Positions 1 to 61,046 of a stretch of 61,046 nucleotides of DNA are shown here, piece by piece (position 1 is the stretch's first letter; every line of letters begins with the position of its first letter). This DNA comes from an uncultured Candidatus Saccharibacteria bacterium (GTDB taxonomy: Bacteria > Patescibacteriota > Minisyncoccia > UBA6257 > GWB1-50-10). Location: positions 1 through 61,046 of the forward strand of contig CAZBVS010000001.1 of the NCBI GenBank assembly GCA_964495575.1, read 5' to 3'. The notes beneath the pieces are model-generated. The model was not told where the DNA came from. It made no database searches and worked only from the letters and a program-made list of their open reading frames with translations. The translations under genes were made by a program, and so were the position numbers.

Positions 1-782
1 TTACTTTCAGAACTGTATTTAAAGTAAGTTCCATTTTTCCACACCAAACTCAACCCCCTTTCAGGGTTTATCATAAAGGTTAATTCTTTACTTTTTGTAT
101 TAAATTTCCATACCCTTGATCTATAAAACTCCGCTGTTTTTTCAGTGATTAATATTTTATTATCAGGAACATATTTAATATCAACATCATTAAAATCAAA
201 GTTTTGTAATAACACTTCATAATTTTTCTCTCCACTATTTTTTAATTCTTCAAAATCAAAAGAAACCAAGCTATTACCCTGATTAGTAGAAACTACTGCA
301 AAAACCTTATCCCCTGACCACGTTATATTTTGAATATAAGAAGGTAATGGGCGCCACACCCTGTCTTCAGTATCAAAAACCCCCCAGCTTGGAGATTTGG
401 GGTCACCAAACGAAATCAACACCTTATCGTTCGTATAATTTTTACGTATTCTATTTATTCCATTAAATTCTCTTCCTGATACTTCTGGATCAGGACCCGG
501 CTTAGCAGAAAATATTTTTCCAGTAGGGGTTATATATAATACCTCGCTAGTAGTAGAGTCCTCCCAAAAATCAAATACATTTTTATCTTCATCAGAAAGT
601 CTTGTTATTGTAAGACCTTCTTCTTGGGTTTGAGATGTGCTCGTGCTTGTTTTTAATTTCCCGTCATTAATATCCGGTGGTGATACAGGCTCTTTATCTG
701 AGGGTTTTAATATTAAAATTAAAACCACCGCAAAAATTACCAACACAGAGATAATAATTATTATTTTTGTTCTTTTTTTCAT
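1..782 (-). CDS. hypothetical membrane-anchored protein; N-terminal 260 codons, C-terminus lies beyond the window edge
   Basis: Not in the ORF track because there is no stop in the window. ATG at 782-780. My hand translation (MKKRTKIIIIISVLVIFAVVLILILKPSDKEPVS...VWKNGTYFKYSSES) stays open to nt 1. One N-terminal hydrophobic helix, then a beta-strand-rich W/G-containing region. Sits 17 nt downstream of the previous gene in the same orientation. Confidence 0.6.
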   Translation of the reverse strand, partial: MKKRTKIIIIISVLVIFAVVLILILKPSDKEPVSPPDINDGKLKTSTSTSQTQEEGLTITRLSDEDKNVFDFWEDSTTSEVLYITPTGKIFSAKPGPDPEVSGREFNGINRIRKNYTNDKVLISFGDPKSPSWGVFDTEDRVWRPLPSYIQNITWSGDKVFAVVSTNQGNSLVSFDFEELKNSGEKNYEVLLQNFDFNDVDIKYVPDNKILITEKTAEFYRSRVWKFNTKSKELTFMINPERGLSLVWKNGTYFKYSSES

Positions 783-798
783 GAATACTATTTAATTA

Positions 799-1842
799 TT
801 ATTGGCACGTATTTAATCCATCCAGATCAGCATATTTCCAACTATCCGTATGTATGTCAGTTTTCCAGGCATAAGGAACACATTTTACTCCATCATCCCC
901 TCCCGGATTTCCAGGGTCACCATTCATAGGGTAATATGGTGCTTTGTAATAAACACCCCCATTCTGGATTGTTATTTCATCCCATTCATCCCATTCGTCT
1001 TCACAGGTGTTACAAACAGGCACACTAATTGTTTCTTTTGTAACTCCCTCACAAATAACTTGACCTTCCGCAGTGCAACTGGGATTAATTCCTTCTGGAC
1101 AATTTACTACTATATTATCTGCTTGAGTTCCGCAATCATGAACCATTGTTCCTGTTCGGTTGTGTTTTACACACTTTGGGTCCATATTTTCTTTTATTGT
1201 TTGATTTTCTTCATTATAGCAATAAGGTTGAGTTTCTTCTCCTTCTCCCACAACAAACTTTTCTCCATTTACCGGACAATTAGACACAGTTTCTTCCGAA
1301 CAAACATTTGATTCGACACAACAACTCCACTCCCCTTCCACATTTTGTTCCGGGTTTTCTCCTTCTTCACAAGGCTCAAGGTTTGGGTATTGAGCACAGG
1401 ATGCGCCTGTTATATTAGTACTACCCTTTTCAAAACTTGAAACCCCTTTTATTTTCTCCCCATCCTGAGTTGCATACTGAGGGTTACTTAGCTTAGTTAA
1501 CTGAGGGTTCACCGTATTTAATATTACATAAGCCCCCAACAAAAGAACCAAACCGGAAATAGCGGAGACGATAATATCTTTTCCTTTATTTTTTTTATTT
1601 ATTGCTCCAGAAACAGCGTACATTATTCCTCCAATTACAATCACAAGAACTGCAGCTATACCCCCCAACACAATTGCCGTCTTGTAAAATTTATTAATTG
1701 TTCCTGAAATATCGTTCCCTGAAAGATTTTCATAACCAGTGATTTTTATAGGTTCATTACCAACGTCAGCCGCGTTTACCACAGCAAACATTACAAAGAA
1801 AAACAAAATTATAAATAACAGTGTAGATATTTTTTTAATCAT
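799..1842 (-). CDS. VirB2/TrbC-like T4SS pilin module fused to a large Cys-rich, acidic extracellular domain
   Basis: Signal peptide (...FAVVNA), then two hydrophobic helices split by a basic loop (GGIAAVLVIVIGGIMYAVSGAINKKNKGKDIIVSAISGLVLLLGAYVILNTV). This pattern matches the three small pilin-like ORFs at 56947-58191. About 220 further residues contain about 16 Cys. Overlaps the upstream gene by 8 nt. Confidence 0.65.
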   Translation of the reverse strand: MIKKISTLLFIILFFFVMFAVVNAADVGNEPIKITGYENLSGNDISGTINKFYKTAIVLGGIAAVLVIVIGGIMYAVSGAINKKNKGKDIIVSAISGLVLLLGAYVILNTVNPQLTKLSNPQYATQDGEKIKGVSSFEKGSTNITGASCAQYPNLEPCEEGENPEQNVEGEWSCCVESNVCSEETVSNCPVNGEKFVVGEGEETQPYCYNEENQTIKENMDPKCVKHNRTGTMVHDCGTQADNIVVNCPEGINPSCTAEGQVICEGVTKETISVPVCNTCEDEWDEWDEITIQNGGVYYKAPYYPMNGDPGNPGGDDGVKCVPYAWKTDIHTDSWKYADLDGLNTCQ

Positions 1843-2521
1843 TGATTTCTAATCTTAAATTTGTTTTAGCTGATTCCATTGGGTTGTTTAAATTAGAAAC
1901 CCAACCCGTGACTATAGTTTTAGTATTTATCAAAGATTTTGAATTTCCTATTTTTAAATTTAAAATATTACCCCTTTCAACATATTCTTTAGCGTTTATT
2001 ACCTTCCAAACAAAATTTAAATCATTTAAATTATTAACATTTAAAAAGTATGGAATAGATCTAATTGTTTTTTCTTCTCCTAAATTAATAGACTTATTTG
2101 GAGATGGGTAATCAACCACTATTTCATATGAAGAAATCGGAATTTTAATAGATTTTTCTAGAACTTTTTCTCCTTCTTCAATTCTTAATTTTATAAAATA
2201 TTCTTCTCCTACTTGCTTATTTATTTCAAAATTAATTTTATTTTCTCCCGCCCCTCTTTTTATTAAATTATTATTGTTATACCAAAAAAAATTTAAATTA
2301 GAATAATCTTTTATTTTATTATTTTCTAAAACAGTAGCCGAAACATTTATTTTTGAGTTTGGGGTAGCCTTAGGCTTACCTTGATAATTTGAAGGATAAA
2401 AGTTGTCAGCTTCCCAGGTAATAATTACCTCAGATCCATTTTCTGCTTTTACAATATTAACTCCTACCCCTACTAAAGTAGTTATTACCAAACTTATTAA
2501 TATTAATTTATATATTTTCAT
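1835..2521 (-). CDS. secreted hypothetical protein of the T4SS-like operon
   Basis: N-terminal signal or anchor (LILISLVITTLVGVGVNIVKA), beta-rich N/K/E composition. Translationally coupled to the downstream pilin-fusion gene. Confidence 0.6.
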   Translation of the reverse strand: MKIYKLILISLVITTLVGVGVNIVKAENGSEVIITWEADNFYPSNYQGKPKATPNSKINVSATVLENNKIKDYSNLNFFWYNNNNLIKRGAGENKINFEINKQVGEEYFIKLRIEEGEKVLEKSIKIPISSYEIVVDYPSPNKSINLGEEKTIRSIPYFLNVNNLNDLNFVWKVINAKEYVERGNILNLKIGNSKSLINTKTIVTGWVSNLNNPMESAKTNLRLEIND

Positions 2522-2548
2522 ACTATTTTCTATTATAAAATATTTTTA

Positions 2549-2923
2549 TTAACCATTCTTTTCTTCGTTTTTTTCTTCATCTTCTTCATCTTCTTCATCC
2601 TCATCTTCTTTTTCAGAATCTATATCTATTTCCATATTATGTATTACTACTTCTATTATAAACGAAGTTGTAACAGTGGGTATAATTGGTAAAAAGTTTG
2701 ATATCTGTTTCATTATCTGTCTTTTTAAACCCCAAGGTGTTTTTTCTCCCCCCTTTTTACCCAACCACCAGCTTGTTACAAAGCTTGATACGGATTGTAG
2801 TGGGGTTGCTAATAAATATCCCAACCCAGTCATATCAAGAAGTGCTGCCACCCCGTCTACGCTTAACCACAACAACACACCAATTACTATCTCAGAGGCG
2901 CTAAACTTTTTATATTCACTCAT
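2549..2923 (-). CDS. small membrane protein with poly-acidic C-terminal tail (T4SS-like operon)
   Basis: Hydrophobic segments (IVIGVLLWLSV..., LPIIPTVTTSFIIEVVI) followed by DSEKEDEDEEDEEDEEKNEEKNG. Start overlaps the virB4 stop by 8 nt. Confidence 0.55.
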   Translation of the reverse strand: MSEYKKFSASEIVIGVLLWLSVDGVAALLDMTGLGYLLATPLQSVSSFVTSWWLGKKGGEKTPWGLKRQIMKQISNFLPIIPTVTTSFIIEVVIHNMEIDIDSEKEDEDEEDEEDEEKNEEKNG

Positions 2924-4664
2924 TTTTTCGAAGTTCTAATAACTGCTCTGGGTCGGTTGTTATAATCTTATCCTCTGTGTAAGACGGAATTATCTTTATT
3001 GCCACGTGCTTTAATCCTACAAAGAACAATCCTTCTCCCACCTCCGCCTCCATCAAAAACTGTCTCTCGCTCCTCGTAAGATCAAATGTGTCCGCCAACA
3101 CTTTAATACTTGAAGGAGATTGTTTCATAAGAAGCTGCAGAGCGGAGTTAGTAACAATAGGTTTTCCATACTTTGAATCCATAAAATCTTCAACGTTTTG
3201 AGTTATAGTTGTGAGTCCTAAGTAATATTTCCTGGCTCTTTTAGCTAATCTAAACAAGAATGAGGCGCTATCTTCATATTCCATCATCCACCAAGCTTCA
3301 TCTATAATCAATAATCTTCTTTTTAGATTTGCTCTAATAAGACTCCATACAAAATTCAAAACTATATACATTGCAATAGGCCTCAACTCTTCTTCCAAGT
3401 CTCTTATTGAAAACACAATAAACCTATTTGTCATATCTACATCTGTAGGAGAGTTTGTAAAGCCTGAATAAGAACCACTTACATATTTTTCAAGTCTTTG
3501 AGCAAGTTTACTCCCTCCCTCAGTGTTATCTAATACTGTTTGAAAATCTTCTAATATAGGTGGATCAATATCTTTTTTACCGAAGTTTTCTGCGGTAATA
3601 TCCCGAGCAGCGTAAGTTTCAATAAGAGCTCTATCAATTAATGATTCTTCTTCAGGTTCAATATCACCTAACATTAACTTAATTAATCCAGTTAAATTTA
3701 GAATATGTGATTTAAATACATTAGCCGGATCTTCATCTTCTGGAATTACTGGTATATCAAAAGGATTTATATTATGAGGTGAGGTTAGTGATATTTTAAA
3801 GAAACTACCCCCTACAGCATCAGCTAGCGATTGATATTCTTCCTCCGGGTCTATTACCATTACATCCGTGCCCATCATCAATGTTCTTAATATCTCTAGC
3901 TTAGTAGCGTATGATTTTCCAGCTCCAGACTTAGCAAACACAACCGAGTTAGCATTTTCTAAATCAAAACGATCAAATATTACCAAACCGTTATTATGTA
4001 AATTAACTCCGTACATAATCCCTTCGTCTGAGGTTAGATCAGGTGAAACAAAAGGGAATAAAGAAGATGTTGGACCCGTATTTAAAGGCGTGTGAATCTT
4101 TAATTTATCTTCCCCTAACGGAAGAGTTGTTTTGAACCCTTCCACCTGCCTAAACAAGGCAGGTTTTATATATACCAACTTTGATTCAAGGGTTGAGGTA
4201 ATATCATTTTCAAGAGTGTTCAACTTCTCAATATCAGAGCCATAGATTGTTACATATACTCCAACTTTAAACATTTTTTCTGTTCCTTGCTGAAGAGTAT
4301 TTCTTAGGTTTTCAATATCACGATAAGCTGTTTCTAACTTTGGATTACTTACCAATCCCTTCTCCTCTTCTTCAGATATCTGAGCTTGAATTTCACCCAC
4401 CTTCTTTCTTAATTTTTTCAACGTAGTGGCCGTATCCATAGGATGAATGAATATTGATATATCCATCATCTCAGCCATATTAATAATTGGTGAAAACCAT
4501 CCTGTTGATAGATATCGGGGGTAAGTATAAACAAAGAATGTTTTTACATAATAATTATCAAGCTTTAAATAATTAGAGTTCTCTTTCATTCCAGCAGGAG
4601 CCACAATGTTAGCAATGTTTTCTTCTGATGGATTATATGATTTTGGAATTTTTATTTTAGACAT
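2916..4664 (-). CDS. virB4: VirB4/TrbE-family type IV secretion ATPase
   Basis: Walker A AKSGAGKSYATK, Walker B LLIIDEAWWMM, and the N-terminal motif YLKLDNYYVKTFFVYTYPRYLSTGWFSP typical of Gram-positive-type VirB4 proteins. Confidence 0.85.
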   Translation of the reverse strand: MSKIKIPKSYNPSEENIANIVAPAGMKENSNYLKLDNYYVKTFFVYTYPRYLSTGWFSPIINMAEMMDISIFIHPMDTATTLKKLRKKVGEIQAQISEEEEKGLVSNPKLETAYRDIENLRNTLQQGTEKMFKVGVYVTIYGSDIEKLNTLENDITSTLESKLVYIKPALFRQVEGFKTTLPLGEDKLKIHTPLNTGPTSSLFPFVSPDLTSDEGIMYGVNLHNNGLVIFDRFDLENANSVVFAKSGAGKSYATKLEILRTLMMGTDVMVIDPEEEYQSLADAVGGSFFKISLTSPHNINPFDIPVIPEDEDPANVFKSHILNLTGLIKLMLGDIEPEEESLIDRALIETYAARDITAENFGKKDIDPPILEDFQTVLDNTEGGSKLAQRLEKYVSGSYSGFTNSPTDVDMTNRFIVFSIRDLEEELRPIAMYIVLNFVWSLIRANLKRRLLIIDEAWWMMEYEDSASFLFRLAKRARKYYLGLTTITQNVEDFMDSKYGKPIVTNSALQLLMKQSPSSIKVLADTFDLTRSERQFLMEAEVGEGLFFVGLKHVAIKIIPSYTEDKIITTDPEQLLELRKNE

Positions 4665-4665
4665 A

Positions 4666-5307
4666 TTATTTTCTTTCTTTTTCTATAAACTGAGGATTAT
4701 ATAAATTGTATAATAACTCTGTTAATTCCTCGTCTTTTAATATTTTAACCCTTAACCCCACCTGTTCTAAACCTGACCGAACCTCATCTACTCTGTAATC
4801 TAATTGTTGTATTTTTTTTGCCTCAGACTCTTCTTTGTCTGTTTCTTCTTTAGTGTTTTTCCCAGTTAGAGAATTTATTATTCCTCCTAACCCCTTCTTT
4901 GTTTTTTCTACTACCTTAATAGGTTTATAAGGTACCACCACAAAGAAATTTTTAGTTATAATAGGGTTTTCTTCTACAAAAGATTCTATAAACTTGGCGT
5001 ATTCTTCTATCTGAACTTTTAATAACTCTTTTTTCTCTATATCTATTCTTTCTCTTATCTTTTCTAAATAAGAGTTTATATTTATTTTTCTAGAGTGAAT
5101 AAATATCTGGACCGGGAAATCCAAACCATTCAAAAAATTTTGAAAAGATCCTAATATTATTTCCTGCTCTTCTTCAGATTTTAAACTAAAGTTTATGCCA
5201 TTTACTATAAGTGCTTTTCTTAAAGCACCATTTTTCATGTAAATAACTCCGTTTTCCACCCTATCTACATCTACAAATTTTTGTGTTGCTTTTGTTTTTT
5301 CCGCCAT
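4666..5307 (-). CDS. T4SS-associated protein resembling the extreme N-terminal domain of Gram-positive VirB4-type ATPases (possible split VirB4)
   Basis: FVDVDRVENGVIYMKNGALRKALIVNGINFSLKSEEEQEIILGSFQNFLNGLDFPVQIFIHSRKI resembles, from memory, the N-terminus of Tn916-Orf16/TcpF-type ATPases. Its stop lies 1 nt before the virB4 start. Confidence 0.45.
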   Translation of the reverse strand: MAEKTKATQKFVDVDRVENGVIYMKNGALRKALIVNGINFSLKSEEEQEIILGSFQNFLNGLDFPVQIFIHSRKININSYLEKIRERIDIEKKELLKVQIEEYAKFIESFVEENPIITKNFFVVVPYKPIKVVEKTKKGLGGIINSLTGKNTKEETDKEESEAKKIQQLDYRVDEVRSGLEQVGLRVKILKDEELTELLYNLYNPQFIEKERK

Positions 5308-5343
5308 GTTTTTATTTTAATGTATACTTCATTTAATTCCTAA

Positions 5344-5850
5344 TTATTCTGAATAATCAACCCTCTTTGCTTTCTCCACTTCTCCTGTTAGATGTCTCAC
5401 CGTTTGGTAACGTTCTTGCTGGTCATTTTTTTCTTTATTTTTCTTTAGAAAAGGAATATTTCCGGTAGTTATATTTCTAACCGCTGATTTTATCTTTCCT
5501 TGCAACCCCATATTTTTTCTAACCGCCTTTATTTTTTCTACCGAAGAAGTGTCCAAGGTTGTAGTTTCAATATCCCTTTTCCAAACGTATTTTTTTGGTT
5601 TTTGCCAGAAATTAAGAGCGTGTAGTATTACTTTTGGTAATGGTTGTCCGTTAATTTTTACAAACGCCAAGCTCACTCCCAAACCTCCCGCAAAAATTAG
5701 TATTAAAAATGAGAAAAGAGGAGGAAGCGTATAAAAAGCAAGCACGCTTAATCCTCCAGCCCCCGCAATATACAAAAACTGAGTCAAAGTTAAAGGACCG
5801 ATTATTTTTGCTTTTTTGTCTATAAATTGTGGTACCTGAAACTGAGCCAT
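5344..5850 (-). CDS. PrgI-family (VirB3-like) T4SS membrane protein
   Basis: MAQFQVPQFIDKKAKIIGPLTLTQFLYIAGAGGLSVLAFY... followed by a second hydrophobic helix, the pattern of PrgI/VirB3 analogues. Located upstream of virB4, as in Gram-positive T4SS loci. Confidence 0.6.
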   Translation of the reverse strand: MAQFQVPQFIDKKAKIIGPLTLTQFLYIAGAGGLSVLAFYTLPPLFSFLILIFAGGLGVSLAFVKINGQPLPKVILHALNFWQKPKKYVWKRDIETTTLDTSSVEKIKAVRKNMGLQGKIKSAVRNITTGNIPFLKKNKEKNDQQERYQTVRHLTGEVEKAKRVDYSE

Positions 5851-5855
5851 ATGAT

Positions 5856-6737
5856 TTAATTTAGATTACTTAAATCAATAGTGTTACCTGAAACACTTGG
5901 GTTATTTTTCTTCTTATCTTTATCAATCTTTTTATTTTGCTTCTCAGGCTTACTTGCCGCTTCTTTTTGTTTTTGTGCTTCACCACTCTTATCAGGCTGC
6001 TTCCTAGGCTTATTTTTTTGATTAGCGATGTTTATAAAGCTTTTATCATTATCAGAAGAAGCAGGAGTTCTATACTCACTATAATGAACCGTTCTTTTCT
6101 GATCCTTTTTAGGTGTTTGAACCTTTGCAGAAGGACCATCTTTTTCTTGCTTTTCAAAGAAGTCTCCAAATGAAAATGAGAAATCTTTTTTCTGTTTTGG
6201 TCTCTCTTCCTCTCTTTTTTCTTCTTGGTGAATTACAAAAGGGGTCTCTTTATTTTTTTCTTCAGTTTTTTGACTTTCTTCTTTTTGAAATTCTGATTTA
6301 ATAAACTCTTTATCACCTTTTTGTTCCGGCTTTTCTTTGTGTGATATTTCGATGTTTCCAATTTTCTGATCCGTCTTGTGTTTTATGTTGGCTATGTTTG
6401 TATCCGTTTCTGCTACTGGTGAGTAAATCTCATTAAGTTCATCTAAGAACTGAGAGAATATTTTTTTATCTACCTTATCTGAAATTTGTTCAGCAACTTT
6501 TTTATCTATCTCTGTCTCCTTTAAGATTTTTTCATCTAGCTCTTCTTTATGTATAAACCCATATAGCACAAAAGAAACAAGCTTAAACAACTTCTCTGTT
6601 TTTATTTCATTAAGGTGGTGTTCTTTTGCTATCTGTAACAGAGTTTTTCCATACGCCGGAGAATACAAAGCCTTCCGAAGTTCCATCGGCATATTGTCCC
6701 ACCTTCTATCTATTTTGGCTTTTGGATAAGTAATCAT
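5856..6737 (-). CDS. hypothetical protein with structured N-terminal domain and K/E/Q-rich disordered tail
   Basis: Long ORF in operon register; the C-terminal two thirds is low-complexity charged sequence (KQKKDFSF..., KPRKQPDKSGEAQKQKEAASKPEKQNKK). Confidence 0.55.
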   Translation of the reverse strand: MITYPKAKIDRRWDNMPMELRKALYSPAYGKTLLQIAKEHHLNEIKTEKLFKLVSFVLYGFIHKEELDEKILKETEIDKKVAEQISDKVDKKIFSQFLDELNEIYSPVAETDTNIANIKHKTDQKIGNIEISHKEKPEQKGDKEFIKSEFQKEESQKTEEKNKETPFVIHQEEKREEERPKQKKDFSFSFGDFFEKQEKDGPSAKVQTPKKDQKRTVHYSEYRTPASSDNDKSFINIANQKNKPRKQPDKSGEAQKQKEAASKPEKQNKKIDKDKKKNNPSVSGNTIDLSNLN

Positions 6738-6768
6738 ATTGTTTTATTTATGAATGACGAGCCTTTCT

Positions 6769-8748
6769 CTATTTATCTTTAGTTTCCCCTTCTTTGTCTT
6801 TACCACTTTTTTCTTCAGAAGATCCCGACTTGTCCTCTCCAGAGGACCCCTCTTCCGATCCTTCTTTATAATATGTTCCTCCACCACCTTCAAAGTTAGC
6901 GATTACATTCTTAAACCTCTTTAGCCCTTTTTCATCTCCCAATGTTGTAAGAGCTGCTTTGTATTCTGCTTCGAAATTATCTCTTCCTTTGGAGTCTAGC
7001 TTAGGCTCAATGCTGGACACAAGACCTTTATTTGTTTTAGCTATAGCTTTAGCAATCATTTGTGACGCTTCTTCTAATTTATCCTTTCCAATGCCTAACT
7101 TTTCCTTGCCGCTGAATATATCTTTGAGGGGTATGTCCTTCAAATCTTTTTTAAGTAATTTTCCGTAGAATTTTTCAGCCTCTTCATAAAATGTATCCGT
7201 ATCATCATTTTTTAACGCCTCCATCATTTCTAGTGTCATACCCAACTGTTTCTCAATCTTTTTGAAGGCTCCCTTTTCTCCATAATTCTCAAACAATCTT
7301 TTGTTATCCTCGGTAAGATGTTCTTTAGCATTAATTTTATTGATCTTTCCGTCTTTAGACAGACTTTTTAGAAGCTCTTTCTTCTCGGGTCCGGAAGCTC
7401 CTGGTAATTTGGCCAACTTTCTTTCTGTGCTCCAGCCTTTCATTTTCTTTTGGTACTCACTTGCCACCCCTTTCTTACCCTTGTCTTCAAGTGCGGTTAG
7501 CTGTCCCGCCACCCATGAAGCCGCTTTTCTACTAAACTTACCCGTTCGATTACCAGCCATCTCCCTTGCTTTACCAGCCAATGATTTATCACTTTCCTTA
7601 CCTTTCCTCCTTACTGGATAAGTCACAGCCCTCATAGCGTTTCTCTTAGCAAAGCTTGATGCCTTGCCCTTTGCCCAGCCCTTTGCCCAGCCTCCTGCAG
7701 ATTTAGCGATTCCAATTGCTCCTTTTGCTCCGTTGATTCCCATCTTGTCCGCGGCGTATAATCCGGCGAACATTAAAGCTGCAAGGACAATCATTTGAAT
7801 TCCCTGGTTTAATATTGCTCCTAAAGCAGCGTTTGAACTTGCAAAGTTAGCAGCGGCTGAATTAGCAAAATCTGCGTTTTTTATATTCTCTGCTCCCACT
7901 AACGTGAGGTAAATAAAGAATGACACTGCCGGAGCAAAGAAGGTCCATTTCAAAAAACTTTGCCACCAGTTTTGAAACTGGCTTTGTAGTTGGGGGATTA
8001 CCCATGCCAGCCATACTATCGGAGCAAGAACAAGCAAGAAAGTTAATACAACATAGCGAGCTAACAGCATAAAGGCTAAAGCCCCGAACACAATGGTTGT
8101 TAATCCGGTGAGTACTATGGTAAATATTATGTTTGTGACTCCTATAAGCAACGCGGAGCCCACCCCAATGCTCCCTTGGTTGTCTGGATCTACAGCAGGT
8201 ACTTCATTATCACTTGTTCCAATAACAAGTTTTTGAGGATTAAAAGCTCCCGCTATTGCTCCTGAAATTTGATACCCTCCGTTGCCTGGGTTTAAGAAGA
8301 ATTTAGTTAACGTATTTGAGAAACCGATTATGGGTGTAGCAATAGCCAAGCTAAAGTTAACAATTAAAGCCGCCGCAATAAGTTTAGGTAATAGTTTCTT
8401 CACCCCATACTGTTTGAACTGTACTATTGTGGCAAAACCTATAATGATTATTGCCAACACAAAACCCAAGTTTGCTAAATCACGAGTTATTTTCCAACCT
8501 TCTGAAATTAAGGTATTTGAATCATTTAAATTGTTTATATTATATTGCAGCATTACATCTGCTAAACTAGCCATCCAGTTTAGCAATGTACCTATAAAGA
8601 ACCTAAATATCTGAGCTATTACGTTTGTTATGGTAGAAGCAATATTTGCCGCCAAACCTGCGTTAGCAACTAACGGCAATGAAAACACTAATAAAGATAT
8701 TCCTAGTATCTTTAAAAGTTTTTTTCTTTTTTTAATAAAACTTTTCAT
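6769..8748 (-). CDS. TrbL/VirB6-like polytopic T4SS channel protein with long hydrophilic C-terminal domain
   Basis: Signal-like N-terminus, at least 6 long hydrophobic segments across residues about 20-340, then a roughly 300-aa K/E-rich soluble tail. Size, topology and position match VirB6/TrbL components. Confidence 0.6.
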   Translation of the reverse strand: MKSFIKKRKKLLKILGISLLVFSLPLVANAGLAANIASTITNVIAQIFRFFIGTLLNWMASLADVMLQYNINNLNDSNTLISEGWKITRDLANLGFVLAIIIIGFATIVQFKQYGVKKLLPKLIAAALIVNFSLAIATPIIGFSNTLTKFFLNPGNGGYQISGAIAGAFNPQKLVIGTSDNEVPAVDPDNQGSIGVGSALLIGVTNIIFTIVLTGLTTIVFGALAFMLLARYVVLTFLLVLAPIVWLAWVIPQLQSQFQNWWQSFLKWTFFAPAVSFFIYLTLVGAENIKNADFANSAAANFASSNAALGAILNQGIQMIVLAALMFAGLYAADKMGINGAKGAIGIAKSAGGWAKGWAKGKASSFAKRNAMRAVTYPVRRKGKESDKSLAGKAREMAGNRTGKFSRKAASWVAGQLTALEDKGKKGVASEYQKKMKGWSTERKLAKLPGASGPEKKELLKSLSKDGKINKINAKEHLTEDNKRLFENYGEKGAFKKIEKQLGMTLEMMEALKNDDTDTFYEEAEKFYGKLLKKDLKDIPLKDIFSGKEKLGIGKDKLEEASQMIAKAIAKTNKGLVSSIEPKLDSKGRDNFEAEYKAALTTLGDEKGLKRFKNVIANFEGGGGTYYKEGSEEGSSGEDKSGSSEEKSGKDKEGETKDK

Positions 8749-8757
8749 TATTTGTTC

Positions 8758-10518
8758 CTAATCATTTAATAATCCGTTACAACTTGATAATTTTAAATCT
8801 ATAGTCTCTTCCCTTTCTTCTACCCGAGCTTTTATTGTTTCAACATCCGAAGATATATTTCTTACCTCTTCTATCAAATCATAGAAATCACTTTGATATT
8901 TTTGTAATCTAAATGACTCTCCACTTTCTATAGTGGAGGTAACGTGTGAAACGTCGTAATCGTACCTGTTATCTATTTCTACTAATACTGAATTCCAGTC
9001 ATTCATATATAAATCGATAGAGTTAAATTTATTCCTAATCAAGGCTTTATCACTCTCTATGTTACTAAGGTATAACTCGGCCTTTTCTAATTTACTTTCC
9101 GCAGCAATTATTTCTTCTGAAGAAGCTTCCCCATCATTTTCTAAGCTCTCTAAAACCTCCTCTCTACATGATATCAATCCTTCTGTGGTAGTGGTCATAG
9201 AAAACGCTTCTTCGTTAACCTCTTTTGCTTCATGGAGGGTAGTGCTGGCAGAGGTTAGACTGATGCTGTCATTGCTATAATTTGCATGTTTAGTTTCTAG
9301 CTCACTCCGTAATTCTTGAAGATTTTCTACTTTTTGGTCTACAAAATCTTCTGTAGAGGTTGTGTTTATTAAATCCCTGTTTCTTTCAAAGTCATCAATT
9401 GCCCCCTCTAATTTTTCTGTTTGTTCCTCCTTAGCCATCTTATCTTTCAAGGCACCCTTTACTTCATCTGCAGCATTAGCAGCAGATTTTGCTGCATAAC
9501 AAGCAGCTCTTTCTCCTCCTTCTAGCTCACTACACTTTGCACTTTTATCCCCACTGGTTAGGTAGGTTAATCCATTTACTGTCTCTCTTGTTAACCTATT
9601 TATCCCTGCATTTATGATGGCGGCAATATAAGAACCGACCCCTTCTGTATTAAGTAAGGCATCTATATCAGATCCGAGAGCTTTAGTTGTAATTGATTTA
9701 GAAATTTGACTTGGGGTTACAATCTCAGTATTAGAACATTTCCAGTCTGATCCCAGTGGTGAATCCTCTCTTCCGTTCCATGAGTAACCATCAGGTGTTT
9801 CTGTGTAATTAAACTCTTCATGACCGGAAGTCACAGAAAAACCTTGATTATAAGTTTCATTTCCTGATGCTACCGCTCCATCATTTTTAGCAACCCATTC
9901 CGTACAACGTTTTGAGTTTAAGAAGCCTCCCGAATTTGAAACCTCTAGCTTACTTACGGTCTCTTTCTCTTCCTGTTTATTCATTACCTCTTGCTGAGTT
10001 AAAAATTTTATTCCCTGAGGGTTGTTTTGAGGTTTTAAGCTTTCTTGATAAGCTATCCACCCACCGTCTTGAAAGTTATCACCGAAAGCTTCTATATTTT
10101 CTACAATATCATCAAGAGTACACTGGACTCTCTCTCTAAAAACAGGCTGTTGCATATCAAACTTTAATTGAAATCTTAGGTCTTCATAACACAACTCTGA
10201 AGCTCCTAACTCTATAGCGGTATCTCCCACTGCTGCCTGAAACGAGTCTTCTAAAACACCGTCGAAGTTTTTAATAAATTTTGGGTCTCCATTGCCTTGA
10301 ATATACTCTATAATTCTATTGGTAGCCATGCTTAATAAGCGGTGTTTTAATGTCTGTAAAATAGTTTGAAGTACATTATCTACAATCCACGTACCTACTT
10401 CAGCTAGATCAATATTGAGATCAACTATCCCTAAAACAGCGTGAGCTCTTAGTGGATAAACCATTCCACTAAAAAGTATTAAAACTAAAAATAAAATTGA
10501 TATATTGGTTTTAAACAT
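8758..10518 (-). CDS. secreted hypothetical protein with Cys-containing N-domain and acidic coiled-coil C-terminal half
   Basis: Signal peptide MFKTNISILFLVLILFSGMVYPLRAHA. The C-terminal half is heptad-like and E/S/L-rich. Overlaps the upstream gene by 1 nt. Confidence 0.6.
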   Translation of the reverse strand: MFKTNISILFLVLILFSGMVYPLRAHAVLGIVDLNIDLAEVGTWIVDNVLQTILQTLKHRLLSMATNRIIEYIQGNGDPKFIKNFDGVLEDSFQAAVGDTAIELGASELCYEDLRFQLKFDMQQPVFRERVQCTLDDIVENIEAFGDNFQDGGWIAYQESLKPQNNPQGIKFLTQQEVMNKQEEKETVSKLEVSNSGGFLNSKRCTEWVAKNDGAVASGNETYNQGFSVTSGHEEFNYTETPDGYSWNGREDSPLGSDWKCSNTEIVTPSQISKSITTKALGSDIDALLNTEGVGSYIAAIINAGINRLTRETVNGLTYLTSGDKSAKCSELEGGERAACYAAKSAANAADEVKGALKDKMAKEEQTEKLEGAIDDFERNRDLINTTSTEDFVDQKVENLQELRSELETKHANYSNDSISLTSASTTLHEAKEVNEEAFSMTTTTEGLISCREEVLESLENDGEASSEEIIAAESKLEKAELYLSNIESDKALIRNKFNSIDLYMNDWNSVLVEIDNRYDYDVSHVTSTIESGESFRLQKYQSDFYDLIEEVRNISSDVETIKARVEEREETIDLKLSSCNGLLND

Positions 10519-11321
10519 TAAGTCTGTACATTATTTTTTAATTCCTCATATCTTTCGTTGATAATAGAGTGTAATTTACCACTTTCCTGAAGTATTATAG
10601 GTAAGTCTTGTATAGCTAGGTAAGCTTTCAAGGGATCATCCTCTCTATTTTTCATTGTTTTGTACATAGTCAATTTTTTTTGCCAAAGATTTAACATTTG
10701 AAGATGGTAGCTTGCCCAGTTTTCTGGAACCTCTATTTTTAATAAATCATCTATATGCTGGGGGACTGTATTAATAAATTTATCTAGTATTTCAGAATTA
10801 TTATCTTCTAGAAAACCTCTTAAAGCAGAAACTGAATTTTCGTTTTTTAATTCTTCAAAATTATTCCATAGAGTTTGATCTAGTTCTTCTATATATTCTA
10901 TTTCTCTTTCATCTGAAGTATTATCAACAACTTTTATATCCTTTTCTTTAAACTGAGGGTAATCAACCGTCTTATCTATATTTTCCAACCCTTCGATAGC
11001 GTTTTCTTGAGACTCAATTCCTCCACCCTCATCAACACTTTCTAATAATTTTATTGCATAAGAATCTACAAACCCCTTTGTTAAATTATCATTATCTTCA
11101 TCCCCTTCTTCGTTCTGGTCGTCTGTGTTTTTTTCAGGTAACCTTAAAAAGGAGCCATCATTTCCCTGCTTATAGCTGAGACTGGCATTTTGATCCTCCG
11201 GGTTAAAATTTTTATCCGGATCACCACTTTTTTTACTCTGATTATCTGATAATAAACCAACACTAATTACCACACCCAATAATAAAATTATTAGACCAAG
11301 TGTTTTTCTTGTGTTTAACAT
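10518..11321 (-). CDS. membrane-anchored hypothetical protein; first gene of the T4SS-like operon
   Basis: N-terminal anchor LGLIILLLGVVISVGLL followed by an acidic soluble domain. Preceded by an AT-rich divergent intergenic region. Confidence 0.55.
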   Translation of the reverse strand: MLNTRKTLGLIILLLGVVISVGLLSDNQSKKSGDPDKNFNPEDQNASLSYKQGNDGSFLRLPEKNTDDQNEEGDEDNDNLTKGFVDSYAIKLLESVDEGGGIESQENAIEGLENIDKTVDYPQFKEKDIKVVDNTSDEREIEYIEELDQTLWNNFEELKNENSVSALRGFLEDNNSEILDKFINTVPQHIDDLLKIEVPENWASYHLQMLNLWQKKLTMYKTMKNREDDPLKAYLAIQDLPIILQESGKLHSIINERYEELKNNVQT

Positions 11322-11389
11322 AAAATTTATTTGATTTATTATTATTATACATTATTTATATAGTATTTTTAATCAACACCATTATTTTT

Positions 11390-12031
11390 ATGAAGGCTTT
11401 AAATAAAATAGTGAGCTCAAAAACAGGGTTAATTTTATTAACCATTTTTTTAACTATTTTCAGTTCTATAAAAATTTATCCTGATAGCTTAATATTATCT
11501 AACATATTTTCAACCTTGTTAGCCCTTCTATTCTTTTTATTTGTTCCTGTTTTAATAATCAAAAAGGTGCTTAAAAAAGATTTATTAAGTTTTGGCTTTA
11601 ATTTTCCTAAAAAAACAAAAAAAGCCATTTTTTTGATTTTAATTTTCTTTTTAATATTCATCCCTATTCTTTTTTACTTAAGTAATCAGCTTAATTTTCA
11701 ATCTTATTATCTCAACCAACGAGGATTAAGTGCTGACAACTTTCTTATCTTAGGTGTTATTTTATCAGCAATATACTTTTTTTCTGAAGAATTTTTGTTT
11801 AGAGGCTTTCTTTTCTTCTTTTTATATAAAAAAATAGGCCCCCATACTTTTTGGGTGTTAAGCTTATTATTTGCCTTTCTGCATATAACCAAACCTATTC
11901 CTGAAATAATCGTTTCATTTTTTATAAGTATTACTTTGTGTTATTTATCATATAAAACCAAATCATTTCTACCGGCTTTTATCCTCCATTTTCTAATGGC
12001 TGTATTTACAAACTTTCTAATTCTTTTTTAA
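11390..12031 (+). CDS. CPBP-family (CAAX/Abi) intramembrane glutamic endopeptidase
   Basis: Polytopic protein with the motifs SEEFLFRGFLF (EExxxR), FAFLH and ILHFLMAVFTN. Confidence 0.75.
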   Translation: MKALNKIVSSKTGLILLTIFLTIFSSIKIYPDSLILSNIFSTLLALLFFLFVPVLIIKKVLKKDLLSFGFNFPKKTKKAIFLILIFFLIFIPILFYLSNQLNFQSYYLNQRGLSADNFLILGVILSAIYFFSEEFLFRGFLFFFLYKKIGPHTFWVLSLLFAFLHITKPIPEIIVSFFISITLCYLSYKTKSFLPAFILHFLMAVFTNFLILF

Positions 12032-12770
12032 TTTTTTTAATATCTCCAACATCAAGTCGCTGAGGCCTTATTTTTTTTGAGGCTCCTATTCTCTCTAAAA
12101 TTTGAGAGATTTTATCTTTATCTACCCCCAAACTAATATTTAAATTGTTCAAAACTGTTTTCCGCGGATGCTTAAAGATTACTCTCATGGTCTTATAGTA
12201 ACCGTCATCAACTGTATCTTTAAAAGGAATAATCTCTATTACCGCACTATCAACCTTAGGAACAGGCTTGAAACATTTTTTAGGGATGTAATCAACAATA
12301 TTAATTTTTCCCCAGACCTGAACACTAGCCGCGAGCCTATTCATCTTAGGTGGTCTAGAGGTAACTCTTTGAGCTACCTCTTTTTGAATAGTTAAAACTA
12401 TTTTTTCAGGTTTATTTTTTAACCCGCCTAAAACTCTAAATAGTTGACCGGTTATGTAATAAGGGATGTTTCCTATCACCTTGTACTCTCCTATTCTATC
12501 TGTAAGATTGGGCAAAATCTTTAATACATCCCCTTCCTTTATTTTTACATCCCCTTTAAAATCCTCTTCTAATTTTTTTGCTAGTTTTTTATCTTTCTCT
12601 ATCCCCACCAACTCAATACTTTCATCAACTGATATTAATTCCTTAGTCAAAGCCCCTTTTCCGGGTCCAATCTCAATAACGAAACCACCTTCAGATATCT
12701 CCAAGGCTTTTATAATAATCTCAACTTTATTTTTATCCTTTAAAAAATGTTGTCCTAAATATTTGCTCAT
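12006..12770 (-). CDS. rsmA: 16S rRNA (adenine1518/1519-N6)-dimethyltransferase RsmA/KsgA
   Basis: LGQHFLKDKNKVEIIIKAL...VIEIGPGKGALTKEL SAM-binding motif and NIPYYITG. Confidence 0.9.
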   Translation of the reverse strand: MSKYLGQHFLKDKNKVEIIIKALEISEGGFVIEIGPGKGALTKELISVDESIELVGIEKDKKLAKKLEEDFKGDVKIKEGDVLKILPNLTDRIGEYKVIGNIPYYITGQLFRVLGGLKNKPEKIVLTIQKEVAQRVTSRPPKMNRLAASVQVWGKINIVDYIPKKCFKPVPKVDSAVIEIIPFKDTVDDGYYKTMRVIFKHPRKTVLNNLNISLGVDKDKISQILERIGASKKIRPQRLDVGDIKKIKKELESL

Positions 12771-12806
12771 ATCCTAATTGTATCGTATTATTCAACTGTT
12801 ACATAA

Positions 12807-12879
12807 CTCCCCATAGTTTAACGGGATAAAACAGAGGATTCCTAATCCTCCGATCTGGGTTCAAGTCCTGGTGGGGAGA
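12807..12879 (+). tRNA. tRNA-Arg(CCT)
   Basis: Hand-folded cloverleaf of 73 nt: acceptor ctcccca/tggggag, D stem gttt/aaac, anticodon stem gagga/tcctc with loop ttCCTaa, T loop ttcaagt. Confidence 0.85.
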
Positions 12880-12887
12880 CAAAAAAG

Positions 12888-12970
12888 GGAGGGGTCGGAT
12901 AACGGCTATTCCACCACACTCGAAATGTGGCGCCCTTACGGGCTTGTGGGTTCAAATCCCACCCCCTCCG
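12888..12970 (+). tRNA. tRNA-Ser(CGA), type II with long variable arm
   Basis: Acceptor ggagggg/cccctcc, anticodon stem ccaca/tgtgg with loop ctCGAaa, variable arm cgcccttacgggc, T arm gtggg-ttcaaat-cccac. Confidence 0.85.
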
Positions 12971-12993
12971 CAAACTTTGGTATAATAAAAGTA

Positions 12994-13998
12994 ATGAACA
13001 TTTTTAATAAAGAAAACCAAATCACTAAGATTATCAACAAGGTTATGCCCGCCGTGGTTTCCGTAGTTGTTTCTGAAAACAACCATGAGGACAAGGTTTT
13101 TAACCTAAACGACCTCCCTTTAAAAAATAATGACGAAAATGACAGTGGAGGCTCAGGCTTTATTGTGAAAAAAGACGGCATAATCTTAACTAACCGGCAC
13201 GTGGTCACCAAAAACTCAGATTACCACGTTATCTTAAGCTCCGGTAAAAAACATAAAGCAGAAATTCTCGCTCGTGACCCTCTAAACGACCTAGCTTTGC
13301 TTAAAATAAAATCTGAAAAAGAACTCCCCACTATTCCACTAGGTGATTCAACTAATACGCAACTTGGACAAAAAGTATTAGCGCTAGGTAATATTATGGG
13401 ACTTTTCAAAAACACTGTCTCCCAAGGAATCATCTCTGGTCTTTCCCGATCGATCACCGCTCAAATAGAAAAAGATTCTGAGCCATCAGAGATGCGAGGT
13501 CTTATCCAAACAGATGCTGCAATTAATCCTGGTAACTCTGGCGGCCCCTTAATTAACATGTCAGGAGAAGCTATTGGCATCAATGTAGCTATGATTGCCG
13601 GCTTAGAAAACGTTGGTTTTGCTCTTCCCGTAAACATAGTTAAGAAAGACTTAAGGGAGATTCATGAATCAGGCCACATCACTAAACCATTCCTAGGAGT
13701 AAGATACTTAACAATAAACAAAGATTTAAGTAAAAAAATAAATCTCCCCGTTGATTACGGCGCTTTAGTTATCAAGGGTCACTCATTTGATAAAGCAGTA
13801 ATAAAAAACAGCCCTGCTGATAAAGCAGGTATAAAGAATAAGGATATAATCCTTGAATGGAATGGTCAGAAAATAACCTCAGAAAATAATATAAAAGATC
13901 ACCTTTCAAACTCTGAGGTGGGTGACAAGATAAACCTTAAAGTTCTAAGGGATAATCAAAAGATTGAGACCTCGCTTAAATTGACTGAGAGAAAATAA
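12994..13998 (+). CDS. HtrA/DegP-family trypsin-like serine protease with PDZ domain
   Basis: Catalytic His (LTNRHVV), Asp (DLALLKI) and Ser (GNSGGPLIN), plus a C-terminal PDZ-like region. Start moved to ATG 12994 because the ORF-track start at 12871 runs through two tRNA genes. A tataat box lies at 12981-12986. Confidence 0.85.
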   Translation: MNIFNKENQITKIINKVMPAVVSVVVSENNHEDKVFNLNDLPLKNNDENDSGGSGFIVKKDGIILTNRHVVTKNSDYHVILSSGKKHKAEILARDPLNDLALLKIKSEKELPTIPLGDSTNTQLGQKVLALGNIMGLFKNTVSQGIISGLSRSITAQIEKDSEPSEMRGLIQTDAAINPGNSGGPLINMSGEAIGINVAMIAGLENVGFALPVNIVKKDLREIHESGHITKPFLGVRYLTINKDLSKKINLPVDYGALVIKGHSFDKAVIKNSPADKAGIKNKDIILEWNGQKITSENNIKDHLSNSEVGDKINLKVLRDNQKIETSLKLTERK

Positions 13999-14000
13999 AC

Positions 14001-16445
14001 TTAAACAACAAAATTAATAAGTTTATTTTCTACAAAAACCACCCTTTTTATATCTTTGCCTCCAACATATTTTGATACTTTTCTTAAGTTTAAGGCTAAC
14101 TCTTTAGCCTTTTCTTTTTTAATTCCCTTTTCTGCCTCTAGTGTACCTCTTACTTTTCCATTAACCTGAACAACAAGATTAAACTTTTCTTCTTTTGCAA
14201 TATCAGAATCAAATTCAGGCCAACTGCTTTTATGAATTGAAGAGCTATTACCCAGCCTATTCCACAGTTCTTCTGTTACATGAGGAGCAAACGGAGCCAG
14301 CATTTTTATAAATATCTCTGATGTTTCCCGTGAAACATCAGTGTCTTCTATCTTGTTTAATAACTTCATCAAAGCACTGATTGCAGTATTATACTTCAAA
14401 CTTTCTATATCCTCTGTTACTTTCTTGATTGTTTGGTGAAGAATCTTTTTAGTTTCTTCACTATCCTTTCCATCTTTATGGTCATCAAACTTTTTCCATA
14501 CTCTGTCCAAAAACCTTGTAATTCCTTTTACTCCAGAATCTCTAAAGTCTCCTCCGTCCTCAAAAGGAGCTAAGAACATTAAATATGTTCTTAAAACATC
14601 AGCTCCATAGTTATTGATATAATCATCGGGGTTTACAACATTTCCCTTAGACTTACTCATCTTCGATCCTTCTTTTATTAATAATCCATGAGCCCTGAAC
14701 TTTGTGAAAGGTTCATCAAAATCAATATACCCCCAATCATTAAATGTCTTCGTCACAAAACGAGTGTATAAAAGGTGTAATACTGCGTGCTCTGCCCCCC
14801 CAATATACATATCCACCGGGAGCCATTTTTTAATCCTCTCTTTATCTAAAGCCTCCTCTTTATTATCCAAACCAATGTATCTGAAATAATACCAAGCTGA
14901 ATCTAAAAAGTTATCCGACACATCAGTTTCTCTTCTTGCTTCCTTCCCACACTTTGGACAGGCTGTTTTGTAAAAATCCTCATGTTGTTCTAAAGGAGCT
15001 TTTGAGGTTCCTGTAGGTTTAAAATCTTCTATGTAAGGAAGTTTCACCGGAAGCTCTTCTTCAGGTACCGCAAACCATCCTGGGTTTGCTTTTTCTCCTT
15101 TTGTTAGCTTGCCCTCAAACTCACCCTCCTCAATTTTTTTCTTACAAGACTCACAGAACACAAGAGGAATAGGTGGCCCCCAGTATCTTTGTCGTGAAAT
15201 GAGCCAGTCTCTTAATCTATAGTTTGTTTCCATTCTTCCCGCAACTTTTTTAGTAATCTTCTTTCTTGCTTCCTCCGATGGAACACCATTCATCTCCCCG
15301 GAGTTTATTAAAACTCCTTCTCCTTCGTATAATTCTTCTCCTTCCTCTTCTTTAGGTTTAATAACCTCAACCACAGGAATATCATGTTCTTTAGCAAACT
15401 CATAGTCACGTTCATCATGAGCAGGCACAGCCATAATAGCCCCTGTCCCGTATGATGAAAGAACATAGTCTGCTATATATATTGGTATTTCTTTATCGTT
15501 AACCGGATTAACAGCTTTTACTCCTTTAATTAAAACCCCCGTCTTTCCTTTCTCTTCTGCCACCCGTTCCTGCTCTGTTTTTCTTTTTGCTTCTTCTACA
15601 TACCTCTCAATATCTGAAACGTTTTCCGCCTTGTTCTTTAACTTTTTCACCAAATCATGTTCAGGAGCTAAGACCATATATGTTGCCCCATACAAAGTGT
15701 CAGGCCGGGTTGTAAACACCTCTATCTTTTCATCAAAATCTTTAATATTAAACTCAATACTTGCCCCATAGCTTCTTCCTATCCAGTTTTCTTGAGCGAT
15801 CTTTACTTTCTCTGACCAATCAATGTCTTCCAAGCTGTCTAATAATTCATCGGCATAATCTGTTATTTTGAAAAACCATTGAGAAAGTTTTTTTCTCTCA
15901 ATTTTTGAGTCACACCTCTCACATTCTCCTGAGATAACTTGTTCATCGGCCAACACGGTCTTACAGCTTGGACACCAGTTTACAGGTGACTCCTTCTTAT
16001 ATGCCAAGCCATGATCAAACATCTCTTTGAAAACCCACTGGGTCCACCTGTAATATTCTGGATCAAACGTTTCTAATCTTTCGTCCCAGGAAAATCCGTT
16101 TCCAATCATCTTTAACTGTTCGTAGAAATGTTTTTCTGATTTCTCTATCTGATCTTTCGGGTGGGTTCCAACCTTCATTGCATAATTTTCTGAATGAATT
16201 CCAAACCCATCAAGACCGATAGGTTCAAAGACATCCTTTCCTCTCATTCTTTGATATCTTCCATATATATCAGAACCCGTAAAAGCATACATATTCCCCA
16301 CATGAAGTCCTTCTGCAGAAGGGTAAGGGAACATCATTAAGTTATAGAATGGTTCATCAGAATTATCTAAATCTGGTTCATATATTCCATCTTTATACCA
16401 TCTCTCCTGCCATTTATTTTCAATTTCTTTAAAGTTGTATTCCAT
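14001..16445 (-). CDS. leuS: leucine--tRNA ligase
   Basis: HVGN (HIGH) and KMSKSKGN motifs, CP1 editing-domain length, characteristic N-terminus IENKWQERW. Confidence 0.95.
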   Translation of the reverse strand: MEYNFKEIENKWQERWYKDGIYEPDLDNSDEPFYNLMMFPYPSAEGLHVGNMYAFTGSDIYGRYQRMRGKDVFEPIGLDGFGIHSENYAMKVGTHPKDQIEKSEKHFYEQLKMIGNGFSWDERLETFDPEYYRWTQWVFKEMFDHGLAYKKESPVNWCPSCKTVLADEQVISGECERCDSKIERKKLSQWFFKITDYADELLDSLEDIDWSEKVKIAQENWIGRSYGASIEFNIKDFDEKIEVFTTRPDTLYGATYMVLAPEHDLVKKLKNKAENVSDIERYVEEAKRKTEQERVAEEKGKTGVLIKGVKAVNPVNDKEIPIYIADYVLSSYGTGAIMAVPAHDERDYEFAKEHDIPVVEVIKPKEEEGEELYEGEGVLINSGEMNGVPSEEARKKITKKVAGRMETNYRLRDWLISRQRYWGPPIPLVFCESCKKKIEEGEFEGKLTKGEKANPGWFAVPEEELPVKLPYIEDFKPTGTSKAPLEQHEDFYKTACPKCGKEARRETDVSDNFLDSAWYYFRYIGLDNKEEALDKERIKKWLPVDMYIGGAEHAVLHLLYTRFVTKTFNDWGYIDFDEPFTKFRAHGLLIKEGSKMSKSKGNVVNPDDYINNYGADVLRTYLMFLAPFEDGGDFRDSGVKGITRFLDRVWKKFDDHKDGKDSEETKKILHQTIKKVTEDIESLKYNTAISALMKLLNKIEDTDVSRETSEIFIKMLAPFAPHVTEELWNRLGNSSSIHKSSWPEFDSDIAKEEKFNLVVQVNGKVRGTLEAEKGIKKEKAKELALNLRKVSKYVGGKDIKRVVFVENKLINFVV

Positions 16446-16535
16446 AATTTTGTATATAAAGTTTATTACTCATTAATACTTAGTATTCATTATTATAAAA
16501 ACAGTATCAACCCTTTCCCTCACTTTTTAATTTTA

Positions 16536-16566
16536 AAAAGGTCTCGGATAAAATCCGAGACCTTTT
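16536..16566. terminator. bidirectional intrinsic terminator-like hairpin
   Basis: ggtctcgga-taaaa-tccgagacc flanked by an A-run and a T-run, between tatD and leuS. Confidence 0.6.
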
Positions 16567-16586
16567 AGCATTATCAAATTTATGTA

Positions 16587-17429
16587 TTAAATATCAATAT
16601 TAAAAACCTTTTTATTATTCTCCAACACACACTCTTTAAGTTTATCTAAACCGACTCCTCTTAACTTACTTACTCTTTCATATACCTCCTTAACAAATCT
16701 CGGTTCATTTCTCTCTCCTCTATGAGATAACGGAGAAACATACGGGGCATCTGTTTCAAGCAGTAATTTATCAACCGGTACCATCCCCAACTGCTCATCG
16801 TAGTCTCTTGTAAAGGTTATTACCCCTCCAAACGTAAAGTAGCAGCCAAGATTAATAAACTTTTCTGCCATCTCTTGATTACCAGCAAAAAAATGTATTA
16901 CTACATCTTCTAAACCTTCTTCTTCAGATAAGATTTCATGAAGATCATGATAGGCGTCCATGGAATCTTTTGAGGGGCGACAATGAATAACTAAAGGCAT
17001 ATTAACCTCCTTAGCTAACTTAACCTGTTTTTTAAAAACTTGTCTTTGTTTATCTTTTATATTCTCTGATTTGCCTTCCAACCTGAAATAGTCTAGACCA
17101 CATTCTCCAATCCCCACCACCTTTTTAGATAAGGCTAAATTTTTATAAAAATCATAATCAAAGTCTTCCACTTCAATTTTAGCTTCCAGCTCATTTTTAT
17201 CCAAATACTTTGATTCGTAAGTATGGATAGGGTGAAGCCCGACCGTTGCATAAACGGGGTTTTCAATAAATTTATTTGCTAAAGAAACTGCCCCTTCAGA
17301 TGTTTTCTTGTTCGTTCCCCCATTTATAAAACCAACGCCTTCTTCAAGCGTTTTTTTAACAATCTCTTCTCTATCTTTCTCATATACAGCAAACTGCATA
17401 TGAGTATGTGAGTCAAAATACTCTATCAT
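16587..17429 (-). CDS. tatD: TatD-family metal-dependent hydrolase/DNase
   Basis: DSHTHM, GECGLDY, VIHCR and ETDAPY motifs. Confidence 0.85.
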   Translation of the reverse strand: MIEYFDSHTHMQFAVYEKDREEIVKKTLEEGVGFINGGTNKKTSEGAVSLANKFIENPVYATVGLHPIHTYESKYLDKNELEAKIEVEDFDYDFYKNLALSKKVVGIGECGLDYFRLEGKSENIKDKQRQVFKKQVKLAKEVNMPLVIHCRPSKDSMDAYHDLHEILSEEEGLEDVVIHFFAGNQEMAEKFINLGCYFTFGGVITFTRDYDEQLGMVPVDKLLLETDAPYVSPLSHRGERNEPRFVKEVYERVSKLRGVGLDKLKECVLENNKKVFNIDI

Positions 17430-18463
17430 ATATCAAGTTTAGACCTAGCCTGAGAAGCTTTTTGCTCTGCTAAATAATTTAATGTTTCCTGAGCTAACAA
17501 AGCTACTGGAACAGCTAAGATTATTCCTATCAACCCTGCTGCTTGGCCCCCAGCAAGTAAAGCAACTAATACAATAACTGGATGTATCTTCATTGATTTT
17601 TTAAACATAACCGGAATCAACACGTTATTTTCTAACTGTTGAACCACAAAGAAAAACACAATTACATAGATTCCTAACGTAAACGACTCCGCTACAGCAA
17701 TTAGGAAGGCTGCAATACCACTTAAAATTGGCCCAATCACCGGAGCTAACTCAAACACAGCCGCTAAAACCCCTAAAATCAAGGCGTATTTTACTCCCAT
17801 CAGCCATAAGCCTATAGTCACCACTGTTCCTACAATAACAGATAACCCTAACTGAGCTACAGCCCAAAACCTAATTTTTTCTTTAAACTTTCTAAAGACT
17901 CTCAACACTGACCCCTCGTATACCCTTGGCAACACCATCTCAATCATTCTCTCCGGGCCATGTTTTTCAGCGGAGAGGTAAAAAGCAATAATTAGGGTTG
18001 TTATTCCAAACACTAAATTATTAAACACAGTCGAGATAGTTCCGGTAATTGAGATATTGCTTGCTCTTAAGTATCCCAGTATCTGATTAAGATTACTACT
18101 CACCCCTTCAATTACAGTCTCTGGTATCCCAAACCCAAAGAAGTTAGCTACCACATCATTTATCTGAGTCAAGAATGATTGAGCCTGAGAAATAATTGGA
18201 GGAATCATAAAGTACACCACTGCAGAAAAAACAAACACTACCACAAAAAAGGTTATTAACACTCCTAATATTCTATTCACGCCTCGTTTTTCAAGCCAAC
18301 CTATTGCAGGCTCAATAGCTAAAGATATAACTATTGCGATAAACAATATCCCTATTGCCTCCTTTGCGATGTATAACAAGGCAATAATTCCAAAGAAAAC
18401 TAAAATACGCCAGAGCGTATTCCAACTTATTTCTAAATCAAATTTTTTAGATTTTTTACTCAT
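17426..18463 (-). CDS. AI-2E (PerM/UPF0118) family transporter
   Basis: Polytopic protein with the C-terminal signature QQLENNVLIPVMFKKSMKIHPVIVLVALLAGGQAAGLIGIILAVPVA. Confidence 0.75.
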   Translation of the reverse strand: MSKKSKKFDLEISWNTLWRILVFFGIIALLYIAKEAIGILFIAIVISLAIEPAIGWLEKRGVNRILGVLITFFVVVFVFSAVVYFMIPPIISQAQSFLTQINDVVANFFGFGIPETVIEGVSSNLNQILGYLRASNISITGTISTVFNNLVFGITTLIIAFYLSAEKHGPERMIEMVLPRVYEGSVLRVFRKFKEKIRFWAVAQLGLSVIVGTVVTIGLWLMGVKYALILGVLAAVFELAPVIGPILSGIAAFLIAVAESFTLGIYVIVFFFVVQQLENNVLIPVMFKKSMKIHPVIVLVALLAGGQAAGLIGIILAVPVALLAQETLNYLAEQKASQARSKLDI

Positions 18464-18465
18464 CG

Positions 18466-19737
18466 TTATATCTTCAGTATATCAAGAAAACTCTTATTTT
18501 TGAAAGGGCCTATTACAGCTAAGTTAAGTTTTGAGTTATGAAACAAGTCTTTTGCTACAGATTGAATATCTTCTGAGCTTACCGCTTGAATTTTAGCAGC
18601 TAACTCATCAGGGGAAGTTAAGCCAAGATTTTTAACTCTTTGATTGATATAAAAACCAGCTAATCTATTAGAAGTTTCTAGCCCTAGATACATATTTCCT
18701 ATTATATTTCTTTTTGCCTTACCCAACTCTTTTTCATCAACAGCCTTTTCTTTCATTTTTTTAAACTCATTTAAAACTGCTTTTATCACACTCTCTGTCT
18801 TGTCGGTGCTTACCCCCGCTTTTGCTTGTATCACTCCACAGTTAGTATCAAGGCTGGTGTTTGAGTGTATATAGTACGCTGCCCCCATCTCGTCCCTTAT
18901 CTTTTTAAAAAGTCGAGAACTCATATTTCCTCCTAGTATGTTTGATAATACCCAGAGAGCAAATTTTCTTTCATCATGAGTATCAAAAGCTCTAAAGCCT
19001 AATATCAAATGAGCCTGATCAGAGTCTTTATATCTTACAAACTCTGCCGGTTTCTCTTGATCTTCTGTTACCTCAGGTAACTCAGGTGTGTCACCTTCCT
19101 TCTCTTTTCCAAATATCTTTTCAATCTTCTTTTTTAAATTTTTTTCACTATAACCGCCAGCTATTGCTAAAATTGTATTACTTGGTTTGTAATGTTTATT
19201 TCTGTACTGAACAAAATTATCTCTTTCTATATTTTTTATCACCTCCTTTCTTCCTGCTATTGACCAACCGGCAGGTTGATCTCCGTATAATACTTTAAGG
19301 AAATCATCCGATACTTTTCTCATTGGCATGTCTTCATACATGTTAATTTCCTCAATGATTACCCCTCTTTCCTTTTCCATTTCATCAGCTGGTAATGTAG
19401 AGTTTAGATAAAGATCAGACACAACTTCTAAAACCTTATCAAAATGTTTATTCTGAACCTTGGCATAATAAGCCGTTCTTTCTTGTCCGGTAAATGCATT
19501 ATACGAGGCCCCTAATCCATCTAGCTCTGTAGCGATTGCACTTGGCCCCGGTCTATTTTCCGTTCCTTTAAATGTCATATGTTCTAGAAAATGAGAAAGC
19601 CCCGATATTTCCTTGGTTTCATATTTTGAACCAACTTTAACTGCCACCATGACAGTGGTGGCAGGACTTTCCTTGCGAGGAACAAAAATTACTTCCATTC
19701 CGTTTTCTAGCTTGTATGATGTAAAATCTTTAGCCAT
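18466..19737 (-). CDS. M16-family (pitrilysin/insulinase-like) zinc peptidase
   Basis: Inverted zinc motif HFLEHMTFKGT near the N-terminus; two-domain length. Confidence 0.8.
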   Translation of the reverse strand: MAKDFTSYKLENGMEVIFVPRKESPATTVMVAVKVGSKYETKEISGLSHFLEHMTFKGTENRPGPSAIATELDGLGASYNAFTGQERTAYYAKVQNKHFDKVLEVVSDLYLNSTLPADEMEKERGVIIEEINMYEDMPMRKVSDDFLKVLYGDQPAGWSIAGRKEVIKNIERDNFVQYRNKHYKPSNTILAIAGGYSEKNLKKKIEKIFGKEKEGDTPELPEVTEDQEKPAEFVRYKDSDQAHLILGFRAFDTHDERKFALWVLSNILGGNMSSRLFKKIRDEMGAAYYIHSNTSLDTNCGVIQAKAGVSTDKTESVIKAVLNEFKKMKEKAVDEKELGKAKRNIIGNMYLGLETSNRLAGFYINQRVKNLGLTSPDELAAKIQAVSSEDIQSVAKDLFHNSKLNLAVIGPFKNKSFLDILKI

Positions 19738-21037
19738 TTAATTTTTTTGTTAAATAATTTTCCAGTTCTTTTATTTTTACCCGGTCTTGTTTCATGGTGT
19801 CTCTATCTCTAACTGTAACAGCGTTATCCTCAAGGGAATCAAAGTCATAAGTAATACAGAATGGTGTTCCTATCTCATCTTGGTAACGATACCTTTTACC
19901 AATATTTCCTCTCGCATCCCAGTCTGTCATCCACTTTTCTTTCAAGCTATCATATACTTCTTTTGCTTTTTCAACTAACTCAGGTTTGTTAGCCAAAAGA
20001 GGAAACACCGCCACTTTATACGGGGCTAGCTTTGGATGAAGCTTTAAGACTGTTCGATTATTTTCCTCATCTTCTTCGTATGCATCAATCAAGAAAAATA
20101 AAGCTGCTCTATCAATACCACCTGATGTTTCAATTATCCAAGGTAGGTATTTATCATGGGTTTCCGGGTCAGTGTACCTAAAATCTTCCCCAGAATGTTC
20201 CATATGTTGTTTAATATCCCAATCACCTCTATGATGAATTCCTTCAAACTCTTTCCAGTCTCCGTCTAAGTTGTACTCAATATCCCACGCATCTTGAGCA
20301 TAATGAGCTCGTTCATCTTCTTCGTGCTGTCGAAATCTCAAGTTTTCTTCATTAATTCCCAAGTTCTTATACCACTCCATTCTCTGTTTTTTCCAGTACC
20401 CGTACCATTTTTTAGATTCTTTCTCTTTTGGTTCTATATAAAACTGAAGTTCCATCTGTTCAAACTCTCGAGAGCGGAAGGTGAACTGGCCTGGTGTAAT
20501 CTCATTTCTAAATGCTTTTCCAACCTGGGCTATCCCGAAAGGAACCTGAACACGGGTTGAATCCAGTACATTTTTAAAGTTTGTATGAACCCCCTGAGTT
20601 ATCTCTCCTCGTAAAAAGCTAGTCTTCTTCTTTCCTTCTACAGAACCCAGTTTGGTTTCCACCATAAGATTAAACTCTTTTGGTTCTGTCATCTCCCCTC
20701 CACACTCAGGACACTCTTCGATATTTTTTCCAGCCTCTTCTAAGGTATCCGCTCTAAATCTTTTATGACATTTTTTACACTCCACTAAAGGATCAGAAAA
20801 TGAATCAAGATGACCGGAAGCTTCCCAAACATCTCTTTTCATGATGATGGACCCATCAAGACCAACCACATCATCTCGTTTCTGAACCATTGTTTTCCAG
20901 AACTCATCCTTAATATTTTTTTTCAGCTCAACTCCTAATGGACCATAATCCCATGTTCCAGCAAGACCCCCGTATATACTAGAGCCTTGGTATATAAAGC
21001 CTCGTCTTTTAGCTAACGATGAAATTTTTTCTAACAT
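19730..21037 (-). CDS. glyQS: glycine--tRNA ligase (dimeric GlyQS type)
   Basis: AKRRGFIYQGSSIYGGLAGTWDYGPLGVELKKNI, plus a Cys cluster CKKCHKRF...CPECG. Confidence 0.9.
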   Translation of the reverse strand: MLEKISSLAKRRGFIYQGSSIYGGLAGTWDYGPLGVELKKNIKDEFWKTMVQKRDDVVGLDGSIIMKRDVWEASGHLDSFSDPLVECKKCHKRFRADTLEEAGKNIEECPECGGEMTEPKEFNLMVETKLGSVEGKKKTSFLRGEITQGVHTNFKNVLDSTRVQVPFGIAQVGKAFRNEITPGQFTFRSREFEQMELQFYIEPKEKESKKWYGYWKKQRMEWYKNLGINEENLRFRQHEEDERAHYAQDAWDIEYNLDGDWKEFEGIHHRGDWDIKQHMEHSGEDFRYTDPETHDKYLPWIIETSGGIDRAALFFLIDAYEEDEENNRTVLKLHPKLAPYKVAVFPLLANKPELVEKAKEVYDSLKEKWMTDWDARGNIGKRYRYQDEIGTPFCITYDFDSLEDNAVTVRDRDTMKQDRVKIKELENYLTKKLNG

Positions 21038-21062
21038 ACTTATTTTAATTTATTGATTACTC

Positions 21063-22805
21063 CTATCGTATCACTATTCCTTGGGACATTTCAACCGAAC
21101 TATCATTTACCAGATTTGTGTTTAAAAACGTATCTGACGCCTGAAGCTTTTTGTTTGTGAAGGTGTCTACCGCTTCTAATCTAGTGTTGGCTAACAAGGA
21201 TTGAAACTGTCCCACATCCCTATTATCAGGCACCGCCTTTATTTGAAATATTCCTTCTACCGGAGATGTAATGACTCCCTGAGTGGCTTTTATATTATCT
21301 ATTCTCCAAACCACCTCCCCTTTATCTTTGTCATAACTAGGAACAGTATCAATGTTGCTTTTAACCTCTCCTGTCCAAGAAACTCCGTCTGGTAAATTAG
21401 CCGAGACCACCACATCTTTTATATCAGTGGAGTAGTTTCTAATAACCCAGTGTACAGTATATTTTGTAGGCTCCCCTACTTTTGGAGGTATTGTGCCCTC
21501 ATTTACAATTCCCGAAGGAGCATCTCTATAAAAACCTTGAGCATCAACCATCACCATTCCTTGAACCTTTGTTTTCAAAACTCTTCCTGCGGTTGTTTTG
21601 TTAGCCGAAAGATAATATGGCACAGAAGGCGATTCAAACTTTCCGTTCACCCTTAAATCAAAGTTTTTATCTCCTAATCTTTGGATAGGGAAGGCGTTCT
21701 TCAGACTTATATTAAGCTCCACCGTTCCTGACTCCCCGGGATTCAGAGTCTCTAGCTCTGGGTTAGTTGTTTTATCCCAAATAAGAGTATTATTTAAAGA
21801 ATCTAGTCTTGCATTAGAGGTTAATGTAGAAAAATCAAAAAGATCACCCATTAACTCCGCCCTTATCTCAGAGTCGTTCAGGGTAATCCCTGTCCCATTT
21901 TTATAACTTAGTTGATAATGCAGGTTATCCCCTATCTTAGCCACATAATTTTCATTACCTGATATCTTAATATTAAATCCAACGGGTGATTCTTCTATCT
22001 CTAACTGAGACTCTTTTTCTGACACTAAATACGATTTACCTAAAAAATTAGACAACATAGATACCTTAAAAACAGATTCTTCGGAATTAGATAAAGACCC
22101 TTTTATCACAAGACTTCCTTCGCCGTTCCCCTTTAGGGTCCCTATATTCCAATAATTATTAAAAGAAGAAGGAGCAAGATTAGAGGACATGTAATTAAAG
22201 TTATCTGGATAATCTACCTCTAATCCAAGATCAGAAAAATTAAAATCAGTTTTATTTTTATAATTAACTTTAACATCAAAGGTTGACCCTGCTAATATTT
22301 GCTCTGGTTTTTCAATATCAATGGATATTGCTGATTTATCAATTTTTATTTTTTTACTAAACTCCTTTTCAAAACTAGTTTTTCCAATACTATACGAAAG
22401 AGTTCCTGTAATCTTATATTCTTCTCCTGGTTCTCCTGTAGGAAGAATTCTATAAGTTCTTTTGCTTAAACCTTTTTCCCCGACCGTTCCTATCGTATCT
22501 CGTATCACTGATTGTTGGTCATTGTATTCTAAGCTTCTAAACCCTTCCTTAAAATCAAGCATTATCTTAACATCCTTTAAAAAACTTTGAGTTTGATTGT
22601 TAACCCCAACCTCAATTTCAAAAGGTACACTTCTTATCACCTCATCTTCTATAGAATCTATCTCAACCTCTATTTCATAGTCTGATGAGCTATAACTAAA
22701 GAAGAAAATCCCTACTCCTGCTACAATAGCAAGAGCTACTAACCCCATAATGATTGTAAGTTGTCTTAGGAAAGAAAGTCCCTTATCTTCTTTTTTCTTT
22801 GTCAT
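21063..22805 (-). CDS. membrane-anchored surface protein with repeated beta-sandwich-like modules
   Basis: N-terminal anchor IIMGLVALAIVAGVGIFFF, then several modules of about 100 aa with recurring patterns (F.VKVNYKN.T, LHYQLSYKNGTG, V.WVIRNYS). Family assignment is not secure. Confidence 0.5.
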   Translation of the reverse strand: MTKKKEDKGLSFLRQLTIIMGLVALAIVAGVGIFFFSYSSSDYEIEVEIDSIEDEVIRSVPFEIEVGVNNQTQSFLKDVKIMLDFKEGFRSLEYNDQQSVIRDTIGTVGEKGLSKRTYRILPTGEPGEEYKITGTLSYSIGKTSFEKEFSKKIKIDKSAISIDIEKPEQILAGSTFDVKVNYKNKTDFNFSDLGLEVDYPDNFNYMSSNLAPSSFNNYWNIGTLKGNGEGSLVIKGSLSNSEESVFKVSMLSNFLGKSYLVSEKESQLEIEESPVGFNIKISGNENYVAKIGDNLHYQLSYKNGTGITLNDSEIRAELMGDLFDFSTLTSNARLDSLNNTLIWDKTTNPELETLNPGESGTVELNISLKNAFPIQRLGDKNFDLRVNGKFESPSVPYYLSANKTTAGRVLKTKVQGMVMVDAQGFYRDAPSGIVNEGTIPPKVGEPTKYTVHWVIRNYSTDIKDVVVSANLPDGVSWTGEVKSNIDTVPSYDKDKGEVVWRIDNIKATQGVITSPVEGIFQIKAVPDNRDVGQFQSLLANTRLEAVDTFTNKKLQASDTFLNTNLVNDSSVEMSQGIVIR

Positions 22806-23343
22806 AGGTTTTTATTAAAAATTTATCTTCATTATTTATTTTACCCTCACATTTTTCACAAACATAGTCTTGTTCAGAAACTACAAAATATTTAACATCT
22901 TTTTTATCACAGATCATACACTTTGCAAGAGTAGGGTCATACCCAAGAATTTTTAACAGCTCTTTATCATTAAATCGAGCCTTCTTAAAACTTGATATGA
23001 GATAATACCACAACCTGTTATCCACCATATTAAACGGTGTGATCTCATCAATCAATGAAACCGTTTTCAGACCTTGAGATATATAATCCTCACTTTCTCT
23101 AACCTTCTCAAATCTATCTTTAGTTAATGCATCCGCTATCAAGAAATTATTCTTATTTATCAATCTTACAGTTGATAAATTCAAAACATCCAGGTGAGGA
23201 GAAAGTTTAGAAGTAGTTTTTCCACCGCTTATTGCTTTCACCTTTAATCTCCCTAAATCTTTCGTGTATAGACTAATCTGTTTATTCTTGTTAGCCCATG
23301 TTTTGGTTTTAAGGACTAGTGCCTCGGTTATGTGCTCGTTCAT
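22783..23343 (-). CDS. recO: DNA repair protein RecO (short form)
   Basis: N-terminal OB-fold pattern EALVLKTKTWANKNKQISLYTKDLGRLKVKA and C-terminal zinc finger CMICDKK...CEKC. Confidence 0.65.
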   Translation of the reverse strand: MNEHITEALVLKTKTWANKNKQISLYTKDLGRLKVKAISGGKTTSKLSPHLDVLNLSTVRLINKNNFLIADALTKDRFEKVRESEDYISQGLKTVSLIDEITPFNMVDNRLWYYLISSFKKARFNDKELLKILGYDPTLAKCMICDKKDVKYFVVSEQDYVCEKCEGKINNEDKFLIKTYDKEKRR

Positions 23344-23382
23344 TGCTTTATAATTGTATATTTTATTCTACCAAATACAAAT

Positions 23383-23410
23383 AAAAACACCGGCCTTAGA
23401 AAGACCGGTG
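23383..23410 (-). terminator. intrinsic terminator after the DoxX gene
   Basis: On the minus strand, caccgg-loop-ccggtg followed by tttttatttg. Confidence 0.55.
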
Positions 23411-23430
23411 AAATCATTCTTTATTAAGAA

Positions 23431-23832
23431 CTAGTATATCAACAACCTTAAAATACCATCTACACTAAAAGACCCTCCGCCCATAGTTATAAGAATGAAC
23501 ATTCCTGCCAAAAGAAGAAGTTCAAACTCGACTCCTCCTACGAAGTCTTCATCTTTCTTAACTGTTGCTAACAAGGCCATTATCTCGACAAAAAATAGAA
23601 CAGCCACTAACTGAGTCAAAAGACCAAACAAGATAAACAATCCTCCTACAAACTCCAGAAAAGCTGTTACAACATTCCAAAAGTTTTTAGACTCAAGATC
23701 AACTTCGTTCAAATCATTGTTATTTTTGATGTTTTTAACCTTAGGCCATCCATGGCTAATCATTATTAATCCAAGAACAACCCTCAGGGCTATAAGCGCC
23801 CAATCACTGAACACTAACAGAAATTGAATCAT
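23431..23832 (-). CDS. DoxX-family membrane protein
   Basis: ALRVVLGLIMISHGWPKV and four hydrophobic helices. Confidence 0.7.
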   Translation of the reverse strand: MIQFLLVFSDWALIALRVVLGLIMISHGWPKVKNIKNNNDLNEVDLESKNFWNVVTAFLEFVGGLFILFGLLTQLVAVLFFVEIMALLATVKKDEDFVGGVEFELLLLAGMFILITMGGGSFSVDGILRLLIY

Positions 23833-23834
23833 GT

Positions 23835-25172
23835 TTACATTTTATTTACAGCTTCTTTGAATGACTGGTATGAGGTAGAAATAATTAACTTATCACCTGA
23901 CCATCCGTAATTAAATGATGCGTTGCCACTTCCCAAAGATAGGTATCTACTTGTTACATCACCAACTCCACCATCCTTCCAAGAGGTCTCAGCCCCAACT
24001 TCGTTTAAGAAGAAATTCTTAACTGTTGCAACACTATCCTCAATTACTGATACCTTTGATTTTACATCATCTAAGTTAGCAGAACTTTTTGCTTGAAGAA
24101 TCATTCCCATCCAGGTTCCTGAATCGTCTGTGTAAGTGTAAACTGTTGGGTCAGCTTGAAACTTATCTTTAACTTCTGTAAATACTTCCGGGCCGAAAAC
24201 ACCAAGCAACTCATCCGCTTGAATTATGTTTTCATCCTCATCTGTTAACACAATCTCTCTGAAAAGAGGCACCTCGGTTGATGAAATCTTTAAAGCATTC
24301 TTAACACTATCAAGACTAACCGTTGATACTACTTTTTCTACTGTAGAATCAGCCGGGCTTGCAAATAAGGTTTGATGAGAGTTTGCCGGAATCTCACTCG
24401 TTCCCTCGTCTGCTGTTTCTTCCTCCTCTTCTACGTCTTGAGACTCATCTTCAGTGTCAGTTTCGGTAGTAGTTGTGTTATCTGTTTGCTCTTCGTCTGC
24501 TGGGGTTGCTTCCTCATCTGCTGAAGGGACTGTAGGAACATCAACTTCTCCTCCTTCTTCACCATCTTCTGTGGTTGTAGCGGTTGCAGCCGGTTGATTA
24601 TTTTCATCTGCCGGAGCTCCTTCATTGCTAGATAGCATTGGTAAAACAAAGAAATATACAGCAGCCAGAATTCCTAATACAATAATGGCTACTAATATTC
24701 CGATGAATAACTTTTTATTACCCTTGCCCTTATCAACTTTCTTTTCTGGACCGATAGGGGTGACATCACTCCCGCCTTCCTGAGGAGGTTCTGCTCCTCC
24801 TCCTTGATTCATCGGCTGAGGTGGAAAATCATTACCACCTTCATCTCCTTGGTTCTGTTGATTGTTCACAGGAGGAAACTGTTCTCCTTCTGAGTTTTCA
24901 AAAGGTTTATTATTAAAAGATTTGTTTTGACCTTGGTTACCACCTTGATTATTTTGCTGAGGCAGGTTCTGAGGTGGTGTATTGTTTTGTTGTTGATTCT
25001 GTCCTGACTCATCAGGTGCGTAAGATTTTGGTTCACCTCCGCCCTGTTCTTGAATAGAGTTCTTATCTGAGTTCATAGTTCTTAATTTAATTTTTTTAAA
25101 GCGAGAAGGCCCTTCTGTTTTATTTTTATTATAGACCGACTCATTATTTTGACCTTGATTTTTTTGTTTCAT
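23835..25172 (-). CDS. hypothetical single-pass membrane protein with Q/N/G/P-rich cytoplasmic and D/E/T-rich external low-complexity regions
   Basis: QQQNNTPPQNLPQQNNQGGNQGQN tract, transmembrane helix LFIGILVAIIVLGILAAVYFFVLP, then TTTETDTEDESQDVEEEEE, then a structured C-terminal domain of about 180 aa. Confidence 0.55.
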   Translation of the reverse strand: MKQKNQGQNNESVYNKNKTEGPSRFKKIKLRTMNSDKNSIQEQGGGEPKSYAPDESGQNQQQNNTPPQNLPQQNNQGGNQGQNKSFNNKPFENSEGEQFPPVNNQQNQGDEGGNDFPPQPMNQGGGAEPPQEGGSDVTPIGPEKKVDKGKGNKKLFIGILVAIIVLGILAAVYFFVLPMLSSNEGAPADENNQPAATATTTEDGEEGGEVDVPTVPSADEEATPADEEQTDNTTTTETDTEDESQDVEEEEETADEGTSEIPANSHQTLFASPADSTVEKVVSTVSLDSVKNALKISSTEVPLFREIVLTDEDENIIQADELLGVFGPEVFTEVKDKFQADPTVYTYTDDSGTWMGMILQAKSSANLDDVKSKVSVIEDSVATVKNFFLNEVGAETSWKDGGVGDVTSRYLSLGSGNASFNYGWSGDKLIISTSYQSFKEAVNKM

Positions 25173-25270
25173 GTTTATTTACAGACGATTAATCATTAAA
25201 GATAAACCGTCTTTGTATAAATTATACCTTGTTGTTAATAATTTTAAAACAAATTTTATTGTTTATAAAC

Positions 25271-25297
25271 AAAAACACCGCATATTAATGCGGTGTT
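25271..25297 (-). terminator. intrinsic terminator after pnp
   Basis: Stem aacaccgcat/atgcggtgtt with a 4-nt loop, followed on the minus strand by tttttgtttat. Confidence 0.7.
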
Positions 25298-25317
25298 CTC
25301 TGTATATCTTTACTAAA

Positions 25318-27345
25318 CTATTTCTTAACCTCTTCTAAAGATAACCCTATCTTACCGTTCTCAACCTTTTTAACTTTTGCTTTCACAACGTCTCCTTTTT
25401 CTACAACATCAGTTACATTTTCAGTATATCCATCTGCTAACTCAGAGACGTGAATCATTCCATCCTTCCCGCCTCCTAAATCAACGATAGCTCCGAAATC
25501 AAGAGTTTTAATTATCTCTCCTTCGATAACATCGCCTGGCTTATACTCCTTGGTAACTTTTTTTACCATGTCCAAAGCTTTTTCAGCCGCTTCTTTATCA
25601 GGACTTGAGATAAATATTGATCCATCATCATCTATATCAATGGTAGTATCATGTCCTACTGTTTCTGTAATGTTGTTTATTGTCTTTCCTCCTGGACCGA
25701 TAACCAAACCTATCTGATCTTCTTTAACTTTATGAGTCAGAATCGCAGGAGCATATTTAGACAACTTTTTTCTAGGAGATTTAATAACCTTATTCATTGA
25801 ATCAAGAATTTCAAGACGTGCTTTCCTTGCTTGAGGAAGTGCCTCCTTAAACATTTTTGTGGTTAATCCATCAACCTTTACATCCATCTGAATAGCATTT
25901 ATTCCTTCTTCTGTTCCTGCTACCTTTAAGTCCATTCCTCCATAATGATCTTCGGGTCCTTGAATATCGGTCAATATTTTGTACTCTTCGGTTTCCTCAT
26001 CATACATAAGACCCATTGCTATTCCAGCTACATGATCTTTTATTGGCACCCCGGCGTCCATCAAAGACAAAGAGGTTGCACATACAGTAGCCATAGAAGA
26101 AGAACCATTAGAAGATAATGTTTCTGCCACTACTCTTATAGTGTATGGGAAGTCTTCCTTTTCAGGAATAAATGGTTCAATTGCTTTCTTAGCTAAAGCA
26201 CCATGACCGATCTCTCTTCTCCCGGGAGAATGAGCTCTACCTGCTTGCCCCACAGAAAAATCAGGGAAGTTGTAATGGAGTAAGAATCTTTTTGTTCCTG
26301 ACATCTCAATAGTTTCTACTAACTGTTCTGATCCTGGAGGGGCGGTGGTGGTTACAGCAAGAAGCTGAGTATCACCTCTCATAAACAAACCAGAACCATG
26401 AGTTCTTTCGAACAAACTAACCTCAGAAGATAACGGCCTTACTTCATTCATGTCTCTCCCGTCTATTCTCTTTTCTTCATCAATTGCTTTTCTTACTACA
26501 TACTTATTAACCTTTTTCTTCATAAAGTAGTGAGCGGCTTTCTTCTCTTCGTCTAATTCATTTTCTTCAATATATTCATCAAGCTCATCAAAGATGCTGT
26601 CTATATCATTTTCTTCAAAAGCCTTATCCATGTTCTCTGCCATAATTTTCTCAATTTTCTTTTTCAGCTCCTCAGAAACACCTTCAAACTCAATTTCCTG
26701 CTTTTCTTTCCCTATCTTATCTATTATTCCTTTCTGGAATTTTACTAACCTGTTTATCTCCTTCAAGCCTTGATCAAAGTATTTGATAACTTCTTCTTCT
26801 TTAGTCTCGTCTCCTCCGTACTCAATCATATTTACCTTTCCATCTATTCCGGCAAACAAAGAGTTTTCCACCGGCTTAGATGCTGCAACAGGCCCGTCCC
26901 ACGGAATATCAGAAATCCCTAAGGCCAATGAAGCAGACATAAGGCCTATTATATCCGGGTCATGTTCTTCGTCATATGCCAGAACAGTTATTACTATCTG
27001 AATAGAGTTTCTTAACCGGCTATCAAACAACGGTCTTATTGTTCTATCAATTAACCGAGCAGTTAACGTTGCTTCTGTAGAAGGTCTTCCCTCACGCCTT
27101 ACAAAACGGCTACCCAGTATTTTTCCAACTGCGTAATATCTCTCTTCATAATCTACCGTAAGAGGGAAGAAAGGTAGATCACTTGGCTCATCGTCCATTG
27201 TTGCTGTAGCTAAAACAACTGTTTCTCCATAAGTTCCGAGAACAGCTCCGTCAGCTTGCTTAGCTACTTCAGAGACTTCAAAAGTAGCTTTCTCACCATT
27301 TATTTTTGTCTCAAATTTCTGTCTATTTATTTTTTGTTTTTTCAT
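25318..27345 (-). CDS. pnp: polyribonucleotide nucleotidyltransferase (PNPase)
   Basis: Two RNase PH domains plus KH and S1 (GDVIEGEIIKTLDFGAIVDL); typical N-terminus GETVVLATA. Confidence 0.95.
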   Translation of the reverse strand: MKKQKINRQKFETKINGEKATFEVSEVAKQADGAVLGTYGETVVLATATMDDEPSDLPFFPLTVDYEERYYAVGKILGSRFVRREGRPSTEATLTARLIDRTIRPLFDSRLRNSIQIVITVLAYDEEHDPDIIGLMSASLALGISDIPWDGPVAASKPVENSLFAGIDGKVNMIEYGGDETKEEEVIKYFDQGLKEINRLVKFQKGIIDKIGKEKQEIEFEGVSEELKKKIEKIMAENMDKAFEENDIDSIFDELDEYIEENELDEEKKAAHYFMKKKVNKYVVRKAIDEEKRIDGRDMNEVRPLSSEVSLFERTHGSGLFMRGDTQLLAVTTTAPPGSEQLVETIEMSGTKRFLLHYNFPDFSVGQAGRAHSPGRREIGHGALAKKAIEPFIPEKEDFPYTIRVVAETLSSNGSSSMATVCATSLSLMDAGVPIKDHVAGIAMGLMYDEETEEYKILTDIQGPEDHYGGMDLKVAGTEEGINAIQMDVKVDGLTTKMFKEALPQARKARLEILDSMNKVIKSPRKKLSKYAPAILTHKVKEDQIGLVIGPGGKTINNITETVGHDTTIDIDDDGSIFISSPDKEAAEKALDMVKKVTKEYKPGDVIEGEIIKTLDFGAIVDLGGGKDGMIHVSELADGYTENVTDVVEKGDVVKAKVKKVENGKIGLSLEEVKK

Positions 27346-27420
27346 AATTTATTTTTATTAATTTATACGACTAATTAGCTCTCTATTTAATAGAGAGAAT
27401 ATGAACTATTTAAAGGGTTT

Positions 27421-27470
27421 TAGACACATCCGAATAACTCGAAATATTTCGGGACATTCGGATGTATCTA
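27421..27470 (-). promoter_or_regulatory. long imperfect hairpin in the pnp 5' leader
   Basis: tagacacatccgaat...attcggatgtatcta encloses the inner palindrome cgaaatatttcg. Lies 75-125 nt upstream of the pnp start. Confidence 0.45.
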
Positions 27471-27491
27471 TAATTGCCATTCTTTAAATAG

Positions 27492-28016
27492 TTATTTTTT
27501 ATTACCTTTTTTAGGGATATTCATCAGAAGCTTGCTGAACTTCTCAATTTTCAAGAAACGATCAGCCGACTCTATTAAGTCTGATGAGGCAGTTTTAGTG
27601 AAAGCACCCACCTCTACTTGTTTACCCAACCCCCATTTTAGGTACTCAACAAGAGGTATAAAGTCACCGTCTCCAGTTACTATAATCACTGAATCAAGCG
27701 TTCGTGAGATGCGGATTGCATCTACCGCCATTCCTACATCCCAGTCAGCTTTCTTAGCTCCGCCAGGAAAAGTTTGTAAATCTTTTACTCTTAGCTCAAA
27801 CCCCGCCTTTTTCAAAGCTTCAAAAAAGTCTTTTTCTCCTAAAGCAGTCTCACTTTTAACAACATAGGCTACTGCACGTACTAAAATACGATCACCTACT
27901 AATTTCTTCAGGAGTTTTTTAAAATTAACTCTTGCGTTATATATGTTTTTTGCTGAATGATAAAGGTTCTGTACATCAACAAAAACGCCTACTCTTTGAT
28001 CTTTCTGCTGTATCAT
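27492..28016 (-). CDS. NYN-domain (LabA/DUF88-like) putative ribonuclease
   Basis: VGVFVDVQNLYHSA..., KADWDVGMAVDAI and IIVTGDGDFIPLVEYLK motifs. Lies 2 nt downstream of rpsO. Confidence 0.75.
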   Translation of the reverse strand: MIQQKDQRVGVFVDVQNLYHSAKNIYNARVNFKKLLKKLVGDRILVRAVAYVVKSETALGEKDFFEALKKAGFELRVKDLQTFPGGAKKADWDVGMAVDAIRISRTLDSVIIVTGDGDFIPLVEYLKWGLGKQVEVGAFTKTASSDLIESADRFLKIEKFSKLLMNIPKKGNKK

Positions 28017-28018
28017 AA

Positions 28019-28291
28019 TTATCTCCTCTCAATTCCTAGCTCCTTGGTCAACTTTTTATAATTTTCTTCATTCTCTTGTTTTAGGTAGTTAAGGAGCCTT
28101 CTTCTTTTTCCGACCATTTTCAAAAGACCTCTTCTTGAGTGGTGGTCCTTTTTATGTTTTTTCAAATGATCAGCTAACTTTGAAATCCGTTTGGTTAGCA
28201 AACCAATCTGAACCTCAGCTGATCCAGTATCTTTTTTATGTTTTTGAGTTTTTTTAATAGTAGACTGTTTCTGTCTTTTAGATAAAGCCAT
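28019..28291 (-). CDS. rpsO: 30S ribosomal protein S15
   Basis: [14 protein letters not shown]...[48 protein letters not shown]. Start set at ATG 28291; the ORF-track extension covers a promoter-like region. Confidence 0.9.
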
Positions 28292-28334
28292 ATATAATGT
28301 AATTTTAATATTTATTTTACTTTTTCTAATTCCA

Positions 28335-28363
28335 ACTATATCTTCTATTCTTGAATTAATCAA
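28335..28363 (-). promoter_or_regulatory. candidate rpsO promoter (TTGATT-17-TATAGT)
   Basis: Read on the minus strand; the -10 box ends about 44 nt upstream of the rpsO ATG. Confidence 0.45.
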
Positions 28364-28390
28364 GTCTCTTAGTAAATTTTTAGTTATTTA

Positions 28391-28554
28391 AAATAAAAAA
28401 GGGATGGCGAACCGCCATCCCCGCAATAAGACTCATTTGGCCTGAAACTGTCCCTGAAGAACAGCGGAGGAAAACCTCTTCGCCATAATATCCTCCATTT
28501 TTATGATTACGCCCTTGAGAAAGGGCTTGTTTCGTACAAAGTATTAAATAACTA
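28391..28554 (-). ncRNA. candidate small RNA / micro-ORF transcript of about 160 nt ending in a strong intrinsic terminator
   Basis: Bounded by a promoter (28561-28589) and the terminator ggggatggcg-gtt-cgccatccc+TTTTTT (28391-28422). Contains hairpins gcccttTCTCaagggc, ggagga...tcctcc and ctgttc...gggacag. A 17-codon ORF (MAKRFSSAVLQGQFQAK, 28433-28486) follows a GGAGG box with a 5-nt spacer. Confidence 0.4.
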
Positions 28555-28560
28555 TCCTCT

Positions 28561-28589
28561 AAATTAGCACCCAGCTCTTATTTAGTCAA
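28561..28589 (-). promoter_or_regulatory. candidate promoter (TTGACT-17-TAATTT)
   Basis: Read on the minus strand, immediately downstream of the recombinase gene stop. Confidence 0.45.
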
Positions 28590-28597
28590 GGACTAAC

Positions 28598-29428
28598 TTA
28601 ACTTTTTAACCTTTCTTTGTATGCTTTAGTTACAGATATATCACTATGACCAAGTATCTCTTTAGCTTTTCCTAGATCTGTTCTTTTAAATAAGGAAGCA
28701 GCAAAGGAGTCCCTTAACGTCTGAGGGGTTATATTTGATATTCCAGCTTTCCTACCAAATCTATTAAGCAGCCTTTGAACCGAACGAGGACTTATTCTCC
28801 CTAGCACTCTTCCTTTTTTAGTTAAAGAAACAAACAAAGCACTTTCTTGATCATCTCTCTGTTTTAAGTAATCTTTTATTTTCTTCACCGCTAATTTTGA
28901 TAAATGAATTTTTCTCTCTTTATTGTTTTTGTCTTTTATAACAAGTATTCCCGAATCTAAATCAATTTTCTTATCTAATCTACATAACTCAGATACCTTA
29001 ATTCTAGTAGATATCAGAGTTTCAAAAATTGCTCTGTTTCTTTTTTCCCTTAATCCTTGATTTCTTAAATCTCTTAGCTTTTTTATTTCTTCCTTGCTTA
29101 ATACCTCCAGTGTCTCTTTTTGATGTTTAAACAATCGTACTTCTTCAAGGTTTAAAACCTTATCCTTTTTATTTTTAATAAACTTTAAAAAACTTCTTAA
29201 GCCTATTAAATAGTAGTTCTGGGTTGTTTTTTTAATTTTTCTTCCTTTTAGCACATTTTTGTATCTTTTAATCTTTCTTAGACTAATATCTTCCAATCTT
29301 TTTACTTTCATAGAGCTTAAGAAATTATTAACGTACCGTTTATAGTTTTTAATTGTTGTTTTATCTAACCCCTGGGTTTTTAAGTAACGTAAGTACTCTT
29401 TTTTAAGATTTTTTATATTTTCCATCAA
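28598..29428 (-). CDS. tyrosine site-specific recombinase (XerC/XerD-like integrase family)
   Basis: N-terminal SAM-like domain, catalytic region RIKVSELCRL, TPQTLRDSFA, LGHSDISVTKAY. The first conserved His reads Gln. Confidence 0.8.
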   Translation of the reverse strand: MMENIKNLKKEYLRYLKTQGLDKTTIKNYKRYVNNFLSSMKVKRLEDISLRKIKRYKNVLKGRKIKKTTQNYYLIGLRSFLKFIKNKKDKVLNLEEVRLFKHQKETLEVLSKEEIKKLRDLRNQGLREKRNRAIFETLISTRIKVSELCRLDKKIDLDSGILVIKDKNNKERKIHLSKLAVKKIKDYLKQRDDQESALFVSLTKKGRVLGRISPRSVQRLLNRFGRKAGISNITPQTLRDSFAASLFKRTDLGKAKEILGHSDISVTKAYKERLKS

Positions 29429-29511
29429 CTAAATTATACCTTAAAACCTGTCGCAAAACATGTGTAAAAAACTTGTATTGGGTTTTAATATGGTATAATG
29501 TTTACATTGAT

Positions 29512-30555
29512 ATGGATATCGAAGATATATACTCCCTGACCAGGGACATGTTAAAAAAAGCCAATTTTTGGCTGAGTTTGCTTATTTTATCAATCTTAGT
29601 GGTAAACGGGTTTCTTGTAAGCTCAATTAATGACAGCGACCCTTATAACAGTCGTTGGAGTTTTGGAGGACCGGTAAAAACAAGTTTAGATACCGCTACC
29701 TCTCTTGATTTTCAAACAACTACATTTGAAAGCTCAGCATCACAAAATGAAGAAGGTGGTGCTTCTTTTGTATATTTAGAAGACGGTTCAGCCGTGGGAG
29801 CTTCTCATACATACTCAAACGTTATCCCTACTCGACAAGGTCTTATGAAATACAAGGTGGGTAAAGGAGACACCTTGTCTGAGATAGCGGCTCAGTTTGG
29901 GGTTACCTTAGACACAATAAAATGGGCTAACCTAGATGTAGGATCCATGATCTCTCCTGGTGATGAACTAACGATTCTTCCTGTTTCTGGGATTCTTTAT
30001 GAAGTACAGCCCGAAGACACTCTAGAAAGTGTAGCTGCTAAATACAGAATAAATCCCGAACTTATCAAAAAATACAACCCCGAATACCAAAAACTTTTTG
30101 AGTCTCCAAGGCAGATGGTGATTCTTCCATACGCAAAACCACTTAATAAGTGGTCTTATGTTAACCAATATCAAGAAAATCTTCCTAATCTTGATAACTA
30201 CTTTACTCTTCCTGCTCGTGGATGGAACTGGGGTGAACTTCATTATTACAACGCTATTGATATTGCTGCTGACTGTGGTAAATCTGTCTATGCCGCCGCA
30301 GAAGGTCTTGTGATAGAAGAATCTGATAATAATCGTTGGAATGAAGGGTATGGAAACTACCTCTTTATAGAACACCCTAACGGTACCAAGACAAAATACG
30401 CCCACACCTTAGAAAACTTAGTTTCCGAAGGAGAATATGTACTTCAAGGAGAGGAAATAGCTTTGATAGGTAACACAGGTAATACAGACGGACCAACCGG
30501 TTGCCATCTTCACTTTGAGGTATACGGCGCCCGAAACCCATTTGCTGTGAAATAA
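29512..30555 (+). CDS. LysM-domain M23-family metallopeptidase (peptidoglycan hydrolase)
   Basis: N-terminal anchor FWLSLLILSILVVNGFLV, two LysM repeats (YKVGKGDTLSEIAAQFGV, YEVQPEDTLESVAAKYRI), M23 motifs NAIDIAA and HLHFEV. Start set at ATG 29512, downstream of the tataat at 29494-29499. Confidence 0.85.
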   Translation: MDIEDIYSLTRDMLKKANFWLSLLILSILVVNGFLVSSINDSDPYNSRWSFGGPVKTSLDTATSLDFQTTTFESSASQNEEGGASFVYLEDGSAVGASHTYSNVIPTRQGLMKYKVGKGDTLSEIAAQFGVTLDTIKWANLDVGSMISPGDELTILPVSGILYEVQPEDTLESVAAKYRINPELIKKYNPEYQKLFESPRQMVILPYAKPLNKWSYVNQYQENLPNLDNYFTLPARGWNWGELHYYNAIDIAADCGKSVYAAAEGLVIEESDNNRWNEGYGNYLFIEHPNGTKTKYAHTLENLVSEGEYVLQGEEIALIGNTGNTDGPTGCHLHFEVYGARNPFAVK

Positions 30556-30583
30556 TAAATCTGATTTAAAATAAAAAAATAAA

Positions 30584-30610
30584 AACCAGCTGAGACAGCT
30601 GGTTTATTTT
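30584..30610 (+). terminator. intrinsic terminator after the M23 peptidase gene
   Basis: aaccagctg-aga-cagctggtt followed by tatttt. Confidence 0.7.
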
Positions 30611-30617
30611 ATATAAT

Positions 30618-30753
30618 TGGTGGAGCTGGCAGGACTTTAACCTGCACCCCTTGCCTGAAAAAGCAAGTATTCTTTCAATCAGGGTTCCTTTACGTTATAC
30701 AAACTTCTACGTTTGTATAACCGGGAACGGCTGACGACTTGAACTACAGCTCC
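30618..30753 (-). ncRNA. 136-nt tRNA-like RNA with encoded CCA, non-canonical (not assignable to any tRNA or to tmRNA)
   Basis: The minus strand reads GGAGCUG...GCAGG-UUAAAGU-CCUGC-CAGCUCC-A-CCA. It has a 7-bp acceptor closure, a T-arm-like hairpin and a terminal ACCA. Two internal arms are present: GUUCC/GGAAC capped by a perfect 10-bp hairpin UUAUACAAAC/GUUUGUAUAA, and CUUGC/GCAAG. No standard D arm or 7-nt anticodon loop can be drawn. Confidence 0.45.
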
Positions 30754-30794
30754 TTATTTTTAATGTACACCTAATTTTAAAGGTACAGTTTTCC

Positions 30795-30880
30795 AAGATA
30801 AAAACCCGCAAAATACGGGTTTCTTTATACATCCTTCAAAAAAGAAAAAGCGGCCGATGGGTTTTGTGAAGAATGTACTA
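30795..30880 (-). ncRNA. candidate small RNA of about 85 nt (promoter-to-terminator unit)
   Basis: Starts about 7 nt after the TAGAAT -10 box and ends at hairpin aaacccg-7nt-cgggttt (30802-30822) followed by ttttat on the minus strand. Confidence 0.35.
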
Positions 30881-30886
30881 GTTACT

Positions 30887-30914
30887 ATTCTATTGATCTA
30901 AAATAATTTGTCAA
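30887..30914 (-). promoter_or_regulatory. strong promoter-like element (TTGACA-16-TAGAAT)
   Basis: Read on the minus strand, between the dksA-like terminator and the candidate sRNA. Confidence 0.5.
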
Positions 30915-30931
30915 ATAATTTATCAACAAAT

Positions 30932-30960
30932 AAAAAAATAACCGGCTAGAAAGCCGGTTA
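30932..30960 (-). terminator. intrinsic terminator after the DksA/TraR-like gene
   Basis: taaccggc-6nt-gccggtta followed on the minus strand by a run of 7 T. Confidence 0.7.
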
Positions 30961-30968
30961 TTTAACTT

Positions 30969-31307
30969 TTACTTACCCTTTTTACACTTCTTGCATAATA
31001 CTGAAGCGGGATTAGCTTCCAGCACCTCTTCTTCTATCTCCTGCTCACATTCTTCGCATACTCCGTATGTACCAGCCTTTATTTTCTCTAAAGCTCTATT
31101 TATATCCTCCAGTCTTTCTTCTAGATTCATCTTTACATCAATGTAGTTAGCAAACTCCTCGCTTTCATCTGTTTCTTCATCCCCAGAATCAACGTCATCT
31201 CCAAAATCAAGATTCTTCTTTAAACTTTCTAATCTCTCTTGAACTTCTTCTCTTTCTTCTGATAAATCTTTTTTATACTCCTCTATTTTTTCTTTTGATA
31301 AAGACAT
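30969..31307 (-). CDS. DksA/TraR-family C4 zinc-finger protein
   Basis: Acidic coiled-coil N-terminus and C-terminal CEECEQEI...LCKKC. Confidence 0.75.
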   Translation of the reverse strand: MSLSKEKIEEYKKDLSEEREEVQERLESLKKNLDFGDDVDSGDEETDESEEFANYIDVKMNLEERLEDINRALEKIKAGTYGVCEECEQEIEEEVLEANPASVLCKKCKKGK

Positions 31308-31371
31308 GTTTTTATTTATGTTATTTCTTTATAAATTCTATCACATCTAGGACATCCAGCAAACATATTTC

Positions 31372-31400
31372 TTGCGCTCTATTTAATTACTTCATATAGT
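31372..31400 (+). promoter_or_regulatory. candidate tsaD promoter (TTGCGC-17-TATAGT), -10 box 8 nt from the ATG
   Basis: Hexamers and spacing read directly; there is no SD between the -10 box and the start. Confidence 0.4.
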
Positions 31401-31408
31401 ATAAAGGT

Positions 31409-32446
31409 ATGAAAATATTATCCATAGAAACCTCTTGTGATGAAACTGGTATTTCTTTAGTTAATATTGAAGGAAGTCTTTCATCACTCAAAATAAATAT
31501 ATTAAAAGAATTAGTCGCTACTCAAATAAAGGTTCATCGAGAATATGGCGGCGTAGTTCCTGGTTTAGCAAGAAGAGAACACGAAAAAAACTTACCTATC
31601 TTGTTTGATAAGATAGGTTCTTCAAAATTAAACCCAGACCTTCTTTCTGTTACCGTAGGCCCCGGCCTTGATCCTTGTCTTTGGAGCGGTATAAACTATA
31701 CACAAAAGATTCATAAAGAATGTTTTTCTGATATTCCGCTTATTGGTACAAATCATCTTGAAGGACATCTTTTCAGCTTTGTTTTGGACGATGAATTCAG
31801 AGTGAAAGAAAACAAATATTCGGTAAAAAATATTGATGATAATTTTCCGGCAATAGGGTTAGTGGTAAGTGGAGGGCACACCATAATTATTCACATGCGA
31901 TCTTTAACAGACTGGGAAATTTTAGGCCAAACAAGAGATGATGCTGTAGGGGAAGCTTTTGATAAAGTTGCTAGACTCATTGACCTCCCCTACCCTGGAG
32001 GTCCTAAAATCGAAAAGCTATCCAAGGAACACAACGGAGAAAAACTTGATTTTCCTGAACCAATGATTCATTCCAAAAACTATGACTTTAGCTACTCCGG
32101 TCTCAAAACACACATCCTCTACCACCTAAGAGATAACCCAGATGAGAACAAAGCTGCCATAGCTTACTCCTTCCAGGAATCGGCCTTTGCCCCGCTTGTG
32201 AAAAAAGCAAAAAGAGCTGTCCGAGAATATGATGCCAACTCAATCCTTCTCTCCGGCGGCGTGGCCGCAAACAACACCCTAAAGAACAAACTTAAAGATT
32301 TATCCAACAAACTAAATATTACTTTCAGATCAGCCCCTATTAAATACAACACCGACAACGGAACAATAATTGCCATAGCTTCATATATAAACCAACTCAC
32401 AGACAAAGAATATAAACTAGAAGCCCAACCAAACCTAGGTCTATAA
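31409..32446 (+). CDS. tsaD: tRNA N6-adenosine threonylcarbamoyltransferase TsaD
   Basis: MKILSIETSCDETGISLV, HLEGH, VVSGGHT and LSGGVAAN motifs. Confidence 0.9.
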   Translation: MKILSIETSCDETGISLVNIEGSLSSLKINILKELVATQIKVHREYGGVVPGLARREHEKNLPILFDKIGSSKLNPDLLSVTVGPGLDPCLWSGINYTQKIHKECFSDIPLIGTNHLEGHLFSFVLDDEFRVKENKYSVKNIDDNFPAIGLVVSGGHTIIIHMRSLTDWEILGQTRDDAVGEAFDKVARLIDLPYPGGPKIEKLSKEHNGEKLDFPEPMIHSKNYDFSYSGLKTHILYHLRDNPDENKAAIAYSFQESAFAPLVKKAKRAVREYDANSILLSGGVAANNTLKNKLKDLSNKLNITFRSAPIKYNTDNGTIIAIASYINQLTDKEYKLEAQPNLGL

Positions 32447-32449
32447 TCC

Positions 32450-32478
32450 TTGACACAAGTTTAACGCTAATGTATAAT
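32450..32478 (+). promoter_or_regulatory. consensus sigma70-type promoter (TTGACA-17-TATAAT)
   Basis: Perfect hexamers with 17-nt spacing, starting 4 nt after the tsaD stop. Followed by an 8-bp 5'-UTR hairpin (32504-32527) and SD AAGGAGG (32537-32543). Confidence 0.7.
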
Positions 32479-32549
32479 TAAAGCAGAAACTTGAAAAAAG
32501 GGAAATCCTAACCCTTGAATTAGGATTAATCTAAATAAGGAGGTATGCT

Positions 32550-33155
32550 ATGAATTCCATAGTAAGCCGTGATCTTTCCGTACATCAAGAACACGAACTC
32601 CTGCTCAAGCTTGAACAGGCAGGTCTTAACAGCAAAATGGCTCAAAAAGTTATTGAGTCAAAGAACAACAGGGTTGCTAAGGAGATGATCGAAGTTATAT
32701 CAGATGAGTTAAGTTCGGTCATCACCGTTGAAATAGAGACTAAATCCCTTCTCGATCTAAGAGAAGAGTATGGTACCGGTGAAGGTGGCTTTTACGACAA
32801 CGACTGGTGGCTCAACGAAGAGTTCGCTGAAAGTGTTCCCGAGCCGGGAATCTATGAGGTGAACGTCGAGAAACAGCTTGTCAACATGACTTACGACGAG
32901 CAGGTTGAAGCCATACCTGAAGGATGGGATTTTCCTCATCCGGCAGTTATTGCCCAAGTGATTCTAAAACACCACAAAGAAACTGGAGAAAATCTCTTGA
33001 AAGATTGGTGGACTCTCGCCTCTTTGACTGGTTCGGACGGCCGTCGTGTCCGCGTCGGCTACTTCGATTCCTGCGGTCTCAGCGTTCGCTACGTCCGGGA
33101 CGATATCCGCGTTTCCTATATCGGTGTTGTCACCGCTCGAAAAACAGACAAATAA
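32550..33155 (+). CDS. orphan hypothetical protein encoded by a compositionally foreign (GC-rich) gene
   Basis: 201-aa ORF with a strong SD 6 nt upstream. My hand count gives 37/60 G+C at 33001-33060, versus 15/60 at 31441-31500 in neighbouring tsaD. I recognise no family motif. Confidence 0.7.
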   Translation: MNSIVSRDLSVHQEHELLLKLEQAGLNSKMAQKVIESKNNRVAKEMIEVISDELSSVITVEIETKSLLDLREEYGTGEGGFYDNDWWLNEEFAESVPEPGIYEVNVEKQLVNMTYDEQVEAIPEGWDFPHPAVIAQVILKHHKETGENLLKDWWTLASLTGSDGRRVRVGYFDSCGLSVRYVRDDIRVSYIGVVTARKTDK

Positions 33156-33175
33156 ATTAATTTCAAGGCATATTC

Positions 33176-33208
33176 AAAGCGCTCATATTCCCATATGAGC
33201 GCTTTTTT
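33176..33208 (+). terminator. intrinsic terminator of the GC-rich cassette
   Basis: 13-bp stem aaagcgctcatat/atatgagcgcttt with loop tccc, followed by a T-run. Confidence 0.8.
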
Positions 33209-33211
33209 CAT

Positions 33212-33239
33212 TTGAGAAAATCAGCCATCTTGATAGAAT
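33212..33239 (+). promoter_or_regulatory. candidate valS promoter (TTGAGA-16-TAGAAT), -10 box 7 nt from the ATG
   Basis: Hexamers read directly. This geometry predicts a leaderless or near-leaderless valS mRNA. Confidence 0.4.
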
Positions 33240-33246
33240 AAGACAT

Positions 33247-35421
33247 ATGGAAAAACGTTTTAATCACAACGAAGAAGAAGAGAAAATATACAAGGCCTGG
33301 GAAGAAGCCGGATATTTTTCACCTGAAGGATGTATAAAAGCAGACGTTACCGATAAAGAGGCAGAACCTTTCTCTATGGTTCTCCCTCCTCCTAACGTAA
33401 CCGGGGATCTTCACATGGGTCATGCTGCTATGCTTGTCATCGAAGACATCATGACTAGATATCACAGAATGAATGGCTACCGCACTCTTTGGCTACCCGG
33501 CACAGACCATGCCGCAATTGCTACACAATCAAAAGTAGAATCAAAAATATTTGAAGAACAGAACAAAACCCGTCATGATCTTGGCCGGGATGAGTTTTTA
33601 GAAAAAGTTAATAAGTTTGCCAAGGAAAGCCATGACACAATAATTAACCAGGTAAGAGCCATGGGAGCATCCTTAGACTGGGACAGAGAAGCCTTTACCT
33701 TAGACAAACCAAGAGAGAAGGCAGTAAGGACTGCCTTCAAGAGAATGTATGACGACGGTCTCATATACAGAGGAGACAGAATTGTAAACTGGTGTCCACG
33801 CTGTGGCTCTACCCTTTCTGATGACGAGGTAGAATACAAAGAACGCAATACCAAACTCTATGAATTTAAATACGATAAAAGTTTTCCGTTAACTATTGCC
33901 ACTACTCGTCCTGAAACAAAGTTAGGCGACACAGCCGTGGCTGTTCATCCTGATGATAAACGGTATAAAAAGTACGTAGGTAAAGAATATGATGTAGACT
34001 TCGCTGGTCAAGACCTTCATATAAAGGTAGTGGCTGATCGTAATGTTGATCCTGAATTCGGAACAGGAGCTGTTGGAATTACCCCAGCCCACAGTCATGT
34101 TGACTGGGAAATAGCCGAAAAAAACGATATCCCTAAAATCCAGATTATCGGCGAGGACGGTAAGATGACAGATAAGGCCGGAGACTTCGCTGGCCAGACC
34201 GTTAAGGAGGCTAGAAAAGGAGTTGTAAAATGGCTCAAGGAAAATGATTTAATAACGAAAGAAGAAGATGCTCCTCAAAACTTAAGTATCTGCTATCGAT
34301 GTGATACGCCCGTAGAACCACTTCCAAAGCTTCAGTGGTTCATTGATGTGAATAAAGAGTTTAAAATGAAGCATTCTAAGATAGAAGGAGTAAACAAAGG
34401 AGACAAAACAAGCTTAAAGAAGCTCATGATTACTGTCGTAGAAAATTCCCAGATTGACATCATTCCAGAAAGATTTAAAAAAGTATATTATCATTGGATT
34501 GAAAACTTGAGAGACTGGTGTATATCAAGACAAATCTGGTACGGTCATCGTATTCCTGTTTGGTACAAAGATGACGAAACATATGTCGGTCTTGAAAAAC
34601 CAAAAGAGGAAGGTTGGAAACAGGACCCGGACACTCTAGATACCTGGTTTTCATCAGGCCTGTGGACATTTTCAACCTTAGGTTGGCCTGAAAAAACGGA
34701 AGATCTAAAAACTTACCACCCTACCTCAGTACTAGAAACAGGGTATGATATTCTTTTCTTCTGGGTAGCAAGAATGATTCTTATGAGTACCTATCTTTTA
34801 GGAGAAATACCGTTTGAAGATGTATATCTTCATGGATTAGTTCGTGACGAACAAGGCAGGAAGATGAGTAAGTCCTTAGGCAACGGTATTGATCCTTTAG
34901 AAATGATTGAAAAATATGGAGCAGATGCCACAAGACTCTCATTAATCATAGGAGTTGGTCCAGGAAGTGATATCAATCTTTCTGAAGACAAAGTAAAGGC
35001 ATACCGAAACTTCAGTACTAAAATTTGGAATGTTGCCCGATTCCTTAATATGTCTAAGCCAGAAAATTATAACCAGGAAGAAGCCAAACAGTTTTTAACT
35101 AAAGATGATAAAAAGGTAATTGAAGAAATAAATAAATTCAAAGAAGAGATTACCAAACATTATGAGAAGTATGAGTTTAATCTTGCTGGTGAAAAAACAT
35201 ATGATTATCTCTGGAACGAGTTGGCTAACAAACATCTTGAAAACAATAAAGACCGATTGAAAGGAGATGATCAAGAAAAAGCCAAAGCCGCTTATTATCT
35301 CTTAGAAAAGGTATTGTTTGAGTGCCTTAAAATGCTTCATCCATTTATGCCTTTTGTTACTGAGGCAGTGTATCAAAAGTTAGAGTTGGGAGACAAGATG
35401 TTAATGGTTGAAAGTTGGTAA
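33247..35421 (+). CDS. valS: valine--tRNA ligase (compact form)
   Basis: PPPNVTGDLHMGHA (HIGH) and KMSKSLGN, with the CP1 editing domain. At 724 aa it has only a short C-terminal extension. Confidence 0.9.
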   Translation: MEKRFNHNEEEEKIYKAWEEAGYFSPEGCIKADVTDKEAEPFSMVLPPPNVTGDLHMGHAAMLVIEDIMTRYHRMNGYRTLWLPGTDHAAIATQSKVESKIFEEQNKTRHDLGRDEFLEKVNKFAKESHDTIINQVRAMGASLDWDREAFTLDKPREKAVRTAFKRMYDDGLIYRGDRIVNWCPRCGSTLSDDEVEYKERNTKLYEFKYDKSFPLTIATTRPETKLGDTAVAVHPDDKRYKKYVGKEYDVDFAGQDLHIKVVADRNVDPEFGTGAVGITPAHSHVDWEIAEKNDIPKIQIIGEDGKMTDKAGDFAGQTVKEARKGVVKWLKENDLITKEEDAPQNLSICYRCDTPVEPLPKLQWFIDVNKEFKMKHSKIEGVNKGDKTSLKKLMITVVENSQIDIIPERFKKVYYHWIENLRDWCISRQIWYGHRIPVWYKDDETYVGLEKPKEEGWKQDPDTLDTWFSSGLWTFSTLGWPEKTEDLKTYHPTSVLETGYDILFFWVARMILMSTYLLGEIPFEDVYLHGLVRDEQGRKMSKSLGNGIDPLEMIEKYGADATRLSLIIGVGPGSDINLSEDKVKAYRNFSTKIWNVARFLNMSKPENYNQEEAKQFLTKDDKKVIEEINKFKEEITKHYEKYEFNLAGEKTYDYLWNELANKHLENNKDRLKGDDQEKAKAAYYLLEKVLFECLKMLHPFMPFVTEAVYQKLELGDKMLMVESW

Positions 35422-35450
35422 CAATTATTTAATAAATTATAATTATATAT

Positions 35451-36143
35451 ATGAATGCTTTTACATTAACAGCGGTTGTATTCCTTACGCTTCTACCTGG
35501 CTTAGCCTGGCTTTTTTTCTTTCTTCATGAAGATATTCATCCTGAACCCAAAAGGTTGATTGCCTACACCTTTGGGTTTGGTGTTTTAGCCAGTATCCCG
35601 GTATTTGCTTTTCAGATTGTAGGCCAGTCTCTTATCGCTAAGATATCGGCCGGTTTACCACTTACCATATTATTTCTAGCTTTAGTAGAAGAGATATTTA
35701 AGTTTATAGCTGCTTACTGGGCAGTAGGTAAAAGCCCTGAAATGGATGAACCCATTGATGCCATGGTATATATGATTGTAGCTGCCCTAGGTTTAGCCAC
35801 CATTGAAAACTTTTTTATAATCGCCGGTTTCTTAAAAACAGGTGGTTATCAAATATTTTCAGACTTAACAAGCGTTGTCGTTTTAAGATTCGTTGGAGCT
35901 ACTCTTTTACACGCTCTTTCCTCAGGCCTTCTTGGTTTTTACTGGGCTAAAGGAAAGATGAGAAAGGAAATAAAAAAATATATTTTTGTAGGTCTTTGTG
36001 TGGCTACCCTAGTTCACTTTGTGTTTAACTATCTTATTCTAATATTTCAAAACTTAGATCTTCTTCTTTACCCAAGTTTGTTTTTGATAGGATCAGCCTT
36101 TTTCCTTTTTAAAGATTTTCAGAAATTGAGATTAAAATCGTAA
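35451..36143 (+). CDS. PrsW-family intramembrane metalloprotease
   Basis: Polytopic protein with LVEEIFKFIAA (EExxK) and His-containing helices LLHALSSG and HFVFN. Confidence 0.65.
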   Translation: MNAFTLTAVVFLTLLPGLAWLFFFLHEDIHPEPKRLIAYTFGFGVLASIPVFAFQIVGQSLIAKISAGLPLTILFLALVEEIFKFIAAYWAVGKSPEMDEPIDAMVYMIVAALGLATIENFFIIAGFLKTGGYQIFSDLTSVVVLRFVGATLLHALSSGLLGFYWAKGKMRKEIKKYIFVGLCVATLVHFVFNYLILIFQNLDLLLYPSLFLIGSAFFLFKDFQKLRLKS

Positions 36144-36200
36144 AAAATAATTTATTTTGTTATAATAATCAAAGTAATCAAAGATTAATAAAAATAAATT

Positions 36201-36665
36201 ATGTCAAAAGATAAAGATAAAAAAATAAAAGAAGACGAAGAAGCCTTTGCAAAAATGGCGAAGGCTAAAGAAGAGTCGGAAGAAATAGAGGTTGATAGTG
36301 ATGAAGAAAAATCAAACGAAGTATTTGAGGGAGAGGGGCAGTTAACTGTAGATGTATATCAGGACGGCGATGAAATATTTATTGAATCTACAGTAGCCGG
36401 AGTTGACCCGTCAGAGTTAGATATAAACATTACAAGCGAGTCAGTTACCATCCGAGGTGAAAGAGAACGACAGAGGGAGATAGATGATCAAGATTATTTT
36501 TACCAAGAATGTTTTTGGGGAACTTTTTCTCGTTCTGTTATTCTTCCTGAAGAAGTTGATCCTGAAAAATCTGAGGCAAAAATAACAGACAACGGAATAC
36601 TCACAATTCGTTTACCAAAATTAAAAAGAAAGAAACCAAAGAAAGTTGATGTAAAAACCGAGTAA
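36201..36665 (+). CDS. Hsp20/alpha-crystallin small heat-shock protein
   Basis: GQLTVDVYQDGDEIFIESTVAGVDPSELDINITSESVTIRGER...FSRSVILPEEVD...NGILTIRLPK. Confidence 0.85.
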   Translation: MSKDKDKKIKEDEEAFAKMAKAKEESEEIEVDSDEEKSNEVFEGEGQLTVDVYQDGDEIFIESTVAGVDPSELDINITSESVTIRGERERQREIDDQDYFYQECFWGTFSRSVILPEEVDPEKSEAKITDNGILTIRLPKLKRKKPKKVDVKTE

Positions 36666-36671
36666 ATATTT

Positions 36672-36691
36672 AAAGCCCCGAACGGGGTTTT
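36672..36691 (+). terminator. intrinsic terminator after hsp20
   Basis: aaagcccc-gaac-ggggtttt. Confidence 0.55.
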
Positions 36692-36711
36692 AAATATTTA
36701 TTAATAACTTT

Positions 36712-37074
36712 ATGAGCCTAAATACAAAATTTATCATCAGTCTTGCTGTCCTTGTTTTAGTTTTGGGATCAATAAGGCTAGTCATTGATTTACCGAAAAT
36801 TTTTGAAAAGAATTCTGAAACTAATCGACCGGCCGAGAAATCTAAAGTAGACGACACAATTAATAACATTCATGAAGAGGTAAAAAGAACCAAGCCTGAC
36901 GAAAGCTCATCCGATTGTCCGGATGCTTGGTATATAAATAAGATGCCTACCTATGGAGAAGAAAGAACCTCCAATGAATATTTAATGAAAGATGGAAAGC
37001 GTTATGATATGTCTGAATTTGATGAAAGTTGGTTAAGAGATTATTGTAATATGGAACCCCAAATTCTTTATTAA
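36712..37074 (+). CDS. small membrane-anchored hypothetical protein
   Basis: N-terminal anchor FIISLAVLVLVLGSIRLVI; the soluble domain contains 2 Cys. Confidence 0.5.
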   Translation: MSLNTKFIISLAVLVLVLGSIRLVIDLPKIFEKNSETNRPAEKSKVDDTINNIHEEVKRTKPDESSSDCPDAWYINKMPTYGEERTSNEYLMKDGKRYDMSEFDESWLRDYCNMEPQILY

Positions 37075-37097
37075 ATTAATAAAATTAAAAAATAATT

Positions 37098-37661
37098 ATG
37101 AAAAAAATAACTTCTTTAATTCTAATTGCTGCCTTTATAATCATTGGCTATTTTTTATTTCAAAAAGTATCTCAAAACAAGATTAATCAGAACGCTTCTA
37201 TCTTTACTTACAATAGCACTACCACAAATAGTAATTTTTCTTTCCAACATCCTGAAAATTGGGGGAGCCCTCAGATTCAAAAATTAGGAACGGTAGAAAA
37301 GATAATATTTAATAAAGGACTTGTTATTCAATCCGGCAATACAAAGAATCAACAAACTGGAGAAATGATGAGTGTAGAAGAGGCTGCTCAAAATGATGTT
37401 GAGAATAATCCTGGAGATCCTTTAATAACTTCAACAACAATAGCCGGCGTTACCGGTAAACAAGTTGAACTTGAAATACCAAAAGGTCACATTGGTAAGC
37501 TTCAAGACGGAAGCCCAATTCCTCCGAAATCAATTGAAATTACAGATATATTTTTCAGTGAAGATAGCAGCACCAGTACTCCTGTAATATTTTTGCGTTT
37601 TTCTCAAAATGCTAAAGAGTATTTAGACCTGATAAAAGAGAGTTTTGAGTTTGGTAACTAA
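37098..37661 (+). CDS. membrane-anchored hypothetical protein
   Basis: Anchor ITSLILIAAFIIIGYFLF; no recognisable motif. Confidence 0.5.
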   Translation: MKKITSLILIAAFIIIGYFLFQKVSQNKINQNASIFTYNSTTTNSNFSFQHPENWGSPQIQKLGTVEKIIFNKGLVIQSGNTKNQQTGEMMSVEEAAQNDVENNPGDPLITSTTIAGVTGKQVELEIPKGHIGKLQDGSPIPPKSIEITDIFFSEDSSTSTPVIFLRFSQNAKEYLDLIKESFEFGN

Positions 37662-37672
37662 TTTAGCAATAT

Positions 37673-37704
37673 AAAAACACCCGCCTTTAAGGCGGGTGTT
37701 TTTA
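37673..37704. terminator. bidirectional intrinsic terminator between convergent genes
   Basis: cacccgcctt/aaggcgggtg stem flanked by aaaaa and ttttt. Confidence 0.8.
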
Positions 37705-37718
37705 TAATTAGTCTTAGC

Positions 37719-38255
37719 TTAATTTTCTTTCTTGTACCTTTCTACCGCTTTTTCAATTTCTTCGTATGCTTTTTCTTTATCACCCCATTTCTTTATTTCT
37801 ACCTCTTTTCCTTCTAAGTGTTTATACGCTTCGAAGAAATGAGCAGCTTCTTCCAAAAAATGAGGATTGTATGACTGAAGGTCTTTTAGATTTTTAACAT
37901 TTTCCATTCTTGTATTATCAACCTGAACACTAAATATTTTTAGATCTCTTTCCCCTTCATCAAACATCTCCATCATTCCTATAGGTCTGGCCCTTACCAC
38001 GCAACTTGTGAAGGTTGGATCACCTCCTATAACTAATATATCAAGATGATCTCCGTCCTCTGCTCTAGTCTGAGGTATGAAGCCATAATCTGCTGGATAA
38101 TGAAGAGGAGAGTGTAATACTCTGTCCAACTTAAAAACATCTAAATCTTCATCGTACTCATATTTATTATGAGTCCCTTTTGGTATTTCTATCACCGCAT
38201 TTATTATTTTAGGAGATTTTTCTCCTAATTTTATTTTATCGAATGGACTAGACAT
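37719..38255 (-). CDS. ppa: inorganic pyrophosphatase (family I)
   Basis: EIPKGTHNKYEYD, DGDHLDILVIG and DEGERDLKIFSV. Confidence 0.9.
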   Translation of the reverse strand: MSSPFDKIKLGEKSPKIINAVIEIPKGTHNKYEYDEDLDVFKLDRVLHSPLHYPADYGFIPQTRAEDGDHLDILVIGGDPTFTSCVVRARPIGMMEMFDEGERDLKIFSVQVDNTRMENVKNLKDLQSYNPHFLEEAAHFFEAYKHLEGKEVEIKKWGDKEKAYEEIEKAVERYKKEN

Positions 38256-38264
38256 ATTTTTGCT

Positions 38265-39479
38265 TTACTCTTTTTCTTCCGACTTTTCCTCTTCCTCCGA
38301 CTCCTCGGAAGCCTCCACATTTTCTTCTTCTGTTTCTTCCTCGGTTTCTTCAACCTTCGAAACTCCTCCTTCCATCTCTTCGTCTGGGTTTGATTGAGGT
38401 CGTACATCAATTTTCCAACCAGTAAGTTTTGCAGCTAGCCTTACATTTTGCCCACCCTTTCCTATTGCTAAGCTTAATTGATCATCAGCTACTAAAGCCA
38501 TTGCTTCTCTTCTTGGTTTTACTTCTACCAACTTTACCTTGGCTGGTGACAGAGCGTTACCAATATACTCATCCATCTCCTCGCTCCATTCTACAACATC
38601 AATTTTTTCATCTCCCAATTCATTGATGACGGCCATAATTCTTGAACCTCTTTGACCTACAACAGATCCTACGGGGTCAACACCCTCTTCTTCAGAATAT
38701 ACGGCTATCTTTGTTCGGTTCCCCGGTTCTCGAGCAACCTTTTTTATTTTAACTACATCCTCTGCAATTTCAGGAACTTCTAACTCAAAGAGTTTTTTAA
38801 CAAAATCAGGATGAGACCGAGAAAGAATAATACCTGGCCTTCCTCTCTCTTCTTCTTGAACGGCTAGCACATAGAATCTCATTCTTTGACCATTTTGATA
38901 ATGCTCACCAGGGATTGATTCATTTTTAAACATAATTCCCATCGCTCTATCTAAATCAACGTATACATGACCGCGTTCATATCTTTGAACCACGCCACTT
39001 ACAATTTCTCCTTCTTTGTCCAGGTACTCTTCTCTTATTGAACTCCTCTCGGCTTCTCTTACTGCTTGTATTATAACTTGTTTGGCGGTCTGAGCTGCAA
39101 TTCTTCCAAAATCTTCATGTTCTTTTAAAGGAAATCTTACTACCCCTCCTGGCTCAACATCCTTATCTTTTTCTTTAGCATCTTCTAATAATATGTGGCG
39201 GTCAGAATTAAACCTAAATCTATCATCATCAGGGTTTTCTTCTTCTCCTGGCACCCATACATCATCTGGGCTAACTACTTTCTTTTCTAACCAAAAATTC
39301 ATCTTTCCTGATTCAGGATCAAACTTAGCTTTTACTGATTCTGATTTTTTTCGATACTCCTTTTTATATGCACTTCCAAGGGCAGATTCAATAGCTTCGA
39401 TTACATTCTCTGTTTCAATTCCACGGTCTTCAGAAATCTGATCAATAGCAGATTTAATTTTTTTAAGATCCATTTTCAT
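38265..39479 (-). CDS. nusA: transcription termination/antitermination factor NusA with acidic C-terminal tail
   Basis: NTD, S1 (GEIVSGVVQRYERGHVYVDL) and two KH domains (IGKGGQNVRLAAKLTGWKIDV); the tail is E-rich. Confidence 0.9.
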   Translation of the reverse strand: MKMDLKKIKSAIDQISEDRGIETENVIEAIESALGSAYKKEYRKKSESVKAKFDPESGKMNFWLEKKVVSPDDVWVPGEEENPDDDRFRFNSDRHILLEDAKEKDKDVEPGGVVRFPLKEHEDFGRIAAQTAKQVIIQAVREAERSSIREEYLDKEGEIVSGVVQRYERGHVYVDLDRAMGIMFKNESIPGEHYQNGQRMRFYVLAVQEEERGRPGIILSRSHPDFVKKLFELEVPEIAEDVVKIKKVAREPGNRTKIAVYSEEEGVDPVGSVVGQRGSRIMAVINELGDEKIDVVEWSEEMDEYIGNALSPAKVKLVEVKPRREAMALVADDQLSLAIGKGGQNVRLAAKLTGWKIDVRPQSNPDEEMEGGVSKVEETEEETEEENVEASEESEEEEKSEEKE

Positions 39480-39674
39480 AAATCACTTTTTATTATTTTT
39501 AAAATATTGTTATACGACTTTATTAGATTTAGTTATAACAATATGTAGGGTAAATATAAATCCGCTCATTCTAGAGCGGATAGTTTATACTACCTTGTTT
39601 TACATTCCTATAATACACCTGTAACCCGTTCTGGTCAAGGTTGTTTTAGTATTTTTTTAAGTTATTATTAAAGT

Positions 39675-39956
39675 ATGAAAACTGGAACTAAACATTTTAA
39701 TATCAAGGTTTTTGGTCGAGTTCAAAAAGTTGGGTTTCGATTTAATACCAAGAGAAAAGCAGACCGATTAAACATTAAGGGTTTTGTAAAAAATAAGTCA
39801 GATGGCTCGGTTTATATTGAGGCCGAAGGTGATCAAGAATCACTTGAAAAGTTTATAAGCTGGGTCAAAAAAGGACCTCTATTTTCAAAGGTAAAAAGAA
39901 TTGAAAAAGAAAAAGATAAAGTAAAAAATTTTGAAAAATTTAATATAAAATATTAA
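39675..39956 (+). CDS. acyP: acylphosphatase
   Basis: VFGRVQKVGFRFNTKRKADRLNIKGFVKNKSDGSVYIEAEG. The promoter-like element TTGTTT-16-TATTAT ends 6 nt before the ATG. Confidence 0.8.
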   Translation: MKTGTKHFNIKVFGRVQKVGFRFNTKRKADRLNIKGFVKNKSDGSVYIEAEGDQESLEKFISWVKKGPLFSKVKRIEKEKDKVKNFEKFNIKY

Positions 39957-39959
39957 AAA

Positions 39960-39983
39960 AGAGTGGCTTTTTAAGACCACTCT
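39960..39983. terminator. bidirectional terminator-like hairpin between convergent acyP and the Nudix-like gene
   Basis: agagtgg-loop-ccactct flanked by A-rich and T-rich runs. Confidence 0.55.
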
Positions 39984-39990
39984 ATATAAA

Positions 39991-40392
39991 TTATTTTTTT
40001 AACTCATCACGCAGAAAATCTGCGTGATTTTCTAAAACTTTATTTTTAGTTATTAATTTTTTTACCTCCCCTTCAGAAAAAATCTGCGCCTTTCTAATAG
40101 CACTGCTTATTTTCTGAAAGAGTTGAAAAAATTCTCCCCGGAAAATTAAAAATTCATGTCCGCCTAATTTTTTTCTAAAAGCTGGTTTGTGATCCCGAAT
40201 CACAAACTCAAAATCAGGCAACTCTTCCCGAAGTTCTCGATCCAAGGTTTGGACATAATATACCTCGCCTCTTTTTTTCTTGCCTCCCGGCAATTTCCAT
40301 TTATGAGGCCTTGGTTTATTAGCATCTTGAATCAGTACTATTTTTTCTTCGGGGAAACTTTTGAAATAACCAAAACATGCCCAGTCTTTCAT
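39991..40392 (-). CDS. Nudix-like hydrolase (degenerate Nudix box)
   Basis: GGKKKRGEVYYVQTLDRELREEL approximates GX5EX7REUXEEXGU with one extra residue. Confidence 0.5.
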   Translation of the reverse strand: MKDWACFGYFKSFPEEKIVLIQDANKPRPHKWKLPGGKKKRGEVYYVQTLDRELREELPDFEFVIRDHKPAFRKKLGGHEFLIFRGEFFQLFQKISSAIRKAQIFSEGEVKKLITKNKVLENHADFLRDELKK

Positions 40393-40593
40393 GTCAACCT
40401 CCTATTTAATTCTTTATTTACTATATATATAATGTATCAAAATGAAGAAAAAGTCAAGATGTAATAACCATACTTGACAAATATTTTGATATTTGGCATT
40501 TATTTAATTGCTTAGCAGAGCCCTTTACAAAACGTCAAAATTGTTATCAACAATATATGCACACCACTTTTTGTCTTAATGGTTTTTTACCTG

Positions 40594-41002
40594 TTTTTAC
40601 CAAAAATGTTTCACGCTAAACATTTAGTATCTATTATGAGATAAACATTGATTAAAAACCCCAAGAATGTTTAGCGTGAAACATTTTTGGGGTTTTTAGG
40701 GTCAACAACATAACTGAAAAACCGGTATTATGTTTCACATGAAACATTTTTGATCTAAATAACGCTTGGAATGTTTAGCGTGAAACATTAAAAACGCACA
40801 TAGACGTAAAATTGTGAAAGATGTTTCACGCTAAACACTTTTTACCAAATATGTTTCACGCTAAACATTTTTCCATATAAAAAATGTTTGTCACTTTTTT
40901 GTCAATGTTTCACACCCGTTTTTTGGCTTAGCTTCGTTAATCAAAATGTTTCACACGTTTGTCACTTTTTTGTCAAGTTTTATAAGAACATTGACAAAAA
41001 AG
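40594..41002. repeat. array of parS-like 16-bp palindromic sites plus additional direct and inverted repeats in a 0.9-kb non-coding region
   Basis: TGTTTCACGCTAAACA occurs at 40607, 40822 and 40852. Its inverse TGTTTAGCGTGAAACA occurs at 40668 and 40772. TGTTTCACATGAAACA occurs at 40731. Half-sites TGTTTCACA occur at 40906 and 40947. The 20-nt direct repeat GTTTGTCACTTTTTTGTCAA occurs at 40886 and 40957. The inverted repeat cttttttgtcaa/ttgacaaaaaag spans 40965-41002. Confidence 0.8.
40731..40746. promoter_or_regulatory. best parS-like site (15/16 match to TGTTNCACGTGAAACA)
   Basis: tgtttcacatgaaaca read directly. It differs from the ParB-binding consensus only at the central G>A. Confidence 0.6.
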
Positions 41003-41304
41003 AAAATTAAATTATTAATAAAAAACAGATTATTTTTAATACAATAAAATATATAAAAGTCAACTAATGCTTTAATCTATCTTTTTATCATTTTTAAAAA
41101 AATGACTAACGTGTTTTTTAAAATATTAAGTTCTTAAAATAAGGAATATGAATTCAATAGATCTCAACCGAAATATTTTAAGCTTTCTGCGCAGGATCAT
41201 TGATAGAATATATTATTATCAAAACCCGATGGATTTTAAGAAAAGCCGTGATATAATTAAAACCAGTGGAAACGAACTTAAAGTAATTTTTAACTAATCT
41301 AATA

Positions 41305-43440
41305 ATGGCAAAAAAGAAAAGCAAAAAGAAAAAATCTAAAAAAGATAAGAAAAATGTTTTTTCTGACATTCACCCCGAAGTTAGAAAAAATGTTTCCGTA
41401 ATAACATTTTTAGCGTTAGCAATAATTTTCATATTAGCTTCTGTAGGTCAAGCCGGTCCTTGGGGGAGTAAGTTTTTTTCATTTTTCGATAAGCTTTTTG
41501 GCTGGGGATATTATTTACTCCCCTTAGTTTCATTTTTAATAGCCTTCTCTTTTCTTCTTCCCGAAGAAAGAAAATTTTGGAAAACAACTTTAATCAGCGC
41601 ATTATTTTTTGTAATTTCTGGATTAGGATTAATTGATATTTTGTCTCCAAAAAATGGAGGATTAACCGGTGCTTTAATTGGAGTTCTTGAAAACCCATTT
41701 GGGATTCCAGTCTCAATAATAATTACCGGCGGAATTTGCCTTACTACATTTTTAATTATTCTCAACCGACCGTTACATTTCACAAGTCTCTTCAAAAAAC
41801 TTAGAGAGAAAATAAAAAACACCTCACTAAAAGAAAAAAACCAAAAGCTAGAGTTTGGTATCTCAACCCCTATGGGAGAGGATGAAGAAGAATCAAAAGG
41901 TGAACCGGAAGAAGAAAAAGAAAATACTGAAGAAAAAAAATCTGGCTCAAAAGATAAACAGAAAGAAGACGAAGAGGAGGAACCAGAAGAAGACGAAGGG
42001 GAGGAAGATTTTGAGATTGAAACAAGAGAAAGTTCAGGTGATTATAACGCTCCGCCACTTTCAATCTTTATCTCAAAAAGTAAAAAACCAACCTCTGGAG
42101 ATCTGCGGGCCAACGCAAATATAATAAGAAGAACCTTAGACAGTTTTGGAATTCAAGTTGATATGGGTGAAGTCCAGGTTGGTCCAACCGTAACTCGTTA
42201 TACACTAAAACCAGCCGAGGGAGTTAAGCTTTCTAAGATCACCGGTCTTAATTCTGACCTGGCTCTTGCTTTGGCTGCCCACCCAATAAGAATTGAAGCT
42301 CCGATCCCGGGCAAGTCATTAGTAGGGATTGAGGTTCCAAACAAAAATGCAGCAGTAGTTAGACTTGGTAGTATTCTCGCTAAGAAGAAGTTTAAAAAAA
42401 CATCCCCTCTTACATTTGTATTAGGAAGGGGAGTTAATGGCGATCCAGTATTTGCAGATATTGCTAAGATGCCTCATGTTTTAATAGCTGGAGCAACTGG
42501 TAGTGGAAAAAGTATCTGTATCCATACATTGCTTCTTTCCCTCTTATACAAAAACTCCCCGGATGATCTAAGATTGGTTATGGTAGACCCTAAAAGAGTA
42601 GAGCTTTCTGTGTATGATGATATTCCTCATCTGATTTCCCCAGTTATTACCAAGAACAAAAAAGCGGTGGGTGCACTAAAGTGGGCAATCAACGAAATGG
42701 AAAGACGTTATGAGGTTCTACTTGATGCTGGAGCTAGAGATATAAAAAGTTTTAACAAAGGTAAAGGAGATCACATGCCTTACATATTAATAGTGATTGA
42801 TGAGTTGGCTGACCTTATGGCTTCATACGGTAGAGAGGTAGAAGGAGCTATTGTCCGACTAGCGCAGATGTCCCGGGCTGTAGGGATTCATTTGGTTGTC
42901 TCTACTCAAAGGCCTTCTGTGGAAGTAATTACTGGTTTGATTAAAGCTAACATCACAACCCGTATTGCTTTGCAGGTTGCTAGCGGGGTTGATTCAAGAA
43001 CAATTCTTGACTCCAACGGAGCTGAAAAATTATTAGGCAACGGAGACCTCCTGTTTATTTCCTCAGAGTCTTCTAAGCCTCAAAGAATACAAGGTTCATA
43101 TGTAACCGAGAAAGAGATTAAAAAAACAGTTAAGTACATAAAGAAGAATAATGAGTATGAAGAAGAGGAAGTAGACATGGATGAAAAGGATGATGCCTCT
43201 CCATCCGCAATAGATTTTGACAAGATAGAAAATGAAGAAGAAAAAGACGAGTTATATGATGAAGCGGTTAAAGTTGTTAAAAAAGCTGAAAAAGGATCCG
43301 CCTCTTTATTACAACGTCGTTTAAGAATTGGTTATGCTCGAGCAGCTCGTATCTTAGACAGCATGGAGAAGGAAGGCATAGTAGGTCCTCCGAGAGGTTC
43401 AAAGGCCAGGGAAGTTTATTTAGACGGTGAAGAGGAGTAA
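41305..43440 (+). CDS. ftsK: DNA translocase FtsK/SpoIIIE
   Basis: N-terminal transmembrane helices, acidic linker, Walker A GATGSGKS, Walker B ILIVIDELADL, C-terminal gamma winged helix SASLLQRRLRIGYARAARILDSMEKEGIVG. Confidence 0.9.
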   Translation: MAKKKSKKKKSKKDKKNVFSDIHPEVRKNVSVITFLALAIIFILASVGQAGPWGSKFFSFFDKLFGWGYYLLPLVSFLIAFSFLLPEERKFWKTTLISALFFVISGLGLIDILSPKNGGLTGALIGVLENPFGIPVSIIITGGICLTTFLIILNRPLHFTSLFKKLREKIKNTSLKEKNQKLEFGISTPMGEDEEESKGEPEEEKENTEEKKSGSKDKQKEDEEEEPEEDEGEEDFEIETRESSGDYNAPPLSIFISKSKKPTSGDLRANANIIRRTLDSFGIQVDMGEVQVGPTVTRYTLKPAEGVKLSKITGLNSDLALALAAHPIRIEAPIPGKSLVGIEVPNKNAAVVRLGSILAKKKFKKTSPLTFVLGRGVNGDPVFADIAKMPHVLIAGATGSGKSICIHTLLLSLLYKNSPDDLRLVMVDPKRVELSVYDDIPHLISPVITKNKKAVGALKWAINEMERRYEVLLDAGARDIKSFNKGKGDHMPYILIVIDELADLMASYGREVEGAIVRLAQMSRAVGIHLVVSTQRPSVEVITGLIKANITTRIALQVASGVDSRTILDSNGAEKLLGNGDLLFISSESSKPQRIQGSYVTEKEIKKTVKYIKKNNEYEEEEVDMDEKDDASPSAIDFDKIENEEEKDELYDEAVKVVKKAEKGSASLLQRRLRIGYARAARILDSMEKEGIVGPPRGSKAREVYLDGEEE

Positions 43441-43468
43441 AATAAAAAGTAGAGAAGAAACAAAAAAA

Positions 43469-44179
43469 ATGGCTAATAATTCTCAAAAAAATTTTTCATC
43501 AATATTGATAGAAGCGATGAAGGCTCAAGGAATGAATGAATCACAGTTAGCTGATGCAACAGGCATCTCTGAAAGATTCATCAAGCTTTTGATAAAGAAT
43601 GATCTTAAAAAACTTCCTCCCGCACCTTATCTCCACGGCTATATTTTAAAAATAGCTGACGTTGTTGACATGGACGGAGAAAAAATCTGGGAAAGATATT
43701 TTAAAAATAATAACAATCTAAGGTCTTCCGGTAACACAGATCATCTACCTAAAAATAGATTCTCTGTTTCTAAAATAAACACCAAGATCTTCTTAGGTGT
43801 TATTGTAATAATTGCAGTAATCGCTTATTTCATAATCCGAAGCTTTTTGGGGGTTGATATTGCCCGAGAGTTGAACCTTGAAGGCTTCAATGAAGAGCCT
43901 GTAATTTCTGAAGAAGCCTCTTACAACATCAAAGGAAATATTAGCCCTAAGTACCAGTTGAAAATTAACCAACAATCTGTTTATCCTGAAAGTGATGGAG
44001 ACTTTTCAAAAACGATAGATCTCAGCCCAGGATTTAATACCGTAATGTTTAACATTAAAGGACCCCTAAAAAGAGAAGAAAAGATTGCTAAAGAAATATA
44101 TTACAAAACAGATAATCAAGAAAATATTGAACAAGCAACTACAACATCAGTTACCACCTCGTCTACAATTAATAACTAA
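43469..44179 (+). CDS. RodZ-like HTH-domain membrane protein
   Basis: HTH region [23 protein letters not shown], single transmembrane helix [17 protein letters not shown], beta-rich C-terminus. I prefer the start at ATG 43469 over 43427, which would overlap ftsK; the choice is uncertain. Confidence 0.6.
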
Positions 44180-44187
44180 ATAATTTA

Positions 44188-45240
44188 ATGGCAAAAAAGA
44201 AAAAGAAAAAAAAGAAGAAAAAAAAGAAAAAAAAGGATAAAGACATCGAAGAGTTAAAGGACTCCCTTCAATCTCAATATGGGGAAGGGGCCATAATGAA
44301 ATTAGGTGACCAAAAGAAGATTGACGTAGAAAGTATTCCATCTGGTTCATTTTCTCTTGATATTGCTTTAGGTGTAGGCGGCCTTCCAAAAGGAAGAGTA
44401 GTTGAGATATACGGACCTGAATCAAGTGGAAAAACAACTCTTGCTCTTCACGCTATTGCCGAGACTCAAAAGCAGGATGGTAAAGCTGCCTTTATTGATG
44501 CCGAACATGCTCTTGATCCTGAGTATGCAAAAAAGATTGGTGTTAAAGTTAACGAATTAATAATTTCTCAACCGGACAGCGGAGACGAGGCTCTAAACAT
44601 TTTAGAAGACATTGTTCGTTCTGGGGCGGTAGACGTAGTAGTTATAGACTCTGTAGCTGCCCTTACTCCTAAAGAAGAAATAGAAGGAGAGATGGGGGAT
44701 AAGCATGTTGGTTTACAGGCCCGACTTATGTCCCAAGCTCTTAGAAAGATAACCTCCGTTGCAGGCAAATCTAAAACCATTGTAATCTTTATCAATCAAA
44801 TCAGAATGAAGATTGGGGTTATGTATGGAAACCCTGAAACCACTCCTGGTGGTCGTGCTCTTAAATTCTATTCCTCAGTTCGACTTGATATTCGTAGAAA
44901 AGCTCAGATTAAGAAGAAGGATGAGGTCGTAGGCAACAGAGCAAAGGTTAAGGTAGTTAAGAATAAGGTAGCTCCTCCGTTTAAAATAGCTGAGTTTGAT
45001 ATCCTTTATGGTAAAGGTATTTCATATGAAAGCGATGTTTTAAATACCGCTTTAAAATATGGCGTAGCTAAAAGAAAAGGACCTAGCTATAGATACGACG
45101 GAGAAAGCATTGCTGTAGGTTTTGATAACGCAAGAAGAGAATTACAAAAAGACACCGAGCTTCTTGAAGAGATAATGGAAAAAACTAAGGAAGCTATAAA
45201 AGAAGCCAATGAATCAAAGGAAAAAGAAGATGATGATTAA
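44188..45240 (+). CDS. recA: recombinase RecA with N-terminal poly-lysine extension
   Basis: [19 protein letters not shown] (Walker A), [19 protein letters not shown], and L2 loop [20 protein letters not shown]. The N-terminus is [19 protein letters not shown]. Confidence 0.95.
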
Positions 45241-45248
45241 ATAAAAAT

Positions 45249-45608
45249 ATGAAATTTATCGGCAAACTTTTTATATCAGTAGTTTCTAATATTGTAGCGA
45301 TTATGGCTTCCGCCTATTTCATACAAGACTTTATTTTTGAAGGAGATTTTATAGATCTCGTTACAGCTGCTGCAGTATTTACAGTAATTAATTTACTCTT
45401 AAGACCTGTTTTAAAATTACTATTTGGTCCACTTATTGTTTTAACGTTAGGACTTTTCGTTATTGTTATAAATGCTCTCACTATATACATTCTTGACATT
45501 ATAAGTGGAAGCCTTACAATACAGGGGTACTTACCACTGATTATCGCTACTATTATATTCAGTGTTGTAAACAGCTTTATAAATATTTCAGCACGTTGGG
45601 TTAAATAA
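45249..45608 (+). CDS. DUF360/phage-holin-4-like four-helix membrane protein
   Basis: 119 aa with four hydrophobic helices; the pattern LLRPVLKLLFGPLIVLTLGLF is typical of this family, from memory. Confidence 0.5.
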   Translation: MKFIGKLFISVVSNIVAIMASAYFIQDFIFEGDFIDLVTAAAVFTVINLLLRPVLKLLFGPLIVLTLGLFVIVINALTIYILDIISGSLTIQGYLPLIIATIIFSVVNSFINISARWVK

Positions 45609-45611
45609 ATT

Positions 45612-45821
45612 ATGTTAACTATTTTACAAGTTATTGTATCCGTCGCTTTAATCGTTTTTGTTTTATTACAAGAACGAGCCAGTGGCCTTGGAGCCATGGG
45701 CGGAGGTGGTGGAGGAACCCCTTATCAAACCAGAAGGGGAATGGAAAAGTTTATATACTGGGGGACAATCGTGCTTGCCTTTGCATTTGTGGTTTTAGCT
45801 ATTCTTAATCTTGTTTATTAA
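45612..45821 (+). CDS. secG: preprotein translocase subunit SecG
   Basis: 69 aa with two helices and VLLQERASGLGAMGGGGG. Confidence 0.75.
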   Translation: MLTILQVIVSVALIVFVLLQERASGLGAMGGGGGGTPYQTRRGMEKFIYWGTIVLAFAFVVLAILNLVY

Positions 45822-45913
45822 TAAGCGTTTAAAAACAATTTTCTAATTTAGTACCATTTTTTTAATACAAGAATTTGGTAATCTTATAAATAATAAACTC
45901 TAATAATTTCTGT

Positions 45914-47554
45914 ATGAAAATTCCTAAACTTATTTTTTCCTCTTTATCAAGCTTTGAGCGTAAGCTTTTTACTGCGTTATTTGTTTTATTCTTAATAGCG
46001 GTAGCTTCTAGAGGAGTTATTGCGATTAATAAAAACAGTGATTTTGTTCCGGTAAGAGGCGGTTATTATAAAGAAGGGATTGTTGGTCAACCAACCGCTA
46101 TAAACCCAGTAATCTCTGATAAATCCGTTGATCAAGCTCTAAGTTCATTAGTCTATGCCGACATTAAAGACCTAAAGTCTAATATTGAGGTTAAGAACGG
46201 AGCAAAAACTTATATCTTAAAACTAAAAGAAGATTTAAAGTGGAGTGATAACAAACCTCTTACCAGTGATGATATTATTTTCACCATCAAAACTATTCAG
46301 AATCCTGAAATTCAGTCTCCATATTACAAAACCTGGAAAGGGATTGTGATAGAGAGAATAAGTGAGTTGCAGATTAAATTTACTCTCCCTGGACCGTATG
46401 TTTATTTCGAAGATAACATTAATAAACTACCCGTAATTCCTAAGCATATTTTTGGAGAAATTCCAGCGTCTAACATTCGACTGTCTTCGTATAATCTAGA
46501 GCCAGTATCAAGCGGCCCATATGTTTTCAAAAACTTTTCTAAAAAAAGAAATGGCTTTATAACCGAGTACCACTTTAAGATAAATAACAAGTTTGCCGGT
46601 GATAAACCATATATTAAAGATTTTTATTTCCGATTTTACAACAATAACGCTGAATTATTAAGCGATTTTAAAACAAGAAAAATAGATGGTTTTAGTATTT
46701 CTGGACTACCTGACAAAAGAGTTAAAAACCTTCCTAAAGCAGTGATTGAAAATGTTTCTATCCCTCGTTACTACGCTATCTTCTTTAACCCTAAATCAAC
46801 CTCTATCTTAAAAAATGATGAATTTCGAAAAGCTCTTTCTATCTCAATAGATCGGAAGAAACTTGCTAACGAAGTTTTATCCAATGAAACAAAAGCCTTA
46901 AATAATCTATCTGATCTTGTTGAAGAAAATTCAGTCTTACCACCTAATAAAAACAAGGCTGAAGAAATAATTTCTGATATAAAGAATGATCAAGAAGGAG
47001 ACTTAACATTTGAGATTATTGTCCCTGAAGTTGATTTTATAAAGGAAACTGCTGAATTTATAAAACAGGAGTGGGAATCAGTAGGAATTGATAATGTTCA
47101 GATTGTTTCCTTAAAGAATAATGATTTTCATGACGCGGTTATCAGAGAAAGAAACTATGAAGCTGTTGTCTTCGGAAATGTTTTAAAAAATTCTCTAGAC
47201 TTATTCCCATTTTGGCATTCCTCGGAAAGGTTTTATCCAGGATTCAATCTTTCTTTCTATTCCAACGATAAAGTAGATACTATCCTGGAAAACATTCGAC
47301 AGACAAAAGATGAAGAAAAAAGAAAAAAAGAATTTTTGGAAGCTTCTGAGATAATCCATGATGATTATCCCGCAGTATTCTTGTACTCTCTTCCTTACAC
47401 CTACGCTCACCATGAACGACTTTATGGTTTTGATTTAAGTAATGATATATCAAGTGCCAGTGATCGTTTTGAAAACGTTAATGAGTGGTATGTGACCCGA
47501 GCTAGGGTAATTAAAGAAGATAATACAGTTACTACCTCAACCTCCGCAAATTAA
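45914..47554 (+). CDS. ABC-transporter substrate-binding protein, family 5 (peptide/nickel type)
   Basis: N-terminal anchor and a size of about 545 aa. Patterns GGYYKEGIVGQPTAINPV and KWSDNKPLTSDDIIFT are typical of SBP_bac_5 proteins. Confidence 0.6.
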   Translation: MKIPKLIFSSLSSFERKLFTALFVLFLIAVASRGVIAINKNSDFVPVRGGYYKEGIVGQPTAINPVISDKSVDQALSSLVYADIKDLKSNIEVKNGAKTYILKLKEDLKWSDNKPLTSDDIIFTIKTIQNPEIQSPYYKTWKGIVIERISELQIKFTLPGPYVYFEDNINKLPVIPKHIFGEIPASNIRLSSYNLEPVSSGPYVFKNFSKKRNGFITEYHFKINNKFAGDKPYIKDFYFRFYNNNAELLSDFKTRKIDGFSISGLPDKRVKNLPKAVIENVSIPRYYAIFFNPKSTSILKNDEFRKALSISIDRKKLANEVLSNETKALNNLSDLVEENSVLPPNKNKAEEIISDIKNDQEGDLTFEIIVPEVDFIKETAEFIKQEWESVGIDNVQIVSLKNNDFHDAVIRERNYEAVVFGNVLKNSLDLFPFWHSSERFYPGFNLSFYSNDKVDTILENIRQTKDEEKRKKEFLEASEIIHDDYPAVFLYSLPYTYAHHERLYGFDLSNDISSASDRFENVNEWYVTRARVIKEDNTVTTSTSAN

Positions 47555-47561
47555 AATAAAT

Positions 47562-47646
47562 GCTCTTGTGGTGGAATTGGCAGACACGCAGCGTTCAGAT
47601 CGCTGTCCGCTTAAAGCGGGTGGAGGTTCAAATCCTTTCAAGAGCA
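47562..47646 (+). tRNA. tRNA-Leu(CAG), type II
   Basis: Acceptor gctcttg/caagagc, anticodon stem cagcg/cgctg with loop ttCAGat, variable arm ccgcttaaagcggg, T loop ttcaaat; 85 nt. Confidence 0.85.
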
Positions 47647-47696
47647 CAACTAAATTTAGTCGAAATTAATTTAAAACATTTTTAAATAAAAATAAA

Positions 47697-49499
47697 ATGT
47701 CTAAAAAACAAAAAACAAAAAAGAAAAAAAACAAAAAGGTCCATCCCAAAAATAAAATTGGGAAACCTAAAGCTATGAGAGTTACCCAGATGGAAAAGAC
47801 TAACATAAAGCCATCTATGAAAAAGAAACCTAAAGGAGAGATGGTTAGGTTCTGTGCTCTTGGTGGTCTAGAGGAGATCGGTCGTAATATGATGTTTCTT
47901 GAGTATAAAGACGAGATTCTAATTATCGATATGGGGCTTCAGTTCCCTGAAGATGAAACTCCTGGGATTGATTTCATTATCCCTAACACCAAGTATCTTG
48001 AAATGAAAAAGAAAAAGATAAAAGGAGTTATTATTACCCATGGTCATTATGATCACATTGGTGCTATTCCTTACTTACTAGATCGATTAGGAAATCCAAA
48101 GATATACACCACCGAGCTTACTAAAGAAGTGATTAAAAAAAGACAAGGAGATTTTCCAAACTCTCCTAAGCCTATTTTTGAAACAGTTAAACCCGAAGAA
48201 ACACATCAGATATCTGAAAACTTCAAGGTTGAATTTTTTGGGGTTGAACATAATATTCCAGAAGGGGTCGGTCTTCTTATCCACACCCCTATCGGAAAAG
48301 TAGTTCACCCTGGTGAATTTAAATTCGATTATGACAAAGAGGGTAATCCTAAACATCTGGATATCTGGGATAAACTAGGTGAACAAGATATCCACACTTT
48401 AATGTTAGACTCGACTGGGTCTGAGACTCCTGGTTTTTCTGTCTCGGAAAGAGTTGTTGAAGAAGAACTTGAAAAATTATTCAAAAAAGCAGAAGGTAGG
48501 ATAATTGTTAGCACCTTCTCTTCTTTATTAGACCGCCTTAAGGAAATAATAAAGATAGCAGAAAAGATGAACAAAGTTGTTGCTATCTCAGGTTACTCTA
48601 TGCAGTCCAACCTTGATATTGCTAAACGCCTTGGTTTCATAAAAACCAAGAAAGACACTCTAGTACCTTTGAAGGATATTAATAAGTATCCTGACAACAA
48701 GGTTATGATTCTCTCTACCGGAGCTCAAGGAGAAGAAAACGCTAGCTTAATGAGGATTGCTAACGGAGAACATAAACATATCTCTATCAAAGATGATGAT
48801 ACCGTAATTCTTTCCTCCTCGGTTGTCCCTGGGAACGAAAAGAGTGTTCAAGACCTCAAGGATAACCTTACCCGACAAGGAGCAAGCATCTATGATTATA
48901 AAATGCTTGATATCCACTCTTCTGGTCACGCTCCCCAAGAAGAGTTAAAAACTGTTATGAAAAAAGTAGATCCAAAGTTCTTCCTACCTATTCACGGCTT
49001 TTATTTCATGCGTAAAAGGAACGCTTTAATGGCTCAAGAAACAATAGGACTAGATCCTAAGAATACAATTTTATCTGATAACGGGTTGATTGTAGAGTTC
49101 AAGAAAGACTCCGTTGAGATCACCGGAGAGCAGGTTCCATCATCTTATGTCTTAGTGGACGGCTTAGGGGTAGGAGATATAGGAGAGGTTGTACTAAGAG
49201 ATAGACGGACTTTAGCTGAAGAAGGGATGGTTGTTCTTATTACAACAATCAGTAAGAAAAATGGAAAGGTTCTGAAAAGCCCTGATATTATATCCCGTGG
49301 CTTTGTTTATCTGAAAGATAATAAAGGGCTTCTTAATAAAGTCCGTCGAAAAATAAGAGGAATCATCGGCAGGATACCAAATCGTCAGTCTCTTGATATA
49401 GATTATGTAAAAACTCTTATCCAAGATCAGATCGGTAAGTATCTTTATAAAAGAACTAAAAGACGACCAATGATTCTTCCTGTTATTATTGAAGTTTAA
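47697..49499 (+). CDS. rnj: ribonuclease J (metallo-beta-lactamase/beta-CASP) with K-rich N-terminal extension
   Basis: HGHYDHIGAIP motif and DIHSSGHA (beta-CASP motif C region); length 600 aa. The N-terminus is MSKKQKTKKKKNKKVHPKNK. Confidence 0.9.
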   Translation: MSKKQKTKKKKNKKVHPKNKIGKPKAMRVTQMEKTNIKPSMKKKPKGEMVRFCALGGLEEIGRNMMFLEYKDEILIIDMGLQFPEDETPGIDFIIPNTKYLEMKKKKIKGVIITHGHYDHIGAIPYLLDRLGNPKIYTTELTKEVIKKRQGDFPNSPKPIFETVKPEETHQISENFKVEFFGVEHNIPEGVGLLIHTPIGKVVHPGEFKFDYDKEGNPKHLDIWDKLGEQDIHTLMLDSTGSETPGFSVSERVVEEELEKLFKKAEGRIIVSTFSSLLDRLKEIIKIAEKMNKVVAISGYSMQSNLDIAKRLGFIKTKKDTLVPLKDINKYPDNKVMILSTGAQGEENASLMRIANGEHKHISIKDDDTVILSSSVVPGNEKSVQDLKDNLTRQGASIYDYKMLDIHSSGHAPQEELKTVMKKVDPKFFLPIHGFYFMRKRNALMAQETIGLDPKNTILSDNGLIVEFKKDSVEITGEQVPSSYVLVDGLGVGDIGEVVLRDRRTLAEEGMVVLITTISKKNGKVLKSPDIISRGFVYLKDNKGLLNKVRRKIRGIIGRIPNRQSLDIDYVKTLIQDQIGKYLYKRTKRRPMILPVIIEV

Positions 49500-49508
49500 T
49501 TTTATATT

Positions 49509-49537
49509 TTGATTTTCTTGGAGATGAAGGCTAAAAT
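49509..49537 (+). promoter_or_regulatory. candidate trpS promoter (TTGATT-17-TAAAAT), -10 box 9 nt from the ATG
   Basis: Hexamers and spacing read directly. Confidence 0.4.
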
Positions 49538-49546
49538 AAAATCATC

Positions 49547-50521
49547 ATGAGTAAACCCATTTTAATATCAGGAATTCAGCCTACTGGGCGTCTTCATGTT
49601 GGAAATTATCTTGGAGCAATTAAAAATTTTAAAAAACTTCAAGATTCAGGTGATTACCAACCTTATTTTTTCGTGGCTGACCTCCATTCATTAACTACTG
49701 AATTCGATCCTAACGAAAAACGAGACCAGGTTAGAGAGATAATAAGAACTTACCTTAAAGCTGGTCTTGATCCAAAAGAATCAACTATTTTCGTTCAGTC
49801 TGAGATTCCTCCTAACGTTGAGCTAAGCTGGATTCTTTCCACAGTTACTCCTTACGGAATGCTTTCCCGAATGACTCAGTTTAAGAAGAAAAGTAAAAAT
49901 CAAAAAAACAATATTAACGCCGGCCTATTCTTCTATCCTGTATTAATGGCAGCGGATATTGTTTTATATGATGCTCAGTACGTTCCTGTAGGAGAAGATC
50001 AGATTCAACACCTCGAATTTACCAGAGAGATAGTGAGAAAATTTAATAACCGGTACGGTGATATCTTTAAAGAACCTGAAGAGCTACTGACTCATACTTC
50101 AAGGTTAATGAGCCTTACTGATCCAGAAAACAAAATGTCCAAATCTTCCCCTAAAGGATGTCTATTCCTTGATGATTCGCCTAAAGAGATAAAGAAAAAG
50201 ATTATGTCTGCCGTAACTGATTCCGGCAAAGAGATAAAGTATGACGAAAAGAATAAAAAGGCAGTTTCCAACTTGATGAATATTTACCACGCTTTTTCTG
50301 GTAAAAAGATAAAAGAAATTGAAAAAGAGTTTGAAGGAAAAGGATACGGTGATTTTAAAAAGACTTTAGCAGAACTAGTTACTAAAAAGCTGGAACCGTT
50401 CCGTGAAGAAAAATACTCGGATAAAGAAATTGAAAAAATAATTAAACAAGGGAATAAAAAAGCTTTAAAAAGAGCAGATAAGAAGATTAAAAAAGTCAAA
50501 AAAGCTCTAGGTTTGTTGTAA
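49547..50521 (+). CDS. trpS: tryptophan--tRNA ligase
   Basis: SGIQPTGRLHVGNYLGA (HIGH-type motif) and KMSKS. Confidence 0.95.
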   Translation: MSKPILISGIQPTGRLHVGNYLGAIKNFKKLQDSGDYQPYFFVADLHSLTTEFDPNEKRDQVREIIRTYLKAGLDPKESTIFVQSEIPPNVELSWILSTVTPYGMLSRMTQFKKKSKNQKNNINAGLFFYPVLMAADIVLYDAQYVPVGEDQIQHLEFTREIVRKFNNRYGDIFKEPEELLTHTSRLMSLTDPENKMSKSSPKGCLFLDDSPKEIKKKIMSAVTDSGKEIKYDEKNKKAVSNLMNIYHAFSGKKIKEIEKEFEGKGYGDFKKTLAELVTKKLEPFREEKYSDKEIEKIIKQGNKKALKRADKKIKKVKKALGLL

Positions 50522-50542
50522 ATAAAAATAAATAAAAATATT

Positions 50543-50563
50543 CCCCAGCAAATAATGCTGGGG
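50543..50563. terminator. hairpin terminator shared by trpS (+) and the convergent small RNA (-)
   Basis: ccccagca-aataa-tgctgggg. The T-run is better on the minus strand (aatattttt). Confidence 0.6.
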
Positions 50564-50580
50564 GGTCTTAATTTTTAAAA

Positions 50581-50679
50581 GAAGCCTTACGTGGCAGCAC
50601 AGGGATTCGAACCCTGCAACGACCTTGTTATTCTCGGCCGCACCTGCTGACAGCGCCAGCTTAACTGCCTTGCTTCGCT
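50581..50679 (-). ncRNA. tRNA-like small RNA with canonical T-arm, own strong promoter and terminator; not a standard tRNA
   Basis: Minus strand: GAAGCAAGGCAG...CUGCCACGUAAGGCUUC closing helix, hairpin GCUG-GCGCUGU-CAGC, arm GCGGCC-11nt-GGUCGU, and T-arm CAGGG-UUCGAAU-CCCUG (50600-50616). No anticodon arm can be drawn. Confidence 0.5.
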
Positions 50680-50685
50680 ATATTG

Positions 50686-50713
50686 ATTATATCACTTTTT
50701 TATCTCAAGTCAA
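50686..50713 (-). promoter_or_regulatory. strong promoter (TTGACT-16-TATAAT) driving the tRNA-like RNA
   Basis: Hexamers read on the minus strand; the -10 box ends about 7 nt before the RNA core. Confidence 0.6.
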
Positions 50714-50785
50714 CAGTGTGACAGATAAGCAAGTATCAAAAAAACCGGCCCTCAAAGGCCGGTTTTTTATATAGAAGCTTGCTTT

Positions 50786-51871
50786 TTATTCTACAAACTT
50801 CAAGTTTATCCTTTTGTCTTCTTTATTCACCTCTTTAATCTCAAAGGTGTAAGTCTCTTCTTTGTCAATCTTTTCTTTCATCTCTTCCTCTCCGCCAAAC
50901 TCTGTTACGTGAACCTGTCCTTGAATCTCGTCATCAAGCTTTATTACAGCCCCAAAAGGATTTAAGCTATACACCTCTCCTTCAACCCCGTCTCCTTCTT
51001 TGTATCTTTCTTCAACCTCGTCCCAAGGATCTTTTTCAAGAGCCTTTAGGGATAGTGATATCTTTCCGTCTTTTATCTCAATAATCTTTGCTTTTATTTC
51101 ATCATCCATACTTACTACCTCTTTAGGGTTGTCAATAATTCTGTGAGCAAGCTCTGAGATATGAATTAATCCTTCTACATCAGGATTATCGGTAAACTGG
51201 ATAAACACTCCGAAATCAGCTATTCCGGTTACTATTCCCCCTACTATCTGGCCTTCTTCATAATCTTTTACTAGTTCTTTAGAGCTTAGCTTGTTGGCTG
51301 CTTTTTCAGAAACAATTAGTTTGTTAGATTTTTGGTTTGCGTCAATTATCTTTACCTCAAGTTTTTCTCCAACAAGTTTTTCAAGCTCTTTTTCAATTTT
51401 CTTAGGGTCGTTGTCTTCAATATCGGGATAATTTTCAGAAGTTAACTGAGAAGCTGGTAAGAAAGCTTGCACATTTTCTATCTTAGTTAACAAACCTCCT
51501 TTGTTAGCGCTGTAAGGTTTTGTTTCGATGACTTCTTCTTTTTCGTATAGCTCATTTATCTTCAACCAGTTTTTCTGCCTTTCTGCCTCTGAAAGGGATA
51601 GCTCAACCAACCCTTCATCGTTATTTGCTTTTACAACCTTTGCTTGAATAGCATCACCCACCTCTGATTCTTTGACGACGTTCTTTGCTCCAAGTAATTC
51701 TCCACGGTAAATGATACCGGTGCCAAATTTTCCTAAATCAACCATTACCTCTCTTGAGCTCTTTTCAATGATCTTTCCTTCTACTAAATCACCCGGCTTC
51801 AAGAATGCAAAAACATCGGGGTTGTCTTTAATAAACTTTATAAATGGATTTGTATTTGGTTTTGTTGTCAT
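50786..51871 (-). CDS. rpsA: 30S ribosomal protein S1 (four S1 domains)
   Basis: Repeated S1 OB-fold signatures (GDLVEGKIIEK, GDAIQAKVVK, GQIVGGIVTGIADFGVFIQF, GDGVEGEVYSLNPFGAVIKL). Confidence 0.85.
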   Translation of the reverse strand: MTTKPNTNPFIKFIKDNPDVFAFLKPGDLVEGKIIEKSSREVMVDLGKFGTGIIYRGELLGAKNVVKESEVGDAIQAKVVKANNDEGLVELSLSEAERQKNWLKINELYEKEEVIETKPYSANKGGLLTKIENVQAFLPASQLTSENYPDIEDNDPKKIEKELEKLVGEKLEVKIIDANQKSNKLIVSEKAANKLSSKELVKDYEEGQIVGGIVTGIADFGVFIQFTDNPDVEGLIHISELAHRIIDNPKEVVSMDDEIKAKIIEIKDGKISLSLKALEKDPWDEVEERYKEGDGVEGEVYSLNPFGAVIKLDDEIQGQVHVTEFGGEEEMKEKIDKEETYTFEIKEVNKEDKRINLKFVE

Positions 51872-52125
51872 AGTTTTATATATCGAAGCCCATAGCCTCG
51901 GTGAACTACATATATAATGTGTAAATTCACTTCAAGTATTGTATACCAAACTTTTTAAAAAGCCAAATTTTTATGAATCTATATAAATTATATTCTTTTT
52001 TTCACTTGAAAATATGAGCCTATAATGTGATAATTAAGGTAAGTTAACAGGGGTGCCTCGTGCGTCAACGATGACAGCAATGTCATCGAAATTTTATGGA
52101 TACCCGTTAAAATTTTTATTTTTTT

Positions 52126-52698
52126 ATGATAATAACTTATCAAGACGACAATTATTTCAAGCTTCAATCAGGGGACGACACTATATTAGTAGATCCGACA
52201 GATCAGAGATCTTTTCGAGGAGCAAACATAGTTTTGAACACTAAAAAACCTGCTGTTACCGAAGAACCTTCCTCAGAAGAAGAGATATTTTGGGTAGATC
52301 ACAGCGGTGAATATGAGATAGGAGGAACCAGGATTAACGGATGGCAATCCTCTTCAAACGATGAAGAAAAAACAATTTACCGTGTAGATTTTGAAGGATT
52401 TCGGGTAGTTATCTTCGGGTTTTTAGAAGAAGTGCCTGAAGAAGAGCTTCAAGAACATTTAACAGACGTAGACATTGTAATATGTCCTGCCGGAGGAGAC
52501 AGCCTTGTTAAACCTAACAAAATAGCCAAGTTTATTCGTCAGATTGAACCTGGCCTTATTATCCCTTCCTTCTCTAAGGATCTGAAAAGCTTTTTAAACG
52601 AGTTTAACACCAAAGATTGCAAGGAAGAAGAAAAAATTGTTTTAAGGAAGAACGATGTTAAGAAGGGGGAGATGGAAGTACGTTGTTTAAAAAGTTAA
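52126..52698 (+). CDS. hypothetical protein (faint resemblance to MBL-fold UPF0173-type proteins; no His motif)
   Basis: The N-terminus MIITYQDDNYFKLQSGDDTILVDP resembles MBL-fold starts, but HxHxDH is absent. It follows a TATAAT at 52021 and a leader of about 100 nt containing the hairpin gatgaca-gca-tgtcatc. Confidence 0.5.
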   Translation: MIITYQDDNYFKLQSGDDTILVDPTDQRSFRGANIVLNTKKPAVTEEPSSEEEIFWVDHSGEYEIGGTRINGWQSSSNDEEKTIYRVDFEGFRVVIFGFLEEVPEEELQEHLTDVDIVICPAGGDSLVKPNKIAKFIRQIEPGLIIPSFSKDLKSFLNEFNTKDCKEEEKIVLRKNDVKKGEMEVRCLKS

Positions 52699-52699
52699 G

Positions 52700-53119
52700 A
52701 TGTCCTTTGTTGAAAAAACAAAAAATATAATAAAAGGAATAACTAGAAAGATCAGAAAAATTAGACGCTCTGATCAGAAAACAAAAAGAAACTGGTTGAT
52801 TCTAAGCACCGCTGTAGCCACGATCTTAATAATAGGGTTATGGGTCTGGTATATAAATTTTACTGTCTCTGGTATCTCTGGTATAAACAAAGAGGCTAAT
52901 GATTCTGAGGTTGGTAACATTGAATCAGAACCAAATAAATCTGGAGTTATTAATATCTTTGTTAGAGGTTTCGTAGTTATTAAAGATGCCGTAGCTCAAA
53001 GATTTAAAGGAATGTTTACGGAAGTAAATTCTTTAATTAAAAGAACAAAAGATAGTTTTAATAATGTAAAAGAATACACTCCGGAGGCTTCAAGTAGTAT
53101 TCCTTTTGAAACACAATAA
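52700..53119 (+). CDS. membrane-anchored hypothetical protein
   Basis: Basic N-terminus and transmembrane helix [21 protein letters not shown]. Tightly packed between the neighbouring genes. Confidence 0.5.
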
Positions 53120-53121
53120 AC

Positions 53122-55605
53122 ATGTCTAAGAAAAAAAAGAAAAAATCAAATAAAAAAGAAGACAAGAAGCCTGAAAGTGAGATAAGAGTTTCTAAAATCA
53201 CAGAAGAGCTTCAAGAATCATACATTGATTACGCAATGTCTGTCATTGTCTCTCGAGCCATCCCTGATATCCGGGATGGTCTCAAACCTGTCCAAAGAAG
53301 AATTCTTTGGGCAATGTGGGATGATAACTTAACTTATAAATCTAAGTTTAGAAAATCAGCTAATGTTGTTGGTCAGGTTCTTGGACGTTATCACCCTCAT
53401 GGAGACTCCGCCGTGTACGACGCTATGGCTCGAATGGCTCAGGATTTCTCTCTTCGGTACCCTCTAATAGATGGGCAAGGTAACTGGGGATCCATTGACG
53501 GAGACAGCCAGGCTGCTATGCGATATACCGAGTGTCGATTAACAAAGATATCCGGTGAACTTTTAAAAAACATTGAGAAGGATACCGTTGATTGGCAGGC
53601 TAACTACGATAACACTAGGCAGGAACCCAAGTTTCTGCCGGCTAAGCTCCCTGGTTTGCTGTTAAACGGAACTATGGGGATCGCTGTAGGTATGGCCACT
53701 AGTATTCCTCCCCATAACCTTTCTGAGATAATTGATGCTACCAAACATTTAATTAAAAACCCTGATGCAACTGTAAAAGAGTTAATGCGGTATCTTCCAG
53801 GGCCTGATTTTCCAACCGGAGGAGAGATATATGAAGCTGAAGAGCTAGAAAAAGCGTATTCTACAGGCCGAGGTTCTGTAGTTATTCGCGCTGTTACCGA
53901 TGTCGAAAAAAGAAAGAAGCACATGACGATCGTTGTAGATGAAATTCCTTACCAAGTTAACAAAGCCCGGTTGATTGAAAAAATAGCCAACCTAGTTAAG
54001 GACAAAAAGATTCAGGGGATAAAAGATGTTCGTGATGAATCAGGCCGAGATGGGATGAGGATTGCTATTGAGTTGAAACAAAGCGTAAATCCTCAAAGAA
54101 TCCTTAATCAACTTTATAAAAACACCCGACTTCAAACCAAGTTCCACTTTAATATGGTGGCTTTAGTTGATGGAATCCAGCCTCAGGTAGTTTCTTTAAA
54201 AGATATTCTCTCAGAATATATTAAGCATCGAAAGAAAACTATCACCCGAAGATTAAAGTACCGACTTAAAAAAGCAGAGGACAGAGCCCACATATTAGAA
54301 GGATTGGTGGTAGCGTTGGATGATATAGATGCTGTTATAAAAACAATTAAAAAATCTGAGAACAGGAAAAAGGCTCATAAAAACTTAGTTAAAAAATTTG
54401 ATCTTTCTAAGGTTCAAGCCGATGCTATTTTAAACATGAAGCTTCAGAGCCTTGCTTCCTTGGAAGCTAAGAAGATTAAAGATGAACTAGAAGAAAAGAA
54501 AGAACTTATCAAAGAGCTTAAAACCATCCTTAAAAGCGATCAGAAAATTCTTGATATTATTATTGAAGAGCTTGATGAAATTAAAGAAGAGTATGGTGAC
54601 GAAAGGAAAACTAAAATGGTTGAAGGTTCTCTCAAAGAATTTAAAAAAGAAGACTTTATTCCTCAGAAAGAAGCTGTCATTCTCCTTACTAATGACGGAT
54701 ACATTAAAAGAATGACTCCTAAATCCTTCCGTCTTCAAGGCAGAGGAGGCCGTGGTCTTAAGGGTCTAAACCTCAAAGAAGAAGATAAGGTATCTAAACT
54801 ATTAGTAGCAAACACGCATGATGATATTCTTTTCTTCACCGACAGTGGGAATGTTTTCAAAACCCGGGTATATGAAATACCAAAATCATCCCGAACCGCC
54901 AAAGGTAAATTGGTCCACACCTTTCTTGGTCTCTCAGATGATGATAAAATCACCGCTGTCCTAGCGTATAACAGTGAAGAAAAGGAAGATGATGAGAAAT
55001 ACTTTGTCATGGGTACCGAGAACGGAATGGTAAAGAAGACCAAAATATCAGAGTTTGAAAACGTAAGAAGTACCGGAATAATTGCAGTTGGTCTTAAGGA
55101 TGATGATACTCTTCGCTGGGTAAAACGTTCTACCGGAGATGACGATTTCTTGTTTGTAACTAAAAACGGCCAGTCAATCAGATTTAGCGAAGATGAGGTT
55201 AGAGCAATGGGTCGTACCGCTTCTGGAGTAAAGGCGGTTGATCTGAAGAATAAGGATAAGGTTACTGGTTTTGTAGTAATTGACGAAGGAAAAAACAATA
55301 AAGATCAAAAGCTATTGGTAATTACAGAAAACGGATATGGTAAGAAAACTCCTATTAAAGAATATAAAACTCAGCGTCGTGGTGGAAAAGGAGTGGCTAC
55401 TGCTAAAACAACTAAGAAAACCGGTTCTTTGGCTGCCGCAAGCTTAATCGATAAAGAAGTGGATGACGTTATAGCTTTCACTGAAAAAGGTTTAGTTATT
55501 AAAACAGAGATAAAAGATATTCGCACCAGTGGACGCTCTACTCAAGGGGTGAAAATAATGAACGTAAATGACGATGATTCCTTGGTAGGCATCTTTTGTT
55601 CATAA
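53122..55605 (+). CDS. gyrA: DNA gyrase subunit A with K-rich N-terminal extension
   Basis: [14 protein letters not shown], active-site region [11 protein letters not shown]-terminal beta-pinwheel repeats. The N-terminus is [18 protein letters not shown]. Confidence 0.95.
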
Positions 55606-55648
55606 CTTTATTTCGTTTTCTTTCGAAATTAGTTTAGAATAATTATAT

Positions 55649-56944
55649 ATGGATAAGAATAAAGTTATTATACTTGCTATACTTGGAAGTTTAGCAGCTT
55701 TAGTTTTGATTTTTGTAGTTGGGTTCTTTTTAAACAGAGGACCAGGTGAAGACTCTATTTATAATACTCAGGCTCAACTTGATGTCTGGGCTGTTTCTGA
55801 TAGAAAGGCAGCTTATGAAAAAGCTATCTCCGAGTTCAACAAAACTTACCCTAACATTACAGTTAACTACCGGCGTTTTGAAAATACCAATGAATACGAA
55901 GAAACCCTCCTTAATTCTTTAGCGGCTGGAGAAGGGCCAGATATTTTTGTCATTAAAAACAGTGATATCTTAAGGAAGGCTAACAAAACATTTCCTGTCC
56001 CGGAATCTCAGTATTCCTTATCAAATTTAAGGAATGATTTTCCTGAGGTAGTTGAACAAGACTTTTATTTCAACAACAAGATTTACGCTCTTCCAGCCTC
56101 TGTTGATACTCTTGCCATGATATATAACAAGAGTCTCTTTAACGAAGCTGCTATAGTTTATCCTGCTAAGAACTGGGAAGAGTTTAAAACTCAGACTAAA
56201 AAACTTACTAAATTCAATGATCAATCTGGCGATGTATCCCGAGCCGGAGCTGCTATAGGAGGTGCAGATAATATTAAGTATTCTTCTGATCTCCTCTCCC
56301 TTCTTATGATGCAGTCTGGGGCAGACATGGTAAGTGATAATTATGACTCAGCTACCTTTAGCTCCGAACCGGGTAGAGAAGCATTAGACTTTTATACTCA
56401 ATTTTCAAACCCTAACGCAGATTTATATACCTGGGATAGCTATCTTTCTCAAGATTTTGAATCGTTTGCCCGGGAAAACAACGCGGTTGTCTTCGGTTAT
56501 TCCACCGATTTAAAAGATTTAAAGGATAGAAATGTGTTTTTAGAGGTGGGCGTTGCCAAAGTACCTCAGATAAAAGAAAACAAAGAAATAGCTATCGCCG
56601 ATTACTTCGGTTACGCAGTTTCTCGACAAACTCGATATCCCACAATAGCTTGGGATTTTGTTAAGGTTCTAACCCTCGACTCTTCTGCTATAAGAAGTTA
56701 TCTTGATAACACGAAAAGACCTCCCGCCCTTAAATCTTTAATCCAGGAGTATAAAAATGATCAGGAACTTGGAGTTTTTGCAAAACAAGCTTTAATTGCC
56801 GAGTCCTGGAGGAAGCCTGATTTTGAGAAGACAGATAAGATTTTTGATCAGATGATAAAGGCAGTGGGAGATGAAGGAAAGGCCTCATACAGGATTTTAA
56901 GAAACGCAGAGGATGAAGTTTCTAATTTATTAAAATCTTTATAA
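55649..56944 (+). CDS. ABC-transporter substrate-binding protein, family 1 (sugar type)
   Basis: N-terminal anchor, size about 430 aa; patterns LDVWAVSD...FNKTYPNITVNY and PDIFVI are typical of SBP_bac_1. Confidence 0.6.
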   Translation: MDKNKVIILAILGSLAALVLIFVVGFFLNRGPGEDSIYNTQAQLDVWAVSDRKAAYEKAISEFNKTYPNITVNYRRFENTNEYEETLLNSLAAGEGPDIFVIKNSDILRKANKTFPVPESQYSLSNLRNDFPEVVEQDFYFNNKIYALPASVDTLAMIYNKSLFNEAAIVYPAKNWEEFKTQTKKLTKFNDQSGDVSRAGAAIGGADNIKYSSDLLSLLMMQSGADMVSDNYDSATFSSEPGREALDFYTQFSNPNADLYTWDSYLSQDFESFARENNAVVFGYSTDLKDLKDRNVFLEVGVAKVPQIKENKEIAIADYFGYAVSRQTRYPTIAWDFVKVLTLDSSAIRSYLDNTKRPPALKSLIQEYKNDQELGVFAKQALIAESWRKPDFEKTDKIFDQMIKAVGDEGKASYRILRNAEDEVSNLLKSL

Positions 56945-56946
56945 CC

Positions 56947-57378
56947 ATGAATAATGTATTAAATATTTTAATAAGCGCTTTTGTTCTTTTATTAGTTGGC
57001 TTTTTTGCTTTTTCTCCGCTAGCGTTTGCTGCTCAGAAAGGTGCCCCCGATAGCGGCTCTATAATCTGGGAGGGGGTAACCTGTAATCAGCAAGGAGAAG
57101 ACCCTTGTGATTTTTGTGACATGATTAAGGTAGTCTCTAATATTGTTAATTTTCTAACCCGGTTAGCATATATAGTGGCCGCCGCTGTAATTGTAGCCGG
57201 GGGAGTGATGATAATGGTAAGTGGGGGTAATGAAAAAAGATTCTCTAAAGGTAAGAGTTTAATTACCAACGCTGTTATAGGTATTGTTATTACCTTAACC
57301 GCTTGGATTATTGTAAATACCCTTTTCCACATCATAACCGGTGATGAACAGTTTATTTGGTCCGAAATAGTGTGTTAG
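56947..57378 (+). CDS. VirB2/TrbC-like T4SS pilin paralogue with Cys-containing N-terminal segment
   Basis: Signal peptide ...PLAFAA, Cys segment CNQQGEDPCDFCDM, then helix-basic loop-helix AAAVIVAGGVMIMVSGGNEKRFSKGKSLITNAVIGIVITLTAWIIV. The protein ends in Cys. Confidence 0.65.
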   Translation: MNNVLNILISAFVLLLVGFFAFSPLAFAAQKGAPDSGSIIWEGVTCNQQGEDPCDFCDMIKVVSNIVNFLTRLAYIVAAAVIVAGGVMIMVSGGNEKRFSKGKSLITNAVIGIVITLTAWIIVNTLFHIITGDEQFIWSEIVC

Positions 57379-57387
57379 AATAAACAT

Positions 57388-57759
57388 ATGAAGAAATTAA
57401 CCTTATTTTTAATAACCTTCTTAGCCTTTACCTTTATCCTTGGAGTGCCTCATGTCCTAGCACAACAAGAAGGCTCCCCTACGGTAGGGTTAACTAACCC
57501 TCTTGAGGAATCAGGGGCTAACACGATAGGGGATGTTTTAACCAGAATTATTGATGGTCTTCAGGTTATCGCTATCCCAATAGCCGGTATTATGGTGTTA
57601 GTAGGTGGTTTTCAGATCCTTTTTGCTGCTGGAGACCCCGAGAAATTTAAGAAAGGTAAAAAAACAATCCTATATACAGTAATAGGTTATGCTATAATAT
57701 TAGTAGCTAACGGAATGGATAAATTAATTAAGGATATTTTGACACATTCCGTAGAATAA
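57388..57759 (+). CDS. VirB2/TrbC-like T4SS pilin paralogue
   Basis: Signal peptide ...PHVLAQ, then AIPIAGIMVLVGGFQILFAAGDPEKFKKGKKTILYTVIGYAIILVANG. Confidence 0.65.
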   Translation: MKKLTLFLITFLAFTFILGVPHVLAQQEGSPTVGLTNPLEESGANTIGDVLTRIIDGLQVIAIPIAGIMVLVGGFQILFAAGDPEKFKKGKKTILYTVIGYAIILVANGMDKLIKDILTHSVE

Positions 57760-57822
57760 TTAAAAGTATTTTAATAAAAGGTCGTTTGAAAATATAGTCG
57801 AATTAACAAATTAAAATTAACA

Positions 57823-58191
57823 ATGAAAGATAAACTATATAAAGCGTTAGTATTTATTCCTATGATTGCTTTGTTGGCTACTCCAGTTTTAGGACTAGCA
57901 GCGGATCAACAACCTGGTTCAAAAATAACTTCTTTGACTCAAGTTGAGCAGTTGCTAGGTGGAATACTTGGTTGGCTTACCAGCTTTTTGTATATTGCCG
58001 CAGCTATAATGGTTATTATCGCAGGTTTCACCTATCTTGGTTCTCAAGGTGACGAAGAAAAAGTTAAAAAAGCCAAGAATATGTTAATTTACGCTGTGAT
58101 TGCTGTCGCATTAGGTCTAGTGGCTGGTGGAATTGGTTCATTAGTAGATAATATATTAAGTTCCGGCACGACCCCTAATGTAGCTCCGTAA
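57823..58191 (+). CDS. VirB2/TrbC-like T4SS pilin paralogue
   Basis: Signal peptide ...PVLGLAA, then YIAAAIMVIIAGFTYLGSQGDEEKVKKAKNMLIYAVIAVALGLVAGG. Confidence 0.65.
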   Translation: MKDKLYKALVFIPMIALLATPVLGLAADQQPGSKITSLTQVEQLLGGILGWLTSFLYIAAAIMVIIAGFTYLGSQGDEEKVKKAKNMLIYAVIAVALGLVAGGIGSLVDNILSSGTTPNVAP

Positions 58192-58212
58192 TTGTATCTT
58201 CATAAAAGAAGT

Positions 58213-58243
58213 AACCCCATCTCATAATGAGATGGGGTTTTTG
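58213..58243. terminator. bidirectional intrinsic terminator
   Basis: 11-bp stem aaccccatctc/gagatggggtt with loop ataat, followed by a T-run. Confidence 0.8.
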
Positions 58244-58252
58244 ATATTAATA

Positions 58253-58696
58253 CTACCACGTTCTAACAAGAAGGGTGTCCTTACTAGAAAGTGATTTTAA
58301 CTTAAAAACAAATTCCTCTGGAGGTCTTCTGTCTGCAACTCTAAAAGTATCTACCGTGCCATCTTTATACTTCGTAAGATGTGATTTTCCGTTGAGTGAC
58401 TGTATTCTATGCTTCATTCCATAAGTGTTAGCATCAATCCACCCACTCCACTTTTTATCGGTAACTTCTAGATAAAATCTGGAGTTCCGGTTTAGCTTCC
58501 GGTAGCCAAAATGATTGTATTTAATAAGCTTCACTTCTGGTTTTTTATTGAATCTCTCTTCAATCACTCCAGAAGCTTTATCTACAACCTTTTTTTTAGC
58601 AGATTGGAATCCACCGAAAAAGCTGAGGAGGACTATAATGAGCACAGTAAAAATCATTATTTTAACTGCCTTTTTTCTGTCAATTAGCTTACTCAT
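58253..58696 (-). CDS. membrane-anchored beta-rich protein (possible NfeD-like partner of the upstream SPFH-like gene)
   Basis: Anchor IMIFTVLIIVLLSFFGGF. Overlaps the upstream gene by 8 nt. The NfeD analogy rests on gene context only. Confidence 0.45.
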   Translation of the reverse strand: MSKLIDRKKAVKIMIFTVLIIVLLSFFGGFQSAKKKVVDKASGVIEERFNKKPEVKLIKYNHFGYRKLNRNSRFYLEVTDKKWSGWIDANTYGMKHRIQSLNGKSHLTKYKDGTVDTFRVADRRPPEEFVFKLKSLSSKDTLLVRTW

Positions 58697-59810
58697 TCTT
58701 ACCTCCTTCCATGATTAACGGGGTTCCCTTACCGACGATGGAAATGTTGCCATTTCCTTGGTCCACATCTTTCTCAGATGAGTTAAGAGCCTGCTGAGCA
58801 TCTACACCCAACTTTTTATATTTCATAGCTCTCTCCATCTTCTTGATGTGTACTAGATCAGAGGCTTTAAGGCGGTCCTTTGCTCTCTGTTCTTCTTCAA
58901 GGGCTTCCTGGGTTTGCTTATCGAAGCTTACTGTTCCTAAGGTGAAGTTATGGATGTCTACTCCATAATACTGTTCTTCGTCCGAATCAGATTCCAAATC
59001 TCCCTGGCTTCTCAAAAGAGTTCCAATCAGATTTGAAAAGTGAGAATAAAAATGAATTCTCTTTTCAAAAGGAATCTCATCTTTCAGCTCTTTCTCAGTG
59101 TTAACAGAAAAATTATCTACTTCAGTATAAGTCTCTTTATCATTCCAGAAATCATTTTCAAGCCACACCTCTTTCAAGTTTTCATATCCATCCATATCCT
59201 CAAACCATTTTTCAGCATTAACATGAACGGGTCTCTCCATTCTCAGGATAGAATTGATATAATTCTCAATTCCTCTTCTTTCGTCTCTGAAGATAGTCCA
59301 GTAGAAGCCGCCAGCGATTCTACCAATCTCAGAATCAATCTTATCGTTCAGTCCCTCTTGCATCATCTTCTTCGTGATGTATGCATATCGGGGAACATTT
59401 GAATTACCCTCTTTAATTTCAGGATTGGGGGCCCACCTTGTTTCTGAATCAATCTTTATCTTTCTGTTATCCAGAGAGATAAATTGAAACTTAATATCCA
59501 TAGGGTCCGGTTTTAGGCTGTATGTGAAATCCTTATCAAGACTATCAATCAAGGGGATCCCTATATTCCAACCTTCCTGAAAATAGTTTGTGGGTTTTCC
59601 TAATCTTAACGGGATGGAAAAGTGTAATGGTTTAACCTTGTGAAAGGCATCCATTGCAAGTGCTCCAACCATTACAGTAGCAAGTATCAAGGCTATTCCT
59701 GCTTCTATGAAGAAGCTGGAAATAACGAACACTACTAGCCAACTAGCTATAACAACAATCAAAGAAGGAAGTATAAACGTTTTTAAGTATTTCTTTTTCC
59801 TTTCTTTCAT
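58689..59810 (-). CDS. SPFH/band-7-like membrane protein (tentative)
   Basis: Two N-terminal transmembrane helices, a core PLRLGKPTNYFQEGWNIGIPLIDSL...MDIKFQFISLDNRKIKIDSETRW reminiscent of SPFH domains, and a coiled-coil C-terminus. Confidence 0.45.
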   Translation of the reverse strand: MKERKKKYLKTFILPSLIVVIASWLVVFVISSFFIEAGIALILATVMVGALAMDAFHKVKPLHFSIPLRLGKPTNYFQEGWNIGIPLIDSLDKDFTYSLKPDPMDIKFQFISLDNRKIKIDSETRWAPNPEIKEGNSNVPRYAYITKKMMQEGLNDKIDSEIGRIAGGFYWTIFRDERRGIENYINSILRMERPVHVNAEKWFEDMDGYENLKEVWLENDFWNDKETYTEVDNFSVNTEKELKDEIPFEKRIHFYSHFSNLIGTLLRSQGDLESDSDEEQYYGVDIHNFTLGTVSFDKQTQEALEEEQRAKDRLKASDLVHIKKMERAMKYKKLGVDAQQALNSSEKDVDQGNGNISIVGKGTPLIMEGGKNE

Positions 59811-59961
59811 AACAAACTCCTTTCTGTTTTATTTATTATTTTTAATATTTCTAAATATATTATATAATATATTATTATTAGAGTCAAACATTAATGTTTT
59901 ATTACTCAACCCCTTTTATTTCCGATAAATTCCTGGTATATTATCAAATAGCAAGTTAAAA

Positions 59962-60043
59962 GCCGGAGTGGTGGAACTGGGATACACGCATGATTTAGGA
60001 TCATGTGCTTTACAGCTTGTGGGTTCAAATCCCACCTCCGGCA
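59962..60043 (+). tRNA. tRNA-Leu(TAG), type II
   Basis: Acceptor gccggag/ctccggc, anticodon stem catga/tcatg with loop ttTAGga, variable arm gctttacagc, T arm gtggg-ttcaaat-cccac. Confidence 0.85.
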
Positions 60044-60092
60044 CAAATTGTTTTTTGAAAATATGAAAGTTACTTGTATACTTGTATTGGAT

Positions 60093-60164
60093 GCGTCCTT
60101 AGCTCAGTGGTAGAGCGCTTGCTCGACACGCAAGAGGTCACAGGTTCAAACCCTGTAGGACGCA
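60093..60164 (+). tRNA. tRNA-Val(GAC)
   Basis: Acceptor gcgtcct/aggacgc, D arm gctc-agtggta-gagc, anticodon stem cttgc/gcaag with loop tcGACac (position 33 reads C), T loop ttcaaac. Confidence 0.8.
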
Positions 60165-60172
60165 CACTTATT

Positions 60173-60245
60173 GGGCCGTTGGCTCAGTTGGTAGAGCGCC
60201 TCCATGGCATGGAGGAGGTCACCGGTTCAAATCCGGTACGGTCCA
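60173..60245 (+). tRNA. tRNA-Ala(GGC)
   Basis: Acceptor gggccgt/acggtcc with the G3:U70 alanine identity pair; anticodon stem cctcc/ggagg with loop atGGCat. Confidence 0.85.
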
Positions 60246-60252
60246 CAAATTT

Positions 60253-60335
60253 GGAGGGGTCGGATAACGGCTATTCCACCGGTCTTGAAAACCGGCGCCC
60301 ATACGGGCTTGAGGGTTCGAATCCCTCCCCCTCCG
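60253..60335 (+). tRNA. tRNA-Ser(TGA), type II
   Basis: Acceptor ggagggg/cccctcc, anticodon stem ccggt/accgg with loop ctTGAaa. The 5' 29 nt are identical to tRNA-Ser(CGA) at 12888. Confidence 0.85.
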
Positions 60336-60345
60336 CAAATAAAAA

Positions 60346-60370
60346 AACAGGCTTTATGCCTGTTATTTTT
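60346..60370. terminator. bidirectional terminator between convergent tRNA genes
   Basis: aacaggc-tttat-gcctgtt flanked by an A-run and a T-run. Confidence 0.7.
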
Positions 60371-60374
60371 ATTG

Positions 60375-60448
60375 TACGCCCGACAGGACTCGAACCTGTA
60401 ACCTTCAGCTCCGCAAGCTGACGCTCTATCCAGTTGAGCTACGGGCGC
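60375..60448 (-). tRNA. tRNA-Arg(GCG)
   Basis: Reverse complement: GCGCCCG-TA-GCTC-AACTGGATA-GAGC-G-TCAGC-ttGCGga-GCTGA-AGGTT-ACAGG-TTCGAGT-CCTGT-CGGGCGT-A. Pair 1:72 is G:U. Confidence 0.8.
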
Positions 60449-60451
60449 TCT

Positions 60452-60928
60452 TTAAAATTTTAAAATATCTGAGAACAACTCAATCATCGATGGTTCATAC
60501 GTTTTTTCTTCTAATTTTTCCGAAAGAACCTCTCTTGCCTTAGGGGTTATTTTGGAATCAGCCCTTAACTTAAGAACCGGGTTTATCTTAGAAGTTGTTT
60601 TAATTACTATCTGATTCAGTTCGTTTTCTCTGTTTACTATCGCATACCACTCTATATCCCCATATGAGTACGCAATATCATTACCAACCCTTACCTCCTC
60701 TTCATCTATGTAAAAGTCAACTACTCTTGGCTTTTTATTACCCAACACTATAACCATCAATCCGGCGATTAAGATAAACACCATAAAGAAAAAGTTTCTT
60801 TGCCAAAGAGCAAAAACAGCGATTAGAAGAGTTACCGTAATTATTGCTATGTACCAGCCTCTTCCTTTCTTTCGGTATTCGTACTCAGCTGCTCGCCACG
60901 TTATACTTTTTTCTTTTTCTTCTGCCAT
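60452..60928 (-). CDS. two-helix membrane protein with small C-terminal soluble domain
   Basis: Helices WYIAIITVTLLIAVFALW and FFFMVFILIAGLMVIVLG; no recognisable catalytic motif. Confidence 0.55.
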   Translation of the reverse strand: MAEEKEKSITWRAAEYEYRKKGRGWYIAIITVTLLIAVFALWQRNFFFMVFILIAGLMVIVLGNKKPRVVDFYIDEEEVRVGNDIAYSYGDIEWYAIVNRENELNQIVIKTTSKINPVLKLRADSKITPKAREVLSEKLEEKTYEPSMIELFSDILKF

Positions 60929-60949
60929 GTGTTAATTATACACCAGAGA

Positions 60950-60985
60950 GAGGAAAATAAAATTACATCTGTTTCCAGATGTAAT
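60950..60985 (-). terminator. intrinsic terminator downstream of tRNA-Glu
   Basis: attacatct-6nt-agatgtaat followed on the minus strand by tttattttcc. Confidence 0.6.
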
Positions 60986-60990
60986 CTTTG

Positions 60991-61046
60991 TGACCCCAAC
61001 CGGATTTGAACCGGTGTTACCAGGATGAAAACCTGGCGTCCTGGAC
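60991..61046 (-). tRNA. tRNA-Glu(TTC), 3' portion; the 5' end lies beyond the window
   Basis: Reverse complement: ...CCAGG-ttTTCat-CCTGG-TAAC-ACCGG-TTCAAAT-CCGGT-TGGGGTC-A. Confidence 0.75.

Follow-up and report, generated by a model that had tools for sequence, protein, structure and literature searches.

Variable proteins of diversity-generating retroelements (DGRs) are ligand-binding proteins, and the closest described ones are Mtd of Bordetella phage BPP-1, TvpA of Treponema denticola, TaqVP of Thermus aquaticus and the archaeal AvpA. DGR variable proteins are also known from the ultra-small CPR bacteria (Patescibacteria), and the gene analyzed here is a further member of such a family. 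As in the four proteins named above, its variable repeat (VR) lies at the extreme C-terminus, AAY codons of the template repeat (TR) correspond to NNY codons in the target, and a hairpin follows the VR. It comes from the same host group as the CPR 'clade 2' DGRs (Roux et al. 2021, PMC8144416; Wu et al. 2018, PMC5758913), and like their targets it is devoid of recognisable TM or other conserved domains. CPR DGRs are reported to have mostly one adjacent target, remote targets being confined to another lineage (PMC5758913); the relatives of our gene share this layout of a single adjacent target, whereas the copy in the window (the whole stretch of 61,046 nt analyzed here) and other short forms have no adjacent cassette. 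In this respect it resembles remote DGR targets such as those of Treponema denticola and Legionella, in which the VR gene is likewise far from any reverse transcriptase (RT), a location that would be compatible with action in trans; to count as one of them, a gene needs a TR that lies in its own genome and differs from the VR at adenines only, and for the window the comparison covered the 61-kb contig.

The gene is located between tsaD and valS (the TsaD and ValS flanks match NCBIfam equivalogs above the cut-off) and is equipped with its own expression signals (Table 1). The -35 box (TTGACA, 32450-32455) and the -10 box (TATAAT, 32473-32478), with a spacer of 17 nt, represent the sole perfect consensus match across the window, and in shuffled sequences 0.76 matches with <=1 mismatch were found on average. 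The first-pass annotation had described a perfect promoter four nucleotides after the tsaD stop; the promoter is indeed perfect, but the distance was slightly off, with the stop ending at 32446 and the -35 box beginning 3 nt later. The other parts described there (an 8-bp UTR hairpin, an AAGGAGG SD with a 6-nt spacer, a 201-aa ORF and a terminator with a 13-bp stem) are all present: the hairpin arms AATCCTAA and TTAGGATT occupy 32504-32511 and 32520-32527, and the SD (32537-32543) is separated by its 6-nt spacer from the ATG at 32550. That these signals differ in style from those of the surrounding genes could also be confirmed, as an SD-like motif is found in just 5 of 55 window ORFs and is atypical for this genome, while in many window ORFs a -10 box abuts the start codon (for valS, TAGAAT 7 nt before the ATG). 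The alternate-frame ORFs noted at 32924-33160 (+) and 32757-32957 (-) are present as well, both of them overlapping the real ORF. Rfam yielded nothing at gathering score for the cassette; a sub-threshold match of the UTR to DUF2815-RNA (26.8 vs 41.2 bits) was treated as chance. The tsaD-ORF-valS junctions are identical in an independent Logan assembly (L006), which rules out an assembly chimera.

Table 1. Features of the cassette between tsaD and valS (positions in the window)
Feature	Position	Strand	Basis
Lineage-specific insert, whole cassette	32447..33227	+	no homology to L100 slot (blastn)
Sigma-70-type consensus promoter, TTGACA-17 nt-TATAAT	32450..32478	+	12/12 match
5' UTR hairpin, 8 bp, 8-nt loop	32504..32527	+	inverted repeat
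Translation initiation region, SD AAGGAGG + spacer TATGCT + ATG	32537..32552	+	
201-aa ORF, stand-alone short-form DGR variable-protein homologue	32550..33155	+	
N-terminal conserved module, residues 7-47	32568..32690	+	
C-terminal domain, ~146 aa, residues 56-201	32715..33152	+	AF2 model
Variable repeat (VR), last ~38 codons	33030..33143	+	TR-consensus alignment
Intrinsic terminator, 13-bp stem, 4-nt loop, T-run	33176..33210	+	stem 33176-33188/33193-33205

Comparison with related genomes showed that the cassette is a lineage-specific occupant of a polymorphic tsaD-valS slot. When the window was compared by blastn with its closest relative, L100 (TsaD 89% amino acid identity, flanks 83-86% nucleotide identity), homology covered 30903-32446 (83%) and 33228-35500 (86%) with none between; it ends exactly at the tsaD stop, and the slot of L100 holds an unrelated 149-aa ORF. 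In the more distant L101, L103 and L104, valS directly follows tsaD with no gene between them. The earlier view of a self-contained cassette thus agrees with the relatives. The insert ends, where a search for short direct repeats had been suggested, show no convincing target-site duplication; a flank repeat at 32399-32415 and 33144-33160 (14/17) is located off the homology breakpoints and is probably due to chance. The terminator may belong to the resident slot, because its stem resembles that of the unrelated L100 cassette (AAGCGCTCATAT vs AAGAGCTTATAT).

The 201-aa ORF encodes a DGR variable protein, i.e. a target, of a family that is specific for CPR/Patescibacteria, is found in their metagenomes and has no Pfam model. 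While no family had been recognised in the first-pass annotation, the protein has about 23 close homologues, at least 1369 clusters are found at E<=1e-10, and homology to P0005-P0018 extends over the full length (E 3.5e-23 to 5.8e-11, coverage 96-99%). An N-terminal module, RDLSVHQEHELLLKLEQAGLNSKMAQKVIESKNNRVAKEMI, is nearly invariant in proteins that are otherwise <30% identical, and recurs in DGR targets whose VR-bearing C-terminal domains are of at least three different kinds. The 201-aa protein has no match in Pfam or NCBIfam, 0 matches in PADLOC at E<=1 and only chance-level matches in PHROGs (E>=0.03), and Pfam searches with 67 diverse family members gave no domain covering the C-terminal fold. 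No family member was found in the viral contigs scanned, which lends no support to a phage origin.

A consensus was built from 12 unique TRs of the family, and the region 33027-33146 aligns to it in frame and gap-free. Differences between the VR and this consensus affect 17 of 27 adenine positions compared to 19 of 78 non-adenine positions (Fisher p=4e-4). Of the 11 AAY codons of the consensus the VR keeps not a single one, all 11 being replaced by other NNY codons. The same codons vary throughout the closest subfamily (the window copy, L007, L031 and L099). On the level of sequence, homology of the VR and an adenine-specific substitution pattern are thereby demonstrated. In the relatives, a pair of accessory variability determinant (Avd) and RT copies the TR into cDNA with random bases opposite adenines, and the cDNA takes the place of the VR, converting AAY into NNY codons; the VR in the window shows precisely the result of such adenine mutagenesis, which gives rise to the peak in GC content.

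With a GC content of 0.469 (GC3 0.490) the ORF is indeed far more GC-rich than its surroundings, as had been noted from hand counts: it has the highest value of all window protein ORFs, the means for the 57 window ORFs being 0.359 (sd 0.043) for GC and 0.30 (sd 0.059) for GC3. (The sole 'ORF' in the window with a higher GC content, at 60074-60421, is a tRNA cluster.) The GC peak is sharply local; positions 33030-33089 contain 40 G+C and 4 A in 60 nt, and 60-nt segments with <=4 A make up 0.08% on either strand. The VR has a GC content of 0.59 and an A content of 0.137, compared to an A content of 0.314 in the remaining ORF, and even outside the VR the ORF (GC 0.444, GC3 0.465) exceeds the window mean by about 2-3 sd. 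Across the loci of the family, mean GC is 0.51 for target genes, 0.36 for RT, 0.38 for Avd and 0.41 for the remaining locus, and this excess of the target genes is seen family-wide, in hosts of many GC contents. It is the adenine-depleted VR that forms the sharp 3' peak, and the remaining excess is a family-wide trait of target genes; the high GC content therefore provides no evidence of recent transfer, and its interpretation as a sign of recent foreign origin is not supported.

This affects the proposal of a horizontally acquired module unrelated to DGRs, serving in defence or anti-defence or as a toxin, with a GC content inherited from a foreign donor. The polymorphism of the slot between close relatives, the atypical SD style and the GC and GC3 values outside the VR would agree with such a module. 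They are opposed by full-length homology to proteins whose TR/VR pairs are verified (E 1e-11 to 1e-23), by the lack of any PADLOC, Pfam or NCBIfam match that would point to a defence, anti-defence or toxin role, by the absence of the family from the viral contigs scanned, and by a GC excess that is family-wide, confined to the target gene and present in hosts that differ in GC content. As far as homology and the TR-register analysis can tell, this proposal is already contradicted, and we consider it very improbable. Among the roles suggested at first, that of a host-interaction factor fits best, in that ligand binding may be assumed by analogy to other DGR variable proteins.

AF2 models residues 56-201 as an alpha/beta fold (pLDDT 91.7, pTM 0.88) and the N-terminal module as helices 11-23, 28-36 and 41-54 (pLDDT ~70). 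The best Foldseek matches were EgtB/FGE/SenA, the C-terminal domain of Lcl (prob 0.84) and the C-terminal domain of Bd2740 (0.77), followed by TvpA, Mtd and C-type lectins, all of them with E>0.03 and below significance. Neighbours in PDB and BFVD are CLec/FGE-like (best E 0.03-0.3), with TM-scores of 0.45-0.61 only for small adhesin tip domains. The C-terminal domain is thus probably a C-type-lectin-like binding fold, as judged from the model. TvpA, Mtd and FGE/EgtB are among its nearest PDB neighbours, albeit below significance, yet in contrast to DGR proteins with a CLec fold the window protein shows no sequence similarity to solved structures and no FGE-sulfatase or DUF1566 Pfam match; it is small (201 aa), contains neither a signal peptide nor a TM segment (max KD19 0.88), and has no TR or RT on its contig. 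Profile searches against PDB (profiles A1 and A2) returned only chance matches to Cas8 and cyclohexanone monooxygenase.

Several non-coding features are shared with the family. The motif AGGAGGTRTGCN-ATG is nearly invariant in homologues, with columns invariant in 15 of 15 aligned leaders, and the SD-based translation signal is thus passed on together with the gene. Many family members are also preceded by TTGACA promoters close to the consensus, and the family leader contains a short second hairpin (TCCGA-ACGAA-TCGGA) whose position equals that of the UTR hairpin in the window, both being situated about 9-10 nt upstream of the SD in the leader alignment; Rfam searches with the conserved leader matched no family. 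A 3' array of CTTGA motifs is present in 3-5 copies in nearly all linked type-1 loci (background 0.12) as well as in L007, L031, L099, L005 and L009, while the window contains 0 copies. The N-terminal module, the structured leader RNA, the phased CTTGA array and the GC excess restricted to the target may represent undescribed elements of the family, and as such they could newly account for how DGR targets are expressed or recognised in CPR bacteria.

Among the long-form relatives, 24 of 35 testable ones have a linked TR, Avd or RT about 0.4-1.5 kb downstream, arranged as target-TR-Avd(-)-RT(+), each with one target next to the cassette. The TR is located 370-520 nt downstream and differs from the VR only at TR adenines; in L002 (P0008), for example, the VR (6650-6770) and the TR (7162-7280) show 17 differences, all at TR adenines, and Avd and RT are adjacent. 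The same layout was found in L013, L014, L015-17, L034, L041, L068, L077 and others, and the TRs of P0008, L013, L014, L034, L041, L068, L077 and others have 0-1 non-adenine mismatches to the VR. By contrast, none of the 5-6 testable short forms similar to the window copy has a local TR or RT, and TR, RT and Avd are absent from the 61-kb contig, which is a part of the genome. The best tblastn hits on this contig had E-values of 2.5 for two family RTs (the loci of relatives reach 1e-149) and of 4.5 for Avd, an adenine-tolerant ungapped TR scan of both strands left at least 38 non-adenine mismatches in 161 nt, and in 60-nt TR scans no candidate passed, with A-rich noise only. Searching public genomes for a TR with the A-free 19-mer from the 3' end of the VR gave 10 chance matches in high-GC genomes; the sole CPR match, L029, is not VR-like. 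In the MAG of the closest homologue an 18-mer recovered the VR alone; a TR could have escaped if it contains adenines at this site or falls into a missing part of the MAG.

The window gene might nevertheless be an active remote target, with a TR-Avd-RT cassette elsewhere in the genome rewriting 33030-33143 in trans. DGR targets more than 100 kb away from the RT have been documented, avd-TR-brt acts in trans (PMC5758913), and metagenome surveys of DGRs by their own admission miss such targets (PMC8144416). The VRs of unlinked family members are compatible with TRs on other contigs, as seen for 11 long-form relatives without a local TR (1-5 non-adenine mismatches). In addition, the VR in the window is maximally adenine-depleted with its NNY codons kept, the ORF is intact, as are its strong expression signals, and the 13-bp terminator hairpin with its 4-nt loop lies at a distance of about 33 nt from the VR, for which a range of 4-34 bp is reported in DGR targets (PMC3240598). 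An adenine-depleted VR in a 36% GC genome, an intact ORF and a suitably placed hairpin fit recent or current activity. However, hairpins of DGR targets have a GC-rich stem of 7-10 bp and a 4-nt GRNA loop (PMC3240598), whereas the hairpin in the window, which doubles as terminator, has just 5 G-C pairs and the sense-strand loop TCCC. Single adjacent targets as the reported rule in CPR (PMC5758913), the lack of linkage for all testable short forms and of a TR copy in the MAG of the closest homologue, and the absence of TR, Avd and RT from the 61 kb around the gene also speak against ongoing rewriting. Taken together, we regard an active remote target as possible, though not as the favoured explanation.

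Instead, the window copy is most likely an orphaned DGR variable protein that is 'frozen' in one variant, to which we assign a probability of roughly 0.55. It is favoured over an active remote target because TR, Avd and RT are lacking on the contig, because the CTTGA array typical for the family is missing, and because the scaffold Trp codon TGG has become CGG (Arg). This Trp is kept in 21 of 21 linked copies, and a TGG codon is beyond the reach of DGR mutagenesis. The missing array by itself proves nothing about orphan status. Additional support comes from the unlinked short forms, from the single VR copy in the homologue's MAG, from the distribution of remote targets (PMC5758913), and from a second assembly in which the VR is identical while one valS site differs, a weak argument against ongoing diversification. 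An orphan copy would have recombined into the tsaD-valS slot with its own leader and SD, leaving behind the 3' element of the family, and would now serve as a binding protein whose specificity is fixed, expressed constitutively under the control of a consensus promoter. That the copy is frozen, that it binds a ligand and that it may act in contacts between cells or with a host is inferred.

That the scaffold Trp and the 3' element have been lost could also be read as a sign of a decaying, pseudogene-like remnant, an old DGR target drifting after the loss of its retroelement, and the VRs of two other short forms (L009, L051) are clearly degenerated, with deletions and A-rich codons. The window copy, however, is full-length and retains every N-terminal residue conserved in the family, AF2 is confident over the entire C-terminal domain, the perfect promoter, the SD and the terminator are kept, and the VR shows no drift to the AT-rich composition of the genome, which makes decay very unlikely.

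Returning to an orphaned, frozen protein, the window copy and its relatives of about 200 aa could constitute a distinct, DGR-independent branch of decommissioned binders residing in housekeeping slots, a suggestion that we put forward tentatively. After diversification they would have been separated from TR, Avd and RT, in the window also from the CTTGA array, and retained under constitutive expression with a fixed specificity.

A GC-rich, adenine-poor 3' end of a gene in an AT-rich genome can be the footprint of DGR mutagenesis and need not mean foreign DNA. As a rule for genome scans, an NNY-rich, A-depleted stretch of about 110 nt encoding the C-terminus can flag DGR targets whose retroelement is located off the contig, a case missed by published metagenome surveys (PMC8144416). 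The family of CPR DGR targets is very large, comprising at least 1369 clusters (E<=1e-10) with shared non-coding elements and no Pfam model. If the stand-alone copies are frozen, they would show how a hypervariable binder can turn into an ordinary resident gene of episymbiotic bacteria.

The cassette between tsaD and valS encodes a protein for which the first-pass annotation recognised no family. The curated libraries (Pfam, PHROGs, PADLOC, NCBIfam) gave nothing useful; a search of 5.8 billion proteins recovered 22 homologues besides the cassette protein, which define a family of diversity-generating retroelement (DGR) targets. For two homologues a source is named, in each case a Patescibacteria/Paceibacterota MAG; CPR MAGs and metagenomes supplied the related loci. 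Aligned, the proteins share a near-invariant stretch of 40 N-terminal residues (RxLSVHQEHELLLKLEQAGL..AQKVIESKGN.LA) and are hypervariable at discrete positions of the C-terminus. Family identity is settled by the gene context of one homologue, P0008 on locus L002: downstream of it come a minus-strand bAvd gene and an RVT_1 reverse transcriptase (RT), and the intergenic DNA repeats the final ~120 nt of the P0008 gene. At all 17 differences (17/17) this downstream copy has an adenine. This pattern of template repeat (TR), variable repeat (VR) and adenine mutagenesis is the signature of a DGR. Among the loci fetched (11 in GTDB species genomes, 68 in JGI metagenomes; most long enough for testing), a TR, Avd or RT was present for 24 of the 35 different long-form proteins (>215 aa) that had 700 nt or more of DNA downstream, with the TR typically 370-520 nt past the stop codon and 0-1 non-adenine mismatches in family loci. 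An exhaustive profile search gave 2603 clusters (50% identity) at E<=1e-3 and 1369 at E<=1e-10, and Pfam matched the C-terminal domain region in 0 of 67 diverse members. A partial paralogue beside the family member P0007 implies tandem copies in some genomes.

In many clusters the same C-terminal domain is fused to other N-termini, and P0004 (locus L099) joins the window-type domain to a different N-terminus. A ~40-aa N-terminal module (LSVHxEHELLLKLExAGL...) is common to several unrelated C-terminal domains: CVLCFCD-type in L015-L017 and L095, VFGR-type in L088 and P0019-P0023, and others in L057, L070, L089, L090, L093 and L096. At least one of these types (L015-17) has its own clean TR/VR pair, and the module spans at least three different VR domains. 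These combinations indicate domain shuffling among DGR targets.

The last 40 codons of the window ORF can be aligned, in frame and gap-free, with a consensus built from 12 unique family TRs. Scaffold codons are kept to the nucleotide (CGT GTC .. GTC GGC .. TTC GAT .. GGT CTC .. CGC .. ATC GGT), and all 11 template AAY codons (11/11) are replaced by other NNY codons, including CGT, CGC, TAC, TGC, AGC, CGC, TAC, ATC, GTT and TAT. The window VR differs at 17 of 27 template-adenine positions versus 19 of 78 others (Fisher p=4e-4); the non-adenine differences are mostly C/T changes at third positions, as would be expected if its own TR had diverged. Since variation falls on the same codons in the four closest members (window, L007, L031, L099; 54-58% identical), adenine mutagenesis acted within this subfamily.

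The ORF is indeed GC-rich (GC 0.469 and GC3 0.490 versus window means of 0.359 and 0.30) and ranks highest among window protein ORFs, the sole higher mechanical 'ORF' (60074-60421) being due to a tRNA gene cluster. The peak is the variable repeat, with a GC of 0.59 and an A content of 0.137 against 0.314 in the remaining ORF; 33030-33089 holds 4 A in 60 nt, a scarcity of A reached by just 0.08% of 60-nt windows on either strand. With the VR set aside, GC is 0.444 and GC3 0.465, still about 2-3 sd higher than the window mean. The target gene, again counted without its VR, lies 10-20 GC points above its flanks or own genome in almost every locus with enough flank (L001-L096); for the 11 loci with complete cassettes mean GC is 0.51 for the target, 0.36 for RT, 0.38 for Avd and 0.41 for the rest of the locus, so that the neighbouring RT and Avd are host-like. 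As target genes are GC-rich in any host, the excess is a property of the target gene and gives no date for a transfer. The GC-richness, previously read as a mark of recent foreign origin, is no evidence of it.

The layout of the region is as first described, with coordinates slightly corrected, and an independent Logan assembly has identical cassette junctions.

Coordinates of features in the window and, where stated, at related loci
Feature	Position	Strand	Remarks
tsaD stop	ends 32446	+	TsaD NCBIfam equivalog, 313 bits vs cut-off 296
Promoter TTGACA-17-TATAAT	32450-32478	+	12/12 match; only perfect match in window
8-bp UTR hairpin	32504-32527	+	
DUF2815 RNA motif (Rfam), sub-threshold	32499-32552	+	26.8 bits vs gathering score 41.2, E 0.013
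SD AAGGAGG	32537-32543	+	6-nt gap to ATG at 32550
Cassette ORF	32550-33155	+	201 aa
Three imperfect 18-nt VR repeats	33049-33123		27-30-nt spacing; TCCGCGTCGGCTACTTCG and similar; mirror strand motifs RVGYF / SVRYV / IRVSYI
Imperfect 17-nt direct repeat	32399-32415, 33144-33160		14/17; 3' ends of tsaD and cassette ORF
Terminator	33176-33205	+	13-bp stem
valS (next gene 3')			TTGAGA-16-TAGAAT ending 7 nt upstream of ATG
TAnAAT boxes	33234-33249 (valS), 35438-35453, 55635-55651, 57376-57390		6-8 nt upstream of ATG in many window genes
tRNA genes	59962-60448, 60991-61046		Leu, Val, Ala, Ser (+), Arg (-), partial tRNA at contig end
L100 tsaD-valS slot (DATGCT010000006.1)	2243-2856		149-aa ORF at 2318-2767
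P0007 gene and its partial paralogue, L001	5992-6732, 7174-7344		second copy ~440 nt downstream of P0007, at contig end
LOOT RNA (RF03000), L041	7878-7994	-	80 bits; ~2.7 kb downstream of DGR cassette, CPR contig

Compared with related genomes, the cassette is a lineage-specific insert. In the closest genome found (L100, a Paceibacterota MAG; tsaD 89% identical in amino acids, tsaD and valS 83-86% in nucleotides), homology to the window ends exactly at the tsaD stop and restarts at 33228, at the valS promoter; its slot holds an unrelated AT-rich ORF encoding a hydrophobic protein behind a TTGACA-17-TATTAT promoter. In three more distant relatives valS directly follows tsaD with no gene between. 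The gene for the closest homologue (L007) closely follows a tsaD-like gene end and has a PaaX-like gene next, and the surroundings of the L099 and L031 genes are different again. Small genes seem to land repeatedly in the tsaD-valS slot. Because the two terminators, window and L100, have stems that appear related (10/12 identical, the changes mirrored in the 3' arm), the resident slot may have supplied the cassette's terminator. The insert ends show no convincing target-site duplication; the 14/17 direct repeat, off the homology breakpoints, is probably due to chance.

An SD-like motif precedes 5 of 55 window ORFs, which makes the cassette's translation signal atypical for the genome, and its expression style differs from that of its flanks, as had been noted. 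The genome is largely SD-less, and the TAnAAT boxes shortly upstream of many ATGs suggest leaderless or A-rich-leader translation initiation. Upstream of many homologues stands a near-consensus TTGACA promoter whose -10 is often TG-extended, and the SD with its spacer (AGGAGGTRTGCN-ATG) is invariant in 15 aligned leaders, including that of the window. Many family genes, many long forms among them (L002, L011, L033, L037, L041, L045, L054, L061-63, L068, L084, L085, L089 and others) have a structured leader of ~110-130 nt upstream of the ATG, consisting of a long hairpin (ATGAGACGAGC...GCTCGTCTCAT) with covariation at apical pairs, GAGATAAGCCGTAAA, a short hairpin (TCCGA-ACGAA-TCGGA) ~10 nt upstream of the SD, and AGGAGGTRTGCN-ATG. 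The window (32479-32549) retains only the 3' part, with a short hairpin of different sequence at the same position. No Rfam family matched the conserved leader, and the DUF2815 match in the window is probably a generic hairpin and SD resemblance. Judging from these leaders, the expression signals travel with the gene family.

Most family loci (e.g. L013, L033, L068, L007, L031, L099) carry, in the first ~70 nt past the stop, an array of 3-5 CTTGA(A/G) motifs ~9-10 nt apart, which encloses a small covarying hairpin (GAGGA-CTTGT-TCCTC) and is followed by a terminator-like hairpin (GAGCCTTCGGCG...GGAGGCTC). Nearly all type-1 loci linked to a TR, Avd or RT, and other short forms, have 3-5 copies (background 0.12 per 76 nt); the window has none after its stop (33156-33175). 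The array may serve in DGR target recognition or in regulation.

The cassette ORF is a member of the DGR variable proteins of CPR bacteria (PMC8144416, PMC5758913), an assignment made by homology to the target family only; with no RT, Avd or TR found on the 61-kb contig, this is not a complete DGR locus. We consider it a probable (about 55%) frozen orphan target that is still expressed: a copy free of its retroelement, whose VR would be fixed in one variant. Every testable window-like short form (window, L005, L007, L009, L051, L099) lacks a local cassette, and the MAG of the closest homologue showed no second copy of that homologue's VR 3' end. The absence of the CTTGA array points the same way, as does a scaffold Trp codon, unchangeable by adenine mutagenesis, that is TGG in 21 of 21 linked copies and CGG in the window; the other copies that have lost this Trp (L085 and, by eye, L009 and L051) are unlinked too. 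A second assembly differs by one SNP in valS and has an identical VR. These same observations weigh against an active target of a DGR elsewhere in the genome, a possible though less probable reading. In its favour, remote targets and action in trans are known for DGRs (PMC5758913), and some unlinked long-form copies carry VRs that agree with TRs of other contigs except for 1-5 non-adenine mismatches; the window VR has not relaxed toward the AT-rich background, and both the ORF and its expression signals remain intact. About 33 nt past the VR, inside the reported range of 4-34 bp (PMC3240598), lies a long hairpin, but it departs from the phage consensus in stem composition and loop. Decay or other readings take the small remaining share.

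With the family alignment, AF2 modelled the whole protein at pLDDT 85 (three N-terminal helices about 70, residues 60-200 >90) and the C-terminal domain alone at 91.7 (pTM 0.88). Foldseek neighbours of this domain, all below significance (best E 0.03-0.3), are consistently C-type-lectin or FGE-like: EgtB, SenA, FGE, viral C-type lectins, the Legionella Lcl C-terminal domain (prob 0.84), the Bdellovibrio Bd2740 tip domain (0.77) and the DGR proteins TvpA and Mtd. The models fit, and do not prove, the new CLec variants predicted for unrecognised CPR targets (PMC8144416). No segment of the protein is hydrophobic (maximum KD19 0.88).

Of the original interpretation, the lineage-specific insert stands and an interaction factor is plausible, while no test pointed to a defence or toxin module. 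The defining feature of the cassette is the footprint of retroelement-driven adenine mutagenesis, not foreign base composition. What is new may lie in the family rather than in the window: an N-terminal module on at least three VR domains, the leader RNA, the CTTGA array, a target-gene-specific GC excess and a branch of stand-alone short forms.

Follow-up and report, generated by a model that had tools for sequence, protein, structure and literature searches.

The intergenic gap upstream of ftsK in the 61,046-nt contig analysed here (the window) is, on balance, probably an origin-proximal chromosomal centromere of the ParB type, to judge from its sequence, with six tandem parS-like sites and two half-sites. 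The gap (40,393-41,304) lies between a NUDIX gene on the minus strand and ftsK-rodZ-recA on the plus strand and, as the original prediction for this DNA had claimed, is the longest gene-free region of the window, at 912 bp. That prediction had proposed a centromere or origin, more like that of a plasmid, and each element on its list was found where it had been placed. The centromere-like array of parS-related sites stood, as it is far above chance and kept in relatives, while the plasmid and the replication origin did not. The data support a putatively functional, centromere-like array of parS-related sites, and the gap is most likely a chromosome-segregation site, not a replication origin.

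The array comprises six parS-type palindromes within 260 bp, upstream of ftsK, with start-to-start distances of 61, 63, 41, 50 and 30 bp. Five of them, predicted as 14/16 matches to parS, are exact copies of a single 16-mer, TGTTTCACGCTAAACA, at 40607-40622 (site 1, plus strand, identical in the related locus L019), 40668-40683 (site 2, minus), 40772-40787 (site 4, minus), 40822-40837 (site 5, plus) and 40852-40867 (site 6, plus), sites 4 and 6 also having been compared with L019. The remaining one, TGTTTCACATGAAACA (site 3, 40731-40746, no strand assigned), does match the parS consensus TGTTNCACGTGAAACA at 15 of 16 positions, as had been predicted. The repeated 16-mer is a hybrid in which a canonical parS half-site, TGTTTCAC (8/8), is joined to another half, TGTTTAGC, giving a fixed asymmetric centre, CAC/GCT; all five copies match the consensus at 14/16, each with one perfect half, and TGTTTAGC departs from parS at positions that we take to be specificity-determining in the ParB/Noc family. 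When up to 3 mismatches were allowed, the 16-mer pattern was found nine times in 61 kb versus 0.56 expected, a count reached in none of 100 shuffles. No mention of the 16-mers was found in the literature searched.

An isolated parS-like site that the original prediction had missed, TGTTTCCCGTGAAACA (14322-14337, no strand assigned), lies inside leuS and also matches the consensus at 15/16. It falls in a variable, non-conserved segment of the protein, is one synonymous change away from perfect parS and, by our own estimate, would be expected by chance only about 0.005 times in 61 kb. Its place within coding sequence is consistent with ParB but not with a promoter operator. Apart from this coding site the motif was found nowhere else in the 61-kb contig, with zero copies in the other 18 intergenic regions, and the alternative that it is the operator of a local transcription factor present at many promoters was not borne out, the motif being confined to the gap and leuS. 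A REP/BIME element or a dispersed operator was rejected given the absence of copies from those 18 intergenic regions and because, within a related MAG in the GTDB scan described below, the exact 18-mer is found only at this locus.

The window contig carries NusA, FtsK, RecA, GyrA, aminoacyl-tRNA synthetases, rpsO and tRNAs and, judged from these housekeeping genes, is a piece of chromosome; it belongs to a Patescibacterium resembling Paceibacteria/Jorgensenbacteria. These chromosomal genes, together with the absence of a par operon from the contig, argue against a plasmid centromere. The observation that the window lacks parA, parB, dnaA and dnaN held, in that a Pfam scan found no ParA, ParB, DnaA or DnaN domain among the window ORFs that were scanned, and gene orientation was as described (almost entirely minus at 0-29 kb, mixed at 29-40 kb and almost entirely plus at 41-58 kb). 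Rfam searches of the window at gathering thresholds, of the gap at E<=1, and of 15 related loci returned only tRNAs and sub-threshold hairpin-type matches. A 49-aa ORF at 41148-41297 is probably not coding, as it contains a 1-nt indel (frameshift) in L019. From the sequence, ftsK likely has its promoter 47 nt 5' of the ATG, with an extended -10 element, TGATATAAT, at 41249-41257 on the plus strand, in a region that is 97-100% conserved in L019. The nearest palindrome is approximately 385 bp from this promoter, the palindromes are approximately 150 bp from the likely NUDIX promoter, and neither promoter is overlapped. A LexA/SOS operator upstream of recA was also considered and set aside, as one site is found inside leuS and those of the array are separated from the ftsK promoter by at least approximately 385 bp.

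Directly after the array is a module of half-sites (40876-41002, plus strand, 94.5% identical to L019) that includes two copies of GTTTGTCACTTTTTTGTCAA, two of TGTTTCACA and the inverted repeat CTTTTTTGTCAA/TTGACAAAAAAG. The half-site TGTTTCAC is present 10 times in 61 kb versus 1.8 expected, with eight of the ten copies in the gap, and the two half-sites predicted at 40906 and 40947 (TGTTTCACA) are confirmed and counted among these. The half-sites adjoin a TTGTCAA motif. Both repeats reported in this part of the gap are real, namely the 20-nt direct repeat GTTTGTCACTTTTTTGTCAA (40886 and 40957) and the 12-bp inverted repeat (40965-40976 with 40991-41002), and the latter (40965-41002) forms a predicted DNA hairpin of -11.5 kcal/mol. 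The block that is most conserved in the gap (40520-40606, 95% identical to L019) precedes site 1 and contains TTATCAACA, ATATGCACA and GGTTTTTTACCTGTTTTTACC. Beyond the module, an AT-rich tract at 41004-41154 (11-14% GC, 85% identical to L019) is the lowest-GC stretch of 100-150 bp in the contig, with one other stretch tied at 11%; the AT-rich tract of about 300 bp that had been proposed is thus lowest in GC only in this part, the whole 300-bp region, at 21% GC, being third lowest in the contig.

In the relatives L007 and L019, which are 86-87% identical to the window, the array is kept and perfect parS, TGTTTCACGTGAAACA, is found at the positions of sites 3 (with the centre CACGTG) and 5, and hence hybrid and canonical sites replace each other. 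An exact scan of GTDB genomes with the 18-mer identified 17 loci. All six of those in Patescibacteria lie approximately 0.3-1.3 kb upstream of ftsK, where coding DNA is only about 65% identical, and the exact 18-mer is found near ftsK in Saccharibacteria as well as in other Patescibacteria. In cultivable Saccharibacteria, one conserved 18-mer, ATGTTTCACGCTAAACAT, is present upstream of ftsK. The loci outside Patescibacteria were set aside, and none adjoins ftsK, recA or nusA. Six, from gut Bacteroidales and Clostridia, are at the 3' end of a homologous ORF of 169-174 aa or, in truncated loci, next to it; another three are in an ORF-poor stretch in contigs labelled 'Christensenella', and two are inside unrelated ORFs. 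A metagenome scan using a RodZ alignment found only seven loci.

The position beside ftsK-rodZ-recA is conserved across the relatives, and syntenic arrays of the form TGTTT-N6-AAACA were found in other Paceibacteria, with five copies of the centre GTCAAC in L032, four of CCATGG in L035, where the array is an exact 41-bp tandem repeat, and CGAGCG and CGAGCT in L037, the centres often being dyad-symmetric. The TGTTT/AAACA arms are constant across lineages and the inner hexamer is not (CACGCT, GTCAAC, CCATGG, CGAGCG, ATGCAT and AGGTTC), differing among the related lineages L032, L035, L037, L031 and L038. The half-site module is also present in L034, L035 and L037, and its half-sites match the palindrome of their own lineage, sharing its three bases (CAC in the window, CCA in L035, CG(A/C) in L037), while in L034 both halves of the window hybrid, TGTTTAGC and TGTTTCAC, are present as separate half-sites. 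This co-variation of half-sites and full sites could be due to local duplication or gene conversion and not to protein specificity. In other lineages, T-rich 9-nt repeats and an ultra-conserved 22-mer (GTAGGTTTCATCGCATTATC..) adjoin the palindromes.

Some of these features would also be expected if the palindromes worked in hairpin form, as DNA or RNA, rather than as duplex sites, for example as REP/BIME-like elements, terminators, small RNAs or tyrosine-recombinase sites with a 6-bp crossover, an explanation that we consider highly improbable. Conserved arms around a variable 6-nt centre resemble a stem-loop, or recombinase arms with an overlap region. Site 2 has its centre flipped in L019 relative to the window, with a G-T pair also replaced by G-C, and a flip is seen again between L015 and Saccharibacteria; hairpin loops behave in this way. 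The gap contains two strong hairpins, the inverted repeat in the half-site module and a 46-nt near-perfect palindrome, AAAAACCCCAAGAATGTTT..AAACATTTTTGGGGTTTTT (40653-40698, minus strand), that surrounds site 2, was missed in the original prediction and folds at -16.5 kcal/mol as single-stranded DNA (z = -7). In addition, a Xer-type integrase is encoded 11 kb from the array, and FtsK is adjacent. However, the hairpins that single sites can form are weak (-2.9 to -4.7 kcal/mol), and the often self-complementary centres leave no loop. The sites lie between divergent genes and point either way, other intergenic regions do not contain dispersed copies of the elements, and there was no Rfam match. 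There is also no dif-like 28-mer, and spacers of 14-47 bp are in our judgement too short for recombination. A dif/Xer site was specifically rejected, as the sequences closest to dif of E. coli or B. subtilis differ from it at 9-10 positions, none of them is in the gap, and the locus is near dnaA in relatives.

If the palindromes are duplex binding sites, the identity of the protein that reads them becomes the question, and we infer that it is ParB and not another dimeric DNA-binding protein, and that the genome encodes a ParB. Unlikely, in our view, is a non-ParB dimer encoded elsewhere, such as a nucleoid-organising factor or a regulator, that reads ATGTTT-N6-AAACAT, with the likeness to parS being partial convergence and the array serving as a platform for the divergent NUDIX/YraN and ftsK-rodZ-recA units. 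Such a protein would account for the constancy of the outer arms alone while the inner hexamer varies, for the conserved position beside ftsK-rodZ-recA, and for the conservation of the entire gap, spacers included (conservation is 88% in the spacers between sites, versus 62% at 4-fold sites). Conserved spacers are not something that a plain parS array requires, and this counts against ParB, as does the asymmetry of the five repeated sites, in which the TGTTTAGC half departs from parS. Neither ParB nor ParA was found in approximately 498 kb of related loci that included dnaA neighbourhoods, using tblastn with Spo0J and Soj queries, and the lack of a ParB there and in the contig also favours a different protein. 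The parAB genes are usually located in the dnaA neighbourhood. On the other side, a distance of 150-385 bp separates the sites from the likely promoters, with no overlap, the genes nearby do not consistently include a candidate for the binding protein, and the 8/8 parS half, two perfect parS sites in a relative and the parS site in leuS are hard to ascribe to convergence. The HTH_25 protein was rejected as the binder, as it is the RodZ orthologue of the old ftsK..rodZ..recA neighbourhood, with an HTH that is not the same in lineages sharing the site. Chromosomal parS is normally near-invariant across phyla, and the varying inner hexamer is easier to reconcile with a binding protein that evolves fast or is of another kind, or with one that contacts only the outer arms.

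For the favoured ParB-type centromere, what is known of ParABS suggests a mechanism. The 16-bp sites would be recognised, at least via the canonical half TGTTTCAC, by dimers of a CTPase of the ParB family, which would then shut as clamps and slide onto the flanking DNA. With six loading sites in 260 bp, loading at this one point would be rapid, and the loaded complex would mark the origin-proximal region for segregation, SMC loading or both.

Chromosomal ParABS systems use parS sites that are origin-proximal and sometimes clustered, as in Caulobacter, Myxococcus and Corynebacterium, and chromosomal ParABS centromeres are reportedly built on parS. The window array is similar to this design in having 16-bp dyad sites with one half identical to parS, near-perfect copies here and perfect ones in a relative, an extra site within a gene, and a location tens of kb from dnaA. 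It differs in that the six sites are within 260 bp, whereas known chromosomal clusters span kilobases, and in that no parAB genes are near the array or were found in the related loci searched; the asymmetric CAC/GCT centre of the dominant hybrid site, and an inner hexamer that varies among related lineages, set it further apart. The sopC site of the F plasmid is a tandem-repeat centromere array and, like it, the window array is tight and tandem with many sites in a single non-coding stretch, the 41-bp repeat in L035 being a further likeness. Unlike sopC, the window array is on a chromosome, has a site of the chromosomal parS type, is irregularly spaced with sites in both orientations, and has no adjacent partition operon. 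Site specificity has reportedly diverged in the ParB/Noc family, between parS and the Noc-binding site TATTTCCCGGGAAATA. Here too the outer arms are kept and the inner bases changed, and TATTTCACGATAAATA in L031 and TGTTTCCATGGAAACA in L035 fall between the parS and Noc-site sequence space, but the changes are seen in the DNA alone and no paralogue was identified. In P. aeruginosa, ParB has been found to bind half-parS sites (PMC10419367, PMC5961200). The TGTTTCAC-type half-sites of the window likewise accompany full sites but differ from those of P. aeruginosa, which are dispersed in the genome, in being in a conserved module directly after the array.

The dnaA-dnaN genes are 19-41 kb from the array in three relatives. 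The array is 19 kb from dnaA in ZHAO22-1 scaffold_1 and 41 kb in JBBDUA010000366, both loci being on one contig in each case, and these distances fit the origin-proximal placement typical of parS, which was seen directly in these two relatives and for the window by synteny. In the window, dnaA-dnaN would lie approximately 2-4 kb past the left end of the contig, placing the array about 43-45 kb from dnaA.

Bacterial oriC reportedly consists of DnaA boxes, DnaA-trios and an AT-rich unwinding element. The gap is similar in that it is long and gene-free, contains repeats as well as a very AT-rich tract and lies where gene orientation switches, and differs in having no canonical DnaA-box cluster or trio run and no adjacent dnaA. 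That it is nevertheless a replication origin, or part of a bipartite one, with TGTTTCAC(A) words as divergent DnaA boxes and 41004-41154 as the site of unwinding, appears quite improbable. Genes do diverge from 29-41 kb, and the cumulative GC skew over all sites has its minimum, with a sign change, at about 41 kb. The minus strand is G-rich at 4-fold sites over 0-37 kb regardless of gene orientation, implying that replication here runs leftward, in the direction of dnaA rather than away from it. In addition, TGTTTCACA matches the relaxed box TTWTNCACA at 8/9 positions, TTATCAACA, which recurs as a box variant between dnaA and dnaN in relatives, is in the best-conserved block, 41004-41154 is the most AT-rich stretch of the contig, and origins typically hold a small repeat array (Chen et al. 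2020, PMC7111523). However, canonical DnaA boxes are not enriched: boxes like TTATCCACA with <=1 mismatch number 27 in 61 kb versus 17.5 expected, only one of them in the gap, and the two DnaA-box-like 9-mers that had been pointed out, TTATCAACA (40544) and ATATGCACA (40555), are present but at chance level. No DnaA-trio triplet run was found beside the gap boxes in the window sequence, whereas in L026, L029 and L033 a DnaA box and, after it, a CTA-triplet run are present directly upstream of dnaN, which in relatives is 19-41 kb away. DnaA and its box are conserved, but the full repeated unit here is a dyad-symmetric 16-18-mer and not a 9-mer, with inner bases that vary from lineage to lineage. 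Gene orientation does not switch at the sites in L031 and L035.

The skew itself also argues against divergent replication from this point, as had been suggested, because at 4-fold sites it keeps its sign across the gap. The plus strand is C-rich on both sides, at approximately -0.37 to the left and -0.13 to the right, the right-side sample being small for minus-strand genes (n=96). On the coding strand of co-oriented genes the 4-fold-site skew is +0.27 to the left (n=688) and -0.31 to the right (n=440), and in the relatives the 4-fold-site skew is too weak or too sparse to indicate which way replication runs. The GC-skew minimum at 41 kb tracks gene orientation and is mostly an effect of it. 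That a skew minimum on a short contig can arise from gene orientation alone matters for the prediction of origins in MAGs.

A broader interpretation, which we regard as unlikely, is that the ftsK-upstream gap is a Patescibacteria-wide chromosome-organising locus not described before, in which a chromosomal centromere and its binding protein co-evolve rapidly, possibly with two half-site specificities (TGTTTCAC and TGTTTAGC). In its strongest version, replication would start or be organised here and not at the dnaA-dnaN gap, and this would explain the apparent replication of 0-37 kb towards dnaA. With an inner hexamer that varies between lineages while the locus stays fixed, the array would be an unusual example of centromere specificity evolving on a chromosome rather than on plasmids. 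The literature searched yielded no paper that connects ParB or parS with Patescibacteria and, to our knowledge, almost nothing is known of how these ultra-small, host-dependent bacteria copy and segregate their chromosomes. If the array is a true centromere, it would provide a defined DNA target, and the single 18-mer in cultivable Saccharibacteria would make their ParB/SMC biology directly testable.

The 912 bp gap (40393–41304) lies between a NUDIX gene on the minus strand (39991–40392), to the left of which are NusA, a pyrophosphatase and an acylphosphatase, and ftsK on the plus strand (41305–43440), which is followed by a HTH_25/RodZ-like gene and recA. The window is an entire 61,046 bp contig from an NCBI MAG, and its nearest named relatives are in the Candidatus Paceibacterota/Jorgensenbacteria (Patescibacteria or CPR). 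As in the original prediction, the gap contains six 16 bp sites related to parS, namely five exact copies of TGTTTCACGCTAAACA (40607, 40822 and 40852 on the plus strand, 40668 and 40772 on the minus strand) and a single TGTTTCACATGAAACA (40731), and when up to 3 mismatches are allowed the window includes 9 matches to the 16-mer compared to 0.56 expected from shuffles. The two TGTTTCACA half-sites (40906 and 40947), the 20 nt direct repeat and the 12 bp inverted repeat described with them are also present. The repeat unit is longer than 16 bp, extending over 18–25 bp as (CCAAAA)ATGTTTCACGCTAAACAT(T), and the second site is enclosed in a 46 nt palindrome (−16.5 kcal/mol as single-stranded DNA). 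The gap has a 49 aa ORF with a frameshift in L019, a metagenome locus from a close relative; it is hence probably non-coding. The contig has six TTGACAAA words, four of them in the gap (40474, 40898, 40969 and 40991).

The repeated site is a hybrid, TGTTTCAC|GCTAAACA, in which the left half is identical to the canonical parS half-site (8/8), the right half reads TGTTTAGC on the other strand and the central CG is retained. All five hybrid copies have the same asymmetry, with orientations split three to two. L019 has the centre of the second site in the opposite orientation to the window, and the single site in L015, another patescibacterial locus, is flipped relative to Saccharibacteria while the adjacent motif has the same orientation in both. 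Which way the asymmetric centre points is therefore probably immaterial, and flips may arise via hairpin-mediated events. A seventh, isolated and near-perfect parS-like site, TGTTTCCCGTGAAACA, was found at 14322–14337 within leuS. The protein is variable here, and the site encodes D-V-S-R-E-T; the Arg codon is CGG, and the synonymous CGT would make a perfect parS.

In the close relative (L007 from GTDB and L019, 86–87 % nucleotide identity) the array is retained site for site, and the third (CACATG) and fifth (CACGCT) sites are replaced by the perfect parS TGTTTCACGTGAAACA. Between the window and L019, identity is 62 % at 4-fold degenerate sites and 96 % at codon positions 1 and 2, compared to 88.6 % for the whole gap, 95 % for the block at 40520–40606 and 94.5 % for the half-site module (40876–41002). 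Judged from these identities the gap is under constraint, though not uniquely, as other short intergenic spacers are 74–100 % identical. The 195 bp spacer between the nusA and acylphosphatase genes (39480–39674) shares 96 % identity with L019 and may be a regulatory element or RNA.

The exact 18-mer was found at 17 loci across 185,579 GTDB species. All six matches in Patescibacteria (L007, three or four Saccharibacteria-type genomes, L005, L006, L008 and L013, and L015) lie about 0.3–1.3 kb upstream of ftsK-rodZ-recA, though the coding DNA is only ~65 % identical, and the metagenome locus L023 has the same placement. When syntenic loci were collected via FtsK homologues, several included arrays of equivalent design with a different inner hexamer: five TGTTTGTCAACAAACA in both orientations (L032), four TGTTTCCATGGAAACA in tandem with a 41 bp period (L035), TGTTTCGAGCGAAACA and TGTTTCGAGCTAAACA together with four TTGTTTCAAAAAAACA (L037), TATTTCACGATAAATA and TGTTTATGCATAAACA (L031), and TGTTTAGGTTCAAACA (L038). 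L034 is without a full palindrome, has a half-site module nearly verbatim that of the window and carries three TGTTTAGC and two TGTTTCAC as separate half-sites. In the window, L035 and L037 the array is followed by a similar module, ATGTTT..TTTGTCAA-TGTTTCnn, the half-sites of which share their three inner bases with the palindrome of their own lineage; such co-variation can also be attained by local duplication or gene conversion. TTGTCAA is also found beside the half-sites of L034, L035 and L037 and is the core of the L032 palindrome (GTCAAC/GTTGAC), and may be a second binding motif.

In other Patescibacteria the palindrome upstream of ftsK is surrounded by an ultra-conserved non-coding block (L008:4920–5075, L015:178–420, L038:6526–6790, L039:5345–5560, L036:4476–4680, L031:8128–8360 and L022:2800–3780). 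It includes one to three, usually two direct, copies of GTAGGTTT(C/T)ATCGCATTATC as well as an inverted repeat (CAGCCTGTTAAACA..TGTTTTACAGGCTG), after which come T-rich repeats recurring every ~9 nt (GGTTTTTC..). Saccharibacteria and the Paceibacterium L038 share ~90 % identity in this block despite the differing palindrome hexamer. The window lacks the block, and no Rfam family matches it. Three lineages have ORFs within or beside this non-coding locus (L022:2882–3349, L034:4630–5088 and L039:4863–5303); those of L034 and L039 are LAGLIDADG homing endonucleases (Pfam) and that of L022 is similar in appearance, which suggests that the locus is a highly conserved target.

The remaining 11 of the 17 matches to the 18-mer are in unrelated contexts. 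In three MAG contigs of 34–36 % GC, two labelled Christensenella or Christensenellaceae and one 'uncultured bacterium', the 18-mer has common flanks (L009:1–5286, L011:4812–8000 and L014:1–5871) and lies in 3–6 kb with no ORF of at least 120 aa using genetic code 11, code 4 changing little; tandem repeats and rRNA were not found in these stretches. In gut Bacteroidales/Clostridia it is at the 3′ end of a homologous ORF of 169–174 aa (L002:6168, L004:986, L017:1158 and L018:517), and the same conserved flanks are seen at L010:243 and L016:5140, where the locus is cut. This ORF is probably a mobile-element gene unrelated to the array upstream of ftsK.

The region had been proposed as a candidate centromere or origin. 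Genes diverge from the 29–41 kb region, the all-site cumulative GC skew is minimal at ~41 kb, and no part of the contig is more AT-rich than a stretch in the gap, all of which would suit a replication origin, but canonical DnaA boxes are no commoner than random expectation, the repeat unit is a dyad 16–18-mer, and L026, L029 and L033 carry a DnaA box and CTA run in the dnaA-dnaN gap; we consider an origin here very doubtful. The two DnaA-box-like 9-mers noted earlier are present, though no more than expected by chance, and the AT-rich tract is real but exceptional over only ~150 bp (11–14 % GC), with another stretch of the contig equalling 11 %. In those three Paceibacteria the dnaA-dnaN gap (L026:18021–18176, L029:18192–18409 and L033:17863–18006) ends in a DnaA box (TTATCAACA or TTATCCACT), a run of CTA triplets and then the dnaN start, an order that we equate with the DnaA box and trios of bacterial origins (Richardson et al. 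2016).

In order to separate gene orientation from strand effects, coding-strand GC skew was examined at 4-fold degenerate sites. It is +0.27 for minus-strand genes in 0–29 kb (n=688), −0.47 for plus-strand genes left of 37.7 kb (n=323) and −0.31 for plus-strand genes right of 41 kb (n=440). The first and last values, which would be expected to agree if the genes on both sides were leading-strand genes of a single origin, are ~9 standard errors apart, and hence the minimum at ~41 kb is mainly an effect of gene orientation and does not mark an origin. The minus strand of 0–37 kb is strongly G-rich independent of gene orientation, and right of 41 kb (41300–61046) the asymmetry is weaker but not inverted. 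This suggests that the left 37 kb is replicated towards dnaA, which is at odds with an origin at dnaA and with the oriC-like signature that relatives carry between dnaA and dnaN; in the relative ZHAO22-1 the asymmetry is weak and of opposite sign. At the left end of the contig, a T4SS cluster (VirB4/TraG P-loop, PrgI and T4SS pilin; 799–11321) adjoins KsgA with its genes oriented towards dnaA, and three more T4SS pilin paralogues are at 56947–58191. In relatives this cluster is followed by jag-yidC-rnpA-rpmH and dnaA-dnaN, an order described for Patescibacteria (PMC12102498).

That this genome has a protein of ParB-like specificity is indicated by the half-site identical to that of parS, by hybrid and perfect parS replacing one another in close relatives, by centres that are often dyad-symmetric and by the near-perfect parS in leuS. 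Classical operator function is unlikely, as the likely promoters of ftsK (TGATATAAT, 41249–41257) and NUDIX are ~385 bp and ~150 bp from the sites, respectively. In two relatives that have both loci on one contig, the array is 19 kb (ZHAO22-1 scaffold_1) or 41 kb (JBBDUA010000366) from dnaA, and as the window's left end corresponds in L026 to a point ~2.1 kb before dnaA, synteny places this array about 43–45 kb from dnaA, i.e. it is origin-proximal. We therefore favour, with modest confidence, a ParB-type centromere array. By analogy with the established ParABS pathway, clamps would load on the six adjacent sites and spread across the ftsK/nusA neighbourhood, and spreading would mark the origin region for segregation and SMC loading.

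The palindromes are very unlikely to be hairpin, RNA, REP or recombination sites, given that there are no Rfam matches, single sites fold as weak hairpins only, the sites are in both orientations, dispersed copies were not found and the window contains no dif-like site. A gene for a Xer-type tyrosine recombinase (28598–29428) is 11 kb left of the array, and L035 has one in the same neighbourhood.

As the original prediction had stated, neither ParB nor ParA was found in the contig. A search of ~498 kb of related loci, rpmH-dnaA-dnaN neighbourhoods included, also yielded neither. The 16-mers are not mentioned in the searchable literature, in which work on ParB or parS from Patescibacteria was likewise not found. 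Of the known systems, the chromosomal ParABS centromere comes nearest. This array differs from it in that six sites are packed in 260 bp, a density closer to that of plasmid sopC, a fixed hybrid is the prevailing site, the conserved place is beside ftsK rather than parAB, and the inner hexamer is lineage-dependent. Chromosomal parS is near-invariant, and the change of the inner hexamer among related lineages would suit a different protein, or one that reads the arms alone, which we regard as a rather unlikely alternative. If ParB-bound, the lineage-variable hexamer would need a co-evolving ParB specificity. It is conceivable, though on balance unlikely, that this is a Patescibacteria-wide chromosome-organising locus with a rapidly co-evolving specificity, possibly tied to replication.

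What the first reader, a model, noticed from the sequence alone, without database searches (positions are those of the whole stretch)
50535..50713. Strongly promoted small RNA with a perfect tRNA T-arm but no anticodon arm
On the minus strand, TTGACT-16-TATAAT precedes an RNA core of about 100 nt. Its ends pair (GAAGC...GGCAG with CUGCC...GCUUC). The core contains a D-arm-like hairpin (GCUG-7nt-CAGC), an arm with an 11-nt loop (GCGGCC-GAGAAUAACAA-GGUCGU) and a canonical T-arm (CAGGG-UUCGAAU-CCCUG). A hairpin terminator follows. As a tRNA it fails: it has no 7-nt anticodon loop, no GG in the D loop, and no CCA or proper 7-bp acceptor. The layout of a long closing helix plus a tRNA-like module resembles bacterial Y-RNA-like tRNA mimics, but no Ro/Rsr gene is in the window. 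I could not find SRP-RNA or 6S motifs.
Basis: partly seen in the sequence, partly recalled or inferred. Interest (0 to 1): 0.6.

Follow-up and report, generated by a model that had tools for sequence, protein, structure and literature searches.

The report
Non-decoding tRNA-shaped small RNA gene
A tiny-genome (Paceibacteria/CPR) bacterium and three close relatives keep, under strong selection, a stand-alone gene for a 73-78-nt RNA that has the shape of a tRNA but cannot read a codon. It matches no catalogued RNA family and its role is unknown.

Summary
On the minus strand, a near-consensus promoter (TTGACT-16-TGnTATAAT) and a hairpin terminator bracket a 78-nt core (50669-50592). The core folds as a four-arm cloverleaf:
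- a 6-bp acceptor stem followed by A73;
- a 5-6-bp hairpin with a 3-nt loop and no GG;
- an arm with a 10-11-nt A-rich loop, GA(G)AAUAAYAA;
- a canonical T arm.

ARAGORN and Rfam do not call it a tRNA or any other family. Four variants exist (own, two Logan contigs, one MAG), always just downstream of the S1-protein gene. Sister lineages have the same S1/trpS junction without it.

Between two genomes whose synonymous sites differ by 53-59%, the core differs at 4 of 78 positions. The neighbouring tRNA-Leu differs at about 8 of 86. A more distant variant adds three double compensatory changes.

All decoding tRNAs are accounted for: the "missing" tRNA-Asn and tRNA-fMet carry group I introns.

The Y-RNA (YrlA) idea fails. 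The genome has no Ro or RtcB, the closing helix is not conserved, and the termini sit at the acceptor stem.

Best reading: a tRNA-derived, non-decoding tRNA mimic matured by the tRNA machinery. Its partner is unknown, and expression could not be tested.

The parts
50708..50713 (-). -35 hexamer TTGACT
   Evidence: Identical in G003 and L064 although the spacer between the hexamers diverged.
50686..50694 (-). Extended -10, TGATATAAT
   Evidence: TG present; 11 of 12 matches overall. Conserved in G003 and L064.
50670..50679 (-). 5' leader. The transcription start near 50679 is inferred from the -10 position. The leader contains GAAGC, which can pair with the trailer.
   Evidence: Poorly conserved: about 5-6 of 12 positions differ in G003. 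Inferred to be removed by RNase P.
50592..50669 (-). 78-nt conserved core, the inferred mature RNA before CCA addition: GGCAGU UAA [hairpin 1] AGGU [hairpin 2] U [T arm] GCUGCC A
   Evidence: The models R1 and R2 match exactly this span in all four variants. Conservation drops on both sides of it.
50664..50669 (-). Acceptor stem, 5' strand GGCAGU. It pairs with 50593-50598 (GCUGCC). A73 is at 50592.
   Evidence: Five of six pairs are invariant; the sixth changes U.G to U-A.
50646..50660 (-). Hairpin 1 (D-arm position): 6-bp stem with loop GCU
   Evidence: One pair changed on both sides (C-G to U-A) and one pair changed G.U to A-U. The loop sequence is free: GCU, GUU or GAA.
50642..50645 (-). 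Linker AGGU with an invariant GG
   Evidence: AGGU, GGGU and AGGC in the variants. That the GG contacts the T loop is an inference, not shown.
50619..50641 (-). Hairpin 2 (anticodon-arm position): stem GCGGCC/GGUCGU with the 11-nt loop GAGAAUAACAA (50625-50635)
   Evidence: The stem is 4-6 bp and the loop 10-11 nt. The loop core AAUAAYAA is conserved in all four variants.
50599..50617 (-). T arm: GCAGGG UUCGAAU CCCUGU
   Evidence: Two pairs changed on both sides and one changed G.U to A-U. The T loop is invariant.
50564..50591 (-). 3' trailer, starting CG and containing GCUUC
   Evidence: About 77% identical to G003. Replaced by a different and much longer trailer in L063.
50533..50563 (-). 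Intrinsic terminator: hairpin CCCCAGCA-UUAUU-UGCUGGGG plus a U run. It is bidirectional with trpS.

Best explanation
This is a functional, lineage-restricted gene for a tRNA-derived RNA that no longer decodes: a tRNA mimic.

Shown:
- It has its own promoter and terminator.
- It folds as a four-arm cloverleaf. The acceptor stem and T stem together stack to the tRNA-standard 12 bp. This reads either as 6 + 6 bp, or as 7 + 5 bp with a U.U mismatch.
- It is under purifying selection at least as strong as that on a neighbouring genuine tRNA.

Inferred:
- The transcript enters the normal tRNA maturation route. RNase P would cut at G1 (50669). The 3' end would be trimmed after A73 (50592) and CCA added. 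The T loop would be modified.
- The mature 78-nt + CCA molecule would then be bound through its acceptor/T 'top half' by one or more tRNA-handling proteins.
- In place of an anticodon it presents a conserved A-rich loop (AAUAAYAA), which would be the specific contact for a still unknown protein or RNA partner.
- The invariant GG in the linker between the two hairpins may replace the D-loop GG in holding the T loop.

The most likely role is a regulatory or adaptor tRNA mimic (a decoy or ligand for a tRNA-binding factor). It is not a participant in decoding.
For: Gene anatomy: promoter 11 of 12 with TG, plus a terminator. The -35 and -10 hexamers are identical in three variants although the spacer diverged.

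Functional constraint:
- The core differs at 4 of 78 positions between this genome and G003.
- The flanking S1 and trpS genes have pS 0.53-0.59 and dS 0.93-1.15.
- Binomial P is about 6e-20.
- The bona fide tRNA-Leu(CAG), 3 kb away, differs at about 8 of 86 positions between the same two genomes.

Structure:
- The same cloverleaf is the minimum-free-energy fold of three variants folded separately.
- 97.9% of pair cells are standard pairs.
- Three pairs changed on both sides and six changed compatibly on one side.
- Shifted-register controls drop to 29-58% paired.

Not a decoder:
- ARAGORN finds nothing.
- The Rfam tRNA-clan best score is 15.8 bits against cut-offs of 29 and 47.
- The loop is 10 or 11 nt, and any U-NNN-A reading changes meaning between variants: AAC versus AAU.
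- All 20 amino acids plus the initiator are served by ordinary tRNAs once the two group-I-intron-bearing genes are counted.

tRNA-pathway entry is plausible:
- The T loop UUCGAAU is invariant and the acceptor/T stack is 12 bp.
- A73 is followed by C, as in 40 of 40 of this genome's own tRNA genes, none of which encodes CCA.
- RNase P RNA signature motifs are present on contig C2.

The acceptor stem, A73, the GG linker and the A-rich loop stay fixed, while the T stem and both hairpin stems covary. That points to sequence-specific recognition at those sites.
Against: - Expression, the ends of the RNA, CCA addition and modifications are all inferred.
- Only four variants from about three species-level lineages exist. 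The covariation is real but thin: 7 of 500 shuffles reach 3 double changes, and the alignment was fitted to the model.
- No partner was identified.
- No antisense RNA or enriched target was found for the loop.
- In L063 no good -35 hexamer is present.
- The gene is dispensable at genus level: sister lineages lack it.
Confidence: 0.55

Rival explanations
1. Anticodon-independent amino-acid carrier. The RNA is charged by a synthetase that reads only the acceptor stem and discriminator (LeuRS-like, given A73). It then donates the amino acid to a non-ribosomal acceptor such as cell wall, lipid or protein N-termini.
For: The acceptor stem sequence and A73 are invariant while the other stems covary. 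The top half is tRNA-like with a 12-bp stack and a canonical T loop. From general knowledge, non-decoding tRNA isoacceptors used for cell-wall synthesis are known in Gram-positive bacteria.
Against: - There is no G3:U70 (AlaRS).
- The discriminator is A, not the G73 carried by all of this genome's own tRNA-Ser genes.
- The acceptor GGCAGU differs from that of all own tRNA-Leu genes, which start GC.
- No FemAB-family transferase is found in any of the four congeners.
- Other aa-tRNA-dependent transferases were not tested.
Confidence: 0.17
2. Processing cassette. The tRNA-like fold only recruits RNase P and RNase Z to release or stabilise a neighbouring RNA, either a 3'-trailer-derived small RNA or the S1 mRNA 3' end. 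The cloverleaf itself would be a by-product.
For: The trailer is about 77% conserved between this genome and G003, above the neutral level. In L063 a roughly 150-nt trailer lies between the cloverleaf and the terminator. tRNA-linked small RNAs and 3'ETS sponges are known from general knowledge. Earlier notes of this scan report tRNA-like processing modules in Paceibacterota rRNA spacers; these notes are unverified.
Against: The trailer is not conserved in sequence or length between L063 and the others, whereas the cloverleaf, including its A-rich loop, is. A pure cutting signal would not need a conserved loop in the anticodon-arm position.
Confidence: 0.1
3. A decaying or neutral relic of a duplicated or mobile tRNA gene (pseudogene).
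For: The distribution is narrow and the gene is absent from the same S1/trpS junction in sister lineages. An accessory ORF is inserted next to it in L063.
Against: The core differs at 4 of 78 positions against pS 0.53-0.59 in flanking genes. Stems show compensatory changes. The promoter hexamers are conserved across a diverged spacer.
Confidence: 0.04
4. A real decoding tRNA with an expanded anticodon loop (a frameshift, quadruplet or recoding tRNA).
For: Cloverleaf shape, canonical T arm and A73.
Against: The loop length differs between variants (10 versus 11 nt). The only U-NNN-A reading gives AAC in one variant and AAU in the others. There is no GG in the D-position loop. tRNA models reject it. 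No codon lacks a tRNA.
Confidence: 0.03
5. A Y-RNA-like (YrlA-type) module that tethers a Ro60 ring protein.
Against: No TROVE/Ro60 and no RtcB in four genomes, with positive controls matching. No Rfam Y RNA or YrlA match. The closing helix is 4-5 bp and not conserved. The termini sit at the acceptor stem, not at a Ro-binding stem (PMC4201824).
Confidence: 0.02

Closest known systems
Canonical bacterial tRNA (Rfam RF00005)
   Same: - Four-arm cloverleaf with the termini in the acceptor stem.
- 12-bp acceptor/T stack.
- T loop UUCGAAU with a G53-C61 pair.
- Single-nucleotide discriminator (A73) followed by C, as in the genome's own tRNA genes.
- Stand-alone promoter and terminator.
   Different: - 10-11-nt A-rich loop instead of a 7-nt anticodon loop.
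- The D-position arm is a 5-6-bp stem with a 3-nt loop and no G18G19.
- Junction lengths are 3/4/1 instead of 2/1/4-5.
- The acceptor/T split is 6/6, or 7/5 with a U.U mismatch.
- The best score against the tRNA clan is 15.8 bits.
Bacterial Y-RNA-like tRNA mimics (YrlA; PMC4201824)
   Same: A non-decoding RNA with a tRNA-like T arm. It is likely to be a substrate of tRNA enzymes.
   Different: YrlA is encoded next to rsr (Ro60). It carries a long Ro-binding stem formed by its own termini, and its 'acceptor' is a closed stem-loop. Here there is no Ro60, no conserved long stem, and the termini are at the acceptor.
tRNA-Sec and the non-canonical 8/5, 9/4, 8/4 and 9/3 tRNAs (allo-tRNAs; PMC5389517, PMC7609411)
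   Same: An unusual split of the 12-bp acceptor/T branch, a 6-bp D-position stem with a very small loop, and a 6-bp stem in the anticodon-arm position. The second-best Rfam match is tRNA-Sec.
   Different: - Those RNAs keep a 7-nt anticodon loop and decode.
- They have long variable arms.
- Here the score is 15.8 bits against a cut-off of 47.
- There is no UCA anticodon.
- The region between hairpin 2 and the T arm is 1 nt.
Non-decoding pseudo-tRNAs such as Bacillus cereus tRNA-Other, and the tRNA-like domain of tmRNA (from general knowledge)
   Same: tRNA-derived molecules kept for roles outside ordinary decoding. The tmRNA tRNA-like domain also lacks a normal D arm and uses a short GG-containing strand against the T loop.
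   Different: tRNA-Other keeps a normal anticodon arm. tmRNA has G3:U70, a tag reading frame and pseudoknots, and this genome has a separate tmRNA on contig C3.

Membership tests
Canonical tRNA (RF00005) | 7-nt anticodon loop with U33 and a purine at position 37 | tested here: not met
   The loop is 11 nt (10 nt in L063). Its length and its would-be anticodon vary between variants.
Canonical tRNA (RF00005) | D loop with G18G19 contacting the T loop | tested here: not met
   The D-position hairpin has a 3-nt loop (GCU, GUU or GAA) with no GG.
Canonical tRNA (RF00005) | T arm with a UUCRANY loop, and a 12-bp acceptor/T stack | tested here: met
   The loop UUCGAAU is invariant. The stack is 6+6 bp (or 7+5 with a U.U mismatch), and the T stem covaries.
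Canonical tRNA (RF00005) | Detection by tRNA finders or the covariance model at the curated score | tested here: not met
   ARAGORN finds nothing. Rfam at gathering score finds nothing. The best tRNA-clan score is 15.8 bits.
YrlA / bacterial Y RNA | Encoded in a genome with Ro60 (TROVE), usually adjacent to it | tested here: not met
   PF05731 is absent from G000-G003. The positive controls Deinococcus and Bacteroides matched.
YrlA / bacterial Y RNA | Long conserved stem formed by the 5' and 3' ends that carries the Ro-binding site | tested here: not met
   The closing helix is 5 bp here, has a mismatch in L064 and is absent in L063.
YrlA / bacterial Y RNA | Match to Rfam Y RNA / YrlA models | tested here: not met
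   No such family is listed, even at E <= 10.
tRNA-Sec (RF01852) | UCA anticodon, 8/5 branch, long variable arm, score of at least 47 bits | tested here: not met
   The score is 15.8 bits, and the model's anticodon arm is deleted in the alignment.
tmRNA | G3:U70, a tag reading frame and pseudoknots | tested here: not met
   The third pair is C3-G70 and there is no tag frame. ARAGORN finds the genome's tmRNA elsewhere, on contig C3.
SRP RNA / 6S RNA | Match to Rfam models | tested here: not met
   No match in the window at gathering score or in the region at E <= 10.
tRNA-processing substrate (RNase P, 3' trimming, CCA addition) | 5' end at G1 and non-templated CCA after A73 in vivo | not testable with these tools
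Only indirect support exists: the boundaries of conservation, the A73-C context shared with the genome's own tRNA genes, and RNase P RNA motifs in the genome.

The most novel reading that the evidence does not exclude
The RNA is one member of an undescribed, recurrent class of stand-alone, non-decoding tRNA-shaped RNAs in Paceibacterota. Members of the class would keep the acceptor/T 'top half' for the tRNA machinery and replace the anticodon loop with a lineage-specific effector loop. They would then work as dedicated adaptors outside translation. One form would be an anticodon-independently charged amino-acid donor. Another would be a ligand that titrates a tRNA-binding enzyme in organisms with minimal regulatory repertoires. 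The same 61-kb window holds a second, unrelated tRNA-shaped non-decoder at 30618-30753. Earlier notes of this scan, which are unverified, report further examples in other Paceibacterota.
Probability: 0.2. Interest if true: 0.75.

Novelty: new variant of a known kind. Interest (0 to 1): 0.5.

Why it matters
tRNA-derived RNAs with jobs outside decoding are few and mostly found by chance. Known examples are tmRNA, YrlA, pseudo-tRNAs and the cell-wall tRNAs.

Here a 565-kb genome, which can afford very little non-essential DNA, keeps such a gene as tightly conserved as a real tRNA. The gene has a distinctive architecture: a 6/6 acceptor/T branch, a 3-nt-loop hairpin in place of the D arm, and a conserved A-rich loop in place of the anticodon loop.

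If the partner were found, it would show what a minimal symbiont-type cell uses a tRNA mimic for.

The finding also has a practical side for annotation. tRNA finders miss this RNA. They also miss the two intron-split tRNA genes in the same genome, so the genome looks as if it lacks tRNA-Asn and initiator tRNA when it does not.

Tried and rejected
1. Replacement for a missing tRNA.
- ARAGORN finds no tRNA-Asn and no initiator tRNA in this genome, while congeners without the RNA have tRNA-Asn.
- Rejected: both genes exist but are split by group I introns (RF00028 at 91.8 and 67.4 bits).

2. Co-occurrence of the RNA with the tRNA-Asn intron.
- Rejected: G003 has the RNA but an intron-less tRNA-Asn. 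G001 lacks the RNA but has an intron-bearing copy.

3. Derivation from a particular tRNA.
- The best outside matches of model R1 are ordinary tRNAs, often tRNA-Ile(UAU), at no more than 32 bits with no specific similarity.
- The RNA is not similar to tRNA-Asn.

4. A cognate antisense RNA, as earlier notes of this scan reported for other Paceibacterota tRNA mimics.
- G003 has a 9-nt complement of its loop 52 nt upstream, but the site lies upstream of the promoter and is not conserved in this genome.
- A genome-wide search gives only chance-level hits.

5. Loop target prediction. The complement UURUUAUU occurs 244 times in this AT-rich genome, so it is uninformative.

6. Protein partners. Ro60, RtcB and FemAB are absent.

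7. Wider homologues.
- Nothing in 96 family genomes or 401 order genomes with the covariance model.
- Nothing in 401 class genomes with a loop + T-arm pattern.
- The GTDB-species contig scan gave one hit, which is G003.
- The JGI metagenome scan gave one hit, a contig identical to G003.
- Three IMG/VR scans were run. The single viral hit (L058) has the same 11-nt motif in a loop beside a T-arm-like hairpin. It shows no fold signal (z = -0.23) and is not called by the tRNA model, so it is probably chance.

8. A small ORF reading of the region. There is no start codon, and with only four substitutions the third-position pattern is not significant.

Full report
**What is there**

Reading the minus strand of 50300-50950 shows, in order:
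- the end of a 361-aa S1-domain gene (50786-51871) and its terminator;
- a promoter, TTGACT-16 nt-TATAAT, with a TG just upstream of the -10 hexamer (11 of 12 consensus matches);
- a leader of about 10 nt;
- a 78-nt core, GGCAG...GCUGCCA (50669-50592);
- a 28-nt trailer;
- a hairpin terminator that also serves the convergent trpS gene.

The neighbours are housekeeping genes: the S1 protein, TrpRS, RNase J and GyrA.

The minimum-free-energy fold (z = -3.46; core alone) is a four-arm cloverleaf:
- an acceptor stem GGCAGU/GCUGCC followed by A73;
- a UAA linker;
- hairpin 1, with 6 bp and a 3-nt loop;
- an AGGU linker;
- hairpin 2, with 6 bp and the 11-nt loop GAGAAUAACAA;
- a single U;
- a T arm, GCAGGG-UUCGAAU-CCCUGU.

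ARAGORN finds eight ordinary tRNAs in the window but not this RNA. Rfam at gathering score finds nothing here. At E <= 10 only weak matches appear: mascRNA at 20.9 bits against a cut-off of 42.5, and tRNA-Sec at 15.8 bits against 47. In the tRNA-Sec alignment the model's anticodon arm is deleted.

**Organism and distribution**

The assembly is 565 kb and 95% complete, a CPR/Patescibacteria genome. The nearest public record is labelled Candidatus Paceibacterota.

- BLAST and a covariance model (R1) find the RNA in only one of three congeners (G003), in none of the other 92 family genomes, and in none of the other 400 order genomes. The weak hits there are ordinary tRNAs or lie inside coding sequence.
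- A loop + T-arm pattern finds nothing in 400 further genomes of the class.
- A scan of all GTDB species contigs returns only G003, and a JGI metagenome scan returns one contig identical to G003.
- Following close homologues of the S1 protein into public assemblies gave two more carriers. L064 has an S1 protein 98% identical, and its RNA differs at one position. L063 has an S1 protein 80% identical and a 73-nt RNA.
- In every carrier the gene sits directly downstream of the S1 gene.
- In lineages whose S1 protein is about 73% identical (G001, G002, L065-L068), S1 and trpS are separated only by terminators, and the called gaps in L065-L068 are 46-64 nt. No RNA is present there.

So the gene was either gained in, or is retained only by, one sub-clade of a single genus.

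**Is it functional?**

Between this genome and G003 the flanking S1 and trpS genes have pS 0.53 and 0.59 (dS 0.93 and 1.15). The 78-nt core differs at only 4 positions, which gives a binomial P of about 6e-20. The genuine tRNA-Leu(CAG) 3 kb away differs at about 8 of 86 positions between the same two genomes, so the odd RNA is at least as constrained as a real tRNA.

Conservation falls off immediately outside G1 and A73-C-G. The leader differs at about half of its positions, and the promoter spacer diverged while both hexamers stayed identical.

All four substitutions between this genome and G003 fit the fold: G.U to A-U, C-G to U.G, and two loop positions.

The more distant L063 variant adds the following:
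- one double change in hairpin 1 (C-G to U-A);
- two double changes in the T stem (C-G to U-A and A-U to G-C);
- G.U to A-U at the outermost T-stem pair;
- U.G to U-A at the sixth acceptor pair.

Overall, 97.9% of pair cells are standard pairs, against 29-58% when the register is shifted. With four sequences, and an alignment fitted to the model, this is supportive rather than conclusive. Each variant nevertheless folds into the same cloverleaf on its own.

**What is conserved and what is free**

Invariant across all four variants:
- acceptor pairs 1-5;
- A73 followed by CG;
- the UAA linker;
- GG in the second linker;
- the core AAUAAYAA of the big loop;
- the T loop.

Free to vary:
- the 3-nt loop of hairpin 1 (GCU, GUU, GAA);
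- stem lengths (hairpin 1 has 5-6 bp, hairpin 2 has 4-6 bp);
- the size of the big loop (10 or 11 nt);
- the base identities in the T stem.

It has a C.A mismatch in L064 and no counterpart in L063. I therefore treat it as precursor sequence and not as part of the functional RNA.

**It is not a decoder and it replaces no tRNA**

ARAGORN finds 41 tRNAs in the assembly but no tRNA-Asn and no initiator tRNA, while congeners that lack the RNA have tRNA-Asn. That looked like a lead. A scan for T arms outside the called tRNAs then showed that both genes are present but interrupted in the anticodon loop. Rfam confirms group I introns at 91.8 and 67.4 bits.

The presence of the intron does not track the RNA. 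G003 has the RNA and an intron-less tRNA-Asn. G001 lacks the RNA and has an intron-bearing copy.

The big loop cannot hold a fixed anticodon. Its length changes, and the only U-NNN-A reading is AAC here but AAU in G003 and L063.

**Testing the Y-RNA idea**

YrlA-type RNAs have these features (PMC4201824):
- they are encoded next to Ro60;
- they carry a long Ro-binding stem made by their own ends;
- their tRNA-like domain is permuted, so that the 'acceptor' is a closed stem-loop.

Here TROVE/Ro60 and RtcB are absent from all four genomes of the genus, with positive controls matching. No Y-RNA model scores. The closing helix is not conserved. The ends lie in the acceptor stem.

**How it most likely works**

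Shown: the RNA is an independently promoted, terminated, structurally constrained and strongly conserved tRNA-shaped molecule that does not decode.

Inferred: it is matured like a tRNA. The support for that inference is:
- a 12-bp acceptor/T stack, read either as 6+6 bp or as 7+5 bp with a U.U mismatch; the data do not separate these;
- an invariant T loop;
- an A73-C context shared with all 40 of the genome's own tRNA genes, none of which encodes CCA;
- conservation boundaries that fall exactly at G1 and A73;
- RNase P RNA signature motifs on contig C2.

The sequence-invariant acceptor stem and the conserved A-rich loop are probably the recognised surfaces, because all other stems covary. The invariant GG linker may substitute for the D-loop GG at the T loop.

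I therefore favour a tRNA mimic that binds one or more tRNA-handling factors through its top half and presents the A-rich loop to a specific partner.

The main rival is an anticodon-independent amino-acid carrier. Against that rival:
- there is no G3:U70;
- the discriminator is A, not the G73 of the genome's own tRNA-Ser genes;
- the acceptor differs from that of the genome's own tRNA-Leu genes;
- no FemAB transferase is present.

A role as a mere processing cassette, a pseudogene, a recoding tRNA or a Y RNA is less likely, for the reasons given under each rival.

**Limits**

- Only four variants are known.
- In L063 the promoter lacks a good -35 hexamer. A roughly 150-nt trailer and an unrelated 291-aa ORF lie between the RNA and trpS.
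- Searches for an antisense partner or a loop target gave nothing above chance.
- Literature searches found no description of such an RNA in CPR bacteria.

**Verdict**

This is a real, conserved and structured gene for a non-decoding tRNA-shaped RNA. It belongs to no catalogued family, is restricted to a small Paceibacteria clade, and has no known partner. It is a new variant of a known kind (tRNA-derived mimics). It is moderately interesting by itself, and more so if it proves to be part of a wider class in these bacteria.

Noticed in passing
Own genome outside the window: contig C14 about 4500-4790 (+) and contig C5 about 18480-18760 (-); loci L057 and L056: tRNA-Asn(GUU) and the initiator tRNA-Met are each interrupted in the anticodon loop by a group I intron (RF00028, 91.8 and 67.4 bits). 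ARAGORN misses both, so the genome falsely appears to lack them. G003 has an intron-less tRNA-Asn. G001 has both an intron-less copy and an intron-bearing copy.
   Followed up: partly
Own genome contig C12 about 14760-15100 (+); locus L055: A TTGACA-17-TATATT promoter and a terminator bracket a region of about 300 nt. It contains two perfect T-arm-like hairpins (GAGGG-UUCAAAU-CCCUU and GGGGG-UUCAAAU-CCCUU) with no matching 5' acceptor strands. There is no Rfam match at E <= 0.01. It is possibly another tRNA-derived RNA.
   Followed up: partly
window 30618-30753 (-): A second, unrelated tRNA-shaped RNA of 136 nt ending in CCA, reported by an earlier agent. Rfam tRNA scores part of it at 28.5 bits, just under the cut-off of 29. 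So two different non-decoding tRNA-like genes lie in one 61-kb window.
   Followed up: partly
window 50741-50768 (-) compared with L002: The S1-gene terminator has identical stems in this genome and in G003 (CCGGCC/GGCCGG). The 6-nt loop is the exact reverse complement (UUUGAG versus CUCAAA), which indicates a hairpin-loop inversion.
   Followed up: no
L063 4552-5427 (+): In the relative whose S1 protein is 80% identical, a 291-aa ORF (P0121, containing an FDHHD motif) is inserted between the RNA gene and trpS. It has no Pfam match at E <= 1 and no homologue in 40 related genomes.
   Followed up: partly
All ARAGORN tRNA genes of the own genome: No tRNA gene encodes CCA. In all 40 the discriminator is followed by C, and in about 38 of 40 by CA. 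This is a conserved N73-C-A 3' context that may be a processing signal.
   Followed up: no
L058 about 1000-1070 (IMG/VR contig IMGVR_UViG_3300030397_000812, near a contig end): A tRNA-like remnant carries the same GAGAAUAACAA motif inside a 13-nt loop closed by a perfect 5-bp stem, next to a T-arm-like hairpin. It has no fold signal and is not called by tRNA models. It is probably chance.
   Followed up: partly
Own genome contig C2 about 23436-23730 (+): The RNase P RNA signature motifs (GAGGAAAGUCCGG and ACAGAAUCCGGCUUA) lie about 280 nt apart. This is the likely rnpB gene.
   Followed up: no
L066-L068 (JGI contigs of congeners), recA gene: The recA gene of the lineage whose S1 protein is 73% identical carries an intein with a LAGLIDADG endonuclease (715 aa against 324 aa in L065).
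   Followed up: no
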